Origin: Octopus bimaculoides
Lineage: Eukaryota
DNA length: 63,565 nt
Direction: 5' to 3'
Assembly: GCF_001194135.2 (NCBI RefSeq)
Contig: NC_068982.1
Location: forward strand, 161,370,132 to 161,433,696
Of this stretch, positions 1 to 63,565 are shown one piece after another; within the stretch, counting starts at the first letter, position 1; the number at the start of each line of letters is the position of its first letter. Both the position numbers and the translations under genes were made by a program. A model generated the notes under the pieces. It searched no databases and had not been told where the DNA came from. It saw only the letters and a program-made list of their open reading frames with translations.

Positions 1-351
1 TATGAGCCCTTGCAGCATCCCTTCTGCTCTTCTGGAAACAGGCTGTTATTTTCTAGGTGTTTACTCACTCTCTGCGATATTATTGCAGTAAAGGCTTTGT
101 AGATCGTAGGGAGACAGGTTATAGGTCTATAGTTTTGTGGTTTCTCCGTTTCCGTGGATTTGGGGATTAAGATGGTTTTCCCATTTGTGAGCCATTCAGG
201 CATTGTTTCTGGATCTGCTATTATGTTGTTAAAGTTTTCTGCCAGCTTTTTATGCATTGCTGGCAGGTGTTTTAACCAGAAATTGGGGATCTTGTCGTGT
301 CCAGGTGCTTTCCAGTTGCTTAGTCTTTGCAGTGTCTGGGTGACCTCTTCA
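1..351 (-). mobile_element. Dong/R4-like non-LTR retrotransposon, 5'-truncated RT fragment running off the window start
   Basis: Manual minus-strand translation has no stops: EEVTQTLQRLSNWKAPGHDKIPNFWLKHLPAMHKKLAENFNNIIADPETMPEWLTNGKTILIPKSTETEKPQNYRPITCLPTIYKAFTAIISQRVSKHLENNSLFPEEQKGCCKGS. WKAPG.D...FWLK, PEWL..G.T.LIPK and NYRPITCL are typical of R4/Dong-type RT. Confidence 0.85.
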
Positions 352-358
352 GTTGTTG

Positions 359-389
<31 letters not shown>

Positions 390-390
390 C
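352..390. repeat. (GTT)n(ATT)n microsatellite
   Basis: Read directly. Confidence 0.9.
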
Positions 391-1043
391 ACCATCATTA
401 TTTATAATGGGATTTTTAGCAGTGTATTTTGACTTAGTTTGTGTGTAGTGTACCATAGGGGAAGATGGCTTTGTAGGCACATTTACAAAGCTTTTTAGTA
501 TTGCCAAGCAACAAATAGTTTAATATCTTACCCATTCAAAATTCTGCTATTGCCATTCAATCTCTTAAGTTGATCTAAAAGTTTAGTCTGTATGTTAAGC
601 AACAAATTCCTCAGTTGGTTTATTGCATTGGACTAAAAACTTAAAGATCTGATTTAATAACTTGTAAAAATTTACAAACTGGATTAGATCCAGTCTAAGA
701 ACTTCTGAGATTTTATTTTTTATATATATTATATCAATTAAAAACAATTTTGTTTTGGGATTTTCTGTTTGATTTTAAAAGTGATAGTGTTATAAAATAT
801 TCATTTTAATATATTGTGCAACGTCGGTGATGGCAATTGTGATGTGTATAATTTTGTTAATACCCACTTACACATAGACATATTTATTTTCTGCATATAT
901 GTGTAGAAAGTTTTGAATATCCTTTCTTCTTCTATAAAGTAAATATGAATTTAATGAAATGTCTTTAAGCGTTCTTCTGAAGAGATCTAAAATAGCAGAT
1001 ATATAAAAATGTTAAGGATGGTATAATTAAAGGAAAAATTTAA

Positions 1044-1258
1044 CTCTTTAGCGTTTAAACCAGCCATATCCTGCCCAGATATTCTACCAGTTTTATATTC
1101 AGACTGACTAGATTCGGCTTCTCATACCTACCCTACAATGTCATTTTTAAAATATACATTCACATCACTGAAGTCTCAAAGCTACAAGATAATGCATGAT
1201 TAATTTAAAGCAAAGTGAATAAATAAGCATTAAATTAGACAGTTTGAATGCTAAAGGG
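1044..1258 (-). mobile_element. piggyBac-type MITE, copy 1
   Basis: TTAA (1040-1043) CTCTTTAGCGTT ... AATGCTAAAGGG TTAA (1259-1262); interior is the reverse complement of copies 2, 4 and 5. Confidence 0.75.
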
Positions 1259-1677
1259 TTAAGGTCATTAAAATAAATGCAGAAATAAAAAGAAAAACAT
1301 AATGGACAGAACCCTATAGTGTAGCTGCAGTTTGAATTGCAAGACAGATTGCATTAGTTATGTTCATGTGCAGTTTTGATACATTGGTGAAAGTGAACAA
1401 AACTACAATTATTTATAAATATCAGATGAGAGTGGACTACAATGCATTTTTCCTATCAATTTGTCAAGTTTGTGGTGTGCATCTCAGAACAACAGTCAAG
1501 TCAAACCAAAGCTTCCTAGTGTAAGCTCTTTCTCCACTGTTATACTATTGAGAATAAATGAATGTTAACAAACTATAATCAATAGTCAATCTCAAAACAT
1601 ACAGAACCACATATTAAATTGTTGAGTTTTCTGAAAATTATTGAAAAGGAACCAACCCCAATTTTATTATTATTAAG

Positions 1678-1753
1678 GTAACCAGCTGGCAGAATCATTA
1701 GCTCACCCATTGTTACGTTGTGCCTATAGTAGAAAGGATTATTATTATTATTA
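1678..1753 (+). mobile_element. Internally deleted (ATT)n-tailed SINE directly upstream of a WDR77 acceptor
   Basis: Head GCTGGCAGAATCATTAGC joined to tail TTGTGCCTATAGTAGAAAGG(ATT)n. Confidence 0.6.
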
Positions 1754-1772
1754 TTTTTTTAATATATTTCAG

Positions 1773-1822
1773 TGTCAAAATCTGGGACCTTGAAACACTG
1801 AATACAACCACAACTTATCGAG
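1773..1822 (+). CDS. WDR77: WDR77/MEP50 internal exon (first one in window): (x)VKIWDLETLNTTTTYR
   Basis: ttcAG acceptor at 1771-1772 and GTaggt donor at 1823; 50 nt = 1+48+1. Peptide resembles the MEP50 WD40 segment IKVWDL...SSYRAH (recalled) and splices in frame to 17669. Confidence 0.85.
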
Positions 1823-2431
1823 GTAGGTTTTTCTTTATCTTTTTTTTTTTTTTTTTTTTTCCCCCCCCCTGAATTGCATGGCATTTCTTCCATTGGTGTG
1901 GATAAATTTTGATAGTAAGGAATCTACTTGCTGACTTCTTTTGGTTATTAAACATTTTGCTTGCATCCCTTGTCCTCTTTTCTTTCTATTTCTCTTAAGT
2001 AAAACTTCTCATTCTCAGGAATTATAAAAATAATATTTGAAGCAATGCTGATTGTTCCATTTTTTATATTTCTTTTGTGGTGGTGACTTCTAGATCATTT
2101 CAGAAGAATGAGTTTCAAACTCAGTCCCAGCTGCTTATAAAATTTTCATACAAGTGGTGTTCAGCTGCTGTGATTTACATACTAAACGAGTTAATCTAGA
2201 GGCACAATTCCTTCACAACTGAACCACAGTGTGTGTGTGTGCATACATCATGCATGCATGAGATAGCTTTTTCAATTCAATATTGTTGATAACCTCTGTT
2301 TTTAAAAACAATCATGTCTTACCTATTGCTACTTAACTGCAAAGTGGAAGTGGAATGTATTATTAACTAAATTAAGGCATGATCTGTATAAAACCTTGAC
2401 TAGACCAAATAGCAATGTTTGAACTCGTGAC

Positions 2432-2780
2432 CATCATCATCATCATCGTTTAACGTCTGCTTTCCATGCTAGCATGGGTTGGACGATTTGACTGAGGACT
2501 GGTGAAAACCAGATGGCTACACCAGGCTACAATCTGATTTGGCAGAGTTTCTACAGCTGGATGCCCTTCCTAACGCCAACCACTCAGAGAGTGTAGTGGG
2601 TGCTTTTACGTGCCACCAGCACGAAAGCCAGTGAGGGGGTACTGGCAACGGCCACGCTCAAAATGATGTATTTTACGTGCCACCTGAACAGGAGCCAGTC
2701 CAGCGGGACTGGCGATGAACTCGCTCAAATGTCTTTTCATGTGCCACTGGCACAAGTGCCCAGGAAGGCGACATTGGTGA
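2432..2780 (-). mobile_element. RTE 3' UTR/tail fragment
   Basis: Reverse complement of the 24690-25028 tail: (CAT)n, CGTTTAACGTC, CCATGCTAGCATGGGTTGG, and ~67-bp internal repeats. Confidence 0.8.
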
Positions 2781-3578
2781 ATAATACATTAACTTCACAG
2801 ACACTCTAAAATAAAATTTTTCACCAGTCATCTTGGTTGAGAGACCCATGTCTTCCTAAGTTAATCAACCACGAGTAAATTTATATAATTTCTATAGGGG
2901 AACATGCTTTTCTTTAAGGTCCTTAGCAACACAACTTGGCATGATTCACTATAGGAATTGAAAGTATTTATTAAAATAAAATTTTGTCATCATACTTATT
3001 TATCATTATTTCAATCTCTACTCATTTACACTCTCTCTCTCCATTTCTCTCTAGAGAGGTCTTTATCGCATGTCATCTTGTTTTAGAAAGTGCCTGCCTA
3101 CTTATTCTTTGGTGTAACTCTGCCATAAGTACCTTCTGTTCCAAGTCAGTGATTACCCATGACTTTTGCAGAGCTTCTCTCACTGTTGTAATAATGTTCT
3201 GCTTGAACTTTCATAAGGTGATACTTGTGTGCAGTAGCTAGAATCTGTGCTACCCAGGGTGGTCCTTGAAAAGTGCTATTAAAAAAAAAAATGCCACCCA
3301 CAATATTGTTGTTGTTTTGTAGGTTCAGCACCTATCAGAACAGAAGTATATTATTTCTCTCAAGAGAATGCTTAGTTTTAGGCACTAAAATTTTGGCAAT
3401 CTTATATGTTGTGAAGTATGTAGTGAGATTTTACTTTTAGCTGTGTATTTATCAAGGGCAGGGATGTTTCACTGTAAAACGTCCTTTGATATACTTATCC
3501 CAATCATTCCTTTCTAGTCACTGCCCATATTTCTCTGCATCACAACTTTCAAATACATTTTTATTTTTACTTTCTATC

Positions 3579-3820
3579 ATCACCGTTTAACGTCTGTCTT
3601 CCATGCATGCATAGGTAGGATGGTTGATAGGAGCCAGCCAGATAGAAATCTACCCAAGGATATTGTATCTGTTTTAGCAGGGATTTTACAGCTGGCTGCC
3701 TTTCTTAACACCAACCACTCCACAGAGTGAACTCAGTGCTTTTTTATGTAGCACTAGCACAGGCAAAGTTAGTTTTGGAAAGATTTTTACAGCTGGATTC
3801 CCTTCCAAATACCAATCACT
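3579..3820 (-). mobile_element. RTE-type tail fragment (diverged, internally duplicated)
   Basis: CATCACCGTTTAACGTC ... TTTTACAGCTGG...ACCAACCACT motif occurs twice. Confidence 0.65.
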
Positions 3821-5602
3821 ATATCCTTTTCGTGATCTTGTATCAGTGTTAGGAATCAACACTTACATATAATTGAAGCATAAATTATTGACAGACAGTT
3901 TGTATAAAAGAATTAGAGGAGAGTGTTGTGTGTGTAGCACTTTCAGAATTAATTATATAATCTGAGTTGCAGAATTTATCCGCATACATTGCATCTTAGG
4001 AACAGACTGTTCCGTTGATAGATACATCCTTACTGACACACAAATATTTTATATGGGTTACAAAATAACATTGTCAGAAATAATTGTTGTTTGTCTTTGT
4101 TTTAATGTTTCATTAATCCTCCAGGGTATACAATTTAGCTAATCCATATATTGAGGAAAAACCCAGAGCCACAAACTTACCAGATTTGTTTTAGATTTGC
4201 ATACAGTTGTTCATTATTGTTATTTAATTTGTATATGCCAGTTCTGTTTATGGAATACATCTCTATCTGTATGTATAAATCTACGTATGTTAAGAACAAA
4301 TTGTTATACAAAATAGTAAAAGATAAAAATTAATTATTTATAAATAAAATAGGGGCCAATGGTTAGATTAATTACTTGAGTACCAAACAATATTCCTTGC
4401 AATTAGTTCAATTTTTCTGCATTCTAGTATCAAAGTTAAGTTTGGCTATATTCCTATTGAGGTGGATGAAATAAGTACCAGTTATGTAATGGAGGTTATG
4501 AGGAGAGCCTATATCCTTTTTGTGGTCTTATATCAGTGTTAGAAATCAACACTTATGTATATAATTGAAGCATAAATCATTAAATGACAGACAGTTTGTA
4601 TAAATGCCCAAAAGCAGTACAGGTTGATATTGAGAAAATATGTGGTGGGTCTGTTATTGGTAATAGAAAAGAGTTAAATAGTTCATTTGTACTTAGGCTT
4701 CCATATTTTGGAGTGGAAAGTAGTGTTTTATTTGTTATTTATTTAGTATTTTGGAAATGTTGATATTCTGCCAGTCTGCTAAGAAACATTGTGTATTTTA
4801 CTATTTAGTTCTTATCTCATTTATTACACATTAAGAAAATTCTAGGAGGTGCTGTGTGGGGGAGATATAACTACATGACTGTAGAGAATGAAGATGAATG
4901 TTTGAGATTTTACTGGCATTGGTTCAAATTCCACTGTGATCAACTATGCTTTTTTTGCATCTCCGGGGATCAATAAAACACATGAGTTTCATACGAACTG
5001 ATTTGGTTGAGAGATGTTTGGCACCTTTCTTGCAATGTCTTCTAATTTTTTTTCAGAAAAAGAAAAAAGGAGAAAAAAACTTACATTTTGTATATCCATA
5101 AGTGTTGTTCAGAAAGGACCCTAGAGGAGAATTAGCAAATGCTGTTGCCAGAAATATGGCATAAGTTAATGCAAAAACCTAGTGTTTGAAGTTACAACTT
5201 TTTATTAAATAAATATATTGCCCTTTCTTCTAAAACATCTTCATTCTAACTGAAGAAATCCTTATACATTATTAGTAACAGGAGCAGCAACTGGTATGTT
5301 GTGGCGGTCTTGATGCCTCACCTTTTAGCTATGTTTACATTTTAATTTCCTTTGTTTTGTTACTCTGATACTTCCTCAATTACAACTTGTTAGTTTTGTG
5401 TGTTGTTTAAATCTAGGTCATTCCCCACCCAAACAGACCTAGGGTCAAAGGCATTCTAGCCAAGACCATCCATTCTTTTTGAATATGATTTAAGGGAGGT
5501 TTGGCTACTATTTCTAGCATATCAATGTACATCCCTGTCAACACTGATCTTTATCTTAAATGCATGCTATGTAACTAACTTAAAAATATAACTATGACTG
5601 AC

Positions 5603-5770
5603 ATGTATATATATATATATANNNNNNNNNNNNNNNNNNNNNNNNNNNNNNNNNNNNNNNNNNNNNNNNNNNNNNNNNNNNNNNNNNNNNNNNNNNNNNN
5701 NNNNNNNNNNNNNNNNNNNNNTGTATATATGTATGTATATATGTATGTATATATATATGTATATATATGT
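5603..5770. repeat. (TA)n/(TATG)n microsatellite spanning a 100-N gap (5622-5721)
   Basis: Read directly. Confidence 0.9.
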
Positions 5771-5985
5771 AAAATTGCTTTCTTCTTTATTCTGTTGGTC
5801 ATGTGATATGTAGTTGGTTCTTTACATTTGATCATATGATGAAGCATGTCAAGTGTTCATTGTGTCTGTCTGTGTGAAGACAGACAGTCAGACTAGGGAG
5901 TATATATGTAATCTGTTTTGTAGCTATGTTACTTTATGGTATTATATGTTGAACAGGTCGTGTCACTCTGTTCAGTCCATGTCAT

Positions 5986-5986
<1 letters not shown>

Positions 5987-6023
<37 letters not shown>
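5987..6023. repeat. (CA)n microsatellite
   Basis: Read directly. Confidence 0.9.
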
Positions 6024-6025
<2 letters not shown>

Positions 6026-6306
6026 TAATAGACTAACTTGTGTGTCTTACAGTGTGGACTAGGTGCACTTCATTGTGCTTCTTCAGTTCCAGCATCTTGG
6101 TAATAAAAATACATGGTATCCAACATGTTAAGAGCACCATTTCAATATTTGACCAGAGATATATTTATGACTGTCCTTTTCATTATGAACTTCAAATATG
6201 TGACTATTTACAACTGGCCTTGTATTTCTTACCAGAATGCAATTCTGTTTTAGATGTTTTGTCATCAACACCAATTTAGAAAAATAATACAGAAATTAGT
6301 TTCTGT

Positions 6307-6478
6307 AAAAGCACTCACTACACTCTCGGAGTGGTTGGCGTTAGGAAGGGCATCCAGCTTAGAAACTCTGCCAAATCAGATTGGAGCTTGGTGTAGTCAT
6401 CTGGTTCACCAGTCCTCAGTCAAATCGTCCAACCCATGCTAGCATGGAAAGTGGACGTTAAACGATGATGATGATGAT
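6307..6478 (+). mobile_element. RTE 3' tail fragment (young)
   Basis: GAGTGGTTGGCGTTAGGAAGGGCATCCAGC ... CCAACCCATGCTAGCATGGAAAGTGGACGTTAAAC(GAT)5. Confidence 0.8.
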
Positions 6479-9400
6479 CTATAATAAGGATTCTAAAGCT
6501 GCCAAACCTATACCAATTTGGTAAAAGAGGCTGAAGTTCTGTTGAATGATGATGATAAATGAGATTGTAAAGATATACCAAAATACTGCACCTTTTTGTT
6601 TAAATAATCCAAGACATCAAAAATAATTTTGGTACAATTTGTGTGTGTTGATTTATAAGCCAAGGGATTGTTTGTAATGTCCATGTTGATTACCACCTTC
6701 CATCTAATTACTATTGTAATCATGTTCTCTAGTTGCACTTGTTGGTTGAAGAGAGAAGCACAATGGTTCACCTTAGTCATTATCACTGACTTAGGTGCTT
6801 GCTGGTTCAGCTGTTTAGTTAAACACCAGTAATGAAGAATTAAATAACAGTATATGACAAGGAAATTGAACAAAAACAACTAACAGACTATTATTTTTGT
6901 ATTCTAAACCAATCCTATTGTGTGACCTCATAGCACAAGACCAGGTTTACTAAGTTAATTTTATTCAAACCTCCTCTTCCTCCTCCTCCTTCACTCTCTT
7001 ATTATTTACTAAGCATGTTATTTAACTGAATTCTTCAACTCCCAAGTGTAGTTTTACTTTATAAATATAAATAAAATTGTCTTTAATCACTCTTTGTCCA
7101 CTCCTTACAAATTTAGAATATTTTTATAATTCTGGATGACTTGTAAATTGTAGGACCTTCTTCAATGTCCCGAAGAACATTGAAATGGGTGGTTTTCAAT
7201 ATGAGTTATCAGTTGAGAGAATCAGAGAGAAAATGGCAGGAGAGATTTCAGTGGGAGAACTTTGTGCTGAAACAGGGATCAGTAGAAGAAAATGTTACTG
7301 TAATTGAACTTTTTGATGAATTCTCAGTCTAGCAATATCTATTTAACAAATTATGTAATTTACTTGAAACATTCAATGTTGAAATATAAAAATAGCAAAA
7401 GTCACTCAGAAATGCCTGAACTGAATAAGTTGAAATAAAAAATAAAGCAAAAACATCACAAAAACTGTGATGTCCTAGCTGAAGTAAACAATGTAACAGG
7501 GACGGATAGGCTATGATATGAGAGAGATATAATGTGGCGAGCAAAGCTGTTGAAATCACAGATGCATGCAATGTGGCAATGTTACATGAGCTGTGATATT
7601 GAAATTACAGATACACAATGCAATAGAGATGTGTGGACTGTAATAAATCAATTAATTGACAGATAAGTTCCTTGTAATTGTTATTTTGTGATTGTGATCA
7701 CTTAACAAAAGAACAAAAATTCCTTCCTACACACACAATCTTGATACTTTAGGATTAACTATATGAAAGAATAGCTGAACATATAATTCCATCCTTTAAT
7801 TTCCTCTTTCTCTTAGGGGGAAAAAAAAAAGAAAAAAGGGATATGCTTAAAGGCAAATTGCCCAAAAGAAAAGCTAACAAATGCTTTAGATTATGTTATG
7901 TGTTCTAATGAAATTTCAAAATGTAATGCATTTAACTTAGGAAGTACCACCTACTTGTTATATGAATATTGATGGCTTATAAGTGTTGGAAGGCATCATC
8001 ATAGCAGCTAATGCAGCATTACAGTTTTTTGTCATGATCAATGATAGAAATGTCACTATCTTGCATATTAAAGAAAAAAATGCTTATTAGGTTTCTACAA
8101 CTACAACTTAACAATAATCATGATCTTCTCAGCTGTCAGCATGATTCCTGTGTCATAGGAGGATTGTAAGATTGCTTGCCTGTTTGCAAAATGTAAAAGA
8201 GAAAAGATAAGAGATGATGGGTGGATTGGAAGGAGTAGCTAGTGAGTGACAAAGCCATTTGTGCATGCCCCCCACACAAACACACACACACATGCATGTG
8301 TATGCAGTATCACATGATCAAATGGAAGGAGCAATAGCACTAAAAATCACAATAGGTATATTCCTACCAGACCAGAAAAAAACAAACTTTTTATTAGATT
8401 CCAGCAGTGGACAGTGGCCATGCTTGGGTTCTTCTTTCAAGGGTTTCAGTTTATCAATCCTAGTAATTATTTCATCTTGGTACTTACATTATCAATCTCT
8501 ATCAAGCTACTGAGTTACAACACACAGGAATGCAACATAAACATGTCTGTTTTAACCAGCATAAACATAAACACGCTACACACAAGCCCACATACATATG
8601 ACTGACTTCTGCACAGTTTCCGTCTATCAAATTCCTCTCATAAGGTATTGGTCAGCTTGAGATTACAGGAGAAGCTACATGCCCAAGGTGCTAAGCAGTG
8701 ATCATGTGGTTGTAGAGCAAAGTTTTTAATCACACAGCTATGATGTACTGGAGTACATTGAATTAGAATATCTTCTTTCCTTCTGCAACAATTACTGCTC
8801 CTGAAAATTAGATTACTGGATTAATTCAAGTGTTCTGTTGCTCCACATTACTGTGTGTCTCTGTCTATTTTTATATATTTAGTCAAAAGAAATGAGGTCT
8901 ATCGTCCCTTACATAATCCCCTCTCACTAGTGAGATAGATGTAGTTGTTATTTAGTTGGTAACATTAGGGAAAATTGCAGCTATAGGTAGCAAGGATTGG
9001 ACAAAGTAATTACAGCATTCTGAGTGTGGGGAACACTACAGTTAGATACCCCCAGAGATGTAGATAAGTTATGCAACTAGATAGTTCAAAATATTGGAGT
9101 ATTGTGGTAGAAAATAAACAAGAAACTACATAACTATGAGCTAGAGATTATAGTCCATTTGTGCATCAGTAGCATCAAGTAAGTTATGTGAGAAGTACTC
9201 CATTGTGAATCATGCTTGGAACTTTTGTAGAGAGTTGGTAACTAATCAGACTGAAATATTTTCTGGTTGTGAAGAGGAAACTCTTGTGATGCAGCTTTAG
9301 CTGTGACATAAAGTCCTTTCCATAAAAGATCATCAAAGATTAAGTTGGCATTTGTAATGGCTTTCAAGGTTTTATTTGTTTGTTGTTTATGTGTAGGAAA

Positions 9401-10109
9401 GCTGTAGTGCAAGACTTGTGCAGTGATTGTATCTAAGTTAACTGTTTTACAGAAATGTTAGAGCAGTGAACAAATGCCTTATGGTATTTGTTCCAGTTCG
9501 AATTTTGTTGGAATCTACTTTGCCTTTCATTCATTCTGGTATCAGTAAAATAAAGTATTAGTCAGGCATCATGGTTTGAATTTTAGGGCTCTGTACAAAA
9601 TGCTTTGTAAGTGTTTATTCCAGTTCTTTATGTTCTAAGTTCCCATGAGAATGTGTCAGACTTGTTTATATCATAGCACTACTCATAGAAATGTCTCAGC
9701 ATGTTGTAGGAATATCCGGTGGAGCTCTAGATTTTCCTGGAATATACAAATGAAATGGCCGAGCAGAAGCATTGCTAGATTGTAGTACTCCTGTAGGAGG
9801 ATGTTTCATTAACTCATTATTGACAGCAGTGCAGGTCTATCTATCATAAGATATCTAGGTTACATGTGAATGATACTGGTATGCAGAAGATCAAGTTAAA
9901 GGTTATTGTTTGCATAAGAGAATGCAGTGTTAAAAATAACAGCAAGATGACTAATGTATACAGAAGAAAATGAGAGAAATTAGTAAACCTTGAGCTACAC
10001 TATAGTTAATTATAGGGATTGAAGAGTGTACTATCTATATACACTACAAGAGAGAAGTCTGATGGAATACCTCTCAAGCAAGAAATAGAAAAGATGTAAT
10101 TTCTAGGTT

Positions 10110-10450
10110 TTCATTGTCAGATATGGTCAAAAACTTTGGAAAGTGTTAGTTGGCGTTTAGAGAGGTTGAGCTTCTTACAGTTAGTGCATACTAATATATT
10201 TCAGTAAGTTGTAATAGATTATTGTAGAGATAGTTCCAAACTAGGTCTCCCACTCTGTGGTTTTGAGTGAATACCTATTTTATGAGTAGTGTCCTTTATA
10301 TTGCTGCAGCACAGTTGTCTGAATCACATGCAGGTTTTAGAGTTGTGGGCTTTGGTTGTGAGAGCAATGCCTGGGATGTACCTTGGGGAATGGTTTTTAG
10401 ACACTGATTTAGCTATCACAGATGATGTGGGAGGTGAAAATATTACTGCA
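10110..10450 (+). mobile_element. Possible very old RTE-like RT relic
   Basis: LWF*VNT.. and AMPGMYLGEWFLDTDLAITDDV resemble WF.VNSGVRQG and G...G....TDLDFADDV. Heavily decayed. Confidence 0.3.
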
Positions 10451-12669
10451 TCACAGATATCAATCGACTTGCATGTGCTTGTTATTTCCTTTGTCTTTCC
10501 TACTGAACTCCTTTTCGCTCACAGTCTGTTTTGTTTAACTATAGACTATATTTCACTTAAACACACATAGCCACCCTATTTACAATTGAAGTGTTTGTTT
10601 AGATATGACTTGGATCAAAAGTAGATAACATCAAACTAACACTGCATCTTGTGAATGAGATATTTAATTCTACTTCACCTAATTAAAGATATTTTCAATA
10701 GTGTCACGATCATATTGAATAATGTAATGCACTTTAGGATCATTATGGTATTTACATTTACAGCTTTGTTTAAACAGCCTATGTGTGTATTTAGATATAC
10801 ATGAAAATTGATAAAGATGGAAGCCTAATGAGAATTGACTGCTTACTGTTAGCCCTTTGATGTAATTACTATGATACTATAAACTCTCTTATGTCCACTT
10901 TCATGGTAACACATCTGTACATCTAAATGTGTAATTGCTTTCAACCTTGATACTAATAGCTAAATAATGTGTGAAAACGAAGTTTGTGTATCTGCAGAAA
11001 ACAGTCTGGATAAAACATGTAAAACTATCAAAGCCAGACTGCTTCAAAGTATCCAATAAATGATCTGTGGGTTCAATCTCCACTAAGTTCTGTTATTCAC
11101 TTTTGTGGATAGCATTTTTAAATCTGCACAAAAGCACTAATTAAAAATAATTTACAGTTTAATTCTAGCTTGTCCATTACTAAAAATATAAATTCATTCT
11201 TTATAATCAAATTTGATTGGAAAGTCTTTGTAAAAAAAATATTTGGTTTTGTTGAATTGAATCAGCGATTAAAACTGAACTGTTGGGCATATCTGCATGC
11301 ACGCACACAAAATAACCACATGACCATGAGATGCTGGCATTGTTTTTCTTGTTGGACTTTCAGCAATATCCCTCCATTGGTGGTTGATTCTAGTTCAGCT
11401 TGAAAGAATAGATAAATGAAAGTTAAGATCATAACACACTCTACCTCTCTTCCAAAAATATGGAAAATAAGTGAAAATATTCAGATGGACAGACTTGAAT
11501 GTTCCATAAGAAGTCTGCAGGAAGAGAATGCCATATCACAGCACTTAGTTGCTTTCATTCCTGATTTGTACTTTCATTGTTTTTATTAATTCACAAGAGG
11601 GAAGACTAACTTCAAATTATTATAGAGTAATTAAAATATTTGCTTTTTTTTAATAACTGTTGCTTTATTTCTGAGGAATTTTTGAAGAAAATCCTTAGTC
11701 TCTTATGATTTATTTGCTGCCAAGAACATTTTGACATTTATTTTTATTATTGATGTTTTCTATGAAAATAGCAAGCCATATATAAATTTCATTAAAGCTA
11801 CTAGTGTTTACTATTAAGTTACTTTAATTTCTATGGCATCTGTGATGAAATATTTTGTCTTCTGAAAAGATGTATACAAATATGAAACAATAAGAGAAGT
11901 TCTATGTGATTGGTTTATCTGCTAGAAATAGCAACCAAATTCTGTTTATACCCTACAGTCTTATTTGTAAAAAACATTTTAAAAAAAGATAAGCACATTA
12001 GATAACGTATGCAATGCCTGAAAAAAAGATTTGGTATGGTTAGAATATTCACTCTGAGCAACTAAAATACAATTAACTCTAATCCAAGTTACTTGTATTT
12101 CACATGTTTACTAAAATATAATCTCTTTAAGGATGGTCACTTTAGCAAATGTATATTTGTTGGGTTTTTTTTTTTCTTTTTCATTAAGATGTTGCTCTTT
12201 AACTAAAGAGTAATGCTCTGCCATTGGAGCTTGGGTAGTGACAATGCAAATATTGGGTTTTGCAGCAGATTGCTTTACAGCAAATAGAGACAACCAGTCT
12301 CTTACAGTGGGTTTTATGAAATACTGCTCATTGTGAATGGGACTACACAACTAAAAATAATTTAACTAACACTTCATGTTGTATAGAAAATCATAAAATT
12401 GAGAAAAATTAAATTTGAATGATCAACCCTAAAGATTTTTTTTTTTAATTTTATGTAATTCCTGTACTGTACAAAAAGACACAAAATGTTATATGCAGCC
12501 CAAGTGTTGCAGGTTACTCTTGCCTAATTTACAAAATAAACATATTCCTCTTAAAATATTTAATGGTGCACTTGTCCACAGACAGCTTAAGTTGCCATTC
12601 AACAATCAGTTATATTTTGTCCAGATCAGATTGCAAGTAAGTTCTATAACATTCTTTATACCTCAAGGT

Positions 12670-12857
12670 ATAGCTTGGTGACATGTAAAAAGCTCCCAGC
12701 ATACTTTGTAAAATGGTTGGCATTAGAAAGGACATCCAGCTGTAGAAATCAAGTGAATTCAGACTGGAACTTGGTGCAACTCTTCTTCTGCTTGCTAGCT
12801 CTGGTCCACCATCCAATTCATGCCAGCATGGAAAGCATGTCAAATAATGATGATGAT
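12670..12857 (+). mobile_element. RTE-type tail fragment
   Basis: Same GGTTGGCATTAGAAAGGACATCCAGCTG ... CATGCCAGCATGGAAAG ... (GAT)n motifs. Confidence 0.7.
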
Positions 12858-12861
12858 AACA

Positions 12862-13300
12862 TGCGAGTTGAATAACATCCAGCCATGAGCATACCTATGG
12901 ATGATTCAAGTGATGTCTTCAGGAAATTTAATAAAGGAATTCTTAGTACCTGGAGTTGGGATAAATCCAAATTATGAAGGCAGAATAAGCTTAGAAGAGT
13001 TCCAGAAGTTTCTGGGTGCCTTTCTGACACAGGACTCCATCAATTTGATGGTACAGCTTGTGAGACTGACTACAGTAATTGACAGGTGATGTGTGCCCCC
13101 ACCCCCACCCCCCACATTTTGAATGGGGAAATAACCGTGGCAATTTTTTACTGTCCTAGGGTGACACACTTATTCCAGAAGACCTGGAAAAGTAATGAAA
13201 GCTGGAGCAGGAGTATGTTGGTATACAGCTGCAGGAAGGTTTATAGGAGGCACATTTTAAAAAGAAGTCTCCATGGTACTGTGGTGTGGCGTGTTTATCT
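12862..13300 (-). mobile_element. Decayed CR1/L2 (Jockey-group) LINE RT fragment
   Basis: Minus-strand translation across frameshifts: QLSLLFQVFWNKCVTLGQ*KIATVISPFK..PVNY..VSLTSCTIKLMESCVRKAPRNFWNSSKLILPS*FGFIP..FIKFPEDIT*..LDVIQL. This follows the consensus PLS.LF..S...G..P..WK.A.VIP.FKKG..NYRPVSLTS..KLME..QFGF..DVIYLDF. Confidence 0.7.
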
Positions 13301-15708
13301 GTCATGGGAGATTATTCTGATAGAACAAACAATTGGTATTGGGTGGGGGATTTGCCAATCCCAAAATAGATGTTGATTGCATAGCTTATCATCCATAAAA
13401 ATTCAATACTCATGAGGCCAGAAGAAGCTAAATGTAGCCCACGTTATATTGTCATTGGAGATTTTGCATTTATTAGATTCATTAGCTATAGCGAGCATTA
13501 ATAGTTTCTTAGCTGTTTGACTTTGTTTTCAACCCAGCCATCCTATGTTCAGGGCATTGAATAATGTTGTCTTAAGTACATTGCTCATAATTGTAATACT
13601 TTTGATCATTTGTTTGCAGTATTTGTCAAACTCTTTGTTTTATCAATCTTGGAAGGATGAAGGATAAAAGTACTAGTCAAGTGCTAGAGTGCAACCCTCT
13701 CTCCCAGCCACCACATTTTGGACATTCTGCTGGGTCAAAAGATACCTTCTTGCAAATTCATGGGTATTAAATAAACAGCAAACTATTTGCTGCATGTTGA
13801 TGTGAAGTCATACTCAGTTGCAAGCAATGAGAGAGAAAGAGAGTTTTTTTTTTTTTTTTTTTTACTAGTTTCAATTATTGGATTGTGACCATACTAGAAT
13901 ACTACCTTCAAAGGTATAAATTCTTTATATCAACTCTTGTATCTGTTGCCTGGCTCTTATTTTATTGATCTCCAAAGGATGAAACCAAAAGGGGCTTGGC
14001 TAAATATAGCATATTTTTTTAATGTCATTTCTGATCCACCCCCCATACACACACCCCTATAATTTTGATGTTTGCTTGCAGTTATTTGATGTAGCATATT
14101 TATTGTTATTATTACAACTACTGTTATTGCTACTTTTCCGTCTATACATTAAGTATAATATAACCATGAAACTCAGGAATCTGTCTTTACATATCTGTTC
14201 TGTCTAGACTGAATGTTTCTTTTTTGGTCTTATCTCCAGCGTTGTTTCAACTGTGATGGAAATGTGAGAAAAACTCAAGACCAAAAAGAAAAAAAATGGG
14301 GGTTTGATAAAGGAGAGGGGTGAGAGGATAATTTGACTGGAGTGGTTCCTGATTTATTGACTTGGTGTCAGAAAATAGTCTCCCCCCACCGCCTACCAGA
14401 GGGTGGGGAATTGTTTAGCTTCCTTTCTTTCTACCTCACTTCCCAAAGGTGTGTATGACTGAAGTTAGAAAATAAATAGTAGTGTTGAAAAATAGACTGC
14501 ATAGTTGGCATTCTGTAACAAACAAACAGACAAGAGAATCACATAATGGAGTAGGTAAGCTGAGAGATTGAATGTTGGAAATAGTAAATTGTCTGGTTTA
14601 ACACTTTCCACATTGTAGTTCTGAATAGCTGATCATAAGCTGAATGTTTTGTAATCATTGCCTTTTGATAACAAAACAATGTACTTACATTGCCTGCTGT
14701 TTATTTAGATACCTCAAAATATTGACTAATAAAAAGATATTAGTCAACAACTAATATTGCCTTTTCCTTACCACATATTTCCTTTTTCTAGTTACCATAC
14801 TTGATGCAGGGAACATTAGAAACTTTTCACCAACTTTTTATTTCTTTTTTGTTACATGTGAATGGCATCTCATAGTAATTCTCTAAATATTTCTCCATTT
14901 CTATGCCTACAAGTGTTCATTCTTGTACAAACAACTTTCTTGCAAGTTCTCACGATTTCTTCTTTATAATATTATACAGACATCACTCCCAATCCAGGAT
15001 ACCTTTGCAACACCTGCCTACCTACCTCTGCCAATATAATGGAATTTGATGTTTATCAAGCCACATCAGATTGCCATCATGTTCCCTTCTCATTACATAT
15101 TTAAAACCTTCCTCTCCCTCTTACATCACTGTTATGTCGATACAGATGGACCCTGCAAGCTGCATTATAAATTACTTGTCTATGAAGACAATAATTCTAA
15201 ATAAGAAGGGACTATTTAATTCTCCCACATTGACTGCCTCTCTAGTGCTGGTGGTTCAATAAAATGCACCTAGTTCACACTAAAAAATATGTAGCCACAA
15301 AGTTGGCTAGTTTTCAGTGTTTTTTTTTGTGTGGGCCAGATGATAATAAACACAAGTGACCAGACTTGTCCAGTGCATTCCAGCATGGGAAAAGGGCATG
15401 GAATGAAAATGATGGGATAGTGATGTGGAGTAATATGTAGTGCAAAGCTGGTGATGGTAGCTATCCCTTCCCTGTTGGAGTATAGTATGATGACTATGCT
15501 AGAGATATGAATGAGAGGAAAAGATATTTTAGATGAAAGCAAGTAGATTATTTTTCTAATATAGAGAACCCAGACACTCCCTAGTAACATCAATGCTGCT
15601 TGGCTCTGCTGGAAAGATCTACACTCGTGAATGATGCTAGACAAGTTGTAATTTCCAGTTGATAGCTTATGAAGGGGGTGTCTCTCAGTGCAAGTACTTT
15701 ATAGAATA

Positions 15709-15743
<35 letters not shown>

Positions 15744-16235
15744 TAAACAACAGCATAAATGTTGGTCAAACCCTGAAATTAATCATGTTCTGAATAAATG
15801 TATTTTAATATTCTTTTGCTGGTTCCAGTCATTGGCCTATGGCCATACTGGGGCACTGTCTTCTAGTGTTTTAGTCAGTTATATCGACCACAGTATGTTG
15901 TCTCTATGAAACGGCTAAGTTTAACTAATCTGTTACACAGTCCCCAAATACCACAAGGTAATTTTGTTGTATGCACTCATACACAATTGTGTTAGATAAA
16001 TGTTAACACTGAATTTTAGAACTCTACAGTACTCAAGTTCTGATAGATTTCATGATTTTTATGATGTATTTGTGTTGGTTTCCATAGTTATTCTAATTTT
16101 GTGGGAATTCTATTTTGAACTGTATTACTGCCAACCAATGTTTCTCTGTTAAATTTTTTATTTCATTTATGAAATAAGATGCTCTGACGCCCTGTTAATG
16201 CATGGTCAACTGATGTGGAAGCATTGTACTTTAAA

Positions 16236-16300
16236 AAAAGCATGTCCAAGTTGTAAATTTCATGACTTAGTTATGAAATTTTCAACTTGGACATGCTTTT
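16236..16300. other. 65-nt near-perfect hairpin
   Basis: AAAAGCATGTCCAAGTTG (16236-16253) pairs with CAACTTGGACATGCTTTT (16283-16300); one T:T mismatch; AAATTTCAT pairs with ATGAAATTT; 9-nt loop. Confidence 0.9.
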
Positions 16301-16556
16301 AAATTTTCATTCATTAAAGAAACTTTAAACAAGGACATCTTGCATGTAAAACCTCATCCTTGTCATTGAACAGCCATCTTCTATGCTAGCATGAGTTGAA
16401 CAATTTGGAAGGATTCAGTGGATCCAAGGACTGCACCGAACATTAGTTGATAACAGGTACCTTAGTTGCAGCAGCTGCTAAAAGTAAACAAGCTACACAT
16501 CTTGTATAATACAAGAACCAAGTACACTGATTACAAAATAGCAAATATATCTTTAA

Positions 16557-16765
16557 CCCTTTAGCAATCACATTATTTTGTCAAAAGCAATGCTTATTCA
16601 TTCACGTTGTTTTGAATTATCTTCTAGCACTGAGATTTTGATGAGGTAACTTTTAATCTTTAGAATTATATAGTAGGGTTGGTGTTGCAGGCCAAATCTG
16701 ATCAATATGAGCATAAAACAGGTAGGATATTTTGGCTGGACATGGCCAGATTAAATGCTAAAGTG
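16557..16765 (+). mobile_element. piggyBac-type MITE, copy 2
   Basis: TTAA (16553-16556) CCCTTTAGCAAT ... AATGCTAAAGTG TTAA (16766-16769). Confidence 0.75.
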
Positions 16766-17454
16766 TTAAAAAAAAATTCATATAACAGAACACATCTCAT
16801 ATATTACACAAACACTAGAATAAAACAAAATAAAAATTCAACATGAAACTAAAAACTATTAAATCACAGAACAAGTTATTTCAGACAAAAATTGTGTACT
16901 TCATGACTTGTGACATTGGACTCACAAGTACAACACTCTTTTGTTAGTTGATTGTGTATTTAGAACAAGAAACCTTTGTTACTCATTTTATTTCCAATGG
17001 TAGGATGTGGTTTGAGGGCAATTTGCCTGCCATTTCTAATAACCATGCAATTGCATAGAGGCTTCTCAATGGTTGTCAATATAATCAGAGCATTCCTGTA
17101 GGTTATCAGGTTGAACTTCAACTCTACCTGGTTAGTCAATAGGCAAAGTCCTGGTTAACATTTTTTGTCAAATGTTTAGCCCACCCCTGCTTTGTGGGTA
17201 GGCTACAAAGGTAACAGGCATGGGGGAAACCATATTCTCCTCTAACTAAATAACGATTATAATTTCTCATGTAGACACAAGATCAGAAGTTTTGATTGAA
17301 GGAACAGTCTATTATACTGACTGTTTTTTGAATGGTACTTTTATTGACCACAATAAGATTTGAACTTGGAACATAAAGGGCTTAATCTAAATACTGCAAA
17401 ATATTTTGTTCAGTGCAGTGCTCTAACAAATCTCAAAATTATAACAATGGTTTT

Positions 17455-17600
17455 TAATTTAGGCACAAGGCCAGCAATTTTAAGGGGAAGAAGTTGATTA
17501 TATCAATTCCAGTATTTGACTGGATGAATAGAAAAAGGGCAAAGTTGACCTTGAACAGATCAGAAGAAATTTTAAGGCCATTCTGCTAATCCTCTGCTGT
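17455..17600 (-). mobile_element. (ATT)n-tailed SINE remnant
   Basis: TTTAGGCACAAGGCC ... GGCAAAGTTGACCTTG ... CTAATCCTCTGC is the reverse complement of the tail, body and head. Confidence 0.6.
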
Positions 17601-17668
17601 AATAATAACAAAACTTTCATTAATAGGATTTTATATATTTTCTTTTTTTCTTTCTCTTCCTACTTTAG

Positions 17669-17739
17669 CACATTCCAGCATAGTTTGGTCTGCACAATGC
17701 CATCCAACAGAATCTGAACAGTTTGCATCTTGTTCACAG
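17669..17739 (+). CDS. WDR77: WDR77/MEP50 exon: AHSSIVWSAQCHPTESEQFASCSQ
   Basis: Long polypyrimidine tract, tttAG at 17667-17668, GTGAGT donor at 17740; 71 nt, phase 1 in and phase 0 out. WD40 AH...SCS motif. Confidence 0.9.
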
Positions 17740-18435
17740 GTGAGTAACCAATGTTATGTGTCTCTCTTGTAAATTGTATTGCCCTGTCTTTGCATGTTGA
17801 TAGTGCATTAAAATCTAGTTTTCAAATTATACACTGAGAGTATAAACGTTGTATTTTATGTTGTTGGTATAATTTAGTTTTAGGTCAGCCTTGATCTAGT
17901 AGGCTTATGATCTAAGATATTTCCAACTCTGATTGTACTTTTCTTTATTGAGGCATGTTGGTACAGACTGGCGCCAGTTTCTTCAGATTCTGGATTTTGC
18001 TCCATGGCAAATTTTTGAGACCATGTTATGTCTTTTCATTTTTTAAGACAGTAATTTAAGAGAGATTTGAATGCTATTTCTAGTAGATTGAATTCTTGTA
18101 TTAAGGCACTTTATATTTTGAGAAATGGAGTGATGAATGGACCTGGAGTGCCTGAGTGGAAGAGGTACAAGACCATCCAATTCCAAGGAACAGAAGCCAT
18201 TACAGTAACAGAAAAGACTGGAGTGACAGTATACCACTGAGAGGAAACATAGTATATTCAATGTAATCAGTTTTGCATAAAAAGTAGTATTGGATTTATT
18301 GATGTCTGTTCACAATCTGCTATGAAGGCAATGAATTAGTTTGAACAAGATTTTAGTAGATTCTGTGTTCTATGGATTTCAGTAGTTCTGAACCATGTGG
18401 TTGTAGAATGCAAACATATGATGAATGTAGAGGAT

Positions 18436-18438
18436 TAC

Positions 18439-18471
<33 letters not shown>

Positions 18472-18478
18472 TACTACT
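18436..18478. repeat. (CTA)n microsatellite next to the 3' end of Helitron A
   Basis: Read directly. Confidence 0.9.
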
Positions 18479-18490
18479 GTTTATAATATA

Positions 18491-20122
18491 CTAGTAGTAT
18501 AACCCGACCTTGTCCGGGTGTGACTTATTATGCCATCTACGATAAGTCTTGCTAGCTGAAAATCAACTAAAAAAGAAAGCCTTACAACAAAAAAACCCTT
18601 ATGATGTAAATATGTTCATAATTCAAAAGATGATGAAATTAATAGGGAAAGTCTGAAAGCTGTTTTGCGTAAAATTATTAAGCATACGTAAATTTCATCC
18701 GTGTAATTGGCTATAGAAATGCTTGTGCAAAACAACTTTTTGCACTGCCCTGATTATACATAGCAGGGTAATCCCTTTTCACAGGAGCTAGGATGGCAAT
18801 TTGTGATGANNNNNNNNNNNNNNNNNNNNNNNNNNNNNNNNNNNNNNNNNNNNNNNNNNNNNNNNNNNNNNNNNNNNNNNNNNNNNNNNNNNNNNNNNNN
18901 NNNNNNNNNNNNNNNNNNNNNNNNNNNNNNNNNNNNNNNNNNNNNNNNNNNNNNNNNNNNNNNNNNNNNNNNNNNNNNNNNNNNNNNNNNNNNNNNNNNN
19001 NNNNNNNNNNNNNNNNNNNNNNNNNNNNNNNNNNNNNNNNNNNNNNNNNNNNNNNNNNNNNNNNNNNNNNNNNNNNNNNNNNNNNNNNNNNNNNNNNNNN
19101 NNNNNNNNNNNNNNNNNNNNNNNNNNNNNNNNNNNNNNNNNNNNNNNNNNNNNNNNNNNNNNNNNNNNNNNNNNNNNNNNNNNNNNNNNNNNNNNNNNNN
19201 NNNNNNNNNNNNNNNNNNNNNNNNNNNNNNNNNNNNNNNNNNNNNNNNNNNNNNNNNNNNNNNNNNNNNNNNNNNNNNNNNNNNNNNNNNNNNNNNNNNN
19301 NNNNNNNNNNNNNNNNNNNNNNNNNNNNNNNNNNNNNNNNNNNNNNNNNNNNNNNNNNNNNNNNNNNNNNNNNNNNNNNNNNNNNNNNNNNNNNNNNNNN
19401 NNNNNNNNNNNNNNNNNNNNNNNNNNNNNNNNNNNNNNNNNNNNNNNNNNNNNNNNNNNNNNNNNNNNNNNNNNNNNNNNNNNNNNNNNNNNNNNNNNNN
19501 NNNNNNNNNNNNNNNNNNNNNNNNNNNNNNNNNNNNNNNNNNNNNNNNNNNNNNNNNNNNNNNNNNNNNNNNNNNNNNNNNNNNNNNNNNNNNNNNNNNN
19601 NNNNNNNNNNNNNNNNNNNNNNNNNNNNNNNNNNNNNNNNNNNNNNNNNNNNNNNNNNNNNNNNNNNNNNNNNNNNNNNNNNNNNNNNNNNNNNNNNNNN
19701 NNNNNNNNNNNNNNNNNNNNNNNNNNNNNNNNNNNNNNNNNGTGTTTTTACGTATCTATGTTATGAAAAATAGGTAAAGAATACTGAGATGAAAGGTTAA
19801 TCTATGACGTTGTATGTATCACTTTCTCTCTCTCTCCCTCTCCCACTCTTACTCTCTCTATTTTTATGTTGAGCGCGTGTGTAAGAATTGCGTTCCAGGT
19901 AGAAGGGATGAAATATAAAAGTTGCTAGAAACAACAGCCAAATCTCCCTTAAATCACACAAAGTAAACGGAATTTTAAAAATCTAATTACTGCACTGGAA
20001 AGTTCACATCGAGAAAATTCCATTGATGCAAACAATTTTACAAAAAAGTGGAAAATGTGGATTTCTATAAACTTTCAAAAAGGCTTCACACAAACACACA
20101 ATTTCAGATTTATATATTAAGA
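18491..20122 (-). mobile_element. Non-autonomous Helitron A (contains a 932-N gap)
   Basis: On the minus strand: A|TCTTAATATATAAA 5' end at 20122; 3' hairpin ACCCG-N8-CGGGT (18502-18519) then CTAG|T at 18491-18494; inserted between A and T with no TSD. That the two ends belong to one element across the gap is assumed. Confidence 0.7.
18810..19741. other. Assembly gap (other gaps: 5622-5721, 23094-23520, 35276-35285)
   Basis: N runs. Confidence 1.
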
Positions 20123-20343
20123 TGAATGATACAGGAGGTGCTATGAAACTTGGGTAACTGTAGGAGAATGAGATGTATTTTGGACTACTGGTAGCAGAGC
20201 TGCTGGATATCTAAAACACTGAGAGTTCTGTTAGAGAGTCGAGTTCACTCATCTTAAAAGGTGATATTGAGAAATGATTGTAGATGGTAAAATAAGGCAG
20301 TGACAAAGATGAAACAAGCTAGTTTTAATATTTAATTAACAGA

Positions 20344-20537
20344 GGGCGGTGAGCTGGCAGAATCGTTAGCACGCCAGGCGAAATGCTTAGCGGTATTTTG
20401 TCTGCCGTTATATTCTGAGTTCAAATTCCGCTGAGATCAAAGTACCATTTACGCACTGGAGTCGATGTAATCAACTTAATCTCTTTGTCTGTCCTTGTTT
20501 GTCCCCTTTATGTTTAGCCCCCTGCAGACAATAAAGA
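20344..20537 (+). mobile_element. Second tRNA-derived SINE family (head GGCGGTGAGCTGGCAGAATCGTTAGC)
   Basis: A-box-like head, B box GAGTTCAAATTCC, perfect 17-bp TSD AATATTTAATTAACAGA at 20327-20343 and 20538-20554. Confidence 0.88.
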
Positions 20538-22149
20538 AATATTTAATTAACAGAAAATTAAAACAGGTGATGCCAACATTCAAGAAGTAGATATTACACT
20601 GAATGATTACAAAAAAGTTGTTCATCTTTTGGAGGTTTCTGTTTAAGGTGTTCTCGTTTAGTCCCAGTTCAGTCCTCATCATGCAAGCTTAAGATCAAAG
20701 ATGTTCTAGCATTGCCCATCCTGTCTTATTGTATTTCCAGACATTATTTGATGCATCCTTGTTCTAAGATAATGTAGTATGAGGGAGATTCAGCTGCTAT
20801 TTCTAGCAGGTCAATTGATTGCATAGATGTTTCTCTTATTGATTCATCTTTATGAGCATGTTGGCCTTTGGGGTGTCTCCAGTGTACTTTACATCAGTGA
20901 ACCTTTTTAAAAGTGCATCAACAGATCACTGTCTTTTATACTCCATTCCTTTCTGATCAGCAATGCTCCTATTCTGTAAGTCATTCAAGAAAGAAGACCT
21001 AGTAAGTTGTCATATGAGAAAATACATCTCATATTTTCATAAATGTACATTTGAAAGAGTGCCCCCACCTCATTGATTCATATTTTTTTTTATACTGGTT
21101 TAGTTGTTAGTTTTTAATGAAAAAGGTGTGTGTGTTTGTTTAACAAATAAATAATAGCTGAAAAGAAACTACTAACTTCTGTTTATTTAAACTTGTTAGC
21201 AATTGTATTGAGGTACTGCTGTAATGTTAAGATTTCTTACTCAGTGTTAGTCATTTATTAGTGCTGCTTTGACTTGATTATTTGACCTAATTTTGGTGGA
21301 ATTTGTATGAATTGAGCACATTTTCTCCAGTATTTTTCTGCATAACCTGTTTAATAAGGTTGTTTTAATACAATAGTGTAGAAATAAGTTGTTAGTAAAG
21401 TAAACCTGCAATATGGCTTTTAGTTTTCTAAGGCCATAGCTATTTCGTTTTACTCTTATCACTAATGCTTTTCTTAATGAGAATACCACTTTGTTTCCAT
21501 ATCCATCTAACTGAAGTTTTCATTTAATGATTCTCAATTATATTGACCCAACCGAAATATCTCCCCACTTTTAGGGAGACTGAAAAATGATGCAAATAAA
21601 CTTAATATATTACTAAACTTTATATTCTGTTTCTCAATTGTTGATATTTCTCTTAGTACCTCTGCATTTTGAGAGCAGTCTAAAATAGACAGACCCTATT
21701 TGTTTAAACCTGATTACTAAATATCCTATATCTTGTCTCTCCTCCTCTCATCAATAAGCCTATCTATGTCCCATCCCCTCACACAGTATACTGTTCTTCC
21801 TTCCTTGCTGCTCATGTTTCTCTCCAACCACTGATTTCCAACAGCTAAAACTGCACATTAACCCTGTTACCTCACCTAGTTTTAGCTATTTAATAACTAT
21901 ATCTCATTGACATGTAAGCACCACACTGCTCACGCATGATGCATACACTCGAGTATTTATTCAAAGGTTGAAACTGTTTAGTGCTAACAAAAGCTATTGC
22001 TCCCTAAATTTCTTCCATTTCTTCCTTATTATAATATTTTCACAACTACCCCACCACCAATATCAATTAAATTACCTAGGTAATAGACAAAAACTATCTA
22101 CATCATTGACTGTGTTTGAAATATCTCCTGTCAATGTGAAGAAAAAATC

Positions 22150-22565
22150 AGGCCACAAGAAGTGTGTGCGTGTGGTTAAGAAGTTTACAACCACATGGTT
22201 TCGGGTTCAGTCCCACTGCACAGCACCTAGGGTAAGTATCCTACTACAGGCAAACCAATCCTTGTGAATGATTCTGGTAGGCAGAAAGTGTAGGAAGCTT
22301 ATGTGTACGTATGTGTGTGTTTGCATGAATGTATATGAATTTTATTTCATGACTTGTCACTGCTTGAGCAAAATGGTGGTGATGTTTACATTCCTTGTTG
22401 GCATTATGACTAATTGCGTTGTGCTTTGAAAGACCTATATGAGATATAAAATGCCTCACTTGAAAATGGATAAAAGTTGGGAATAGGAAGAGCAGCCAGC
22501 TGTAAAATTCTGCCTGAAATGTCTCCACCCAACCCATGCTAGCATGGAAAAACAGGTGCTAAATG
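22150..22565 (+). mobile_element. SINE with the CORE-like head but an RTE-derived tail
   Basis: Head and core resemble 46631. The 3' end GGAAGAGCAGCCAGCTGTAAAA ... CCAACCCATGCTAGCATGGAAAAACAGG matches the RTE tail. Similar partial copies at about 30150-30365 and 52570-52950. Confidence 0.65.
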
Positions 22566-22703
22566 AACTCACTTTTTTGTGTTAAGTACTTTTACCTCTC
22601 GTCTGCACACTAAAATGCGTGTTTACATGTACTTCATTCTTTTTCTTGCTTTCTCTTTTTTTTTATCAATGGCTTGTAAAATAAGTGCTTTAGAATCTAG
22701 TAA

Positions 22704-23853
22704 TCTATATATATAAAAATGAGAATGTGTGTCTGTCTGTCTGTCTGTGTGAATCCCTAAAACTAGAGAACTACGCAACCAATTTCATTCAAATTTTACA
22801 GATGCCTTACTTAGGGTTCCAGTTGTGTTTTAGTCAAAAAAAATTTTAACTTCTTGCAGAGTTCGAGCCCACAGCAATATAATATCTCCTCCACTATTTA
22901 AGTATTACGTGTCAAAAGTGAAACAAAAACACTCATGTCAAATACTTTCACTTTAAAAATGAAACTATTCTACTAACTGAAACAATCACATTTCGATACT
23001 GTAATGACAGATACATTCAGAGAGAGAGAGAAAGAGAGATGTATATGTATACATATAGATGTATATGTACACGTTATTCCACTAACTGAAACANNNNNNN
23101 NNNNNNNNNNNNNNNNNNNNNNNNNNNNNNNNNNNNNNNNNNNNNNNNNNNNNNNNNNNNNNNNNNNNNNNNNNNNNNNNNNNNNNNNNNNNNNNNNNNN
23201 NNNNNNNNNNNNNNNNNNNNNNNNNNNNNNNNNNNNNNNNNNNNNNNNNNNNNNNNNNNNNNNNNNNNNNNNNNNNNNNNNNNNNNNNNNNNNNNNNNNN
23301 NNNNNNNNNNNNNNNNNNNNNNNNNNNNNNNNNNNNNNNNNNNNNNNNNNNNNNNNNNNNNNNNNNNNNNNNNNNNNNNNNNNNNNNNNNNNNNNNNNNN
23401 NNNNNNNNNNNNNNNNNNNNNNNNNNNNNNNNNNNNNNNNNNNNNNNNNNNNNNNNNNNNNNNNNNNNNNNNNNNNNNNNNNNNNNNNNNNNNNNNNNNN
23501 NNNNNNNNNNNNNNNNNNNNTAAATTGTCAAGTAAATGAGACGCATCTTTGCCTCCACTGATTCACTTGCAAAGTGTTGAGTAAAATTATTTCGTTGCAG
23601 ACCTCCTTTGGGTCTTTTTATTATCACTACGACACACATAGTCCCCAGTTGGTAACATTGATTTCAAGGCCCTCCTAGATGAGAGACTGGCATTCCACTT
23701 AATGTCTATGTTCCATGCTGGCATGGATTGGAGAGTTATTAATGTAGAAATATGGTATCGTAGCTACTAACAGTTGAGGGTTGCGTAGTCTAGACGGCGT
23801 TTTTAGATTTCATTATTCTCTTTAATCCGGGCAAAGCCGGGTATTTCTGCTAG
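22704..23853 (+). mobile_element. Non-autonomous Helitron B (contains a 427-N gap)
   Basis: A|TCTATATATATAAAAATG 5' end followed by (TGTC)n; 3' hairpin CCGG-gcaaag-CCGG (23827-23840) then CTAG|T at 23850-23853; A/T insertion site. Confidence 0.8.
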
Positions 23854-23865
23854 TATAATATAAAA

Positions 23866-25028
23866 GGTGCAACAGTATCAAAGAAAGGTTAACTGGGAAG
23901 ATAGTTTTTGTGTGTGGCAGATGCGCAGGGGCAATAAACACTGAAGATGTACAGAAAACAGATTCCGTCACATGCCAGGAGGGAAAACCTAGAAGTAGTT
24001 AATAGCTGACACGACCTAGGCAACGAAGTCTGTAGTGGGGGTGCTTGCTCTGAGAGTGTAGCAGCCAGAATAAGAATAACCTGGGCAAAGTTCAGGGAGC
24101 TCTTACCTCTGCTGGCAACTAAGGGCCTCTCGCTCAAGGTGAAAGGTAGACTGTATGATGCATGTGTGCAAACTGCCATGCTACATGACAGTGAAACTGG
24201 TTTGTGACTGCTGAGGACATGTGTAGGCTTGAAAGAAATGAAGCTAGTATGGTCTACTAGATGTGTAATGTCAGTGTGCTTACATGACAGTGTAAGCTCC
24301 CTGAGAGAAACGTTGGGCATAAGAAGCATCAAATGTGGTGTGCAAGAGAGACTGCTGGTATAGTCATGTGTTACGTATGGATGAGGACAGCTGTGTGAGG
24401 AAGTGCCACTCCCTAACTGTGAAAGGGACCTGTGGAAGAGGTAGACCCAGAAAGACATGGTAAAGCATGACCTTTGAACATTGGGCCTCACAGAGGCAAT
24501 GACAGGAGGCTGAGACCTTTGGAGATATTCTGTGATTGAGAAGACCCGGCAACTAAAGTGAGATTGCAGCCATGGCTGATGCCAGTTTTGCATGTCCGGC
24601 CCATTTAAGAGTACCCCTAATGTGTCAGGCAATATGATATGCTTGAGAAGACCTGTTGAGTCCAGTAAAACCAAAATTGTATCTGTAGCCAGTGCCCTCT
24701 GACTGGTTCCCAATCCGGTGGCATGTAAAATGCATCATCTGAATGTGATCAATACCAGTGTCTCCTGACTGGCTCCCATGCTGGTGGCACATAAAAAGCA
24801 CTATCCAAATGTGATCGATGCCAGTCCCGCTTGATTGGCTCCTGTGCCGGTGGCATGTAAAAAGGACCCACTACACTCTCAGAGTGGTTGGCGTTAGGAA
24901 GGGCATTCAGCTGTAGAAACATTGCCAGATCAAATTGGAGCCTGGTGCAGCCACTGGCTCTCTAGATCTCAAACTGTCCAACCTATGCCACCATGGAAAA
25001 CATATATTAAACAATGATGATGATGATA
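23866..25028 (+). mobile_element. 5'-truncated RTE-clade LINE: C-terminal RT/thumb region, 3' UTR and (GAT)n tail
   Basis: Frameshifted translation: ..KERLTGKIVFVCGRCAGAIN..LEVVNS*HDLG..ARIRITWAKFRELLPLLATKGLSLKVKGRLYDACVQTAMLHDSET..RLERNEASM..GTCGRGRPRKTW. (GAT)n tail. 12-bp TSD TATAATATAAAA at 23854-23865 and 25029-25040. Confidence 0.88.
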
Positions 25029-25052
25029 TATAATATAAAATATTATTATTCA

Positions 25053-25272
25053 GGCAGCGAGTTGGCAGAATTGTTAGCATGCCAGGCAAAATGCTTAGCA
25101 GCATTTTGTCCATCTTTACATTCTGAGTTCAAATTCCGCTGAGTTTGACTTTGCCCATCATCTTTTTGGAGTCAATAAATTATCAGTGAAATGCTGGGGG
25201 TTGATGTAATTAACTAGTCCCCTCCATACAAAGGCCTTGTACCTTTAGTAGAAAGGATTATTATTATTATAA
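25053..25272 (+). mobile_element. SINE with the same head and an (ATT)n tail
   Basis: GGCAGCGAGTTGGCAGAATTGTTAGC ... GAGTTCAAATTCC ... GGCCTTGTACCTTTAGTAGAAAGG(ATT)n. Confidence 0.8.
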
Positions 25273-28232
25273 CAACATATAGTATATATAACTCCTAGTA
25301 AATGTGAGTTCTACTCTTATTTGTCCATTCACTTGTGTGTATGCATGCATTTGTGTATACACACATGCACACAAAGTTAAAAATGAAACATCAATCAAAA
25401 TTTTAAAAATTCTACCAGAATTATATAATTGAATTATTATTCCCTGAAATGTCTGTTATCTAAGTCATATCTTGAAGAAACTATTTTATTGTCCTAATTA
25501 TTACATGTCTTTAGTTTACATTGCCACCCACCACATCTGTTATCATACTGGGGTTTTTTTTGTTTTTCTTTTGTAAGCCAGTTTCAGTTATAACATGCTA
25601 ATGTTATGTTGATGTTGGATACTTGTTCCAGCTCCCTTATTTTCTATTTCAGTTTATAAAAACACCTCAAGATAGGAAAGTGTGTAATTTAAAAATCCCC
25701 TCATTCAAAATGTCCACCCTTTTGACTTTACAATTCTCTTAGGTTTAAAATTGCTTTCCTATCCTTATCTTCTAGTTTTAAGTAAACATTTGATAGTTGA
25801 TGTTGGTTACATGGGTCTATCGCTCACAATGTACATCACTTTGAAATACTTTCTACATTGATATTGTATCACTTATTTATTGTTGGGTGTGGCTGTTTTA
25901 TTTTTATATCTTACTGAGTGGAATTGTAGCAATAACTTTTATAACCGGATTCCTTCTCTAAGTGCCAATTATTCCATTTGAGAAATTATATATAAGGACG
26001 GCTGTATTGCTGTGAAGCTAGGAATAATGTCTCATACGATATGAACTTCCTTTGTGTGATTAGAGACACAAGGTTCTGTTTTGTTTGATGTAATTAAAAA
26101 TAAAACTGGAGGTTGTTATAGTGAAATAAGGCAGGGTTCTTGCAGATAGACTATTTTGGATTGAAGTTAATATTCACAGTTTGAAAATATAAAAAAAGAA
26201 TCAAAAACCTGAAATCTGAATTTAGAACTGGTTGGTATAGTAATGTTCATGGTGTCTAGCCTCAGGGCAACCCTAAGATCCAGCAAATATATGATCAAAG
26301 TTGCTTCAGCTTGTGACTCTCGCCTCTTTTATTCAGATGTATTGTATCTAGGACTACATTATCTTATATATTCTTACTTTTGTAAAGTACTAAGACATAA
26401 AGAATGTAAGTAAGAATTAGTTTGTGTATTTTGTACTGAATCTCCCTTGTTAACTTTTGATGATTTAAAACTGGTATTATTTCCAACTAGAAGAGTAATC
26501 TGCTGTTTATCTGTATGTAACCTAATATAAGGTATGTTTGATATTATAGACTTTTCATGAATCCCTTGCCCAAACTAATGATATTCTTTCTATCACATCT
26601 GAACACCAGTGACAATAATGATGATTCATTTTAGTTTATCTTGTTATTTCCTCATCATCACTTTCTATGTAAACAGGTTAGCTAATGTATCAACCATTGA
26701 GATTTAGGTTTTTTTCTATTTACATTCTACTAACTATATATTCTGCTTTACAACAATTTATTACTCATTATGATGTATCTTTACTGTCTAAGTCATATAT
26801 CTTGAAGAAAATGTTTACATTCCCAGCCACCAACTCTTCCGGCATCCACCACAGCTCTTCCTAGTTTCATTCATACTGCATCATTGACTGCTATAATTCC
26901 TATAGTCCTTCTGACATCAACTTTATTCTGTTACTTATGTTTTTCTATTTAACATCTAATGCTTTCTTACAAAGGAGAATTCCTTTCTGATCAACAACCA
27001 AAATACTCTCTAAATGTTGGCAAGCACTATAGCTGAGAAGCTACTAGACTACTAAGCACATAATCTTAAGTTGATACCCTACTGTCTTTCTGATATATTC
27101 CTGTACATGATATAACTTAGCTTTCACCAGCTGGTAAAAAAAAAATCAGATTTCACATATTTCGCTGTAGAATAAATAAGTAGGGAACATCATTAAACTA
27201 TAAAAAATAATTGCTCCACAGTTGCTAATGAAGGAACCTCTATCTAGTCACTTGAAATCAATCCGGTTACCTTACCATCTTTAAAAAAATGAATATATTG
27301 AATGACTAATGAAGTCCTATATGAATGAAATAGCTTTAATTGATCAAGGTTGGTGTGGGACTAAATAATAATTGTTCCAACAAGTAAGCCATTTGACGAA
27401 TGAAAACAGATTTATATGAATCAGCAGAAAGTGTTATTACATGACATGCTACTAACTTATTCTTTATCAGTAATTGATATGTCATTAAAGTGAGTTGTTA
27501 CATGGGTATAAGGCCTTGGATTTCCTGAAGGAAACAAGATTGTATTACATATATGGGGTAGAGTTTCTTGAGAATCAGTACCTCCTCAGAGTTAAATTAT
27601 TATCAGCAGAAATTGAAATAGATATGTGGACTGCCAGGAGATTGCCTTTACATAGTTTAGTAGACTGTTCTGACATTCTATCCTTTCAGTTTACCTGAAA
27701 TGTCACTGCATCATGCAGATATTAAATACAGTATTTCTCCTAAGGAAGGAAAGCTGTAAAGATTGATAAAGAAGAGGTAAACGAATTGCTGTTACATAAA
27801 ATTAACATGGTTTTAAACTTTTTGTCCAACTCCATTTTGTTTTCTCATTAAAAGAGGGTGGAGTGGTGAAAATTTTCAGTAATCTTTTTAGAGGAGTACT
27901 CAGTTTAATACATTGAACATGGCAAACACAGTAACTTTGCTTTCAGTTTTAAGTAATCAAGACTTGCAAGTGTACAAAAGAGATCTAACTATTGTTGAAC
28001 AAGGCTTAACCAAAAAACAAGAGTAACAATTCAGAAGATTTTTTAATAGGTTGATCTGCTAATCTCAGTTAATAAAAATATGCAATGCAGTGAAGGGAAG
28101 AATAAATTGATGTGTCAGTCTTATTAGACCACCTCACATACTTGAGGCATAGTCATTCATACAGAAATAATTTATTCTCAAACACATGATAATGCTAATA
28201 CAATAGCATGAACTGCAGAAAAATCTGTTACT

Positions 28233-28304
28233 GGCTTGCCATGAAACTTGAACTCGCATCCTTATGATTATGCGTCAAGTGTTTTACCTTTAAGCTAAAC
28301 TGCC
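28233..28304 (-). pseudogene. Second copy of the tRNA-like sequence, inverted (anticodon reads CAT, probably CpG decay of CGT)
   Basis: Reverse complement GGCAGTTTAGCTTAAAGGTAAAACACTTGACGCATAATCATAAGGATGCGAGTTCAAGTTTCATGGCAAGCC aligns with 28585-28656. Confidence 0.55.
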
Positions 28305-28584
28305 CATTATGAATTCTTCTGCAATTTGAGGATTCATAAGTTTAGCTTTATAAGATGCTAATGTTAAATTCAACTTAGGATGAAAGTAAACAAAGTTTGC
28401 TTTAGAAGCTATTGTATTAGCATTATCATACATTTGAGAATAAATTATTTCTGTATCTTTCAATACATCTCGACACTTCTAAAGCAAATTTTGTTAGTTT
28501 ACTTTCATCATAAGTTGAATTTAACATTAGTGTCTTATAAAGCTAGATTTATAAATCCTAAAATTGCAGAAGAATTCGTTACTG

Positions 28585-28656
28585 GGCAGTTTAGCTTAAA
28601 GGTAAAGCACTTGACGCGTAATCACAGGGATGTGAGTTTGAGTCTCATGGCTGGCC
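28585..28656 (+). pseudogene. tRNA-Thr(CGT)-like sequence (pseudogene or repeat-borne)
   Basis: Hand-folded cloverleaf: acceptor GGCAGTT/GGCTGGC (1 mismatch, 2 G:U); D arm GCTT-AAAGGTA-AAGC; anticodon arm CTTGA-CGCGTAA-TCACA (3 of 5 pairs, CGT at 28617-28619); T arm GTGAG-TTTGAGT-CTCAT. Confidence 0.6.
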
Positions 28657-31469
28657 GGCAATGAATTTTTCTGCAATATATGGATAGTTTATCCTGTTCA
28701 TGCTATTGTATTAGCATTATCATGCATTTGAGGATAAATTACTTCTGCATCTTTCAACGCTTCTAAAGCAAACTTTGTTTGTTTACTTTCATTGTAAGTT
28801 GAATTTATAGTCATGTATCTGTAAGATTGATTAAAAAAAAAAAACTATATTCATATACAGGCACTGTACATATATTGGTATATTAGTCTGAAGGAAATAG
28901 CTGAAAAATATTATCTGCTTGGTAAGCGATGACATGCTGATACATGTGCAATTTTTATTGTTTAATCCCAGATCAGCTCTGATTCAGCAAATTTATCAGG
29001 GATTCCAAATTGTGACCATCCCATCTTTTATCCAGACTTTGTGTATGCTAGAACGACTTTATCCAATATGTCAATCCCTTTTTTAAAGTGTTTGGGCGTA
29101 ATTTCAAGTTCTTTTTGACTGACTACAAAGAGGTTTTGTATCCATTGTCCAGATACAGTTGTACCAAAGAGAGAAAAAAAAAACTAGTATTCTCACACCT
29201 CCTCACAACAAAATGTTCAACATCTATGACAATGGTAACATTCTTTGTATTTTGAAATACTTGAAAAATCTCTAAGCATGTGTTAATGAAAGAAAGACAT
29301 TCACAAGCCATCAGGAATTTGCATTTATTGGTATAAAATACATTATAATGCACTCATTCACATACATTATATACACTCATTCATACACCACTCATTCATA
29401 CACATAATTTAATAAATGTATATGTCTATGAATGGATTTGATATCTTGTTTACTAAATGGTTGCAGAAAATCTCTGCAATAAAACATACACTAAATGTAA
29501 AAGTCATTCAACACCTATTTTGTATGTGAGAAATACTACTATCTGGGCAGCTTTTCCTAATTTATGCAACACACACACACACTTCATAGGTTTTGTTTAT
29601 TTTTTTAAATATCTCTAGAATTGTGTAGTCTTGCGGCCATTCTTAATTAAAATAATTGGAGGAAAAATTGGTTGCTATTTCTTGTAGGTCAAGTAAATGC
29701 ATTGGGACTTTTCATTATTGGCTTGGAGTAATCTTAAGTCGTTTAGCCTCAGATCAGCCTAGATCAAACAGACCTATGATAGAAAGCATTCCACTTAAGA
29801 CAAGTCCATCTTTTTGTACATCAAAAACTATATTGTTTATTAGATCTTCTAAGATAAGGAAATTGACTTGCTATTTCCAGCAAGTCAAGTGACCACTCAA
29901 ACTTCTTTGCAGACCATTAAATCCAGGTGATATCCATTGATATCATTTCGAGTGGGGAGAATATTGTTTCGTAGTAACACAGTAGGCAGACCAGCCAATA
30001 CTCTCAATATTCTTGCCTACCAGAAAACAACTTTCTCTTAAACTATTCATATTTCATTCCTTCAGAGATGTGTTTAGTGTATGTAAGAGGTAATATGAAT
30101 TGTTTTTCATTATTTCAGTTTCGCAGACATGGCCTGTCATGTATACATATTCATGGGAATGTGCACAAATCTTGATATTTCACTTGATGTTTGGCATAAT
30201 GACTGGTTACACTAATCTTTCAAAGATCTATGAAATATAAAAATTCCTAACATGGAAAAAAGGTGAGGGTTAGCGATAGGAAGAGCATCTAGCCATAAAA
30301 TTTTACTTCATATCAATCCCTGTCCTGCTCATGCTGGCATAGACACATGGATGTTGAATGAATGAATGAGAAAAATGGGTGGTGTAAGATGTGATTTACT
30401 GTATGTGTAACATAGGGAGAAAGATAACTTGCGAGAGGAAGAGATTATAGTGTTTCAGTTACATGCATATATCTATATGTTTCGTAAATGAATAAATATT
30501 CAACAAATGTTTACATAGATATTATTATTGGTTATTATTAATAAAATAAATAACAATAATATAAGAGGCCAGCAAGCAAAAGCCGATACATAGCAAATCC
30601 CAAATTTTATAATTGAGTGCAACACAAGGTGCCAACATTGCTGTAAAAATCAGTGTCAAAAAAACCCTAATAACCACCATTTCACTGATTTACTTACAAC
30701 ATGCACTTTTCAAATAAGGATTTATGTGTGTAAATGTGTGTGTGTTAGTATATTAACAATCTATAAATATATAGACTGTATATCGAACATTGACATCATG
30801 TATCCAGTTGATTGTTAAAAACAAATACAAAATAAAACTGATCAGGGATTTTGAATCTTCAAGATCAGCTTCCATCTGAAACTGTCTCCTATTTACATTT
30901 TTTTTTTTCTTCCCAATAGTTCATAAGCATTCCCACTGAGTTTTTCAAATCCTCAAAAACAGTTAACAATGTGCACAAACTTCTGACTGGTCGCTCTCTT
31001 CAGTAAAAGAAACCATTTTAAACCTCCTCCCCTTCCACTTTAATTTCTCATGCACTTTATTATTCACAGTGTATTTTATTTTCATAAATGCTGTAAATTG
31101 TTTTGCTGTTGTTTAGGCACAAGTCAACCTTGATCCAATCAATCAATTAACCAAATCAGAGGCAATCTAACAATGTCTATTACCCCTAAAAGAGTTGCAT
31201 ACTCTGACTATGTTATCCAACATGTCTTTTTTAAAAGGGAGTGTGGTTTGAAGAAGATTTGGTTGTTATTTCTAGTAGAGTGAGTTTTAGCTTTTAGTCA
31301 AGATAACCCCATAGTGCTGTTATCTAAAATAATTGATGTATTTATATCCAAATTAAAATCTCCGGCAAAGTTTTATGATTTCATGAATAGACTGAAGACT
31401 GAATCTTTGGAATCTCTTGGTGGATTTTTCTTAACTGTATAAACTGATTAGTCAATGAAGTGACACCAC

Positions 31470-31725
31470 GAGGTCAAGAAGACCCTGTAGTCTTGTTGAA
31501 GACATGGCAACTGCTCTAGTGCTAGTGCCATGATAAAATGCACCCATTACACTCTGTAAAGTGGTTGATGATAGGATGGGCAGCCAGTTATATAAACCAA
31601 CCCCAAAATGAAATTTACAAATGAAACATGGTCCTGTAACTACCAATAAGAAGTGACTTGAGCTGTGATAATCTGTCCAAATTCTGCCAGCATGAATGGA
31701 TGTAAAATGATGATGATGATGATGC
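31470..31725 (+). mobile_element. RTE-type tail fragment (ACACTCTGTAAAGTGG subfamily)
   Basis: Tail motifs and (GAT)6. Confidence 0.7.
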
Positions 31726-32672
31726 ATCCAATTGTATTTCCAGTTTCTTCAAAAATATTCATTAATAAGTTAATGTCTGTTGACTAAACCCTTTGATTTT
31801 TTAATTAAAGCACATATGTAGTCCATAATTTGCTAGAAATAGAGTTAAAATATACAAGAATACCTGTATACCAGCATATCTGTAACTGCAGGACCTAAAG
31901 ATTAGTAACTATAATTACAAATGAAAGTTTATACCTCTGAATGGCCACTATAATTACTCTCATTTTCATTCAAAAACTTGTCTCAGAATATTTTGGCACT
32001 GTTCCTGCACTGCATCTTAATCATTAACGTTAGGCAGCTAAATTTGGTAAATTCCTTGGGAAAATGGATATGAAAACATGATTTGTTATTATGAATGAAA
32101 TGTTGAAATAAGATAAGTATATGTTGGCGTGGCATATGTTAAATACATCATATTCTTCAACTCTGTGTTTTGTTAATAGTGATAATTGGACAAGATAAAC
32201 AAGTTACTAAATTTTATGTGAATATGAGAAAACTCAGTCAAGATTAGTTTCAAGATAATTTTTTTAAGAAGTTATGTTGACATTATCTCAAGATTTGCTA
32301 ATTTGTTGATTATTATTTATTCTTAAATGATCTTTCATCATTTCAAATGGCTGAAGCTGCAAAATTTTTATATTTGGTAATGGATCAAACAGCAAATGTA
32401 TTTCATATTATGTTAAATGGAAAAAACAAATGATCATTTCTCTACTTTGATTTCATATTCCTTTTTATTTTATTGTAATGAATTGGATAAATTATTTTTG
32501 TTTAAAACTGCTGCAATTATTTAAAACTTTGTTTGTTTGTTTTTCTGCTGTTTGTTTATAACTTTAAAAAATGTTTGTCATAAATGTTGATAAAACGTTT
32601 TGGTCTTCATTATCTTGTCTTTGTGTGATATTTTATGAGCTAGGTTAGCAATTTAACCTTGTACCTCCTTAG

Positions 32673-32892
32673 CCTTTAGCATTTAAACCAGCCATACTCA
32701 ACACAAATATTTTACCTGGCATGCATTCAAACCAGCTGGATCCAGCCTCTCATATTAACACCAAAATGTCATTGTTAAAATATACAATCACATCATCAAA
32801 ATCTCAAAGCTGCAAGATAATGCATGATTAACTTCAAAACAATGTGAAGAGAAAAGCATTACATTTGATAGGGTAATCTGAATGCTAAATGG
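32673..32892 (-). mobile_element. piggyBac-type MITE, copy 3 (degenerate ends)
   Basis: CCTTTAGCATT ... AATGCTAAATGG, flanked by TTAG and TTCA; interior aligns with copy 1. Confidence 0.7.
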
Positions 32893-33869
32893 TTCAACAC
32901 CTTAAAATGAACAATAGATCCAGCAGCTTCATAAGAGATTTCAGTTTCAATTCTGAGTCTAATTTATAAATAATTAATTTTACCTGAAGAATACTGTATA
33001 AAACATTGAACACTTGTTAATGGTGAACATACAGTAGTTTTTTTTTTTTTAAATAAAATTAAAGTTTTCTTAAAAATCATGCCTTACCACCTCAACTTTC
33101 CTACCATATTACTATCTGAATGCTGACTATAAGAGGAATATTGTTTAGAATATATTCCTCCACTCCATCATTTTTGACTAATTACCCTTGATTTTCTTAA
33201 TACTTGTAAATTAAACCATAACCTATATCTACACTGGAAGTTGACAGTGGACCATTTGTTTTATATATTGTTACATTGTGTGTGACAGATTTTAAAATAT
33301 ATTCATATATTCCATTATAATTTTGAGAATTTTTTAGTTGTGTTCCAAACAATGTCTTATTGATGAAAAAGTTTACTAAATTCTTTCAAATTCTTCATTA
33401 TTTTCAAAATGAATTTAATCACAAAGATGGTGCAATGAATGTATCATTAGAAATATCACAAAAGGATAAATATAGCTAATATCTAAAATTAAACTTGTAC
33501 TGTAAAGAAAGGTCTGACAAATTAATAGACTTGTTTTCAAATCTGTTTATTATAAGTAAAATTATTAGATTCATTACAAAATTTTAAAATCTGTTTTAAT
33601 CAAATGCATAAAAATAATATTCAGTAAGGTCTCTCTCTCTTTTGAAGATAACCTAACAAGGAAATAGAAGCCTCTAGCAGCTACTGGAAGTAGCAACCAA
33701 ATACAAGTTTATCAGGTCATCATGTGATGAAGATAGTTGATATAAGAGTTAAGAAGAAACTAAAGAGGGGATAATAGATCAGTGTTCTTTATCCTATGAA
33801 AGTAGTTATTAGTATTTAATAGCTGAATGTATAGTCTCATACTTATGGCAATGAGTGTAATATATGTGT

Positions 33870-34060
33870 TGTTTAACCCTAAGTCAGCCCTGATCTAGTT
33901 GATTTACAACCAAAGTTGTTCCGTCTTTGACCATCCTACTTTTTATTCAGACATTTTTTCTAGTACTCTAACTAGTAGGTTGTTCCTTTAAGATAGCGGG
34001 ATGAGGTTTGAGGGCAACTTACCTACTATTTTGAACAGTGTGACTGATAATCTAGGGGTT
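33870..34060 (+). repeat. Representative copy of an unclassified bipartite interspersed repeat (about 20 copies in the window)
   Basis: Module 1 AGGTCAGCCCTGATC.AGCAGACCTATGATCAAAGGCATTCCAGCC; module 2 GTGTGATTTGAGGGAGATTTGGCTGCTATTTCTAGCAGGTC. Other copies near 5401, 11905(-), 17000, 17870, 20680, 26250, 27240(-), 28960, 29730, 31120, 34240, 38740(-), 43570, 44960, 46545(-), 49000(-), 49675(-), 56640, 59460 and 61960. Confidence 0.65.
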
Positions 34061-37000
34061 CCCTTATTGGCATGCAATGGCTATAGTTATTTGGCACTAG
34101 ATCTGGTAAACGGTATTTCAGCCATTACCATAACTTTTTTTTTTTTTTTTTTTTTTTGTAAACTAAAACTGATTAGGTATTTTTGGAGGAAATTTGGCTG
34201 CTTCTTTTAGATAATCCTTCATTGTGCTATAGTTGTTATTGTTTAACCTCAGCCAGTTAGAGCACTTATGAGTAAAGGTGTTCCTGAAGTGACCCTATCT
34301 ATTTTCAAAGATAAATATATCTAATACTAGCCATTATGCTCATACTTTAGGACCATATGGTGTGATTTGAAGTAAATGTAGCTGTTATTCCTAGTAGGTC
34401 AATCATTCTTATAGTGACCTCATTATGACTTGCTTAATTCCATTTCAGCCTTGATACAGTTCACTATGATCAAATGACTTCCTTATATAACCATGCTTTT
34501 ATTCAGACATGTATCTTCATTATTAGTGTTCTTCATTATTAAATACATTAGTGTGGGATGCAAGGGTTATTTGGCTGTTGTTTCTTACAGGTCGATATCA
34601 ACAGTGTAATGGCTTCCTGGTTAGCTTGTGTGTGTATATTTTGTTCTATGGCTATTATATCTGATAGTATATAACACTGAAAGTGTTCTGATATATATGA
34701 TTGTGAAACAACCTTATATAAACAGTGTGTGTTAAAGACATAAAAGAAAAAAGAAAAACAATAATGCAGTGTGTAAAACAGTCTACTTTCAGCCAGACAT
34801 TTGCCATTGGATAGAAGTGGTTGAGCTTCTCTGCTGTCAGTGCAGCAAAGGTGTAGCAGGATATAGCTATCATATAAATATATTCTATGACAGTCTTGTA
34901 TTCTAATCCCATCATACACAGCAACAAAAAATGTAGGCTATATTAATTCCTAGATTTTTTTTTTATGCGTACATTTGTGTGCAAGAACATGTTTTTATGG
35001 TTATGTAATTTTACACTTAGTATCTCATTTTTAATGATTGTTGAAGTTAGCTACTTAACCAATATCAAAAATTTCTCAGACATTTTAATATCATCTGCTT
35101 TATGAGAAATTTAGTAGTTTTTGTCCTGTGTCTAGAGACACACATTGTTTGTAGAAGCTTTAGTGTTTGATGCTTCTGTTACAATTTCTTTCGTCATTTA
35201 ACATCCATGTTCCACACTGGCATGGGTTGGACAGTTTGACAGTACCCAATGGGTACAAGGACTGCCTCATACTTTNNNNNNNNNNTAGGCAAGTATACTT
35301 TTGAAATGGAAATAAACAGTTATATACTGATGTAATAATATATATTTATGTTATAAATAGTATATGTACAAATTCCTAAAGTAATATTTTCTAGTCCATA
35401 TTTAATAATCTAAAGTATTTGTAAGTTGACTTCTTTTCTGTTTTTGTAATACAACTTTGGGAAGCACCCCCACTTCCACCCTTCCTCATAGTTTTGCAAT
35501 CTGATACTGAAAAACATTCTCTAAAGTATTTTTCTAATGCTCTTCCTTCTACTTCCACATACAGCTTTCATGCACATACAACAATAACCTTCCCACCACT
35601 ACCAGTTATAAATATACACATTACTAAAGGTATGATGACAATAACTTCATACAATAATAAAGTGTTAAGTAGTCTGTCAAGCTAAAATTATAATATTCAT
35701 AGTTATCCCACTTCTGTATTGTTTTACAATTTACAAGAAGTATCTACAATTTATCTATATAATTATTCCCTGTGAGATCCTGCAAGTCTGTACTTGTGAA
35801 GATATTTCTGATTTTTTATTGATTTTTCAGAAATGTATATTACAAGAAAGTATTTATCAAACTGTAGTTAATATGTCATAGTTTAGCATATAAACTTTTC
35901 TTGATTGAGAATTGAATAAAAACTCTTTTCCTTCTCTGCAAATCTCACTCATAATATGTGTATTTTATCAGTGTAAATAGCAATTTGATAAACAGATTGA
36001 TAAAATAAGTACTCAGATGGCTTATAACAGACCAAAAACCCTTAAAGGCAGATATCAAGCATGGTAATAGTCCTATGACTGCAACTAGTAAAAGAATATA
36101 TGTCCATATATTTTAAGAACATAACACCAAAGTTGATTATAGAAATGGTATCATTCTTAAACGACAGTTAATGATAATAATTACAATAATGATGTAGTAA
36201 TTAATTTATCTGAATATTGAGAGTTAAAACTTTGAAGTATAAACTGTATGGTCCTGAGGATGGGAATTAGCTGTCATTAGCGCATTGGATAGAAGCCCTT
36301 TTGATGTTCTGATCCAGGGTGATGTATTGGCAGAACTTTTAGAGCATTGGACAGGATGCCTTGAATCTGTTTCAGGTCTTTGCATCCAGGGTTCAAATTC
36401 CATCTCCTGTCACTAGCCTCCTTGTGATGGGAAACAAGTCTTTTAGAACCCAGCTAACAATAATAGTCTTCCAAAGTCAAACACTGATGTGCTGATTGGA
36501 GCAACCTCTTTGTCACATTAATAAAAAGTGAACAGTGTACAGTGTGGCAACACATTAGGTGGATATATAAAAAGAAAAACACTATGGAACTACTTTCTAT
36601 AAATATTCTGTAGAGGACATAGTTTCTATTTGTACATATCGAATGATAATTAGATTAGGTTAGCAGATGAAGAGGCTAAGGTGGGATGACTGTCTAGCAA
36701 TGTTGGTAATTTTATATTTGATAAGTAACCTCAAGTGTTTGTGACACTGAAAGCTATAAATAACTAAATAGGTAAGAAAGATTTTCAATGGGAAACAGTA
36801 ACTGATTATTAGAAAAGCCTCACATATAATTCATTTCTTTAATAGGTACTTATATAATCTGTCATAGTTACTGTGAATTAATTATATTACGATTTTAAAA
36901 AATGTCAGAAACTGGTAAACGTTTTACTATTAAAATGCAATTGTAAATATTCAGTGTCTTACTGTAAAATATTTAAGTCACAAAGAATGATTGGTTTCCT

Positions 37001-39060
37001 GATCTTGAGAAATAAATAGGTAACAACTTTTTCTCATTAAAAACCTCTGCTCAGTATTATAAGGGTTTTTCATGTTACTCTTTTTTTCTATCTATCTTCC
37101 CAACAGTTTCAAATCTTATGTAAAATGCGAATTTATTGAAAGAAATGGATGAAAGAGACTTCAATTATATTTTAATTTCTGTCAAGCCACTAGTGCATCC
37201 AAATATTTCCTATATTCTGATAAGTAAAGTGGCCAATGTTTTATTAATTTGCTTTCATGTTCCCTATAAAGGTATAGTTTAATTTTTTTAGTATACTTTG
37301 TCAGTAAGAAATAGTCTTTTGAAATAAAAAAGTAGTTCAGTAATTAATACTTGAAAAGAATCATCCTTAATCAGTCAATCTGTTAGATTAATTGATTCAG
37401 TGAAGTAGGCTGCAGCATGGACAGAAAAGACCTAGCAAAGGCTGCTTCCGAAAGGATAATCTTCAAGGACAAAACTTCATTTCTAATTAATTACTGACTG
37501 CCAGGTGGTGCTATTAAGTTAGACATGGCCTGGGCCAATACTGGTTGAAACCTATCAAAGTATCTTAAAACGATCGTGACTTACACTACAATAGTGTTTA
37601 CATATAAAGGATTATCCTGATGTTATGCACAAAATTATTATAGACCACTTTCGAAAGCAGTTCACCCAACTGATTGACAAAGACTCACAAATGAATACAC
37701 TATAACACTAGGTTTTCTACCACTCCTCATTCCCTTGCAGTTCACACACCCTTTTCTCTCCTCGTCATGACTGTTGCTCACCAAATCTAGTATTAAAATT
37801 TTTATGTTCAATTCTTCTTCCTCAAAGCAACAGCCTTCTAGAACTCCTGCTCTACTTACAGCTCTTCTACAGGCAGTTGAAACTGATTGTCAACTACAAG
37901 GAAACCTTTATAGCAATATCAAGAGTGGGGACCATGTTGTCCACTGGTGAAGTTTCACCCATTGTCAAATTTGAAACCAATTGCTGATCTTCCCTTAAAA
38001 CCCATATGAATGAAAGTCTAAACATTACGACAAAACAGTAATGGTACATATCTGTATCTTTCATTGTAGAGAACCCCCACCCAACCACCTGCCACTCTAA
38101 TTTCTGATGCGCTTGCAATGTACTCCTGGTACAAAATGGTAGCCAAAGCTGTTAAAAATAACTGCCAAATGTCTTTCAAATCACATCCTACCTTGTTAAA
38201 CAAAAAAAGACTACATTGATACATATAGTTTTAGCAACATTATCACCAAAAAAAAAAATAACTGGCTTGCTTTGATCAGGTCTGACTGTGGTTGAACAAC
38301 AATCTAGGAGAGTTTAAAAGATCCTGGCTGCTGTCCTTCCTCCTCCCCTTTCCACTCAATTAGATGTCTGTCATGGTGAATATTGGTTGGTGTCAATCTA
38401 CAGCGTAAAGTACAGTTCCTTGACTGGTGACATAAATGTTTCAACCAAAGTATGTTGGGTATGTTATGTGAAGAATTTTAATTAAAACAAGACAGTTTGA
38501 TGACAGTTAGCTATGGACAAATTAAAAATGCCTTTTATTTTTCAGTTAAAACTAGAGATCATGTTGATTGATTAACACTGCAGCAGTTGCTTTAGGAAAG
38601 TTCTGTTGAGAACTTAATGAAAAAAACAAAATCAGTAATTTCAAAGCTTTGTCTTTCTGACAATGGGACTCTTTTAAGGTTTGTCATTCAAGAATTTGAT
38701 CTTAAAGGACTAGCTGGTGGAAATACTTTTCCATGTTGAGCCAAGAGCATGTTCTGTGTGGTTGTTTGACCTTCTAGAAATAGCAATCAAATCTTTTTCA
38801 GATCACATCCTACCATATTAAAAAGAAAAAGACAAACTGGATAATGTTGTCTGAGATAAACTATATCCAAAAAGACAGAATGGTCATGCATAGAATGCTC
38901 TATTAAGCAACCATTGTGATTGCTAAATGGTGTGGGGTTATTTCTTGTTTCGAAAAAATGTAACTATCAGACCAAATTCAGTTGTTACCTTTTTGATAAA
39001 GTTTTCCGTTAGACTTTCATTTTGGCATTTATTAGCTTTTTTTTTTTTTTTCTTTTAAAG

Positions 39061-39115
39061 GATGGGAGAGTGTTGTTTTGGGATACAAGAAAATCTCGTC
39101 CAGCCGCTATCATTG
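39061..39115 (+). CDS. WDR77: WDR77/MEP50 exon: DGRVLFWDTRKSRPAAII
   Basis: Poly-T tract then aaAG ending at 39060; GTAAGT donor at 39116; 55 nt. Matches MEP50 DNRILLWDTRCPKPAS (recalled human sequence). Confidence 0.92.
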
Positions 39116-39933
39116 GTAAGTAAAACTTGTAAAGAATTTAACAACATTCTTGTGACCTATTTGAATTTTTTATTTTATTTTATTCCTTTCACATTATTTT
39201 GAAATGTTAGAAAACTAGAATTATCATAAAACTTCATGAATTATATTATTTTTCAATATTTTTTTTTCTGCACCTTAAAAATCAAGATTAAGATTAAGGT
39301 TGAGTATATTACATGGTAATATAAAGTTTTTGAGACAATTTAGATGCCAAAATCAAGACATGTATTAAACATAGTTATTGTAACAGTTGTTCAAGCTCTC
39401 AATATCTAGGATAACATTCAGTTTACTGGTGTTTTATCAACTCTGGGAGGAGTAGGAGATAAAATGAATTTAAAAAATTGTTTCGTTCCATATAACATTA
39501 CACAATCTATGCAGAGGATATGAATGCAAATATTCCATCAACTAGAAGATTCAGTACATCATCCACTTATCCATATATCATCACTGTTTAACTTATGAAT
39601 TGCTTGGCTACTGCCTGCACATTTTCATTCTGTGTTTAGTTTTTGAAAATTTGCTTTTCTTTCTTATTCATTCAACTGTATTATTGTATTTTAGTTTTCA
39701 GTTCCTTGATTTCAGTAAACCTGACACTTTATTTGTAATTTCTCAAAATAGTTCTAAAATCCATCAACACAGTTGCTTGTTTTTTGTTTTCTTAAGTACA
39801 ATTTGAGTTTTTTCTGATAAGTAACATTTGAAAACTATATACCTATCTGAATGTATGGTATAAACATTCTGAATATTTTTAGTTTGGTTATATTCTGCAT
39901 CAGTAATGAATAAAACACACACGCAATCACTCT

Positions 39934-39935
<2 letters not shown>

Positions 39936-39977
<42 letters not shown>
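39936..39977. repeat. (TA)n microsatellite (another at about 15712-15740)
   Basis: Read directly. Confidence 0.9.
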
Positions 39978-39981
<4 letters not shown>

Positions 39982-40167
39982 TTCTAATATGTATGCATTG
40001 TTCAAGACAGCTGACATTTCTCACTTGCAGTATCTGGTATTAAATGAAAATAAAAGAATTTATGTTCCAGTAAAGTGAGGTTAAAATTAAAGTTGTGGAG
40101 AAGGATTGAAAGACACGAGAAAGGTAGAATCCAAAGACCCAATCTTCAGTGACCTGATGAGGCAAAT

Positions 40168-40945
40168 GATAATTTTTAATTTAGGCACAAGGCCAGGAGT
40201 GGATGCAAATCAGTCACATCAACCTTAGTAATTGGCTGGTAATTTTTATTGACATTGGCAGAATTTGAACTCAGAGTGTGAAATGCAAAGCATTTCTTTC
40301 AACACTCTAACAATTCTGCCAACTCACTACCCTAATAACAATGCTAATAATAATAGTAATAAAACAATAATTATTTTTAATTCTATCTCAAGGTCAGCTA
40401 TCCTAATAGGAAGTAGAGTAAGTCGATTACACTGACCTCAATACTCAACTAATTTTTATCAACCCACAAAAGGATGAAAAGCAAGACAGACCTTGTTGAA
40501 ATTAGAACTCAGAATGTAAAGAGCAGGAAGAAATGCTGCTAAGCATTTTGTCTGCACTAACGATTCTGCCAGTTCATCACCTTGAGTAGTAATAATGATA
40601 GTAATTGTTTCAAATTTTTGGCACAGGGCCATCAGTTTTAGGAAGGGGTTTTATTTTATCAACTTGAAAAGGATGAAAGGCAAAGCTGACCTCAGTGGAA
40701 TTTGAACACAGAGCAATAGAGAGATGGAAGAAATGCTGCTTAGCATTTGGTTCAATGGGCTAACATTTCAGCCAGCTTGCTGCCTTAAAAAAATATTAAA
40801 ATAATTTCTAATTTAAGCTCAAACCCAAATATTCTGTTGGATGGATTGTGTTTGACTGAAGTACTGCTCCAGTTCTTAGCTGATAATTTATCAATACAGA
40901 AGAATGAAATATAAATTTTCAAATGGATATAAACTCAGAACATAA
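40168..40945 (-). mobile_element. Four head-to-tail (ATT)n-tailed SINE copies
   Basis: Copies at about 40168-40331, 40365-40581, 40590-40784 and 40800-40945 (last one decayed). Each has GAACTCAGA/GAACACAGA (B-box reverse complement); AAT-rich spacers separate them. Confidence 0.7.
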
Positions 40946-41224
40946 AAGGAATCTACATCGTTACCCACCTTACTGGAAATAGTAATCAGATCACTTTAAA
41001 AAAGTACACACATCAGATAATGTCTTTTATTATTCACTAAGTGGTTATGGCTGAAATACTAGTTTGATTATGTTACTTACAAACCTGAAATGTGTGTTGG
41101 GGAAGGAGGTTTAATGCTGCTTTCTTTCCTTATATATGCCCACATGAATTATCACAATGTGCTTTACACATACATGCAAGCATGCATGCAAACACACACC
41201 TTTTTACATCTGCTTCTATACTGG

Positions 41225-41325
41225 CTCAAAGGACTTGCTCTCTTCCATTTTTGATAGTTTCTATGGCTGGATGCCCTTCAAAACTCTAACCACTTTACAG
41301 AGTGTACTGGATACATTTTATGACA
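41225..41325 (-). mobile_element. RTE-type tail remnant
   Basis: TTTCTATGGCTGGATGCCCTTC ... AACCACTTTACAGAGTGTACTGG. Confidence 0.6.
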
Positions 41326-42999
41326 AAACTTGGCCCTTGCATGACTGAAGAGTTTGTTCTAATTTTTGTAAGACAAATTTGACAAAGTATTAATAGAAAA
41401 GGAGTGATGGAGTATGAAAAAGGAGATTGTATTAGTTTGTGGCATGGAAAACAGTTATAGGTTTTTAGATTAGGAAGTGATGGAGTAGAGTCAATAATAG
41501 TTTGTTCATAGTTTGTCAGTGGCTGAATAGAAAACAGCATGGGCAACAAGATAGAAAAGCAATAAAGATGTGTTACAGCAAGAGACTAAATGATGGCTAC
41601 CAACAGATATAGTGATGGTAAGAATGGTAGATATCAACTAACAGCCCATGGAAGAAAATGATGGTTGGTGGTACAGGATGATGTTAGGGGTAATGAGTAT
41701 ATCATCAACCTTTACAATTCTTTGTTCTCTTCATGAGGTGAGTCACTAACACATTATCCAATGTCTTCCTAGCTCTCTTTTTTTTTTTCCTACTTAGCAC
41801 TACTTAATGTGACTGTTAGCCTCTGTACATATCGCATTATCTGTACCAAAAGTCTGCTCTCTTGTTCCCTACTCTTATTCTTCTTATATTCAACTTTTCT
41901 CTCAGCTCATTTGTGCTTTATTGTTCAGGCATGCTCACATTACACATTCAGTGGGGTTTGCTTCATTCAGTTCTTTCTAGTGATTACAAATCTTCTGTTT
42001 TCAAAGCCCATGTATGATATGCAGTGCACTTTTTACCTAAGCATCATATAATCTACCATTCAGCCTGAGAGAAACACACAATCTACAGTTTCGATTTACC
42101 AAATTCACTTAAGGCTTTGATCTGTATGATAGTAAATGAGTCTTGCCCAAGTATTCTACAGTGAGATTGAACCTGAAAGCCACATGGTCAGGAAATGCAC
42201 TGCTTATAGCCGTCTCTCTCTCCACGTCATATAAAATATTGACTTTTTAGTATATTTAATTTTTCTACAGCAGACAAAAAGGAATAATTTCTACATGATC
42301 ACATGGTTAATTTTTATTATAGTGGATTAAATGACTCTAATATATTACTGGTGCTTATTTAATAAAATCCAGCAAATAAAAGAATAAAACATTAAGAACT
42401 ACAAAATAAAAATGTTTTAATAGAAATGTCCTCAACTTCAAGTATTTTCTTTGTCTTGTGTCAACTGGTGCAAAGGATATTGGAGATGAATATTTTAGAT
42501 GCTATATTAATAAAATTATTTTAAAGGCAATTGTAGTTTATTATTATTATTTTTTTTTTTATACAATTGGAGAGGTTGTGCTCTCTGAATAGTTTTGAGG
42601 TGAGTGTAGTGTGTGGAATGGTACTTGAGTTGAGTTTAGTTTTTACAGAATCATAAATCCCTTTCTCTCAAGATACTAAAATTTGGTTAGACTCCTTTTC
42701 TTTACATGTTTTTTTTTTTTTTTCTCCTTTGTGGGGGGTGGTTCTGTATTTTCTGGAAAAGGCTTTGAAGTGTAATTTGCCAGTTTTAAAGAAATATTAA
42801 AGCAGCAGCGAGTAAGAAATGGACAAGAAAGAAACTATCCTACATTTAGTTACAGTCTTTCTATATTCCTTGCTATATTTAGCTATATTCCTTCACATTT
42901 AAAGTTTAGATCAGACGTTGGGACTCACAGAGGGGATGACAAGGGACCAAGACTCCTGGCAGTTTGCTGTACTTGAAAAGACATGTGAAGCTAAGTAAA

Positions 43000-43238
43000 A
43001 GTGTGGTTGCCTTTGCAGGCTCACAAGTACTGGTGCTATGTAAAAAAGCACCCATACCAATGCTGCATAAAAGCATTCAGTACACTCTGTAAAGTGGTTG
43101 GCATTAGGAAGGGCATTCAGCCATAGAAACTATGCCAAAACAGATGTGGAGCCTGAACAGCCCTTCAGCTGGTCAGCTCCTGTCAAACCATCCAACCCAT
43201 GCCAGCATGGAAAACAGACATTAAATGATGATGATGAT
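43000..43238 (+). mobile_element. RTE-type tail fragment
   Basis: TACACTCTGTAAAGTGGTTGGCATTAGGAAGGGC ... CCAACCCATGCCAGCATGGAAAACAGACATTAAAT(GAT)n. Confidence 0.78.
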
Positions 43239-46200
43239 CCTCTCCTTCAGTTTTGCTTTTTACTGTTTTAGAACTGATGAGGACCAATGGTGTAGTGAGT
43301 CAGCTTTATGCAAATATGTGACCTTGTATCAGTGTGAAAAACCATCATCATTATTATAGAGATTTAAGAGAGGATATGACTAACAATGGCCGATTAGCAA
43401 TGCTGATAGGCAAGGACAATCTCAGTATTGTTCTCTGGGGGACTTTCAGATTGGGGATTATGGACAATTTCTTAAATTCCTTGACCTAGCAGTGCTACAA
43501 GGTAATAAGTATAATGTATCATCTTTGACTGTATCATCCAACTGGCACACCTTGTTCATGATGGTTTGATGTTACATGAGGCAGATTTGGCTACTGTTTC
43601 TAGCAGGTTTAATGATGACAGAGAGGCTCCTTCAGTGTCACATTACATCTTGTTTTCAGGACTACATCATCTTGTAACAAGGACTAAGGACTACATAATC
43701 CAATGTGTTTATCTTTTTTCGTTCAAAGATGGTACAGTGATTTGAGTGGCTGCTATTTTTAGCAGGTCAAACAACCACTAGTTTACACTAATTATAAGTA
43801 TCTCCTCTCAACTGCTACAAAATATTTATTAGCAGATGTTTAAGTTTTGTCTCTCTCTCTCTCTCTCTTTTTTTTTCCTTTTTTTCTTTCTTTTTTTTTT
43901 TTTTGCCAGCTGAGAATCATCAATCCTTAATGACTTCACAAGATGTGCTCCTCATGTCGGACAAACCATTTAAAACTTGCTTTCAAGTGATCATTTTTTT
44001 TTTTTTTTAATGTAGTTCCTCAACTGAAGTCAAAGAGTACACCACTAATATACATCTCATATCTTTGCTATTCCAGTTGTTTAAGGGGGGGGGGGTATAG
44101 AGTATTTTCCTCTATTCTTCCTTTTCTCTTTCGTTCTCTTCCACCTTTTTTCCTTTCCCTGTTTTCTATCTCCTCCCCACACACATTCTCAACATCTCCC
44201 TCCCACTTTCTCTACATTACTCAGTACCTTGATCACTAAACTAATGCCAATTACATTAGTGTTTGGTCCCTTAATCTCTCTTTATATCTCATCTTGTAAT
44301 GAGAGATACCTGATTTATCTCTCACTACTTCCTTATGGTTGCAGGTGGGTAGTAAGTGTGGTGGTTTTTAGAAAGTCCTCACTTGGAGCGGATCCTAGTT
44401 CATAGTCAGACAACATGTAACTTGGCAGGCAGTCATTCTACAGCAATAATATATTTAAAATCTTACAAATGTTGGTAATCACAGTGCCACCAATAACATT
44501 GCTTATGTATGGATTGTGGGGAGCTCATAAACAGACACCTTTTGAAATTATATATACATACATACACATACTCCCTCCTCTCTCTCACTCACACACACAC
44601 ACACACCAGTTTAGTTTTCTCTTGGGAATTTTGTATATTTCAAAATGGAGTTTTCCTCATCAAAGATTTATGGCCTTGCAAAATGTTTGTGTGGGAGGAA
44701 GGCCGTTGCAATATCATGTTGCTCAGCTCTGGATTAACCTTAAATTAAGTTGAGTTATCGTCAAAAGTATTCATTTCAGCCATGACTATAATGTCTTTTT
44801 AGGAATGTCTAGGATTATATTATTCCATGTGGGGTTTTTTTGTGGTTATTTTTATTCAAGAAGGAAGTGTGCAATATGAGGGAAAGTTGATTGTTGTTTG
44901 TATTAAAAGTGGCCACTTAGTTTGTTTGTTGGATTGTCTCTTATTTTTAGAACTGTTTTCTAGATCATGCAGTGATCTGAGTGATTTTCAGCAGGTCTAG
45001 CAACCAAGTACCTTCTTCATTGGCTCATCCTAGTCTTGCTTTCAGGACTACATTATCTTGCATCTGGGCCTATGTTATCCAATTTGTCCCACTTTTTCTA
45101 GAGAGTAAGTTGATTTGAAAGAAATTTGGCTCCTCCTTTATCTTCAAAGTGTATCTATTGACAGCTATTTGTGGTTTCATGATTGTTTTCTTTTTTCGGC
45201 CAGCTGTGAACCATCAAACCATAATCATCATTATCATTTTTCATGTTGGTATGACCATCCCATAATATCTTCCTCATATTTTAAGCCAAACCATTAAAGA
45301 TTTGATACCAAGTTATGTTTCAATGTATTACTAAGGTCTCAGAGTACACTTCCTTGATAGACATCGCACATCTTCACTATTCCTCCTCTCCTTTTGTAAT
45401 ATTTCCCTCTATCTTGCCTTTCTCTTTTCTTTATGTTCTTCCTTTTTGTTAACCTTTAATCACTGAGCTTCCTTCACTGGTTCATGATTGATAACCAAAG
45501 TAGAAAACCAGACTGAGTGGTTAACTTATAGTTCAACTCTTTCATTTTTGTCAGGGTCAGTGTTACTGATTGTTCTTACTAATAAGTAACCAGTAATATA
45601 TCAAGTTTATTCTATCATCCACAAAACTTTTTATTGCTAGTGAAAAAGACAATGTTGATATTCAAAGCAAGGAGTTGTTGTAAACATAAGCACAGGTGTG
45701 GCCCTGTGGTTAAGAGGTTTGCTTTTGGGTTCAGTTCCTCAAGCAAGTGACTTCCACTTTAGCCATGAACTGACCAATATCTTGTTTGTAGATGAGTTTT
45801 TTGGTTGACAGAAATTGTGCAAAAGCCCATCATAGATACTGCATCTGTGGGGGTGTGCATGCATGGGCATCTTTTAAAAAAGTTTCTCTTACTGTTGGAT
45901 GACTAATGTCCCAGTAACTGAATGGTTTGATAGAAATAGGCCAATAAAAAAAAAAGTACTAGACTAAAAATATGAACAGGCATTAATTTGATCAACTAAC
46001 TTCTTGAAAGTGGCTATAGTCCAATGACTGAATGGAATAAGTTAAAGAATAAAAGAAAGAACTATAGATTTCAACTGTTAAATAGTATGAAATCCCACTT
46101 AAAATATTCCATTGTCTCGAGGTTAAAAAAAATATTCTATCATCTTGAGGTTGATACAATCCTTCCAGAGTATCAACCCTCTGAAATCCATCCCTGCCCA

Positions 46201-46630
46201 CATTTTGTTGCTTCCTTTTATGAGTGATATGCATATCAGAAAAGTTGCAACAGAGACAAGTTTCTCTGTGAAACTTGGTCTCTGTTTTACTCATGTTATT
46301 AATAAGTGACACAGTCATTTATTCATAGAACAAAGCTTATAAGAAAAACTGATTAAAACAGTTGAGTATTCTGCTGGTATTGTATTTGCTCCTCATTACT
46401 GTATGATGTATAAAATAATACCAGGTGTATAACGTGGATCTATTCAAATGACTCTCAACCCTACGAATTTGTGAGTGTTCCAAAGTTAAAATTCCTTAAT
46501 ATAGTTGCTATAAAGAACAGAACTGCCAGTAGCTATTCATTAGGGAGCCCCTGTCTGGTCACTTGACCTGCTATTCCCTCAAATCAAATCACACCAACAT
46601 TGCCTTTATTTATTTTTAGAAAGTATTAAA

Positions 46631-47020
46631 GGTGTAGGAGTGGCTGTGTGGTAAGTAGCTTGCTTACCAACCACATGGTTCCGGGTTCAGTCCCACTGCG
46701 TGGCACCTTGGGCAAGTGTCTTCTACTATAGCCTCGGGCCGACCAAAGCCTTGTGGGTGGATTTGGTAGATGGAAACTGAAAGAAGCCCGTCATATATAT
46801 TTATATATATGTATGTGTGCCTGTGTTTGTCTCCCCCCCCCCCAACATCGCTTGACAACTGATGCTGGTGTGTTTATGTCCCCGTAACTTAGCGGTTTGG
46901 CAAAAGTGACCAATAGAATAAGTACTAGGCTTACAAAGAATAAGTCTTGAGGTCGATTTGCTCGACTAAAGGCAGTGCTCCAGAATGACTACAGTCAAAT
47001 AGCTGAAACAAGTAAGAGTA
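46631..47020 (+). mobile_element. Full-length tRNA-derived SINE with CORE-like segment (octopus OR-type, by recollection)
   Basis: Head with A box GTGGCTGTGTGGTAAG and B box GGGTTCAGTCCC; CORE-like CACCTTGGGCAAGTG; internal (TA)n(TG)n; tail CTGAAACAAGTAAGAGTA. Near-identical to the copies at 58328 and 63358. Confidence 0.85.
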
Positions 47021-49149
47021 TTGAGAGGAAGAAGAGCAGCACTCAGGAGATGCTGTTAAGTTAGTCAGCAAATTAAGTTTGAAAGGAAGATGCAATCCTA
47101 GATACCCATAAAATAAATGGAGTAATCATCTATTGCTGAATTAGACTCTGCAGTTTTGTCTTATCTTAAAACTATTCATTGAGATGGAATGGGTAGTGGA
47201 AGGATGGTTCATAAAAGTTGTGAGATTTTAGTTTTCAATAGGAATCTATTTATATGATTCTCTTGGACTCACCAAATATCAAAACTATTGAATATATTTC
47301 ATAAGAATTCACTTTGATGGATTTTTCAGTGGAGTGAGGTATTTGTTATATATACAAAATATAATCATGGTAATTTCTTTTTTCTGTTATTATATCAGAA
47401 AATAAAGAATCTGTACAATTATTAATTAGATAAAGTAGTTATAGACCATATGTAACCAAACTGCACTTCACTTTCTTTACTTTCTTTCAGTTGTTCACTT
47501 TCAGTGTAATTTGAGACAAACCAACATCACTATTTCCATATATTATTTACAGTTCTTCCCTATCAGACTTATTCTCTGTTGCTAGACGACCTAGTTACAT
47601 AACATCTACAGACTTCTCATAAAATCAGTTTTAGACCAGGTGTGACTAACATTCTTCATGCAAAATAGGCTGCTGAAGTTTTTTTATCATAATTCATATT
47701 GATTGCTTTTGAGCGCCTTAATAGAAATAAAAGTTTGATATTTATCTTATTTTATCTTCCAGGGTATTTAAAATAGATTTGCCAGAAAAATTATATGAAG
47801 TAAATGTATATCTAAATATGATGTACATGTATATTTTAGAAATGCCATGTGACTTTGGTAATGAAATGTGTATTTAACACTCAGGCATGTGTAAAATGTT
47901 GTCATTGTCATATATCTGAAGGATACATGTCAGTTTTAAGCAAGTTTGCTTACCCCTTAGGTTCACTTATCATAAACAAAAAAATCTCAATGGAAACCAA
48001 ATGTTGAAATATAGTCATTGATAGTTGTTCCAAGATGGTGTCTTTGTATTTCTGAATACTCTTGGATGTTTTGCTGTGTTTTCACATGGTTTGAAGTTTT
48101 TTTTTCAAGTTCAACACCATTTTCATATCCTCAGTATAATATAGTTTAAGTTAGCTGTATGCATGTGTAAAGACAGATGAAAAATTTATTGGCTTGAACA
48201 GATTGTTAGAGTAGGAAGGAAATGAGTGAAACAGCTATATAACCATATAACCATTTTTGACTGTTCCTCGATGTTTTATCATTGCTTGTTGTATTGTTAT
48301 TCGCTGCTTTGTTTGTAGATTTGCCCCTCTTTGCCTCCCAACTCCACCAGTTTTCTTATTTTACCATGAACACTAACTTAGAAAGTCTTCTGACTTTCTT
48401 TCATTTATTTTGTATGTGATGTAAGCTGACACTACTATTGACACAACCAGGTTCCCTACTTACACCCTTTATATTTTCTTTACAGTTCTTCCTACCAGAA
48501 TTCTTCTCTTGCTAGACAGGCATAGTTACATAACTTCTAAGGTCTAGATGTTTTCAGCGTTATATCAACCAATTTTTTTCTTTTTTTTTTCTTTTTTTTT
48601 TTTTCCATCTATCTTTCTTCTCTTTGGCAATTCATGATAACATCTAGTATGCTTGAAATACAAAAATGTAAAAGAAGATAAATGTGAAGTAGATGTTTAT
48701 TATAGTTTATTTATCTAACCTGATTGTAGCCTTAATGTTGTTTAAATAGGTTTCTTTCTTGAATTAGAATTCTATATGTTCAAACTGAAAGTCATAATTG
48801 TACAAACAGTACTTTAAGTAAAACCATTTAAAGTCATCTTGTCTAGTATTTTATTTCACTAGAAAAAAACAAAACAAAAAAAAAATTGAATGTGCTATTA
48901 TACATTTTGACAATGCTGCCTATTTTCAGAGCTTGTTTTTCATTATTGAGAATGGAGCTGGGCATTAAGAACCTTGGAAAGTGAGCTTAAATCAGTATGG
49001 GTGACTTGATGAAGTGATTGCTTAACATAATTAACATAAAAGCTAAATCTCCTTCAACTCTTGCCCCACCATCATCTTTAAAAATGAAAGGCATTGGATA
49101 ATGTTGTTAGATAACGAATGTCTGCGAAAACGACAATTATGAGTGGAAT

Positions 49150-49440
49150 CTTTTGACCGCAAGTCTGTTCACTCAGGATGCTTATCCTGGAATTTAACAT
49201 CAACATCAGTCTCTTTGGTATCAGTATATCTCATAAGACCACAGATCTGCTCCTGGAAAATCTCTGTTGGTAAAGCACAGTGATTGTCCTCTTTGAGGTG
49301 GGCAAAGTCCTAGCTGGTTTCAACTCTACACCGAAATTGTCCATGGAAAGGGTAAGGGTTAATACATTTTGGCATCAATATTACAGGAGTTGCCAGGATG
49401 AAGATGATGGACTGTCTTAAGGATCCCAGCTTTTGATTTG
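49150..49440 (-). mobile_element. Possible old LINE RT relic
   Basis: Minus strand gives SCNIDAKMY* ... NQLGLCP, resembling SL..I.AK.YNR...NQ.GFRP. Weak. Confidence 0.3.
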
Positions 49441-49899
49441 TTGTTGATTAAATGTCAATACGGATATATTTTATAATGAACAAACATGATGCATACTATG
49501 CAAAAAGCATTTTGGATTGGTGGTAAAAAGTTCTTGGAGCAAAGATAGACCAAGGAAAGTGGAATACAAGTTCATCAGGGTTGTGATGATGCAGAAATAA
49601 GGTAACTTAAAGAAATAGTAAAACACATAATTGTCCAGATTGAAATTATAATAATATTTGTCAGGGAGCCACCTAATGGTCATTTGACCTGCTAGAAATA
49701 ACTGTTAAATCTTTCCTCTTAAAGAGTGAAAGATACATTAGGTAATGTAGTTCTTGAAGCTTTCTCTCTCTTCTACTTTCCTTGTCCTACTGGGGTGGCC
49801 TGTATCTCCTCTTTAGTAAAGACAACTATTTCTCCATTTATTATACTCTAACCTCTCGCCTGGCACACAGCCATTTCCCTCAGTTATACTCCCTCTCTC

Positions 49900-50142
49900 A
49901 ACTAAGAGGTCTTTGTCTTGCAAGTTACCTGGTGACCCTGTTAGTATTGGTGCCACATAAAAAGCACTTGTGCCTATGTCACATAAAAAGCACCCAGTAT
50001 ACTCTGTAAAGTGATTGATATTAGGAAGGGTATCCATGTCAAAACAGATAATTGGAGCCTGGTGCAGCTCTCCAGCTTGCCAGCCCTGGTCAAACTGTCC
50101 AACCCATGCCAGCATGGCAAGCAGACATTAAATGATGATGAT
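49900..50142 (+). mobile_element. RTE-type tail fragment
   Basis: GTCTTGCAAGTTACCTGGTGACC ... CCAACCCATGCCAGCATGG ... (GAT)n. Confidence 0.78.
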
Positions 50143-50404
50143 AAGAAGAAGACAGGATGGCCAAGACTGAAATGCTTTTGATCAACAGTGTGCTCAGTTA
50201 ATTCTGACCTCAGGTTAAACAACAGCAACAAATTTAAAGAAAGTGAGAAACTTGCAGCAACCTGAATTCACAAACACAGCTGGGAAGAGAACAGTGATAT
50301 TTTCTTCCCTGCTATGTTTGTAAATTTAGCTTTGCTGAATGCTTCTCGCTTTCTCTAAATCTATGATTGTAAATAAACATTGAATGATATTTCTTCTATT
50401 TCAG

Positions 50405-50591
50405 ATAAATACCCACTGTCTTCAAACCCCACAGCATGTGCATGGCAACCAGGTGAGAAACATAAAGTTGCTGTGGGAGATGAGGATGGTCGTATCATAG
50501 TTAAAGATGTTCGTAAACTACAAGACATGCCAGTTTCTTCATATAAACCTCATTACCGACCAGTACATAGATTGCAGTTTTCACCTCAAAA
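50405..50591 (+). CDS. WDR77: WDR77/MEP50 exon: DKYPLSSNPTACAWQPGEKHKVAVGDEDGRIIVKDVRKLQDMPVSSYKPHYRPVHRLQFSPQ
   Basis: ttcAG at 50403-50404, GTAAGT donor at 50592; 187 nt. Overlaps ORF 50380..50595. Corresponds to MEP50 LAWHP...GDENG...HSQCVTGLVFSP. Confidence 0.93.
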
Positions 50592-50638
50592 GTAAGTATC
50601 AGCCATAGTACTTTTTTTTAAAAAAACATAAACAAACA

Positions 50639-50811
50639 GGCACAGTCGTGGCTGTGTGGTAAGAAGCTTCCTTCCCAGCCACATGTTTTGGGGTTCAGTC
50701 CCACTGCATGGCACCTTGGGCAAATTTCTTTTGCTATGGCCTCGGGCCAACGAAAGCCTTGTCTGTGGATTTGGTAGATGGAAACTGAAAGAAACCCATC
50801 ACATATCTATG

Positions 50812-50876
<65 letters not shown>

Positions 50877-51072
50877 TTGTGGCTGTGTTTGTTCCCCACT
50901 ATTTGACAACCAGTATTGGTGTCTTTACGTCCCCGTAACTTAGCAGTTCAGCAAAAGCAACTAATAGAATAAGTACAGGCTATAAAAATAAGTACTGGGG
51001 TCGATACATTGAACTAAAAATTCTTCTAGGCAGTGCCCTAGCATGACCACAGTCTAATGGCTGAAACAAAAG
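50639..51072 (+). mobile_element. Full-length CORE-like SINE in the 982-bp WDR77 intron
   Basis: Same family, with a long internal (TA)n. Candidate TSD ATAAACAAA at 50628-50636 and 51073-51081. Confidence 0.85.
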
Positions 51073-51573
51073 ATAAACAAAACTACTATCCTATCTGTAA
51101 TAATAAATGCCAGTTTCTGTCACATACAGCTGATACATTAAGACCCTGGAGGCCCAAAAATCCTTTTGGTCTCCAAGTGATATAGGATTACACTCAGAAA
51201 TTCTCCAATGAACCAATACCAGTAAGCATTTCATCCACTCTCTGCAGACATAACTGAAATGACTTGTAGTGTGCATGTCTGATCTCTTGTCTTCCCATAG
51301 GATATTTCACAACCGGCTACATTATGATATTATTGCCTGGCAGGAGGAGCGAGAAATAGTTCAATGATCAGTTGAAAACCTATTTAAAAAAAGAACATCA
51401 ACCCTTCAGGAGTAGAAGACATTGCTACCTGCTGTTTGTTGACATTGGTAACATTATTACTGGGGAGGGATTGAAGAAAATGGTGTCTATATTTGTATGT
51501 TGTGTGTGTGAGAGAGAGAGAGAGAGAGTAAATTTCATTTTTCCAAACCTAATATTTTACTTTTCTTTTCCAG

Positions 51574-51651
51574 CTCTAACATAATTGCTTCTATATCAGA
51601 AGATTGCAGTCTAGTTGTTGGTTATGTTGCTGAAAATTCCATTTGTCAGAT
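51574..51651 (+). CDS. WDR77: WDR77/MEP50 exon: NSNIIASISEDCSLVVGYVAENSICQ
   Basis: Polypyrimidine tract plus cAG at 51572-51573; GTAAGT donor at 51652; 78 nt. ASISEDCSLVV matches MEP50 ASLSEDCSLAV. Confidence 0.93.
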
Positions 51652-52979
51652 GTAAGTATAATACGAGACAACAATCCTGGTTGTGATTAGCCTGAAGGTC
51701 TATTCCATTTGAGGATAATCCTTTCAATGAGGATTTGTAAATTATTATTCTTAGCAGATTATATTTATGTGCAGCAGTGACACTTTTCATTGTCAGTATA
51801 GTGTAAATCTGGTTTTCTGTGTTTAATGTCAACTATATACTGACACACATATCCACCTATCCTCCAACAGTAAATCTGCAATACTATTTAAAAAAAAAAA
51901 TTCCATTAATCTCCCTGGATTACTTCAGAATTTTCAAGAGGATAGAGATAAAATGTGACTCATTTACTTCTGTGGTTAATAACTTATTTAATAAATTGAT
52001 GCTGAGTATTTAAGTGTGGTAGTGTCTCACAGTAAATTACTATCATGTTATTTACTGAAGCTGTAATTAATGAAAAAAAAAGAAAATCCTGATGAAGTCA
52101 GTCTGTTCTTTGAAAGTAACTGAAGGATATATAGAGAAGTCAGTAGTCAGTACATGCTAGGATGGGACTGGATAAGATGTAATTGATAGACCTTTCTGTA
52201 GGCTACTCATTGTTAAATGCAAATGAATGGTTCTTGGGAGCTATTCACACTGTAAATTAGATCAGTATTGGTAGTAAATTCATTGAAGAATTTAATGTAC
52301 AGCTAGGTGTTCACCAGGACGATGTTTGCTAATCCTTTCCATCTTCAAATAAACAAAAGAATGTCCAATTAGTCATCCTTGGAAATGTTTATGTACTGAC
52401 AGCCTAGTCTGTAATCTACCAAAGGTCCCAGTAGTGTTTGGACTCTAATGATGCAATTTCTATATGTATGTGTTCATTTACCAATGAACATGTGCATATA
52501 GAAATGTCTGGGCTGAGTGGAAGAGAGAATATTCTTGGAATGTATCAGTCATATTCTGGGGTATGTGGGGTGGGGTGCATGCTGTTAAGAAGTTTATTCC
52601 CAACCACGTGGTTTTCAGTTCAGTTTCATTACATGGCACTTTTGGCAAGTGTCTTCTACTCTAGCCCCAGGTTAACCAAAGCTTATGGGGAGAATTTGGT
52701 AGACAATAACTGAAATAAGCCTTTGTGTGTGTGTGTGTGTGTGCCTATTTGAGCCTGTGTTTGTTCACACAGTTACACACTACAAAAGTTGCAGGCTGCA
52801 AACAGTGTTATTGTTACTTCTGCCAACACATTGACCATTGACTTCACACATTTGAAAACATGTAAAATAAGAGATCCTTTACTTTGATAAAAGGTTAGTG
52901 ACAGTAAAGGTGTCAGGCTGTAAAAACAATGCCTCAGTAATATACTCATCTAACAAACAAAACGTGGTTGTCTTTGGAG

Positions 52980-53650
52980 GTGATTGGGCGTGTAGTGGCA
53001 GGGGCTCTTGAGATTGTATTTTCCTGCAGTAACAACTGTACTCCTTCATTTGTCCAAGTAGTCTTTCATTCTTAGCATTTTCGTTCTGTATGGAACTTGT
53101 GGTGATATGAAGTGCACCATCTTGTATTCTTTCTTATTTGTTGTGATGTACTGACAGAATATGGTGCCTGAGTATGCTGAGTATGTTTGTTTGTCTTTTT
53201 GTTTTCTTTATTACAAACTACCATAAATGTTGCTAAGGTGTTGTAAGGAACTCTTTGTATTTTCTCTTCTGTATGTGTGGTATGTTTTATGCTGTTGAAT
53301 TGGTTGTATTTTAGGTTCTGGTGATGTTGATAAAATAGCTAAGCCTTTTGGTTGGTACTACTAATATTCTTTTGTCTTGGAGTCAGATTTCTTGGTGGTT
53401 GATGTAGGAATGGAGAAGTTGGGCAGGTGTCTACTAGGAGTGGTGAGAAAATGAGAGAATGTTACAGATTGCATAAGGCTGTGTGCATGTTTTGAGACTG
53501 TTTGAGAAAATTGTGTAAGTACTAATTAAAAAGAATGGTTATGAAAACAGATCTTTGTGGTATTCTAAAAAAAATTGCAGATTCTAGGTGTGTCAGCCCC
53601 ACAAGTAGTTTGAGAGCTAGCATTTTGTGTTTTTTCGGGTATTGAGTATT
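52980..53650 (-). mobile_element. Possible decayed Penelope-like (GIY-YIG) fragment
   Basis: Minus-strand pieces HLPNFSIPTSTTKKS and GTIFCQYITTNKKEYKM..ITTSSIQ resemble PLE C-terminal segments (SYSC.PN...IISSHNKK; .IY.ATVTT..K.Y.YIG.T.T.FK.R). Frames are broken. Confidence 0.4.
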
Positions 53651-53846
53651 TCCTGGAAATAGGTAGCAAAGTATAGAATCAAAAGTTTTACATATATCAG
53701 TGATAGTTACAATAATGTGGTTTGGGAAGTGGCAGAGAGATGCAAAATAGAAATTGATGTAAAAGGAGATAACTTGGTTAGATATAAATATTGCAAGGTA
53801 TTTCTGTTCAAATGTACTGGTTTTTGTTTACTCTCAGTTGACTTAA

Positions 53847-54050
53847 CCCTTTAACATTCGGATTATTCTGTCAAATGTAATGTTTATCTATTCACATTGT
53901 TTTGAATTAATCATGCATTGTCTTGTTCAATATTTCAATGATGTGATTGGTTATTCTTAGAATTGGACTGTTAGTTAAGTGTAAGAGACCTGATCTCACC
54001 AGTTTGAGCATAAAAATAAGAATATTTTTGCCAGTGTAAATATTAAAGGG
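53847..54050 (+). mobile_element. piggyBac-type MITE, copy 4
   Basis: TTAA (53843-53846) CCCTTTAACATT ... AATATTAAAGGG TTAA (54051-54054). Confidence 0.75.
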
Positions 54051-54064
54051 TTAAACAAGGCAGA

Positions 54065-54212
54065 CCGTTTCAGTCTACCAAATTTCGCTTTCAAAGCATT
54101 GGTCAATTTAGAGTTATGGGAGAAAACACTTGCTCATGATGCCATGCATGGGATTAAAACCTGGACTATATGGTTGCAAAGCAACGTTCTTAACCACACA
54201 GCTATGCCTGTG
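54065..54212 (-). mobile_element. CORE-like SINE 5' remnant (similar minus-strand remnants at about 8595-8750, 42060-42205 and 62325-62465)
   Basis: TTTCAGTCTACCAAATT ... ACACTTGCTCATGATGCCATGC ... TTCTTAACCACACAGC is the reverse complement of the SINE head and core. Confidence 0.6.
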
Positions 54213-55204
54213 TAATGTGTGTGTGTGTGTGGTCGGTCAGTCTGGATCCTTATGCTTCAAATAGTGGGATTGTACAGGTTGCTGTTAGTTCTTTCTGTTG
54301 CTTTTATTGTTCTTACTTTCTGAGATGATCCTCATAGACAATTGAACTTGTGATTCACGGCATTCACAAAATGTTAAGTATTCACTTAACTAATTCACTT
54401 TCTATACCCTAACTTGAGAGAGAGGAAGAGATTTTGAGGAGGTGATTGTGGTAATCTCCAATAAGATCTTGATGTTACAACAAGGAATGGAGATGTTTGA
54501 TTTTTATCTTCTTGCAATATGGCTAGATATTACATCTCTCATCTTGTCAAAGAAGACAGTGATTCTCCATATTAACCTTCTAAAGCTGTATACTTAAAAA
54601 GTTTGCTTCACAACCTTTAGTCCCACTCTGTAGTAACCATAGCATGTGGTCAATTCAAGCTTTGCAAGTGAAACTAAAACTATGTGACAGCACAGTTTTC
54701 TCCGTGGTAAACCTAATCTACCTGGTTTAACACACCATCACCACTACCGTCACTCTGCCCCTGGTGGTTTTAGTAGGGTCTACTTTGTTGCAAGCATTAG
54801 GACCATGTCTCTAATCAACTATTTTAATACTTTCCTGAGCTACAACAATCCATCAGTCATAGTTTCTTCTTTTTGTTTCTTCATGCCAGTTTTGGACACA
54901 TTGCAAAAGTTCAAAAACATCAACATTCCTTGGCAAGTAACTGTGATTAAAAAAAAAAAAATTATCAGAATACAAAACTAATTGGAAAAATCCTGCTGAA
55001 CTATTGATAGATTTAATTATAATATATTTGTAGTTTAGCATTCTAGTCCCTCATTAGTGTATTTACCTGCTTGAAACTCACTTGGATGGATGAAACCCCC
55101 ACCCACCCAAGTAAAATATTAGGTAATTATGAATCCTCTCTGCTCCCCTCATACTTTATCTTTCACCACCTTGTTTTAAGCATCCTATCTTCTTGCATAT
55201 TTGA

Positions 55205-55435
55205 AAGGTCTCTCTAGTCTTGCAAGGTACATGGCAACTTCATTAGTGTTGGGGCCACATAAAAAGCATCTAGTACCCTCTGTAAAGTGGTTACCCTTAA
55301 AAAGGGTATCCAGCTGTAGAAATCATGCTGAAACTATAACACTGGAGCAAGACTTGCTACTCTCTGATCCCTTGTTTCCTATTAAAACAACCAATCTGCA
55401 ACTAGCATGGCAAGCAAATGTAAAATGATAATGAT
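55205..55435 (+). mobile_element. RTE-type tail fragment
   Basis: Same motif order as 49900-50142, more diverged. Confidence 0.65.
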
Positions 55436-55737
55436 TAAGTTTCTGGTTAGTAATGATAAACAAATGTTTTGGTTTGTAGCTAAATGTTATTGTTGGGAAC
55501 AGACATTACTATGTGGTCTGAAATATTTTCATACATTGTGGTAACTATTTATATAGTTGTTCATTAAGAAGTTGGTGATTTGCCAAATAACTTAAAAGGA
55601 AAAGTAATTTACATTGCTTCCAGCATTTTTCTGAAAGGATTTTAATGATGAAAAAAAGTCTTCGAATAGTTTTATTAAATATTAATAAATTTGAATAGTT
55701 TTATTAAATATTGATAATTTTTTTTTTTTTATTTCAG

Positions 55738-55990
55738 CTTCAAAAATACTTCACATCAAGATTTTGTGCAAGGTCTGTCTTGGAGTTGCGGTACAGAAAT
55801 TTTTACATGCGGTTGGGATTCACTGGTATTAACTCATGATCTTAGTAAACTAAAGGAATTACAACAGATTAGTACTCTGAAAGTAGAAGTGAATGGAAAT
55901 AATCAATTGAAAACTGAACGGTTTGAGAAAACTGAATGTTGTGAAGAAAAAATCTCTGTTTTAGCTCCAAATGCCATTGAAGCTAATTAG
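55738..55990 (+). CDS. WDR77: WDR77/MEP50 last coding exon: IFKNTSHQDFVQGLSWSCGTEIFTCGWDSLVLTHDL plus a 48-aa tail, TAG stop
   Basis: Poly-T tract plus tttcAG at 55736-55737; in frame with the previous exon. HQDFVQGLSW...TCGWD matches MEP50 HRDFVRDATW...TVGWD. Stop at 55988-55990. Confidence 0.93.
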
Positions 55991-56422
55991 AACAAAATCT
56001 ATGGAGCACACAGTGTAAGAGAAGATAATCAGAGCAGGCAGAACAATAGAGTTCGGCAGTTATTAACAGACAGAACTACTAGCTCATAAGTATTAGCTGG
56101 TCTCATTACGAACGATCTCTACACATCAATGAAAGGGAACACAAATCTTTTCCCTTCCCATTTATGTAAATCAACCTAGTACCAATGAGCACAGGTCCAG
56201 TCCAGTCCTCGGCTTATTACTTTTATGAAAACTGATAAACTTGGGATAAACATGTCTCTGTCTTTTTATTTCCTCTACTAATCTGCACATTTTATATTTC
56301 CATTTCAGTTTTAATACCTTTTGGTTATATAAAAAAAAAGTGTAATATTATACTGCCTCTCAATGTTGGTTTGTGTGAATACTCCAGATTTTGCTTCTTT
56401 CTAACGAAATATGGAGCTGGGA

Positions 56423-56542
56423 AATAAAAATTCACATATCACATTTTATTTATTGGTATTTTCTTTATTTTTTCATAAATATTGTTTAAACTTAAGTATT
56501 ACTCCAGTAAGGCCAGAGCCATAGTGGTTTGGTTCAAATAAA
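56423..56542 (+). promoter_or_regulatory. Candidate polyadenylation signals of WDR77
   Basis: AATAAA at 56423-56428 and 56537-56542, 430-550 nt after the stop. AATAAA is common in AT-rich DNA, so support is weak. Confidence 0.3.
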
Positions 56543-56783
56543 GTTAAATGCATGTAGTCAAGAAAACACTAATGAAACAGACATATTAAAGATGTATTCA
56601 GACAGTAGAGCTAAATTTATAATATCAAATATGGCTTCTTTTTCTTGAAGATGGTTGTCTGGTTTGAGATTTGGCTGCTGTTTCTAACAGGTTAAGTGAC
56701 TATGAAGAAACTCTCTCATTGGCTTGTATGTATTATAGTTTCGCTTTTAAAAACATTTACAGATTAGTCTGTTTGATTCTTAA

Positions 56784-56943
56784 CCCTTTAGCATTCACAT
56801 AATTCTGTCAACAAAAGTAATGCTTATTTATTTACATTGTTTTGAATTATGCATTATTTTGTAACTTTGAGAGTTTGTATGCAGTAACTTGATTTTTAGA
56901 ATGATAATGTAGGGTTGGTGTGAGAAGCCAGATCTGACCAGTT
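56784..56943 (+). mobile_element. piggyBac-type MITE, copy 5 (right end not clear)
   Basis: TTAA (56780-56783) CCCTTTAGCATT followed by about 160 nt matching copies 2 and 4. Confidence 0.65.
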
Positions 56944-57515
56944 GATTTATAATTTCCATTAATTATCCTACTGCCTTGTGTGTGTCTAGAGGACTCTCAT
57001 ACCATTTTGATATTTAAAGGGTAAATTCTGCTTAAAAACCGTTTATTTTTCTTACACATTTTATATTGCAGTTGGGAAACCATAGTGTTATTGGTAACAG
57101 ATTTTCCAACAGAGCAACTATCACAACGGAATTTATTTGAAAACACTAGTTTTTTGTAGTTTACCCAATATTTATAGTCTTCAGTAATATACGTTGGTAA
57201 AAGGCCAGCATGATTTCATCCATGCCATCATTATCTGTCCATTTTCAGCTAGCATATGTTTCACAAGTCTTATCTAGTGCACACACACCTGCATGGCTGT
57301 GTGATTGCAGAGTTCACTTTATAACAACATGGTTCACGTTCCATTACACTGCATGTTACTATTGAGCAAGGCTACTATAGCCTTGGGCTAACTAGTATTT
57401 TGTGACTGTACTTGGCAGGTGGAAACTGTATGGGAGTCTGCCATATAATGTATGACTTTGTGTTTACATGCATGCACGTCTTTACATTGACACCATTTGG
57501 ACAATGGTGATATGT

Positions 57516-58320
57516 TTACATTTTCCATTGACAATACATCTTGTAACTCAGCTGCATGAGTTCATATGTGATTGATCCCCTGTTGGAGACTGTTAAGTAA
57601 ATATTCTTTGGGACCTTGATTTTAGGCACATTTTTCAAACCTTTAAGGATAATCATTGTTTTCGGCATCTTTTCTGCAGCATTAACACACAACACAGCAG
57701 TAAAGCGAGCTTTGGTAGCACCACAGTGGCTAGCAGCTACATTTTTATTGCCAACAAAGTCTATGGTTGTTGAACACATGTCAATGTATACAGGTGTTTC
57801 ATCTTTATCTGCTGTTAATACTAGAATGCTATCTAGATAGTCACTGGCGATTTGTGCCTTTTCTCCAAGTGTTTTATTGTCTGCTTGACCAACATGTGTA
57901 ATCTTTCTCACTGTCAGTTTATTCTGTTTCGTGAAATTGAAAATCCATTTATCAGAACATCTAAAGCTGTTCATTTCAATTCCGAGCCTTTTTACCAATT
58001 CTAAAGTATATTCCCGTAAAGGGCGATAATTTACAATTATATTGTTTGCACGCTGAACAACAATCCAGTGTAAGAGTTCAATCTCTAGATTTCTATGTGC
58101 TGGTCGTCTTCCTCCACCAATTGATCTGTTCCTCCTCTTGTCTGACATTGATTAACTCAGTTTCTTTTGTGCATCATTCTCTCAATCATTTTCTATCAAT
58201 ACCTAAGTCTCTTGACGCAGCAGATAAATTGCCAGAATGTTTTTTCACTCATTTAATAGCACTCAATTTTTCATTAATGGTATATGATCGTTGAATACGT
58301 TTTGATTTTCTTTCGACTCC
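57516..58320 (-). pseudogene. Decayed pogo-family (Tc1/mariner superfamily) transposase: Brinker-like DBD, CENP-B-type HTH and the start of the DDE domain
   Basis: ORF 57516..58148 has GGGRRP..LE.ELLHWI..QR, FRCSDKWIFNF.KQNKLTVRKITHVGQ, DETPVYIDM and RFTAVLCVNA...KTMIILKG. An upstream frame gives RSYTINEKLSAIK*VKKHSGNLSAASRDLGIDRK*LRE*. One frameshift near 58150; truncated before the second catalytic Asp. Confidence 0.85.
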
Positions 58321-58327
58321 ATTATTG

Positions 58328-58690
58328 GGAGTGGCTGTGTAGTAAGTAGCTTGCTTACCAACCACATGGTTCCGGGTTCAGTCCCACTGCATGGCACCTT
58401 GGGCAAGTGTCTTCTACTATAGCCTCGGGCCAACCAAAGCCTTGTGAGTGGATTTGGTAGACGGAAACTGAAAGAAGCCCGTCGTATATATGTGTCTGTG
58501 TTTGTCCCCCCAACATCGCTTGACAACCGATGCTGGTGTGTTTACGTCCCCGTAACTTAGCGGTTCAGCAAAAGAGACCGATAGAATAAGTACTAGGCTT
58601 ACAAAGAATAAGTCCTGGGGTCGATTTGCTCAACTAAAGGCAGTGCTCCAGCATGGCCGCAGTCAAATGACTGAAACAAGTAAAAGAGTA
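58328..58690 (+). mobile_element. Young CORE-like SINE abutting the 5' end of the pogo coding region
   Basis: Same family; complete body and tail CAAGTAAAAGAGTA. Confidence 0.87.
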
Positions 58691-60187
58691 GATGTAGAGC
58701 AAATGAACATGACAACAGAATGCAAACAAGAGCACTAACTCTGTTTCAATTTTTAACCACATATCCGCCCATGGGCGATCTAATGGATGGGTGGATTTTC
58801 AGAGAACACCAGTACTACTTAAGATTTTATAAGTGTCATGTATCACTGGGTGAGTTTAATCAGTATGTGTTTTCTAACTTTACCAAATACACAACAGCAA
58901 TAAATGATGACACATACTACTATAGGATACAAACTCTGTAGTCTTTTTCTGATATGGGCCATCCAAATATGGTTCTATAACTGCTGTACATAGTTGGGTA
59001 CATATGTGTGTGCACACATATTCAACTGTTGCTGGATGGATATGTTTTTTTCCGTATATAGAAACAAGTTGGCAGTATCTCTTACAAGAAATATGCATAT
59101 AAAGGGCCTAATATTCTGATTTAAAAGCACTTTGTAATGAAAATCATTGGATTTTTTTTTTTAATGATTGTAAATTAACACTTCAACTGATTGAGTTCAG
59201 TTACCTGCTGGTGTCAACTTTTTCATTCTTCTTGTGTCTGTAAAATAAATAGCAGTCATGTTTTGAGGACAAATTTACTGTCCTTCATGATAATGTGGAC
59301 TTGGAGTTCAACAAATCTGCATTCCATCTTACGTTTGAAATAGGGTCATAATATTCATTTTTCTATAAGATTGCTCCATTGTTTGTGAGCAAAATTTTCA
59401 TGTATTGACAAATACCTTGGTGATCTCACCCCATGCCAATTTCTTTTGTTCATTGCTAATGTTATTTAGCCTCAGTTCAACTCTGATTGAGCAGATTTAT
59501 GATCAAAGGCATTCCAACCAGTCAGTTTTTATACAATGCTAATGCTGTTTTAAAGTCCCAGATTGACTCATTCAGGCTTACCTTATTTAAAGCAACAGGT
59601 CTATATGACTGCATTGAACCATTTATCAACTTGAAGTTCACAAAGGTTGTAGTGCAGATGTTCGCGAGAAAATTCATTTAAGTAAAAGGTATCATTGGTT
59701 GTGAAAAGGTTTGGAACCGTGGACCTATTAGACATTTCCACGTTGGGTTGCTTTGTCGTTTCTATTTGGCAGTGAAAAGTTTATGCAACCAAGGGAGATA
59801 AAGAGTTGCACTATTTATCTCCCTTCCATGCAGGCTTTTTCTATTTAATAATTAATCATATTCAATATTTTATACTAAAATACTCAAGTGGGTTATTTTT
59901 TCCTATTAATACGAAGTGTTTGAAGTATATTTCCCACCATCTTAATTTCGTTTTTACACTTATACAGTATTTTGGAGCATACTAAAATACAATATAGCAT
60001 ACTTCAGTATTCTGAATAGTTCATTCTATAGTTTATCCCCAACACTGTCAATGAAAATTGACTGTTAAGATTCGAGATACACCCTCTTTTTTTTCCCCTC
60101 GCAATATCAAACATTCTACGAAAATATAGTGCTCAAAAACTGAATTTTATATAGATGAAGACGAAAAATCAAATTTTAAATTAACTC

Positions 60188-60480
60188 CTCATCATCCTTT
60201 AACGTCCAACCCATGCTGGCATGGGTTGGGCCTTTTGACCAGAGCTGTACCAGATTCCAGTTTGATTTGGCTTGGTTTCTTCAGCTAGGTTCCCTTCCTA
60301 ATGCCAACCACTTTACAGTGTGTGCTGGGTGCTTTTAACATGGCACTGGCAAGAGTGCTTTTTACATAGCATCAGCACAGGGCTCCTGCAGGCCAGTCCT
60401 CTTCATCAGGGGGTGTGGCATTAACACTTCCACTGTGGAGGATGAATCTTGAGTACAACAAGGGGTCTTCTTGCTGAATG
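60188..60480 (-). mobile_element. RTE-type tail fragment
   Basis: CATCATCCTTTAACGTCC ... CCCTTCCTAATGCCAACCACTTTACAGTG ... GCTTTTAACATGGCAC. Confidence 0.7.
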
Positions 60481-63357
60481 TAAAATGTACCAGCACAAAT
60501 ATATAGAGTATGTTAGGCAGATTTGCCTTTCAAGGTTACAGGAAATATTTTACCAGCATTGAGTTTTTTGGTTGCTTTTTTTTTACATATGGCATGAAAC
60601 CAATAATTTAATCAGTGTTTGATGGTGTATGAAATTAGAATTTGACTAACATTTAACATGTGATTCAAGTTGATGATACAGTTGACTGAAAAAAATAAAT
60701 GGATTTGTGCAGAAACTAGAATAATCTTTTAAAAAACCTGTTAGAAATATGTTTATCTTTAAAAGTAATAGTGATGATTATCATCATCATTTAATGTCCG
60801 TTTTCCATGCTAGCATGGAATTGGACTCATCTTTATCATTTGATGTTCATTTAAGCTTTAGTAATATGGATCTTTATGAAGAATTATTATGACTGAAATG
60901 CCAAGTTTTCCTCGTGTCATTAGAAGTATTATTATATTTCAGTCAACAATCCATTGCTACAAATTAAGTATTAAAGGGGACTTGCAGTTCTAATATCAGT
61001 TTCTTTTGATTCGTTGCAAAGTTTGAGATTTACAGATAAGTAATGGGATATTGCAATGTTCACGTCATTTTCAAAAGTTTAGCAGCCATAAGCGAAGAGA
61101 GTAGACTTCACCTGCTAATAGAAACTCATCTTTAGAAATAAAGGCTTTAGATTTTGATGGAAAGATGATTGCAAATTAATGATGATGTAGCATAAAATAA
61201 TAGGTGCAATATGGCCAAATGGTTTAGAAGTTAAAACATTTTATGTGGCTTCAGATTGACTCTCATCAAGACTTACTGTTGTTTAGCTCCTGTTTTCATT
61301 GTTCAGTCAGACCTACAGTAGTGATACAGCAAATTAAGAGTAAAAAAGAGAGTGATCTACAAGTCCATCTCATGTTTCAGTCTGATCTGAGACTGATATC
61401 TTGACCATTTTTTTCAGCATACAACAGAAGTAAAAAAGAGAAGACATGTAATTTCATATTTTTTTAATAGAATTTTCATCTGCATGGTTTCTAAGAAACA
61501 GCTGTCTGCTATTAAAACCTATTGTAACTATTAAAATATGTCATAAATTGTGGATTTATGGACAAAACTGAAACCTGGTAACATAAACTATAATATGTAA
61601 TGAATCCCCATGGTGCTACTACTACACTGTTACACACTTCTTGAGCAGGAATGTATGTTCATTTCTTTTCTCTTGTAGTACTATGATAAATATCATAATA
61701 TAGACATAATAATTCCCTATCAGATGGCTAAGTTATGAATTATAAGACAATCAGTCAAGATGTTGGCTGTTTTCATCCTGTCATTGATGTTGTATGCTAC
61801 CAGTATACCAAGCTTGTAAGTAGATATAAATCACTATTGTAAATGGGCAGCAATAGCATTATAATTGATGAATGATGTATTGGTTTCTGCAGGAATTATC
61901 CCAAGAGATTTCTCTTTGGTGCTTAATGTTATAGATAGGAAGTGGAGATAAGCATTGTCCCATTAGGTATTTAGACCCAAGTCAACACTAATCAATCTAT
62001 CTGATTAAAGTAGTTCCAGCTGTGACTGTCTCATCAACATCCAGTACAATATATTAGCTAATGTATCCTGTATTTAAGATGACTGTGTGTGATTTGGTTA
62101 TTGTTTATAGCAGGCCAATAAACTGTATTAAGAATCAATAGTGATGTATGTGCTGTGCAGTTGAAGGAAAGCTTCTATCAACCCATGTTTAGGGTCTTAT
62201 TTCATTTCAAAGTTCCAGTTTTTTTCTCTTCTTTTCTCAGTTTCACTATTAAGTATTCACATGTTCAGTCAACTGAAGGTCTTTTTTATTAGAAGTACAA
62301 TCTAGCTAATTAGAACCCACAAAGTTTTTATCTACCAATTTCACTCACAATGCTTAGGTTGACTTGAAGTGATGATAAATGACATTTACCCAAAATGTCG
62401 TGCAGAAGAATCAGACCTGGGATCTCCTGATTGCGAAGCAAACTTCTTAACCATTTAGTCATGTCTGCAATCCATAAAGATATAACTGAATAGTTAATTG
62501 ATTACATCCTAAATACCTTAAGGCAACAAAGAAACTGTTATCATGTATGCTCCATCCCTTGAAATTTAATATGATTCTGATACATCATAGTAGATTATTC
62601 ATTTTTCTCATTTAAAATAATTATCTATTAATGTTGCTTAATTTGTGGTAGCACAAAGTGAAATGGAGCCAAAATTATGAACATTAGAAAATCTTGTAAG
62701 TTTATTGTTACGAAGTACAATATAAACCAGAATCTAAGGAAACAAGTGGTTGCCTGTGCCAGGCTCTGTTTGAAATAGAATGGTATAGATCATATTTTCC
62801 CATTATCGCACACACACTTTTATTGAAATCTGAGAACTTGACCTGCTCTTACAGGAAGCAGATTGTGTTAAAAAAAAATACTGAAGTGAAAATGTCATGC
62901 AATGCATCATAAGGTCAAACTATGTGAGAGGTGTGTGTATGGCAGACATGTCTAACCCATGACATCTAAAAGTAAACAATTGTAAAACTGACAATGTTTT
63001 CAAACATTTTTTTTAGTTCATTGAGGAAAGAAAACTTGCAATGAATCTTCTCAACAGATTAAAACTAGAACTAAAATCACATGTGCAAAAAAATTTGAAA
63101 ACAGATAGAGAACTTAAGATTTTTTTTTTTTTTCCTATTTTACATTCTCATTTTTGTATCTTATCGGGATTTTTTAAAAATTAGTATATTTACATCTCGT
63201 TCAAGCAGTTATTTTCACAGATATATTGTGCTTTTTAACCTCCAGTGTCAGCTTTTATTTAACGGGTCTGTGAACAAAGCCATTCCAACTGAGAACAACC
63301 TATCTTTTCTTCAGGTATCCTTTATATCGTTATGGTTTAATCAATGACAAATTAACA

Positions 63358-63565
63358 GGCGTAGGAGTGGCTGTGTGGTAAGTAACTTGCTTACCAACCA
63401 CATGGCTCCAGGTTCAGTCCCACTGTGTGGCACCTTGGGCAAGTGTCTTCTACTATAGCCTCGGGCCGACCAAAGCCTTGGTAGACAGAAACTGAAAGAA
63501 GCCCGTTGTATATATATATATATGTGTATGTGTCTGTGTTTGTCCCCCCCAACATCGCCTGACAA
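63358..63565 (+). mobile_element. CORE-like SINE cut by the window end
   Basis: GGCGTAGGAGTGGCTGTGTGGTAAG head; matches 46631 and 58328. Confidence 0.85.

Follow-up and report, generated by a model that had tools for sequence, protein, structure and literature searches.

There is a non-coding block of approximately 650 bp within the window (the entire 63.5-kb stretch of Octopus bimaculoides DNA that was analysed), and it consists of about 2.3 decayed copies of a 294-bp unit, one of which is flipped. Positions 28408-28701 (294 bp) serve here as the reference unit. Direct copies begin at 28408 and 28702, with an offset of 294 bp and an identity of 89% as aligned by blastn. The second direct copy is partial (28702-28806, equivalent to unit positions 1-116), and it carries a 10-bp deletion that places the following block at a spacing of 284. 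The array is missing from the output of Tandem Repeats Finder because its copies are too few.

An inverted copy occupies 28159-28409 on the minus strand. It aligns with unit positions 67/69-268 at 85% identity and with positions 1-49 at 94%, and it includes one 4-bp and one 20-bp deletion. Its order is circularly permuted, running through unit positions 67-294 and then 1-49, and it crosses a unit-unit junction itself; its outer (left) end corresponds to unit position 49. The dinucleotide GC at 28408-28409 is common to this copy and to the adjoining copy of unit 1-49, which creates a 2-nt overlap at the junction. On the plus strand, unit 1-49 (28408-28456), one full 294-bp period comprising unit 50-294 and then 1-49 (28457-28750), and a third, partial copy representing unit 50-116 with the 10-bp deletion (28751-28806) succeed one another head to tail, repeating every 294 bp and forming a partial tandem of the pseudo-LTR type. 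Thus, the tandem period and the inverted, diverged copy reported in the initial annotation are borne out by repeat comparison, blastn and alignments. There are no further copies of the unit in the 63.5-kb window beyond these three adjacent ones, external searches, made without an octopod genome or repeat library, likewise gave none, and the block bears no similarity to the window's abundant SINE-like repeats. Elsewhere in the window, positions 54979-56570 are 85% identical to a Logan contig, and an octopus repeat motif occurs as an exact match; both point to octopod DNA.

The tRNA-like segments and predicted RNA folds

Two tRNA-like segments diverge from one another, as the initial annotation had indicated: one is located at 28585-28656 on the plus strand, and the other, identified by its alignment to the first, at 28233-28304 on the minus strand. 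Describing both as tRNAs was generous. ARAGORN at default settings finds no tRNA in the block, and only when its threshold is relaxed to 80% does the plus-strand copy yield a cloverleaf resembling Thr(CGT), which has G33 and, in its acceptor stem, a G.G mismatch. The same copy is the only one to match the Rfam model RF00005, and its score of 29.0 bits coincides with the gathering cutoff. The degenerate segment of the inverted copy has no Rfam match and no ARAGORN match even at a threshold of 70%. On the grounds of a cutoff-level score in one copy only, the G33 and G.G features and the blank default search, a functional tRNA gene was rejected.

The plus-strand segment has an A box (TAGCTTAAAGG) and a B box (GAGTTTGAGTC), the latter of which would have read GAGTTCGAGTC prior to CpG decay. 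The minimum-energy fold of 28585-28656 is not a cloverleaf (z = -0.2). By eye, the alignment of the two segments reveals differences at 10 of 72 positions with no compensatory pattern, and the tRNA-like part has evolved no more slowly than the remaining unit. Judged by its sequence, the tRNA-like part is marginal, degenerate and dead. A Pol III terminator-like run of five T residues is located 9 nt downstream of the segment in both copies (28666-28670 on the plus strand and 28219-28223 on the minus strand), which argues against Pol III reading the full unit and leaves the proposed transcription across the entire unit unsupported. The segment had also been placed in the middle of the unit. It is indeed internal in either phase, but the word 'middle' is meaningless for a tandem repeat before its termini are known.

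The tRNA-like segment lies inside a hairpin of roughly 115-131 nt formed by a local 18-bp inverted repeat (28563-28580 and 28660-28677, plus strand), and the T-run at 28666-28670 is part of the 3' arm of this repeat. The corresponding region (28555-28685) is predicted to fold with an energy of -50.6 kcal/mol (z = -6.5), and the local hairpin is kept in the inverted copy (z = -2.7). At a larger scale, positions 28149-28814 folded as RNA reach -353 kcal/mol, compared with -136 +/- 6 in shuffles (z = -35), which upholds the earlier proposal that the region can form a duplex of about 250 bp. The predicted stem pairs 28159-28408 with 28476-28750 around a loop at 28409-28475, and 28751-28806 remains as an unpaired 3' overhang of 56 nt. 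The sole property left to the locus may be that transcripts passing through the block would fold into this double-stranded hairpin of about 250 bp.

No hammerhead or other ribozyme family is found in the block by Rfam searches at E values up to 10, and the CUGANGA core is absent from both strands. No ribozyme able to make circular RNA was thus found, and the circular-RNA route suggested by the initial annotation gains no support. Pfam scans of 15 open reading frames from the window detected no GIY-YIG domain, and no Penelope-like reverse transcriptase (RT) was recognised among them. Among these 15, similarity to RT is limited to one RVT_1 match below the threshold (3-401, minus strand).

Edges, divergence and routes of origin

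The block is bracketed by an exact 8-bp direct repeat, ATAGTCAT, at 28149-28156 and 28807-28814, a feature that is newly recognised here and that represents a putative target-site duplication. A 2-nt filler, TC (28157-28158), separates the left repeat from the first unit-homologous base. Unit homology ends at both edges and extends neither to the left of 28159 nor to the right of 28806. Read across the boundaries, ATAGTCAT is followed by TCATACAG on the left, and GTTGAATTT is followed by ATAGTCAT on the right. For the sequence of this window, the chance of an exact match of at least 8 bp between 20-nt windows at the two boundaries is 0.0047. Inspection of the block ends reveals no poly(A), A-rich or microsatellite tail, and terminal inverted repeats are absent, the extreme ends being unit position 49 on the left and 116 on the right.

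The block probably entered in one piece, because the flanking repeat sits precisely where homology stops. Moreover, the inverted copy lies within the flanking repeats, 2 nt from the left one, and therefore appears to have arisen with the insertion rather than later. The same junction sequence is crossed by both arms, which suggests that a template was read beyond its end, whether this template was multimeric, circular or traversed by template jumping. If the block was inserted in this manner, then the orthologous empty site would read ...GGCATAGTCATGTATCTG... at this position. A satellite monomer, as the unit had also been called, is unlikely given a block of 2.3 copies with unique DNA on either side and a target duplication.

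There are 31 mismatches among the 251 aligned positions of the inverted copy and the unit (Jukes-Cantor distance 0.135, or about 12% divergence). These comprise 27 transitions and four transversions and include several TG/CA pairs, and the excess of transitions together with these pairs therefore indicates CpG decay after insertion. Pairwise differences among the three copies are 3/49, 4/49 and 5/49 across unit 1-49, and between 2 and 5 of about 45-56 positions across unit 67-116. These similar distances form a star-like pattern that is consistent with a simultaneous origin of the copies. Overall, the pattern is consistent with a single old event and subsequent neutral decay, in which copies that were identical at insertion would each have since decayed by about 4-7%, with much loss of CpG.

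These data bear directly on a local DNA rearrangement, wherein a tRNA pseudogene region was tandemly duplicated and then partly inverted-duplicated by replication template switching or fold-back repair, with the flanking repeat a coincidence. The confinement of the copies to three adjacent ones in the window, the 2-nt microhomology at the inversion junction and a divergence that allows ample time for stepwise events all accord with this explanation, which we nevertheless regard as improbable. It needs a coincidence of about 0.005 to place a flanking repeat exactly at both homology edges, the inverted arm must land no more than 2 nt from a pre-existing left edge, and the similar distances separating the three copies do not suggest successive events.

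The flanking duplication would also be expected if a DNA fragment, such as extrachromosomal circular DNA from a tandem array of the unit sited elsewhere, had been captured by a staggered double-strand break, with the inversion inherited from the source array or made during repair. Both arms span unit-unit junctions, and hence a tandem or circular source would be appropriate, and retroelement tail features are absent. However, there is no evidence of any tandem array of the unit, and insertion based on reverse transcription is the more usual source of inverted-plus-direct products whose edge is nearly flush, such that we give this route little credence.

The target duplication of hAT transposons is 8 bp, the same size as the repeat observed here. 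This raises the idea of a foldback or hAT-like non-autonomous DNA transposon with long inverted arms of repeated subunits, mobilised by an 8-bp-duplicating transposase. The inverted arms of the block are long and of unequal length, and the active transposon families of octopus include hAT and unclassified TIR families (PMC13282606). Against this, the sequences at the two extremes do not form an inverted repeat, hAT-like terminal motifs are absent and the right overhang of 56 nt is left unpaired. We consider such a transposon very improbable.

Another retrotransposition route is target-primed reverse transcription (TPRT) of the LINE type, combined with twin priming, the template being a multimeric RNA or one copied with RT template jumping. 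Copying from the 3' end of the RNA would give rise to the direct 1.36 copies, and the second DNA end, priming internally on this RNA, would give rise to the inverted arm. One 8-bp duplication flanks the block, a 2-nt overlap connects inverted 5' sequence with direct 3' sequence, and the inverted arm stops within the unit, at position 49, an end point of the kind that internal priming would leave. Unit 1-49, present in both arms, exhibits the fewest differences (3/49), although the contrast of 3/49 with 5/49 lacks statistical meaning. Moreover, LINEs of the RTE, CR1, Dong-R4 and L1-Tx1 groups are active in octopus (PMC13282606), and the sub-threshold match at 3-401 may be a LINE-type RT fragment. 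Unfortunately for this model, neither poly(A) nor an A-rich or microsatellite tail is present at the right end, a multimeric template is required in addition to the inversion, and tandem-plus-inverted products are reportedly unseen in non-LTR TPRT (PMC8557442). Twin priming is therefore a rather doubtful candidate.

A proposed Penelope-type insertion

The reading that we favour, while holding it at somewhat less than an even chance, is that the block is a single old retro-insertion of the type made by Penelope-like elements. This reading infers that the block arose in one event, through an RNA intermediate and by means of Penelope-like machinery. The source would be a non-coding RNA of about 294 nt bearing a tRNA-derived module inside the 18-bp stem, and this module would amount to an entire cassette resembling a tRNA pseudogene, including a T5 stop of its own. 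Reverse transcription of the RNA at a staggered chromosomal break would then yield four parts: 28159-28409 as the inverted copy, truncated at its 5' end; 28408-28456 as a leading copy or pseudo-LTR of 49 nt, likewise 5'-truncated; 28457-28750 as the full-length copy; and 28751-28806 as a one-sided extension or 'tail'. The entire compound product would be bracketed by an 8-bp target duplication.

The initial annotation called inverted-plus-direct copies typical of Penelope-like elements. This agrees with a published signature that combines inverted and partial tandem copies, a one-sided extension and a target duplication of variable length (PMC8557442), but the canonical hammerhead is absent. 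In the Penelope phase, the inverted copy is 5'-truncated by about 17 nt and abuts 28408 with the 2-nt overlap. The extension is present on one side only and continues the tandem for 56 bp (66 before the deletion), whereas the published 'tail' is 30-40 bp (PMC8557442). Non-autonomous Penelope-like relatives with head-to-tail insertions are known (PMC8557442). Penelope-like elements are plentiful in octopus, and 30 Penelope families of Octopus vulgaris have been active recently, in addition to an older burst of Penelope-like elements (PMC13282606). Several features count against a Penelope-type origin or its canonical form. The outer ends of the two arms lie at different unit positions (49 and 116), the extension exceeds the published tail length, the 8-bp duplication is equally the hAT target size, and the lack of a hammerhead counts against a canonical Penelope-like pseudo-LTR (pLTR), although the Naiad clade also lacks one. 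The window ORFs that were scanned include no recognised Penelope-like RT or GIY-YIG ORF, and with no second copy in 63.5 kb the unit is no more than a candidate member of a mobile family.

A further proposal, which we consider speculative and on balance unlikely, is that the unit represents an undescribed octopod family that is short, ribozyme-less, non-autonomous and copied by a Penelope-like RT, that carries a tRNA-gene-like cassette, and whose compound insertions seed long dsRNA hairpins. If so, the family would be a Penelope-dependent counterpart of SINEs, and the ADAR and small-RNA pathways of cephalopods, which are very active, would find natural substrates in hairpins within host transcripts. 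A dispersed family would mean that cephalopod Penelope-like machinery mobilises short tRNA-bearing RNAs without a hammerhead, would widen the known non-autonomous partners of Penelope-like elements (retrozymes and MRC1-type elements), and would offer a ready source of intramolecular RNA duplexes of about 250 bp in a lineage with heavy A-to-I editing. If the unit is restricted to a single locus, the block would simply be a well-preserved case of compound insertion or of rearrangement, with a dead tRNA-like sequence inside it, and would have little wider consequence.

Comparison with known systems

L1 5'-inversions made by twin priming likewise join an inverted 5' part to a direct 3' part within one target duplication. 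Here there is no poly(A), and repetition within the template makes the two parts homologous. Octopus SINEs were reportedly the subject of work by Ohshima and Okada in 1994. Like tRNA-derived SINEs (SINE2), the block has a tRNA-derived segment with A and B boxes, a short non-coding length and a target duplication. In contrast to these elements, its tRNA-like part is not at the block end and is followed after 9 nt by the T5 run, a tail of A-rich, microsatellite or LINE-like type is missing, and the insertion has a compound form instead of being a 5'-truncated monomer. A tRNA-derived SINE was rejected for the internal position of the segment in either phase, the downstream T5 run and the missing SINE-type 3' tail.

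TRIMp3 elements (Helenus, Ajax and Cassandra) are non-autonomous LTR retrotransposons with Pol III gene-like sequence, and their tandem arrays also occur (PMC10886601). They share with the block a small-RNA-gene-like passenger cassette in a short non-autonomous retroelement. Their tRNA-like sequence is located inside LTRs, and they have a primer-binding site (PBS) and 5-bp duplications (PMC10886601), whereas here the tRNA-like segment lies between direct repeats and an inverted copy is present. A TRIMp3/Helenus-type element, which would have a tRNA-like sequence in both LTRs, TG..CA ends and a 4-6-bp duplication, was rejected, since the tRNA-like part is missing from the direct repeats at 28408-28523 and 28702-28806 and there are no TG..CA ends. 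There is also no PBS-like sequence after 28523.

Metazoan non-LTR retrozymes consist of tandem 150-400-nt units with type I hammerheads and circular RNA intermediates, and they derive from Penelope-like pLTRs (bioRxiv 10.64898/2026.07.22.740005). The block resembles them in unit size, in head-to-tail order and in a likely link to Penelope-like machinery. It differs in that no copy has a self-cleaving ribozyme, the copy number is just 2.3 and one copy is inverted. A non-LTR retrozyme was rejected because a type I hammerhead is required in each tandem unit and none was found.

Among Penelope-like elements (Penelope/Poseidon, Neptune, Naiad/Chlamys, and MRC1 of Chlamydomonas), canonical pLTRs carry a hammerhead, whereas Naiad/Chlamys elements do not, and in this respect the block is like the Naiads (PMC8557442). 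Its unit is very short (294 bp) and non-coding by comparison, with a tRNA-derived cassette and an extension of 56 bp. What the block has in common with these elements is a pseudo-LTR partial tandem with an adjacent inverted 5'-truncated copy, together with a target duplication whose length is non-canonical and ends without poly(A); its extension is likewise one-sided, though longer than the 30-40 bp published for them (PMC8557442).

Architecture and edges of the repeat block

The block is built from a 294-bp non-coding unit, whose reference is copy B (28408-28701, +), recognized both in the sequence and by a repeat finder. Directly after it lies copy C (28702-28806, +), which comprises unit positions 1-116 minus a 10-bp deletion. 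These two copies share 89% identity in ungapped blocks, and their spacing is 294 and then 284 nucleotides. Alignments with blastn and MAFFT place an inverted copy A at 28159-28409 (-), which runs through unit positions 67-294 and then, without a break, 1-49, is therefore circularly permuted with respect to copy B, and carries deletions of 4 bp and 20 bp. Both arms span a unit-to-unit junction, and thus the template of each arm must have exceeded one unit. The arrangement of inverted and partial tandem copies described in the initial annotation is hence borne out by the sequence and the repeat finder. It is not an assembly artefact, given that the arms are ~12% apart and differ by indels, and that the nearest run of N (placed at ~23.09-23.5 kb from ORFs carrying X) starts ~4.6 kb off.

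As RNA, nucleotides 28149-28814 have a predicted folding energy of -353 kcal/mol, compared to -136 +/- 6 for shuffled sequences (z = -35). The stem of this hairpin is formed by 28159-28408 pairing with 28476-28750, wherein a 67-nt loop (28409-28475) separates the two sides and 56 nucleotides (28751-28806) form an unpaired 3' overhang.

Homology to the unit ends at 28159 on the left and at 28806 on the right, and local alignment of the 100 nucleotides beyond either edge with the remaining unit sequence does not exceed what shuffled sequence gives. Immediately outside these edges there is an exact 8-bp direct repeat, ATAGTCAT, located at 28149-28156 and 28807-28814, with only a 2-nt filler (TC) between it and the left edge. 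This repeat is new anatomical evidence on the block. When 20-nt windows of this sequence were paired at random 200,000 times, a frequency of 0.0047 was obtained for exact shared runs of 8 or more. We read the repeat as a probable target-site duplication, and the 650-bp block at 28157-28806, inverted arm included, as having apparently entered the chromosome in a single event, because a later inverted duplication would have needed to land no more than 2 nt from the existing left edge. Under a one-step insertion, the unoccupied site would read ...GGCATAGTCATGTATCTG....

These edges also bear on explanations that involve other routes. Duplication of a tRNA pseudogene and its surroundings on site, in tandem and inverted form and with no insertion at all, agrees with the fact that no further copy was seen, but it makes the flanking repeat a coincidence of ~0.005 and we regard it as unlikely. 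We are more doubtful still that a DNA fragment, tandem or circular, was captured at a staggered break, as this presupposes an array that was never observed. A foldback or hAT-like transposon would agree with an 8-bp duplication. However, the ends of the block are not mutual inverted repeats, and this makes such an origin very improbable.

Other element classes were rejected on their defining features, one of which is missing in each of the retrozyme, SINE, TRIM/Helenus and Helitron readings. A 5' TC is present as in Helitrons, but inspection by eye revealed no CTRR end, 3' hairpin or A-T target. If 28408-28523 and 28702-28806 were the LTRs of an LTR/TRIM element, there would be neither TG..CA ends nor a PBS, and the inverted copy occupies the expected place of the left duplication.

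The tRNA-like cassette and the age of the copies

There is only one match to the Rfam tRNA model in the whole window, even at E values up to 1. It lies at 28585-28656 (+), and its score of 29.0 bits is exactly the gathering score of the family. ARAGORN found no tRNA at default settings. At an 80% threshold it returned a Thr(CGT)-like cloverleaf wherein G33 replaces U33 and the acceptor stem contains a G.G mismatch, and it never picked up the inverted segment at 28233-28304 (-). The minimum free-energy fold of the 72-nt segment is not a cloverleaf (z = -0.2). A hand count on the alignment gives 10 differences over the 72 positions of the two tRNA-like segments, a proportion not below that of the remaining unit sequence, and in copy A one of the T-stem pairs is disrupted. 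Thus, there is no constraint maintaining the tRNA shape, and the tRNA-like parts are dead. A mitochondrial insert was rejected as their origin, since the D and T loops conform to the canonical nuclear type.

A run of five T residues is located 9 nt past the tRNA-like segment in both the direct copy (28666-28670, +) and inverted copy A (28219-28223, -). A Pol III transcript would therefore end at ~85-90 nt and exclude the remainder of the unit, so that the proposal of a unit driven by Pol III is not borne out. The tRNA-like segment is also enclosed by an 18-bp inverted repeat (28563-28580 and 28660-28677, +), detected by the repeat finder and in the fold. The 131-nt fold around the cassette (28555-28685) has a z score of -6.5, and the repeat is kept in copy A, where z = -2.7. 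In appearance, the cassette is a tRNA pseudogene carried along as a passenger together with its terminator, and it does not resemble the head of a SINE. The architecture first described is now sharpened by a permuted inverted arm, exact edges, a putative target duplication, dead tRNA-like parts and Pol III stop signals.

When a full period (28457-28750) is compared with the inverted copy, 31 of 251 aligned positions differ (JC 0.135), comprising 27 transitions and 4 transversions. Several of the copy differences are TG opposite CA, and others are CG opposite TG or CA, which is the mark expected of methylated CpG decay. The B box becomes canonical once its CpG is restored (GAGTTCGAGTC). The transition bias, together with the paired TG/CA sites, implies that the locus was probably CpG-methylated in the germline. 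Germline CpG methylation is expected for gene bodies in molluscs.

Where all three copies overlap, the pairwise differences are 3, 4 and 5 of 49 (unit 1-49) and 2-5 of ~45-56 (unit 67-116). This star-like pattern is compatible with copies that could all have been identical at insertion. The divergence per copy is ~4-7%. On the Octopus vulgaris scale, wherein JC 0.09 corresponds to ~25 My (PMC13282606), an age of ~10-20 My is suggested for the block.

Searches for further copies and the surrounding sequence

No second copy of the unit was found in the 63.5-kb window by blastn or profile search, a result that shows no more than a much lower abundance of the unit compared to the common interspersed families of the window. 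There are several such families, with 4-7 copies each, and the unit matches none of them, nor does it match the WD40-type exons, the LINE-type RT fragment or the Tc5/pogo-type remnant.

There were no matches to the 94-aa ORF of the unit. An exhaustive HMMER search of a 98-aa frame against 1.84 billion representatives gave a single low-complexity match, and no match was obtained with a 1610-aa query that joined every open frame of 26.8-30.2 kb. The ORFs of the window were not in the protein collection. Among metagenomes, the 22-mer at the unit start, GCTATTGTATTAGCATTATCAT, matched only one contig (Ga0209977_10020873, 1953-1974). This is a chance match rather than a relative of the unit; the contig is prokaryote- or phage-like, and the matching stretch is where a coding region apparently starts. 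The match adjoins two tRNA-like stretches. The tRNA-like 22-mer was absent from the bacterial and archaeal genomes and viral contigs scanned, and six k-mers of the unit retrieved no paper from the full-text literature.

The GC content is 33%. Two open frames (50377-50592 and 55718-55987, +) resemble exons of a gene for a WD40/beta-propeller protein, and Logan assemblies contain a 74-aa product at 94% identity and a WD40 protein at 38% identity. The position of the block, ~28.5 kb, could be upstream of this gene or within one of its introns. The search for an orthologous locus through translations of the neighbouring WD40 exons yielded only a 1.7-kb Logan contig (SRR11869391), which shares 85% identity with 54979-56570 and is too distant from the element.

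A frame that runs off the window start (3-401, -) contains the start of an RT domain (RVT_1, a sub-threshold Pfam match at E = 3e-05) together with the motif KAPGHDKIPNFW, which is typical of non-LTR (LINE) RTs. A 210-aa frame (57516-58148, -) encodes a transposase DNA-binding domain of the Tc5/pogo type (PF03221, E = 2.9e-06) and is probably a pogo/Tigger-like transposon remnant.

One interspersed repeat (46625-47018, 50617-51069, 52583-52764, 58328-58686 and 63336-63565; 70-88% identical) carries AATAAGTCCTGGGGTCGATTT, an interspersed-repeat motif of octopus sequences. An exact occurrence of this motif lies at 58607-58627 and two further ones have 2-3 mismatches, and the Rfam tRNA model detects no tRNA-like head in the five copies at E values up to 1. 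Another interspersed repeat (~2433-2700, 6305-6480, 12676-12857, 24767-25035, 43068-43238, 49958-50144 and 60186-60378) hosts tandem repeats of 66-67 bp at 2604-2729 and 24699-24868 (1.9 and 2.6 copies, ~75% matches), which lie in opposite orientations. There is also a near-perfect hairpin of ~78 bp at 16228-16305, AAAGCATGTCCAAGTTG(T/A)AAATTTCAT ... ATGAAATTT(T)CAACTTGGACATGCTTT, whose microRNA-family scores are equal on both strands and sub-threshold (36 bits, gathering 90-92). The hairpin may represent either a small element of the foldback/MITE-like type or a locus of a hairpin RNA.

Comparison with Penelope-like insertions

The block carries neither a poly(A) or microsatellite tail nor terminal inverted repeats. 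Twin priming of the LINE type, acting on a multimeric RNA, would explain why one arm is inverted and why the left end is internal, but it leaves the absent 3' tail unaccounted for and requires a repeated template, and we find it an improbable origin. An insertion of the Penelope-like-element type is a plausible explanation that we hold tentatively and somewhat short of probable, based on the inverted 5'-truncated copy, the partial tandem, the extension of one end, the target duplication and the lack of a tail and of terminal inverted repeats, a combination in agreement with the insertion signature published for these elements (PMC8557442). The retroelement proposed in the initial annotation finds partial support in this form, on the strength of the insertion signature, whereas its Pol III-driven and satellite variants are not supported.

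Perhaps the 3' end of the RNA was set at unit position 49. An inverted, nearly full copy would then be placed with its 3' end against the left duplication, followed by a leading copy of 49 nt and one full copy, and a 56-nt tail would close the right side.

The differing unit positions of the arms' outer ends argue against the Penelope-type reading. The absence of a hammerhead also counts against it, as no hammerhead or other ribozyme was found in the block; the Naiad clade of Penelope-like elements is without hammerheads (PMC8557442). Penelope-like insertions often have a one-end tail of 30-40 bp, a published length that the tail of the block exceeds, and a target duplication of variable length (PMC8557442). 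Non-autonomous relatives that insert head-to-tail are described (PMC8557442), and in O. vulgaris 30 Penelope families have been active recently, in addition to an earlier burst of Penelope-like elements (PMC13282606).
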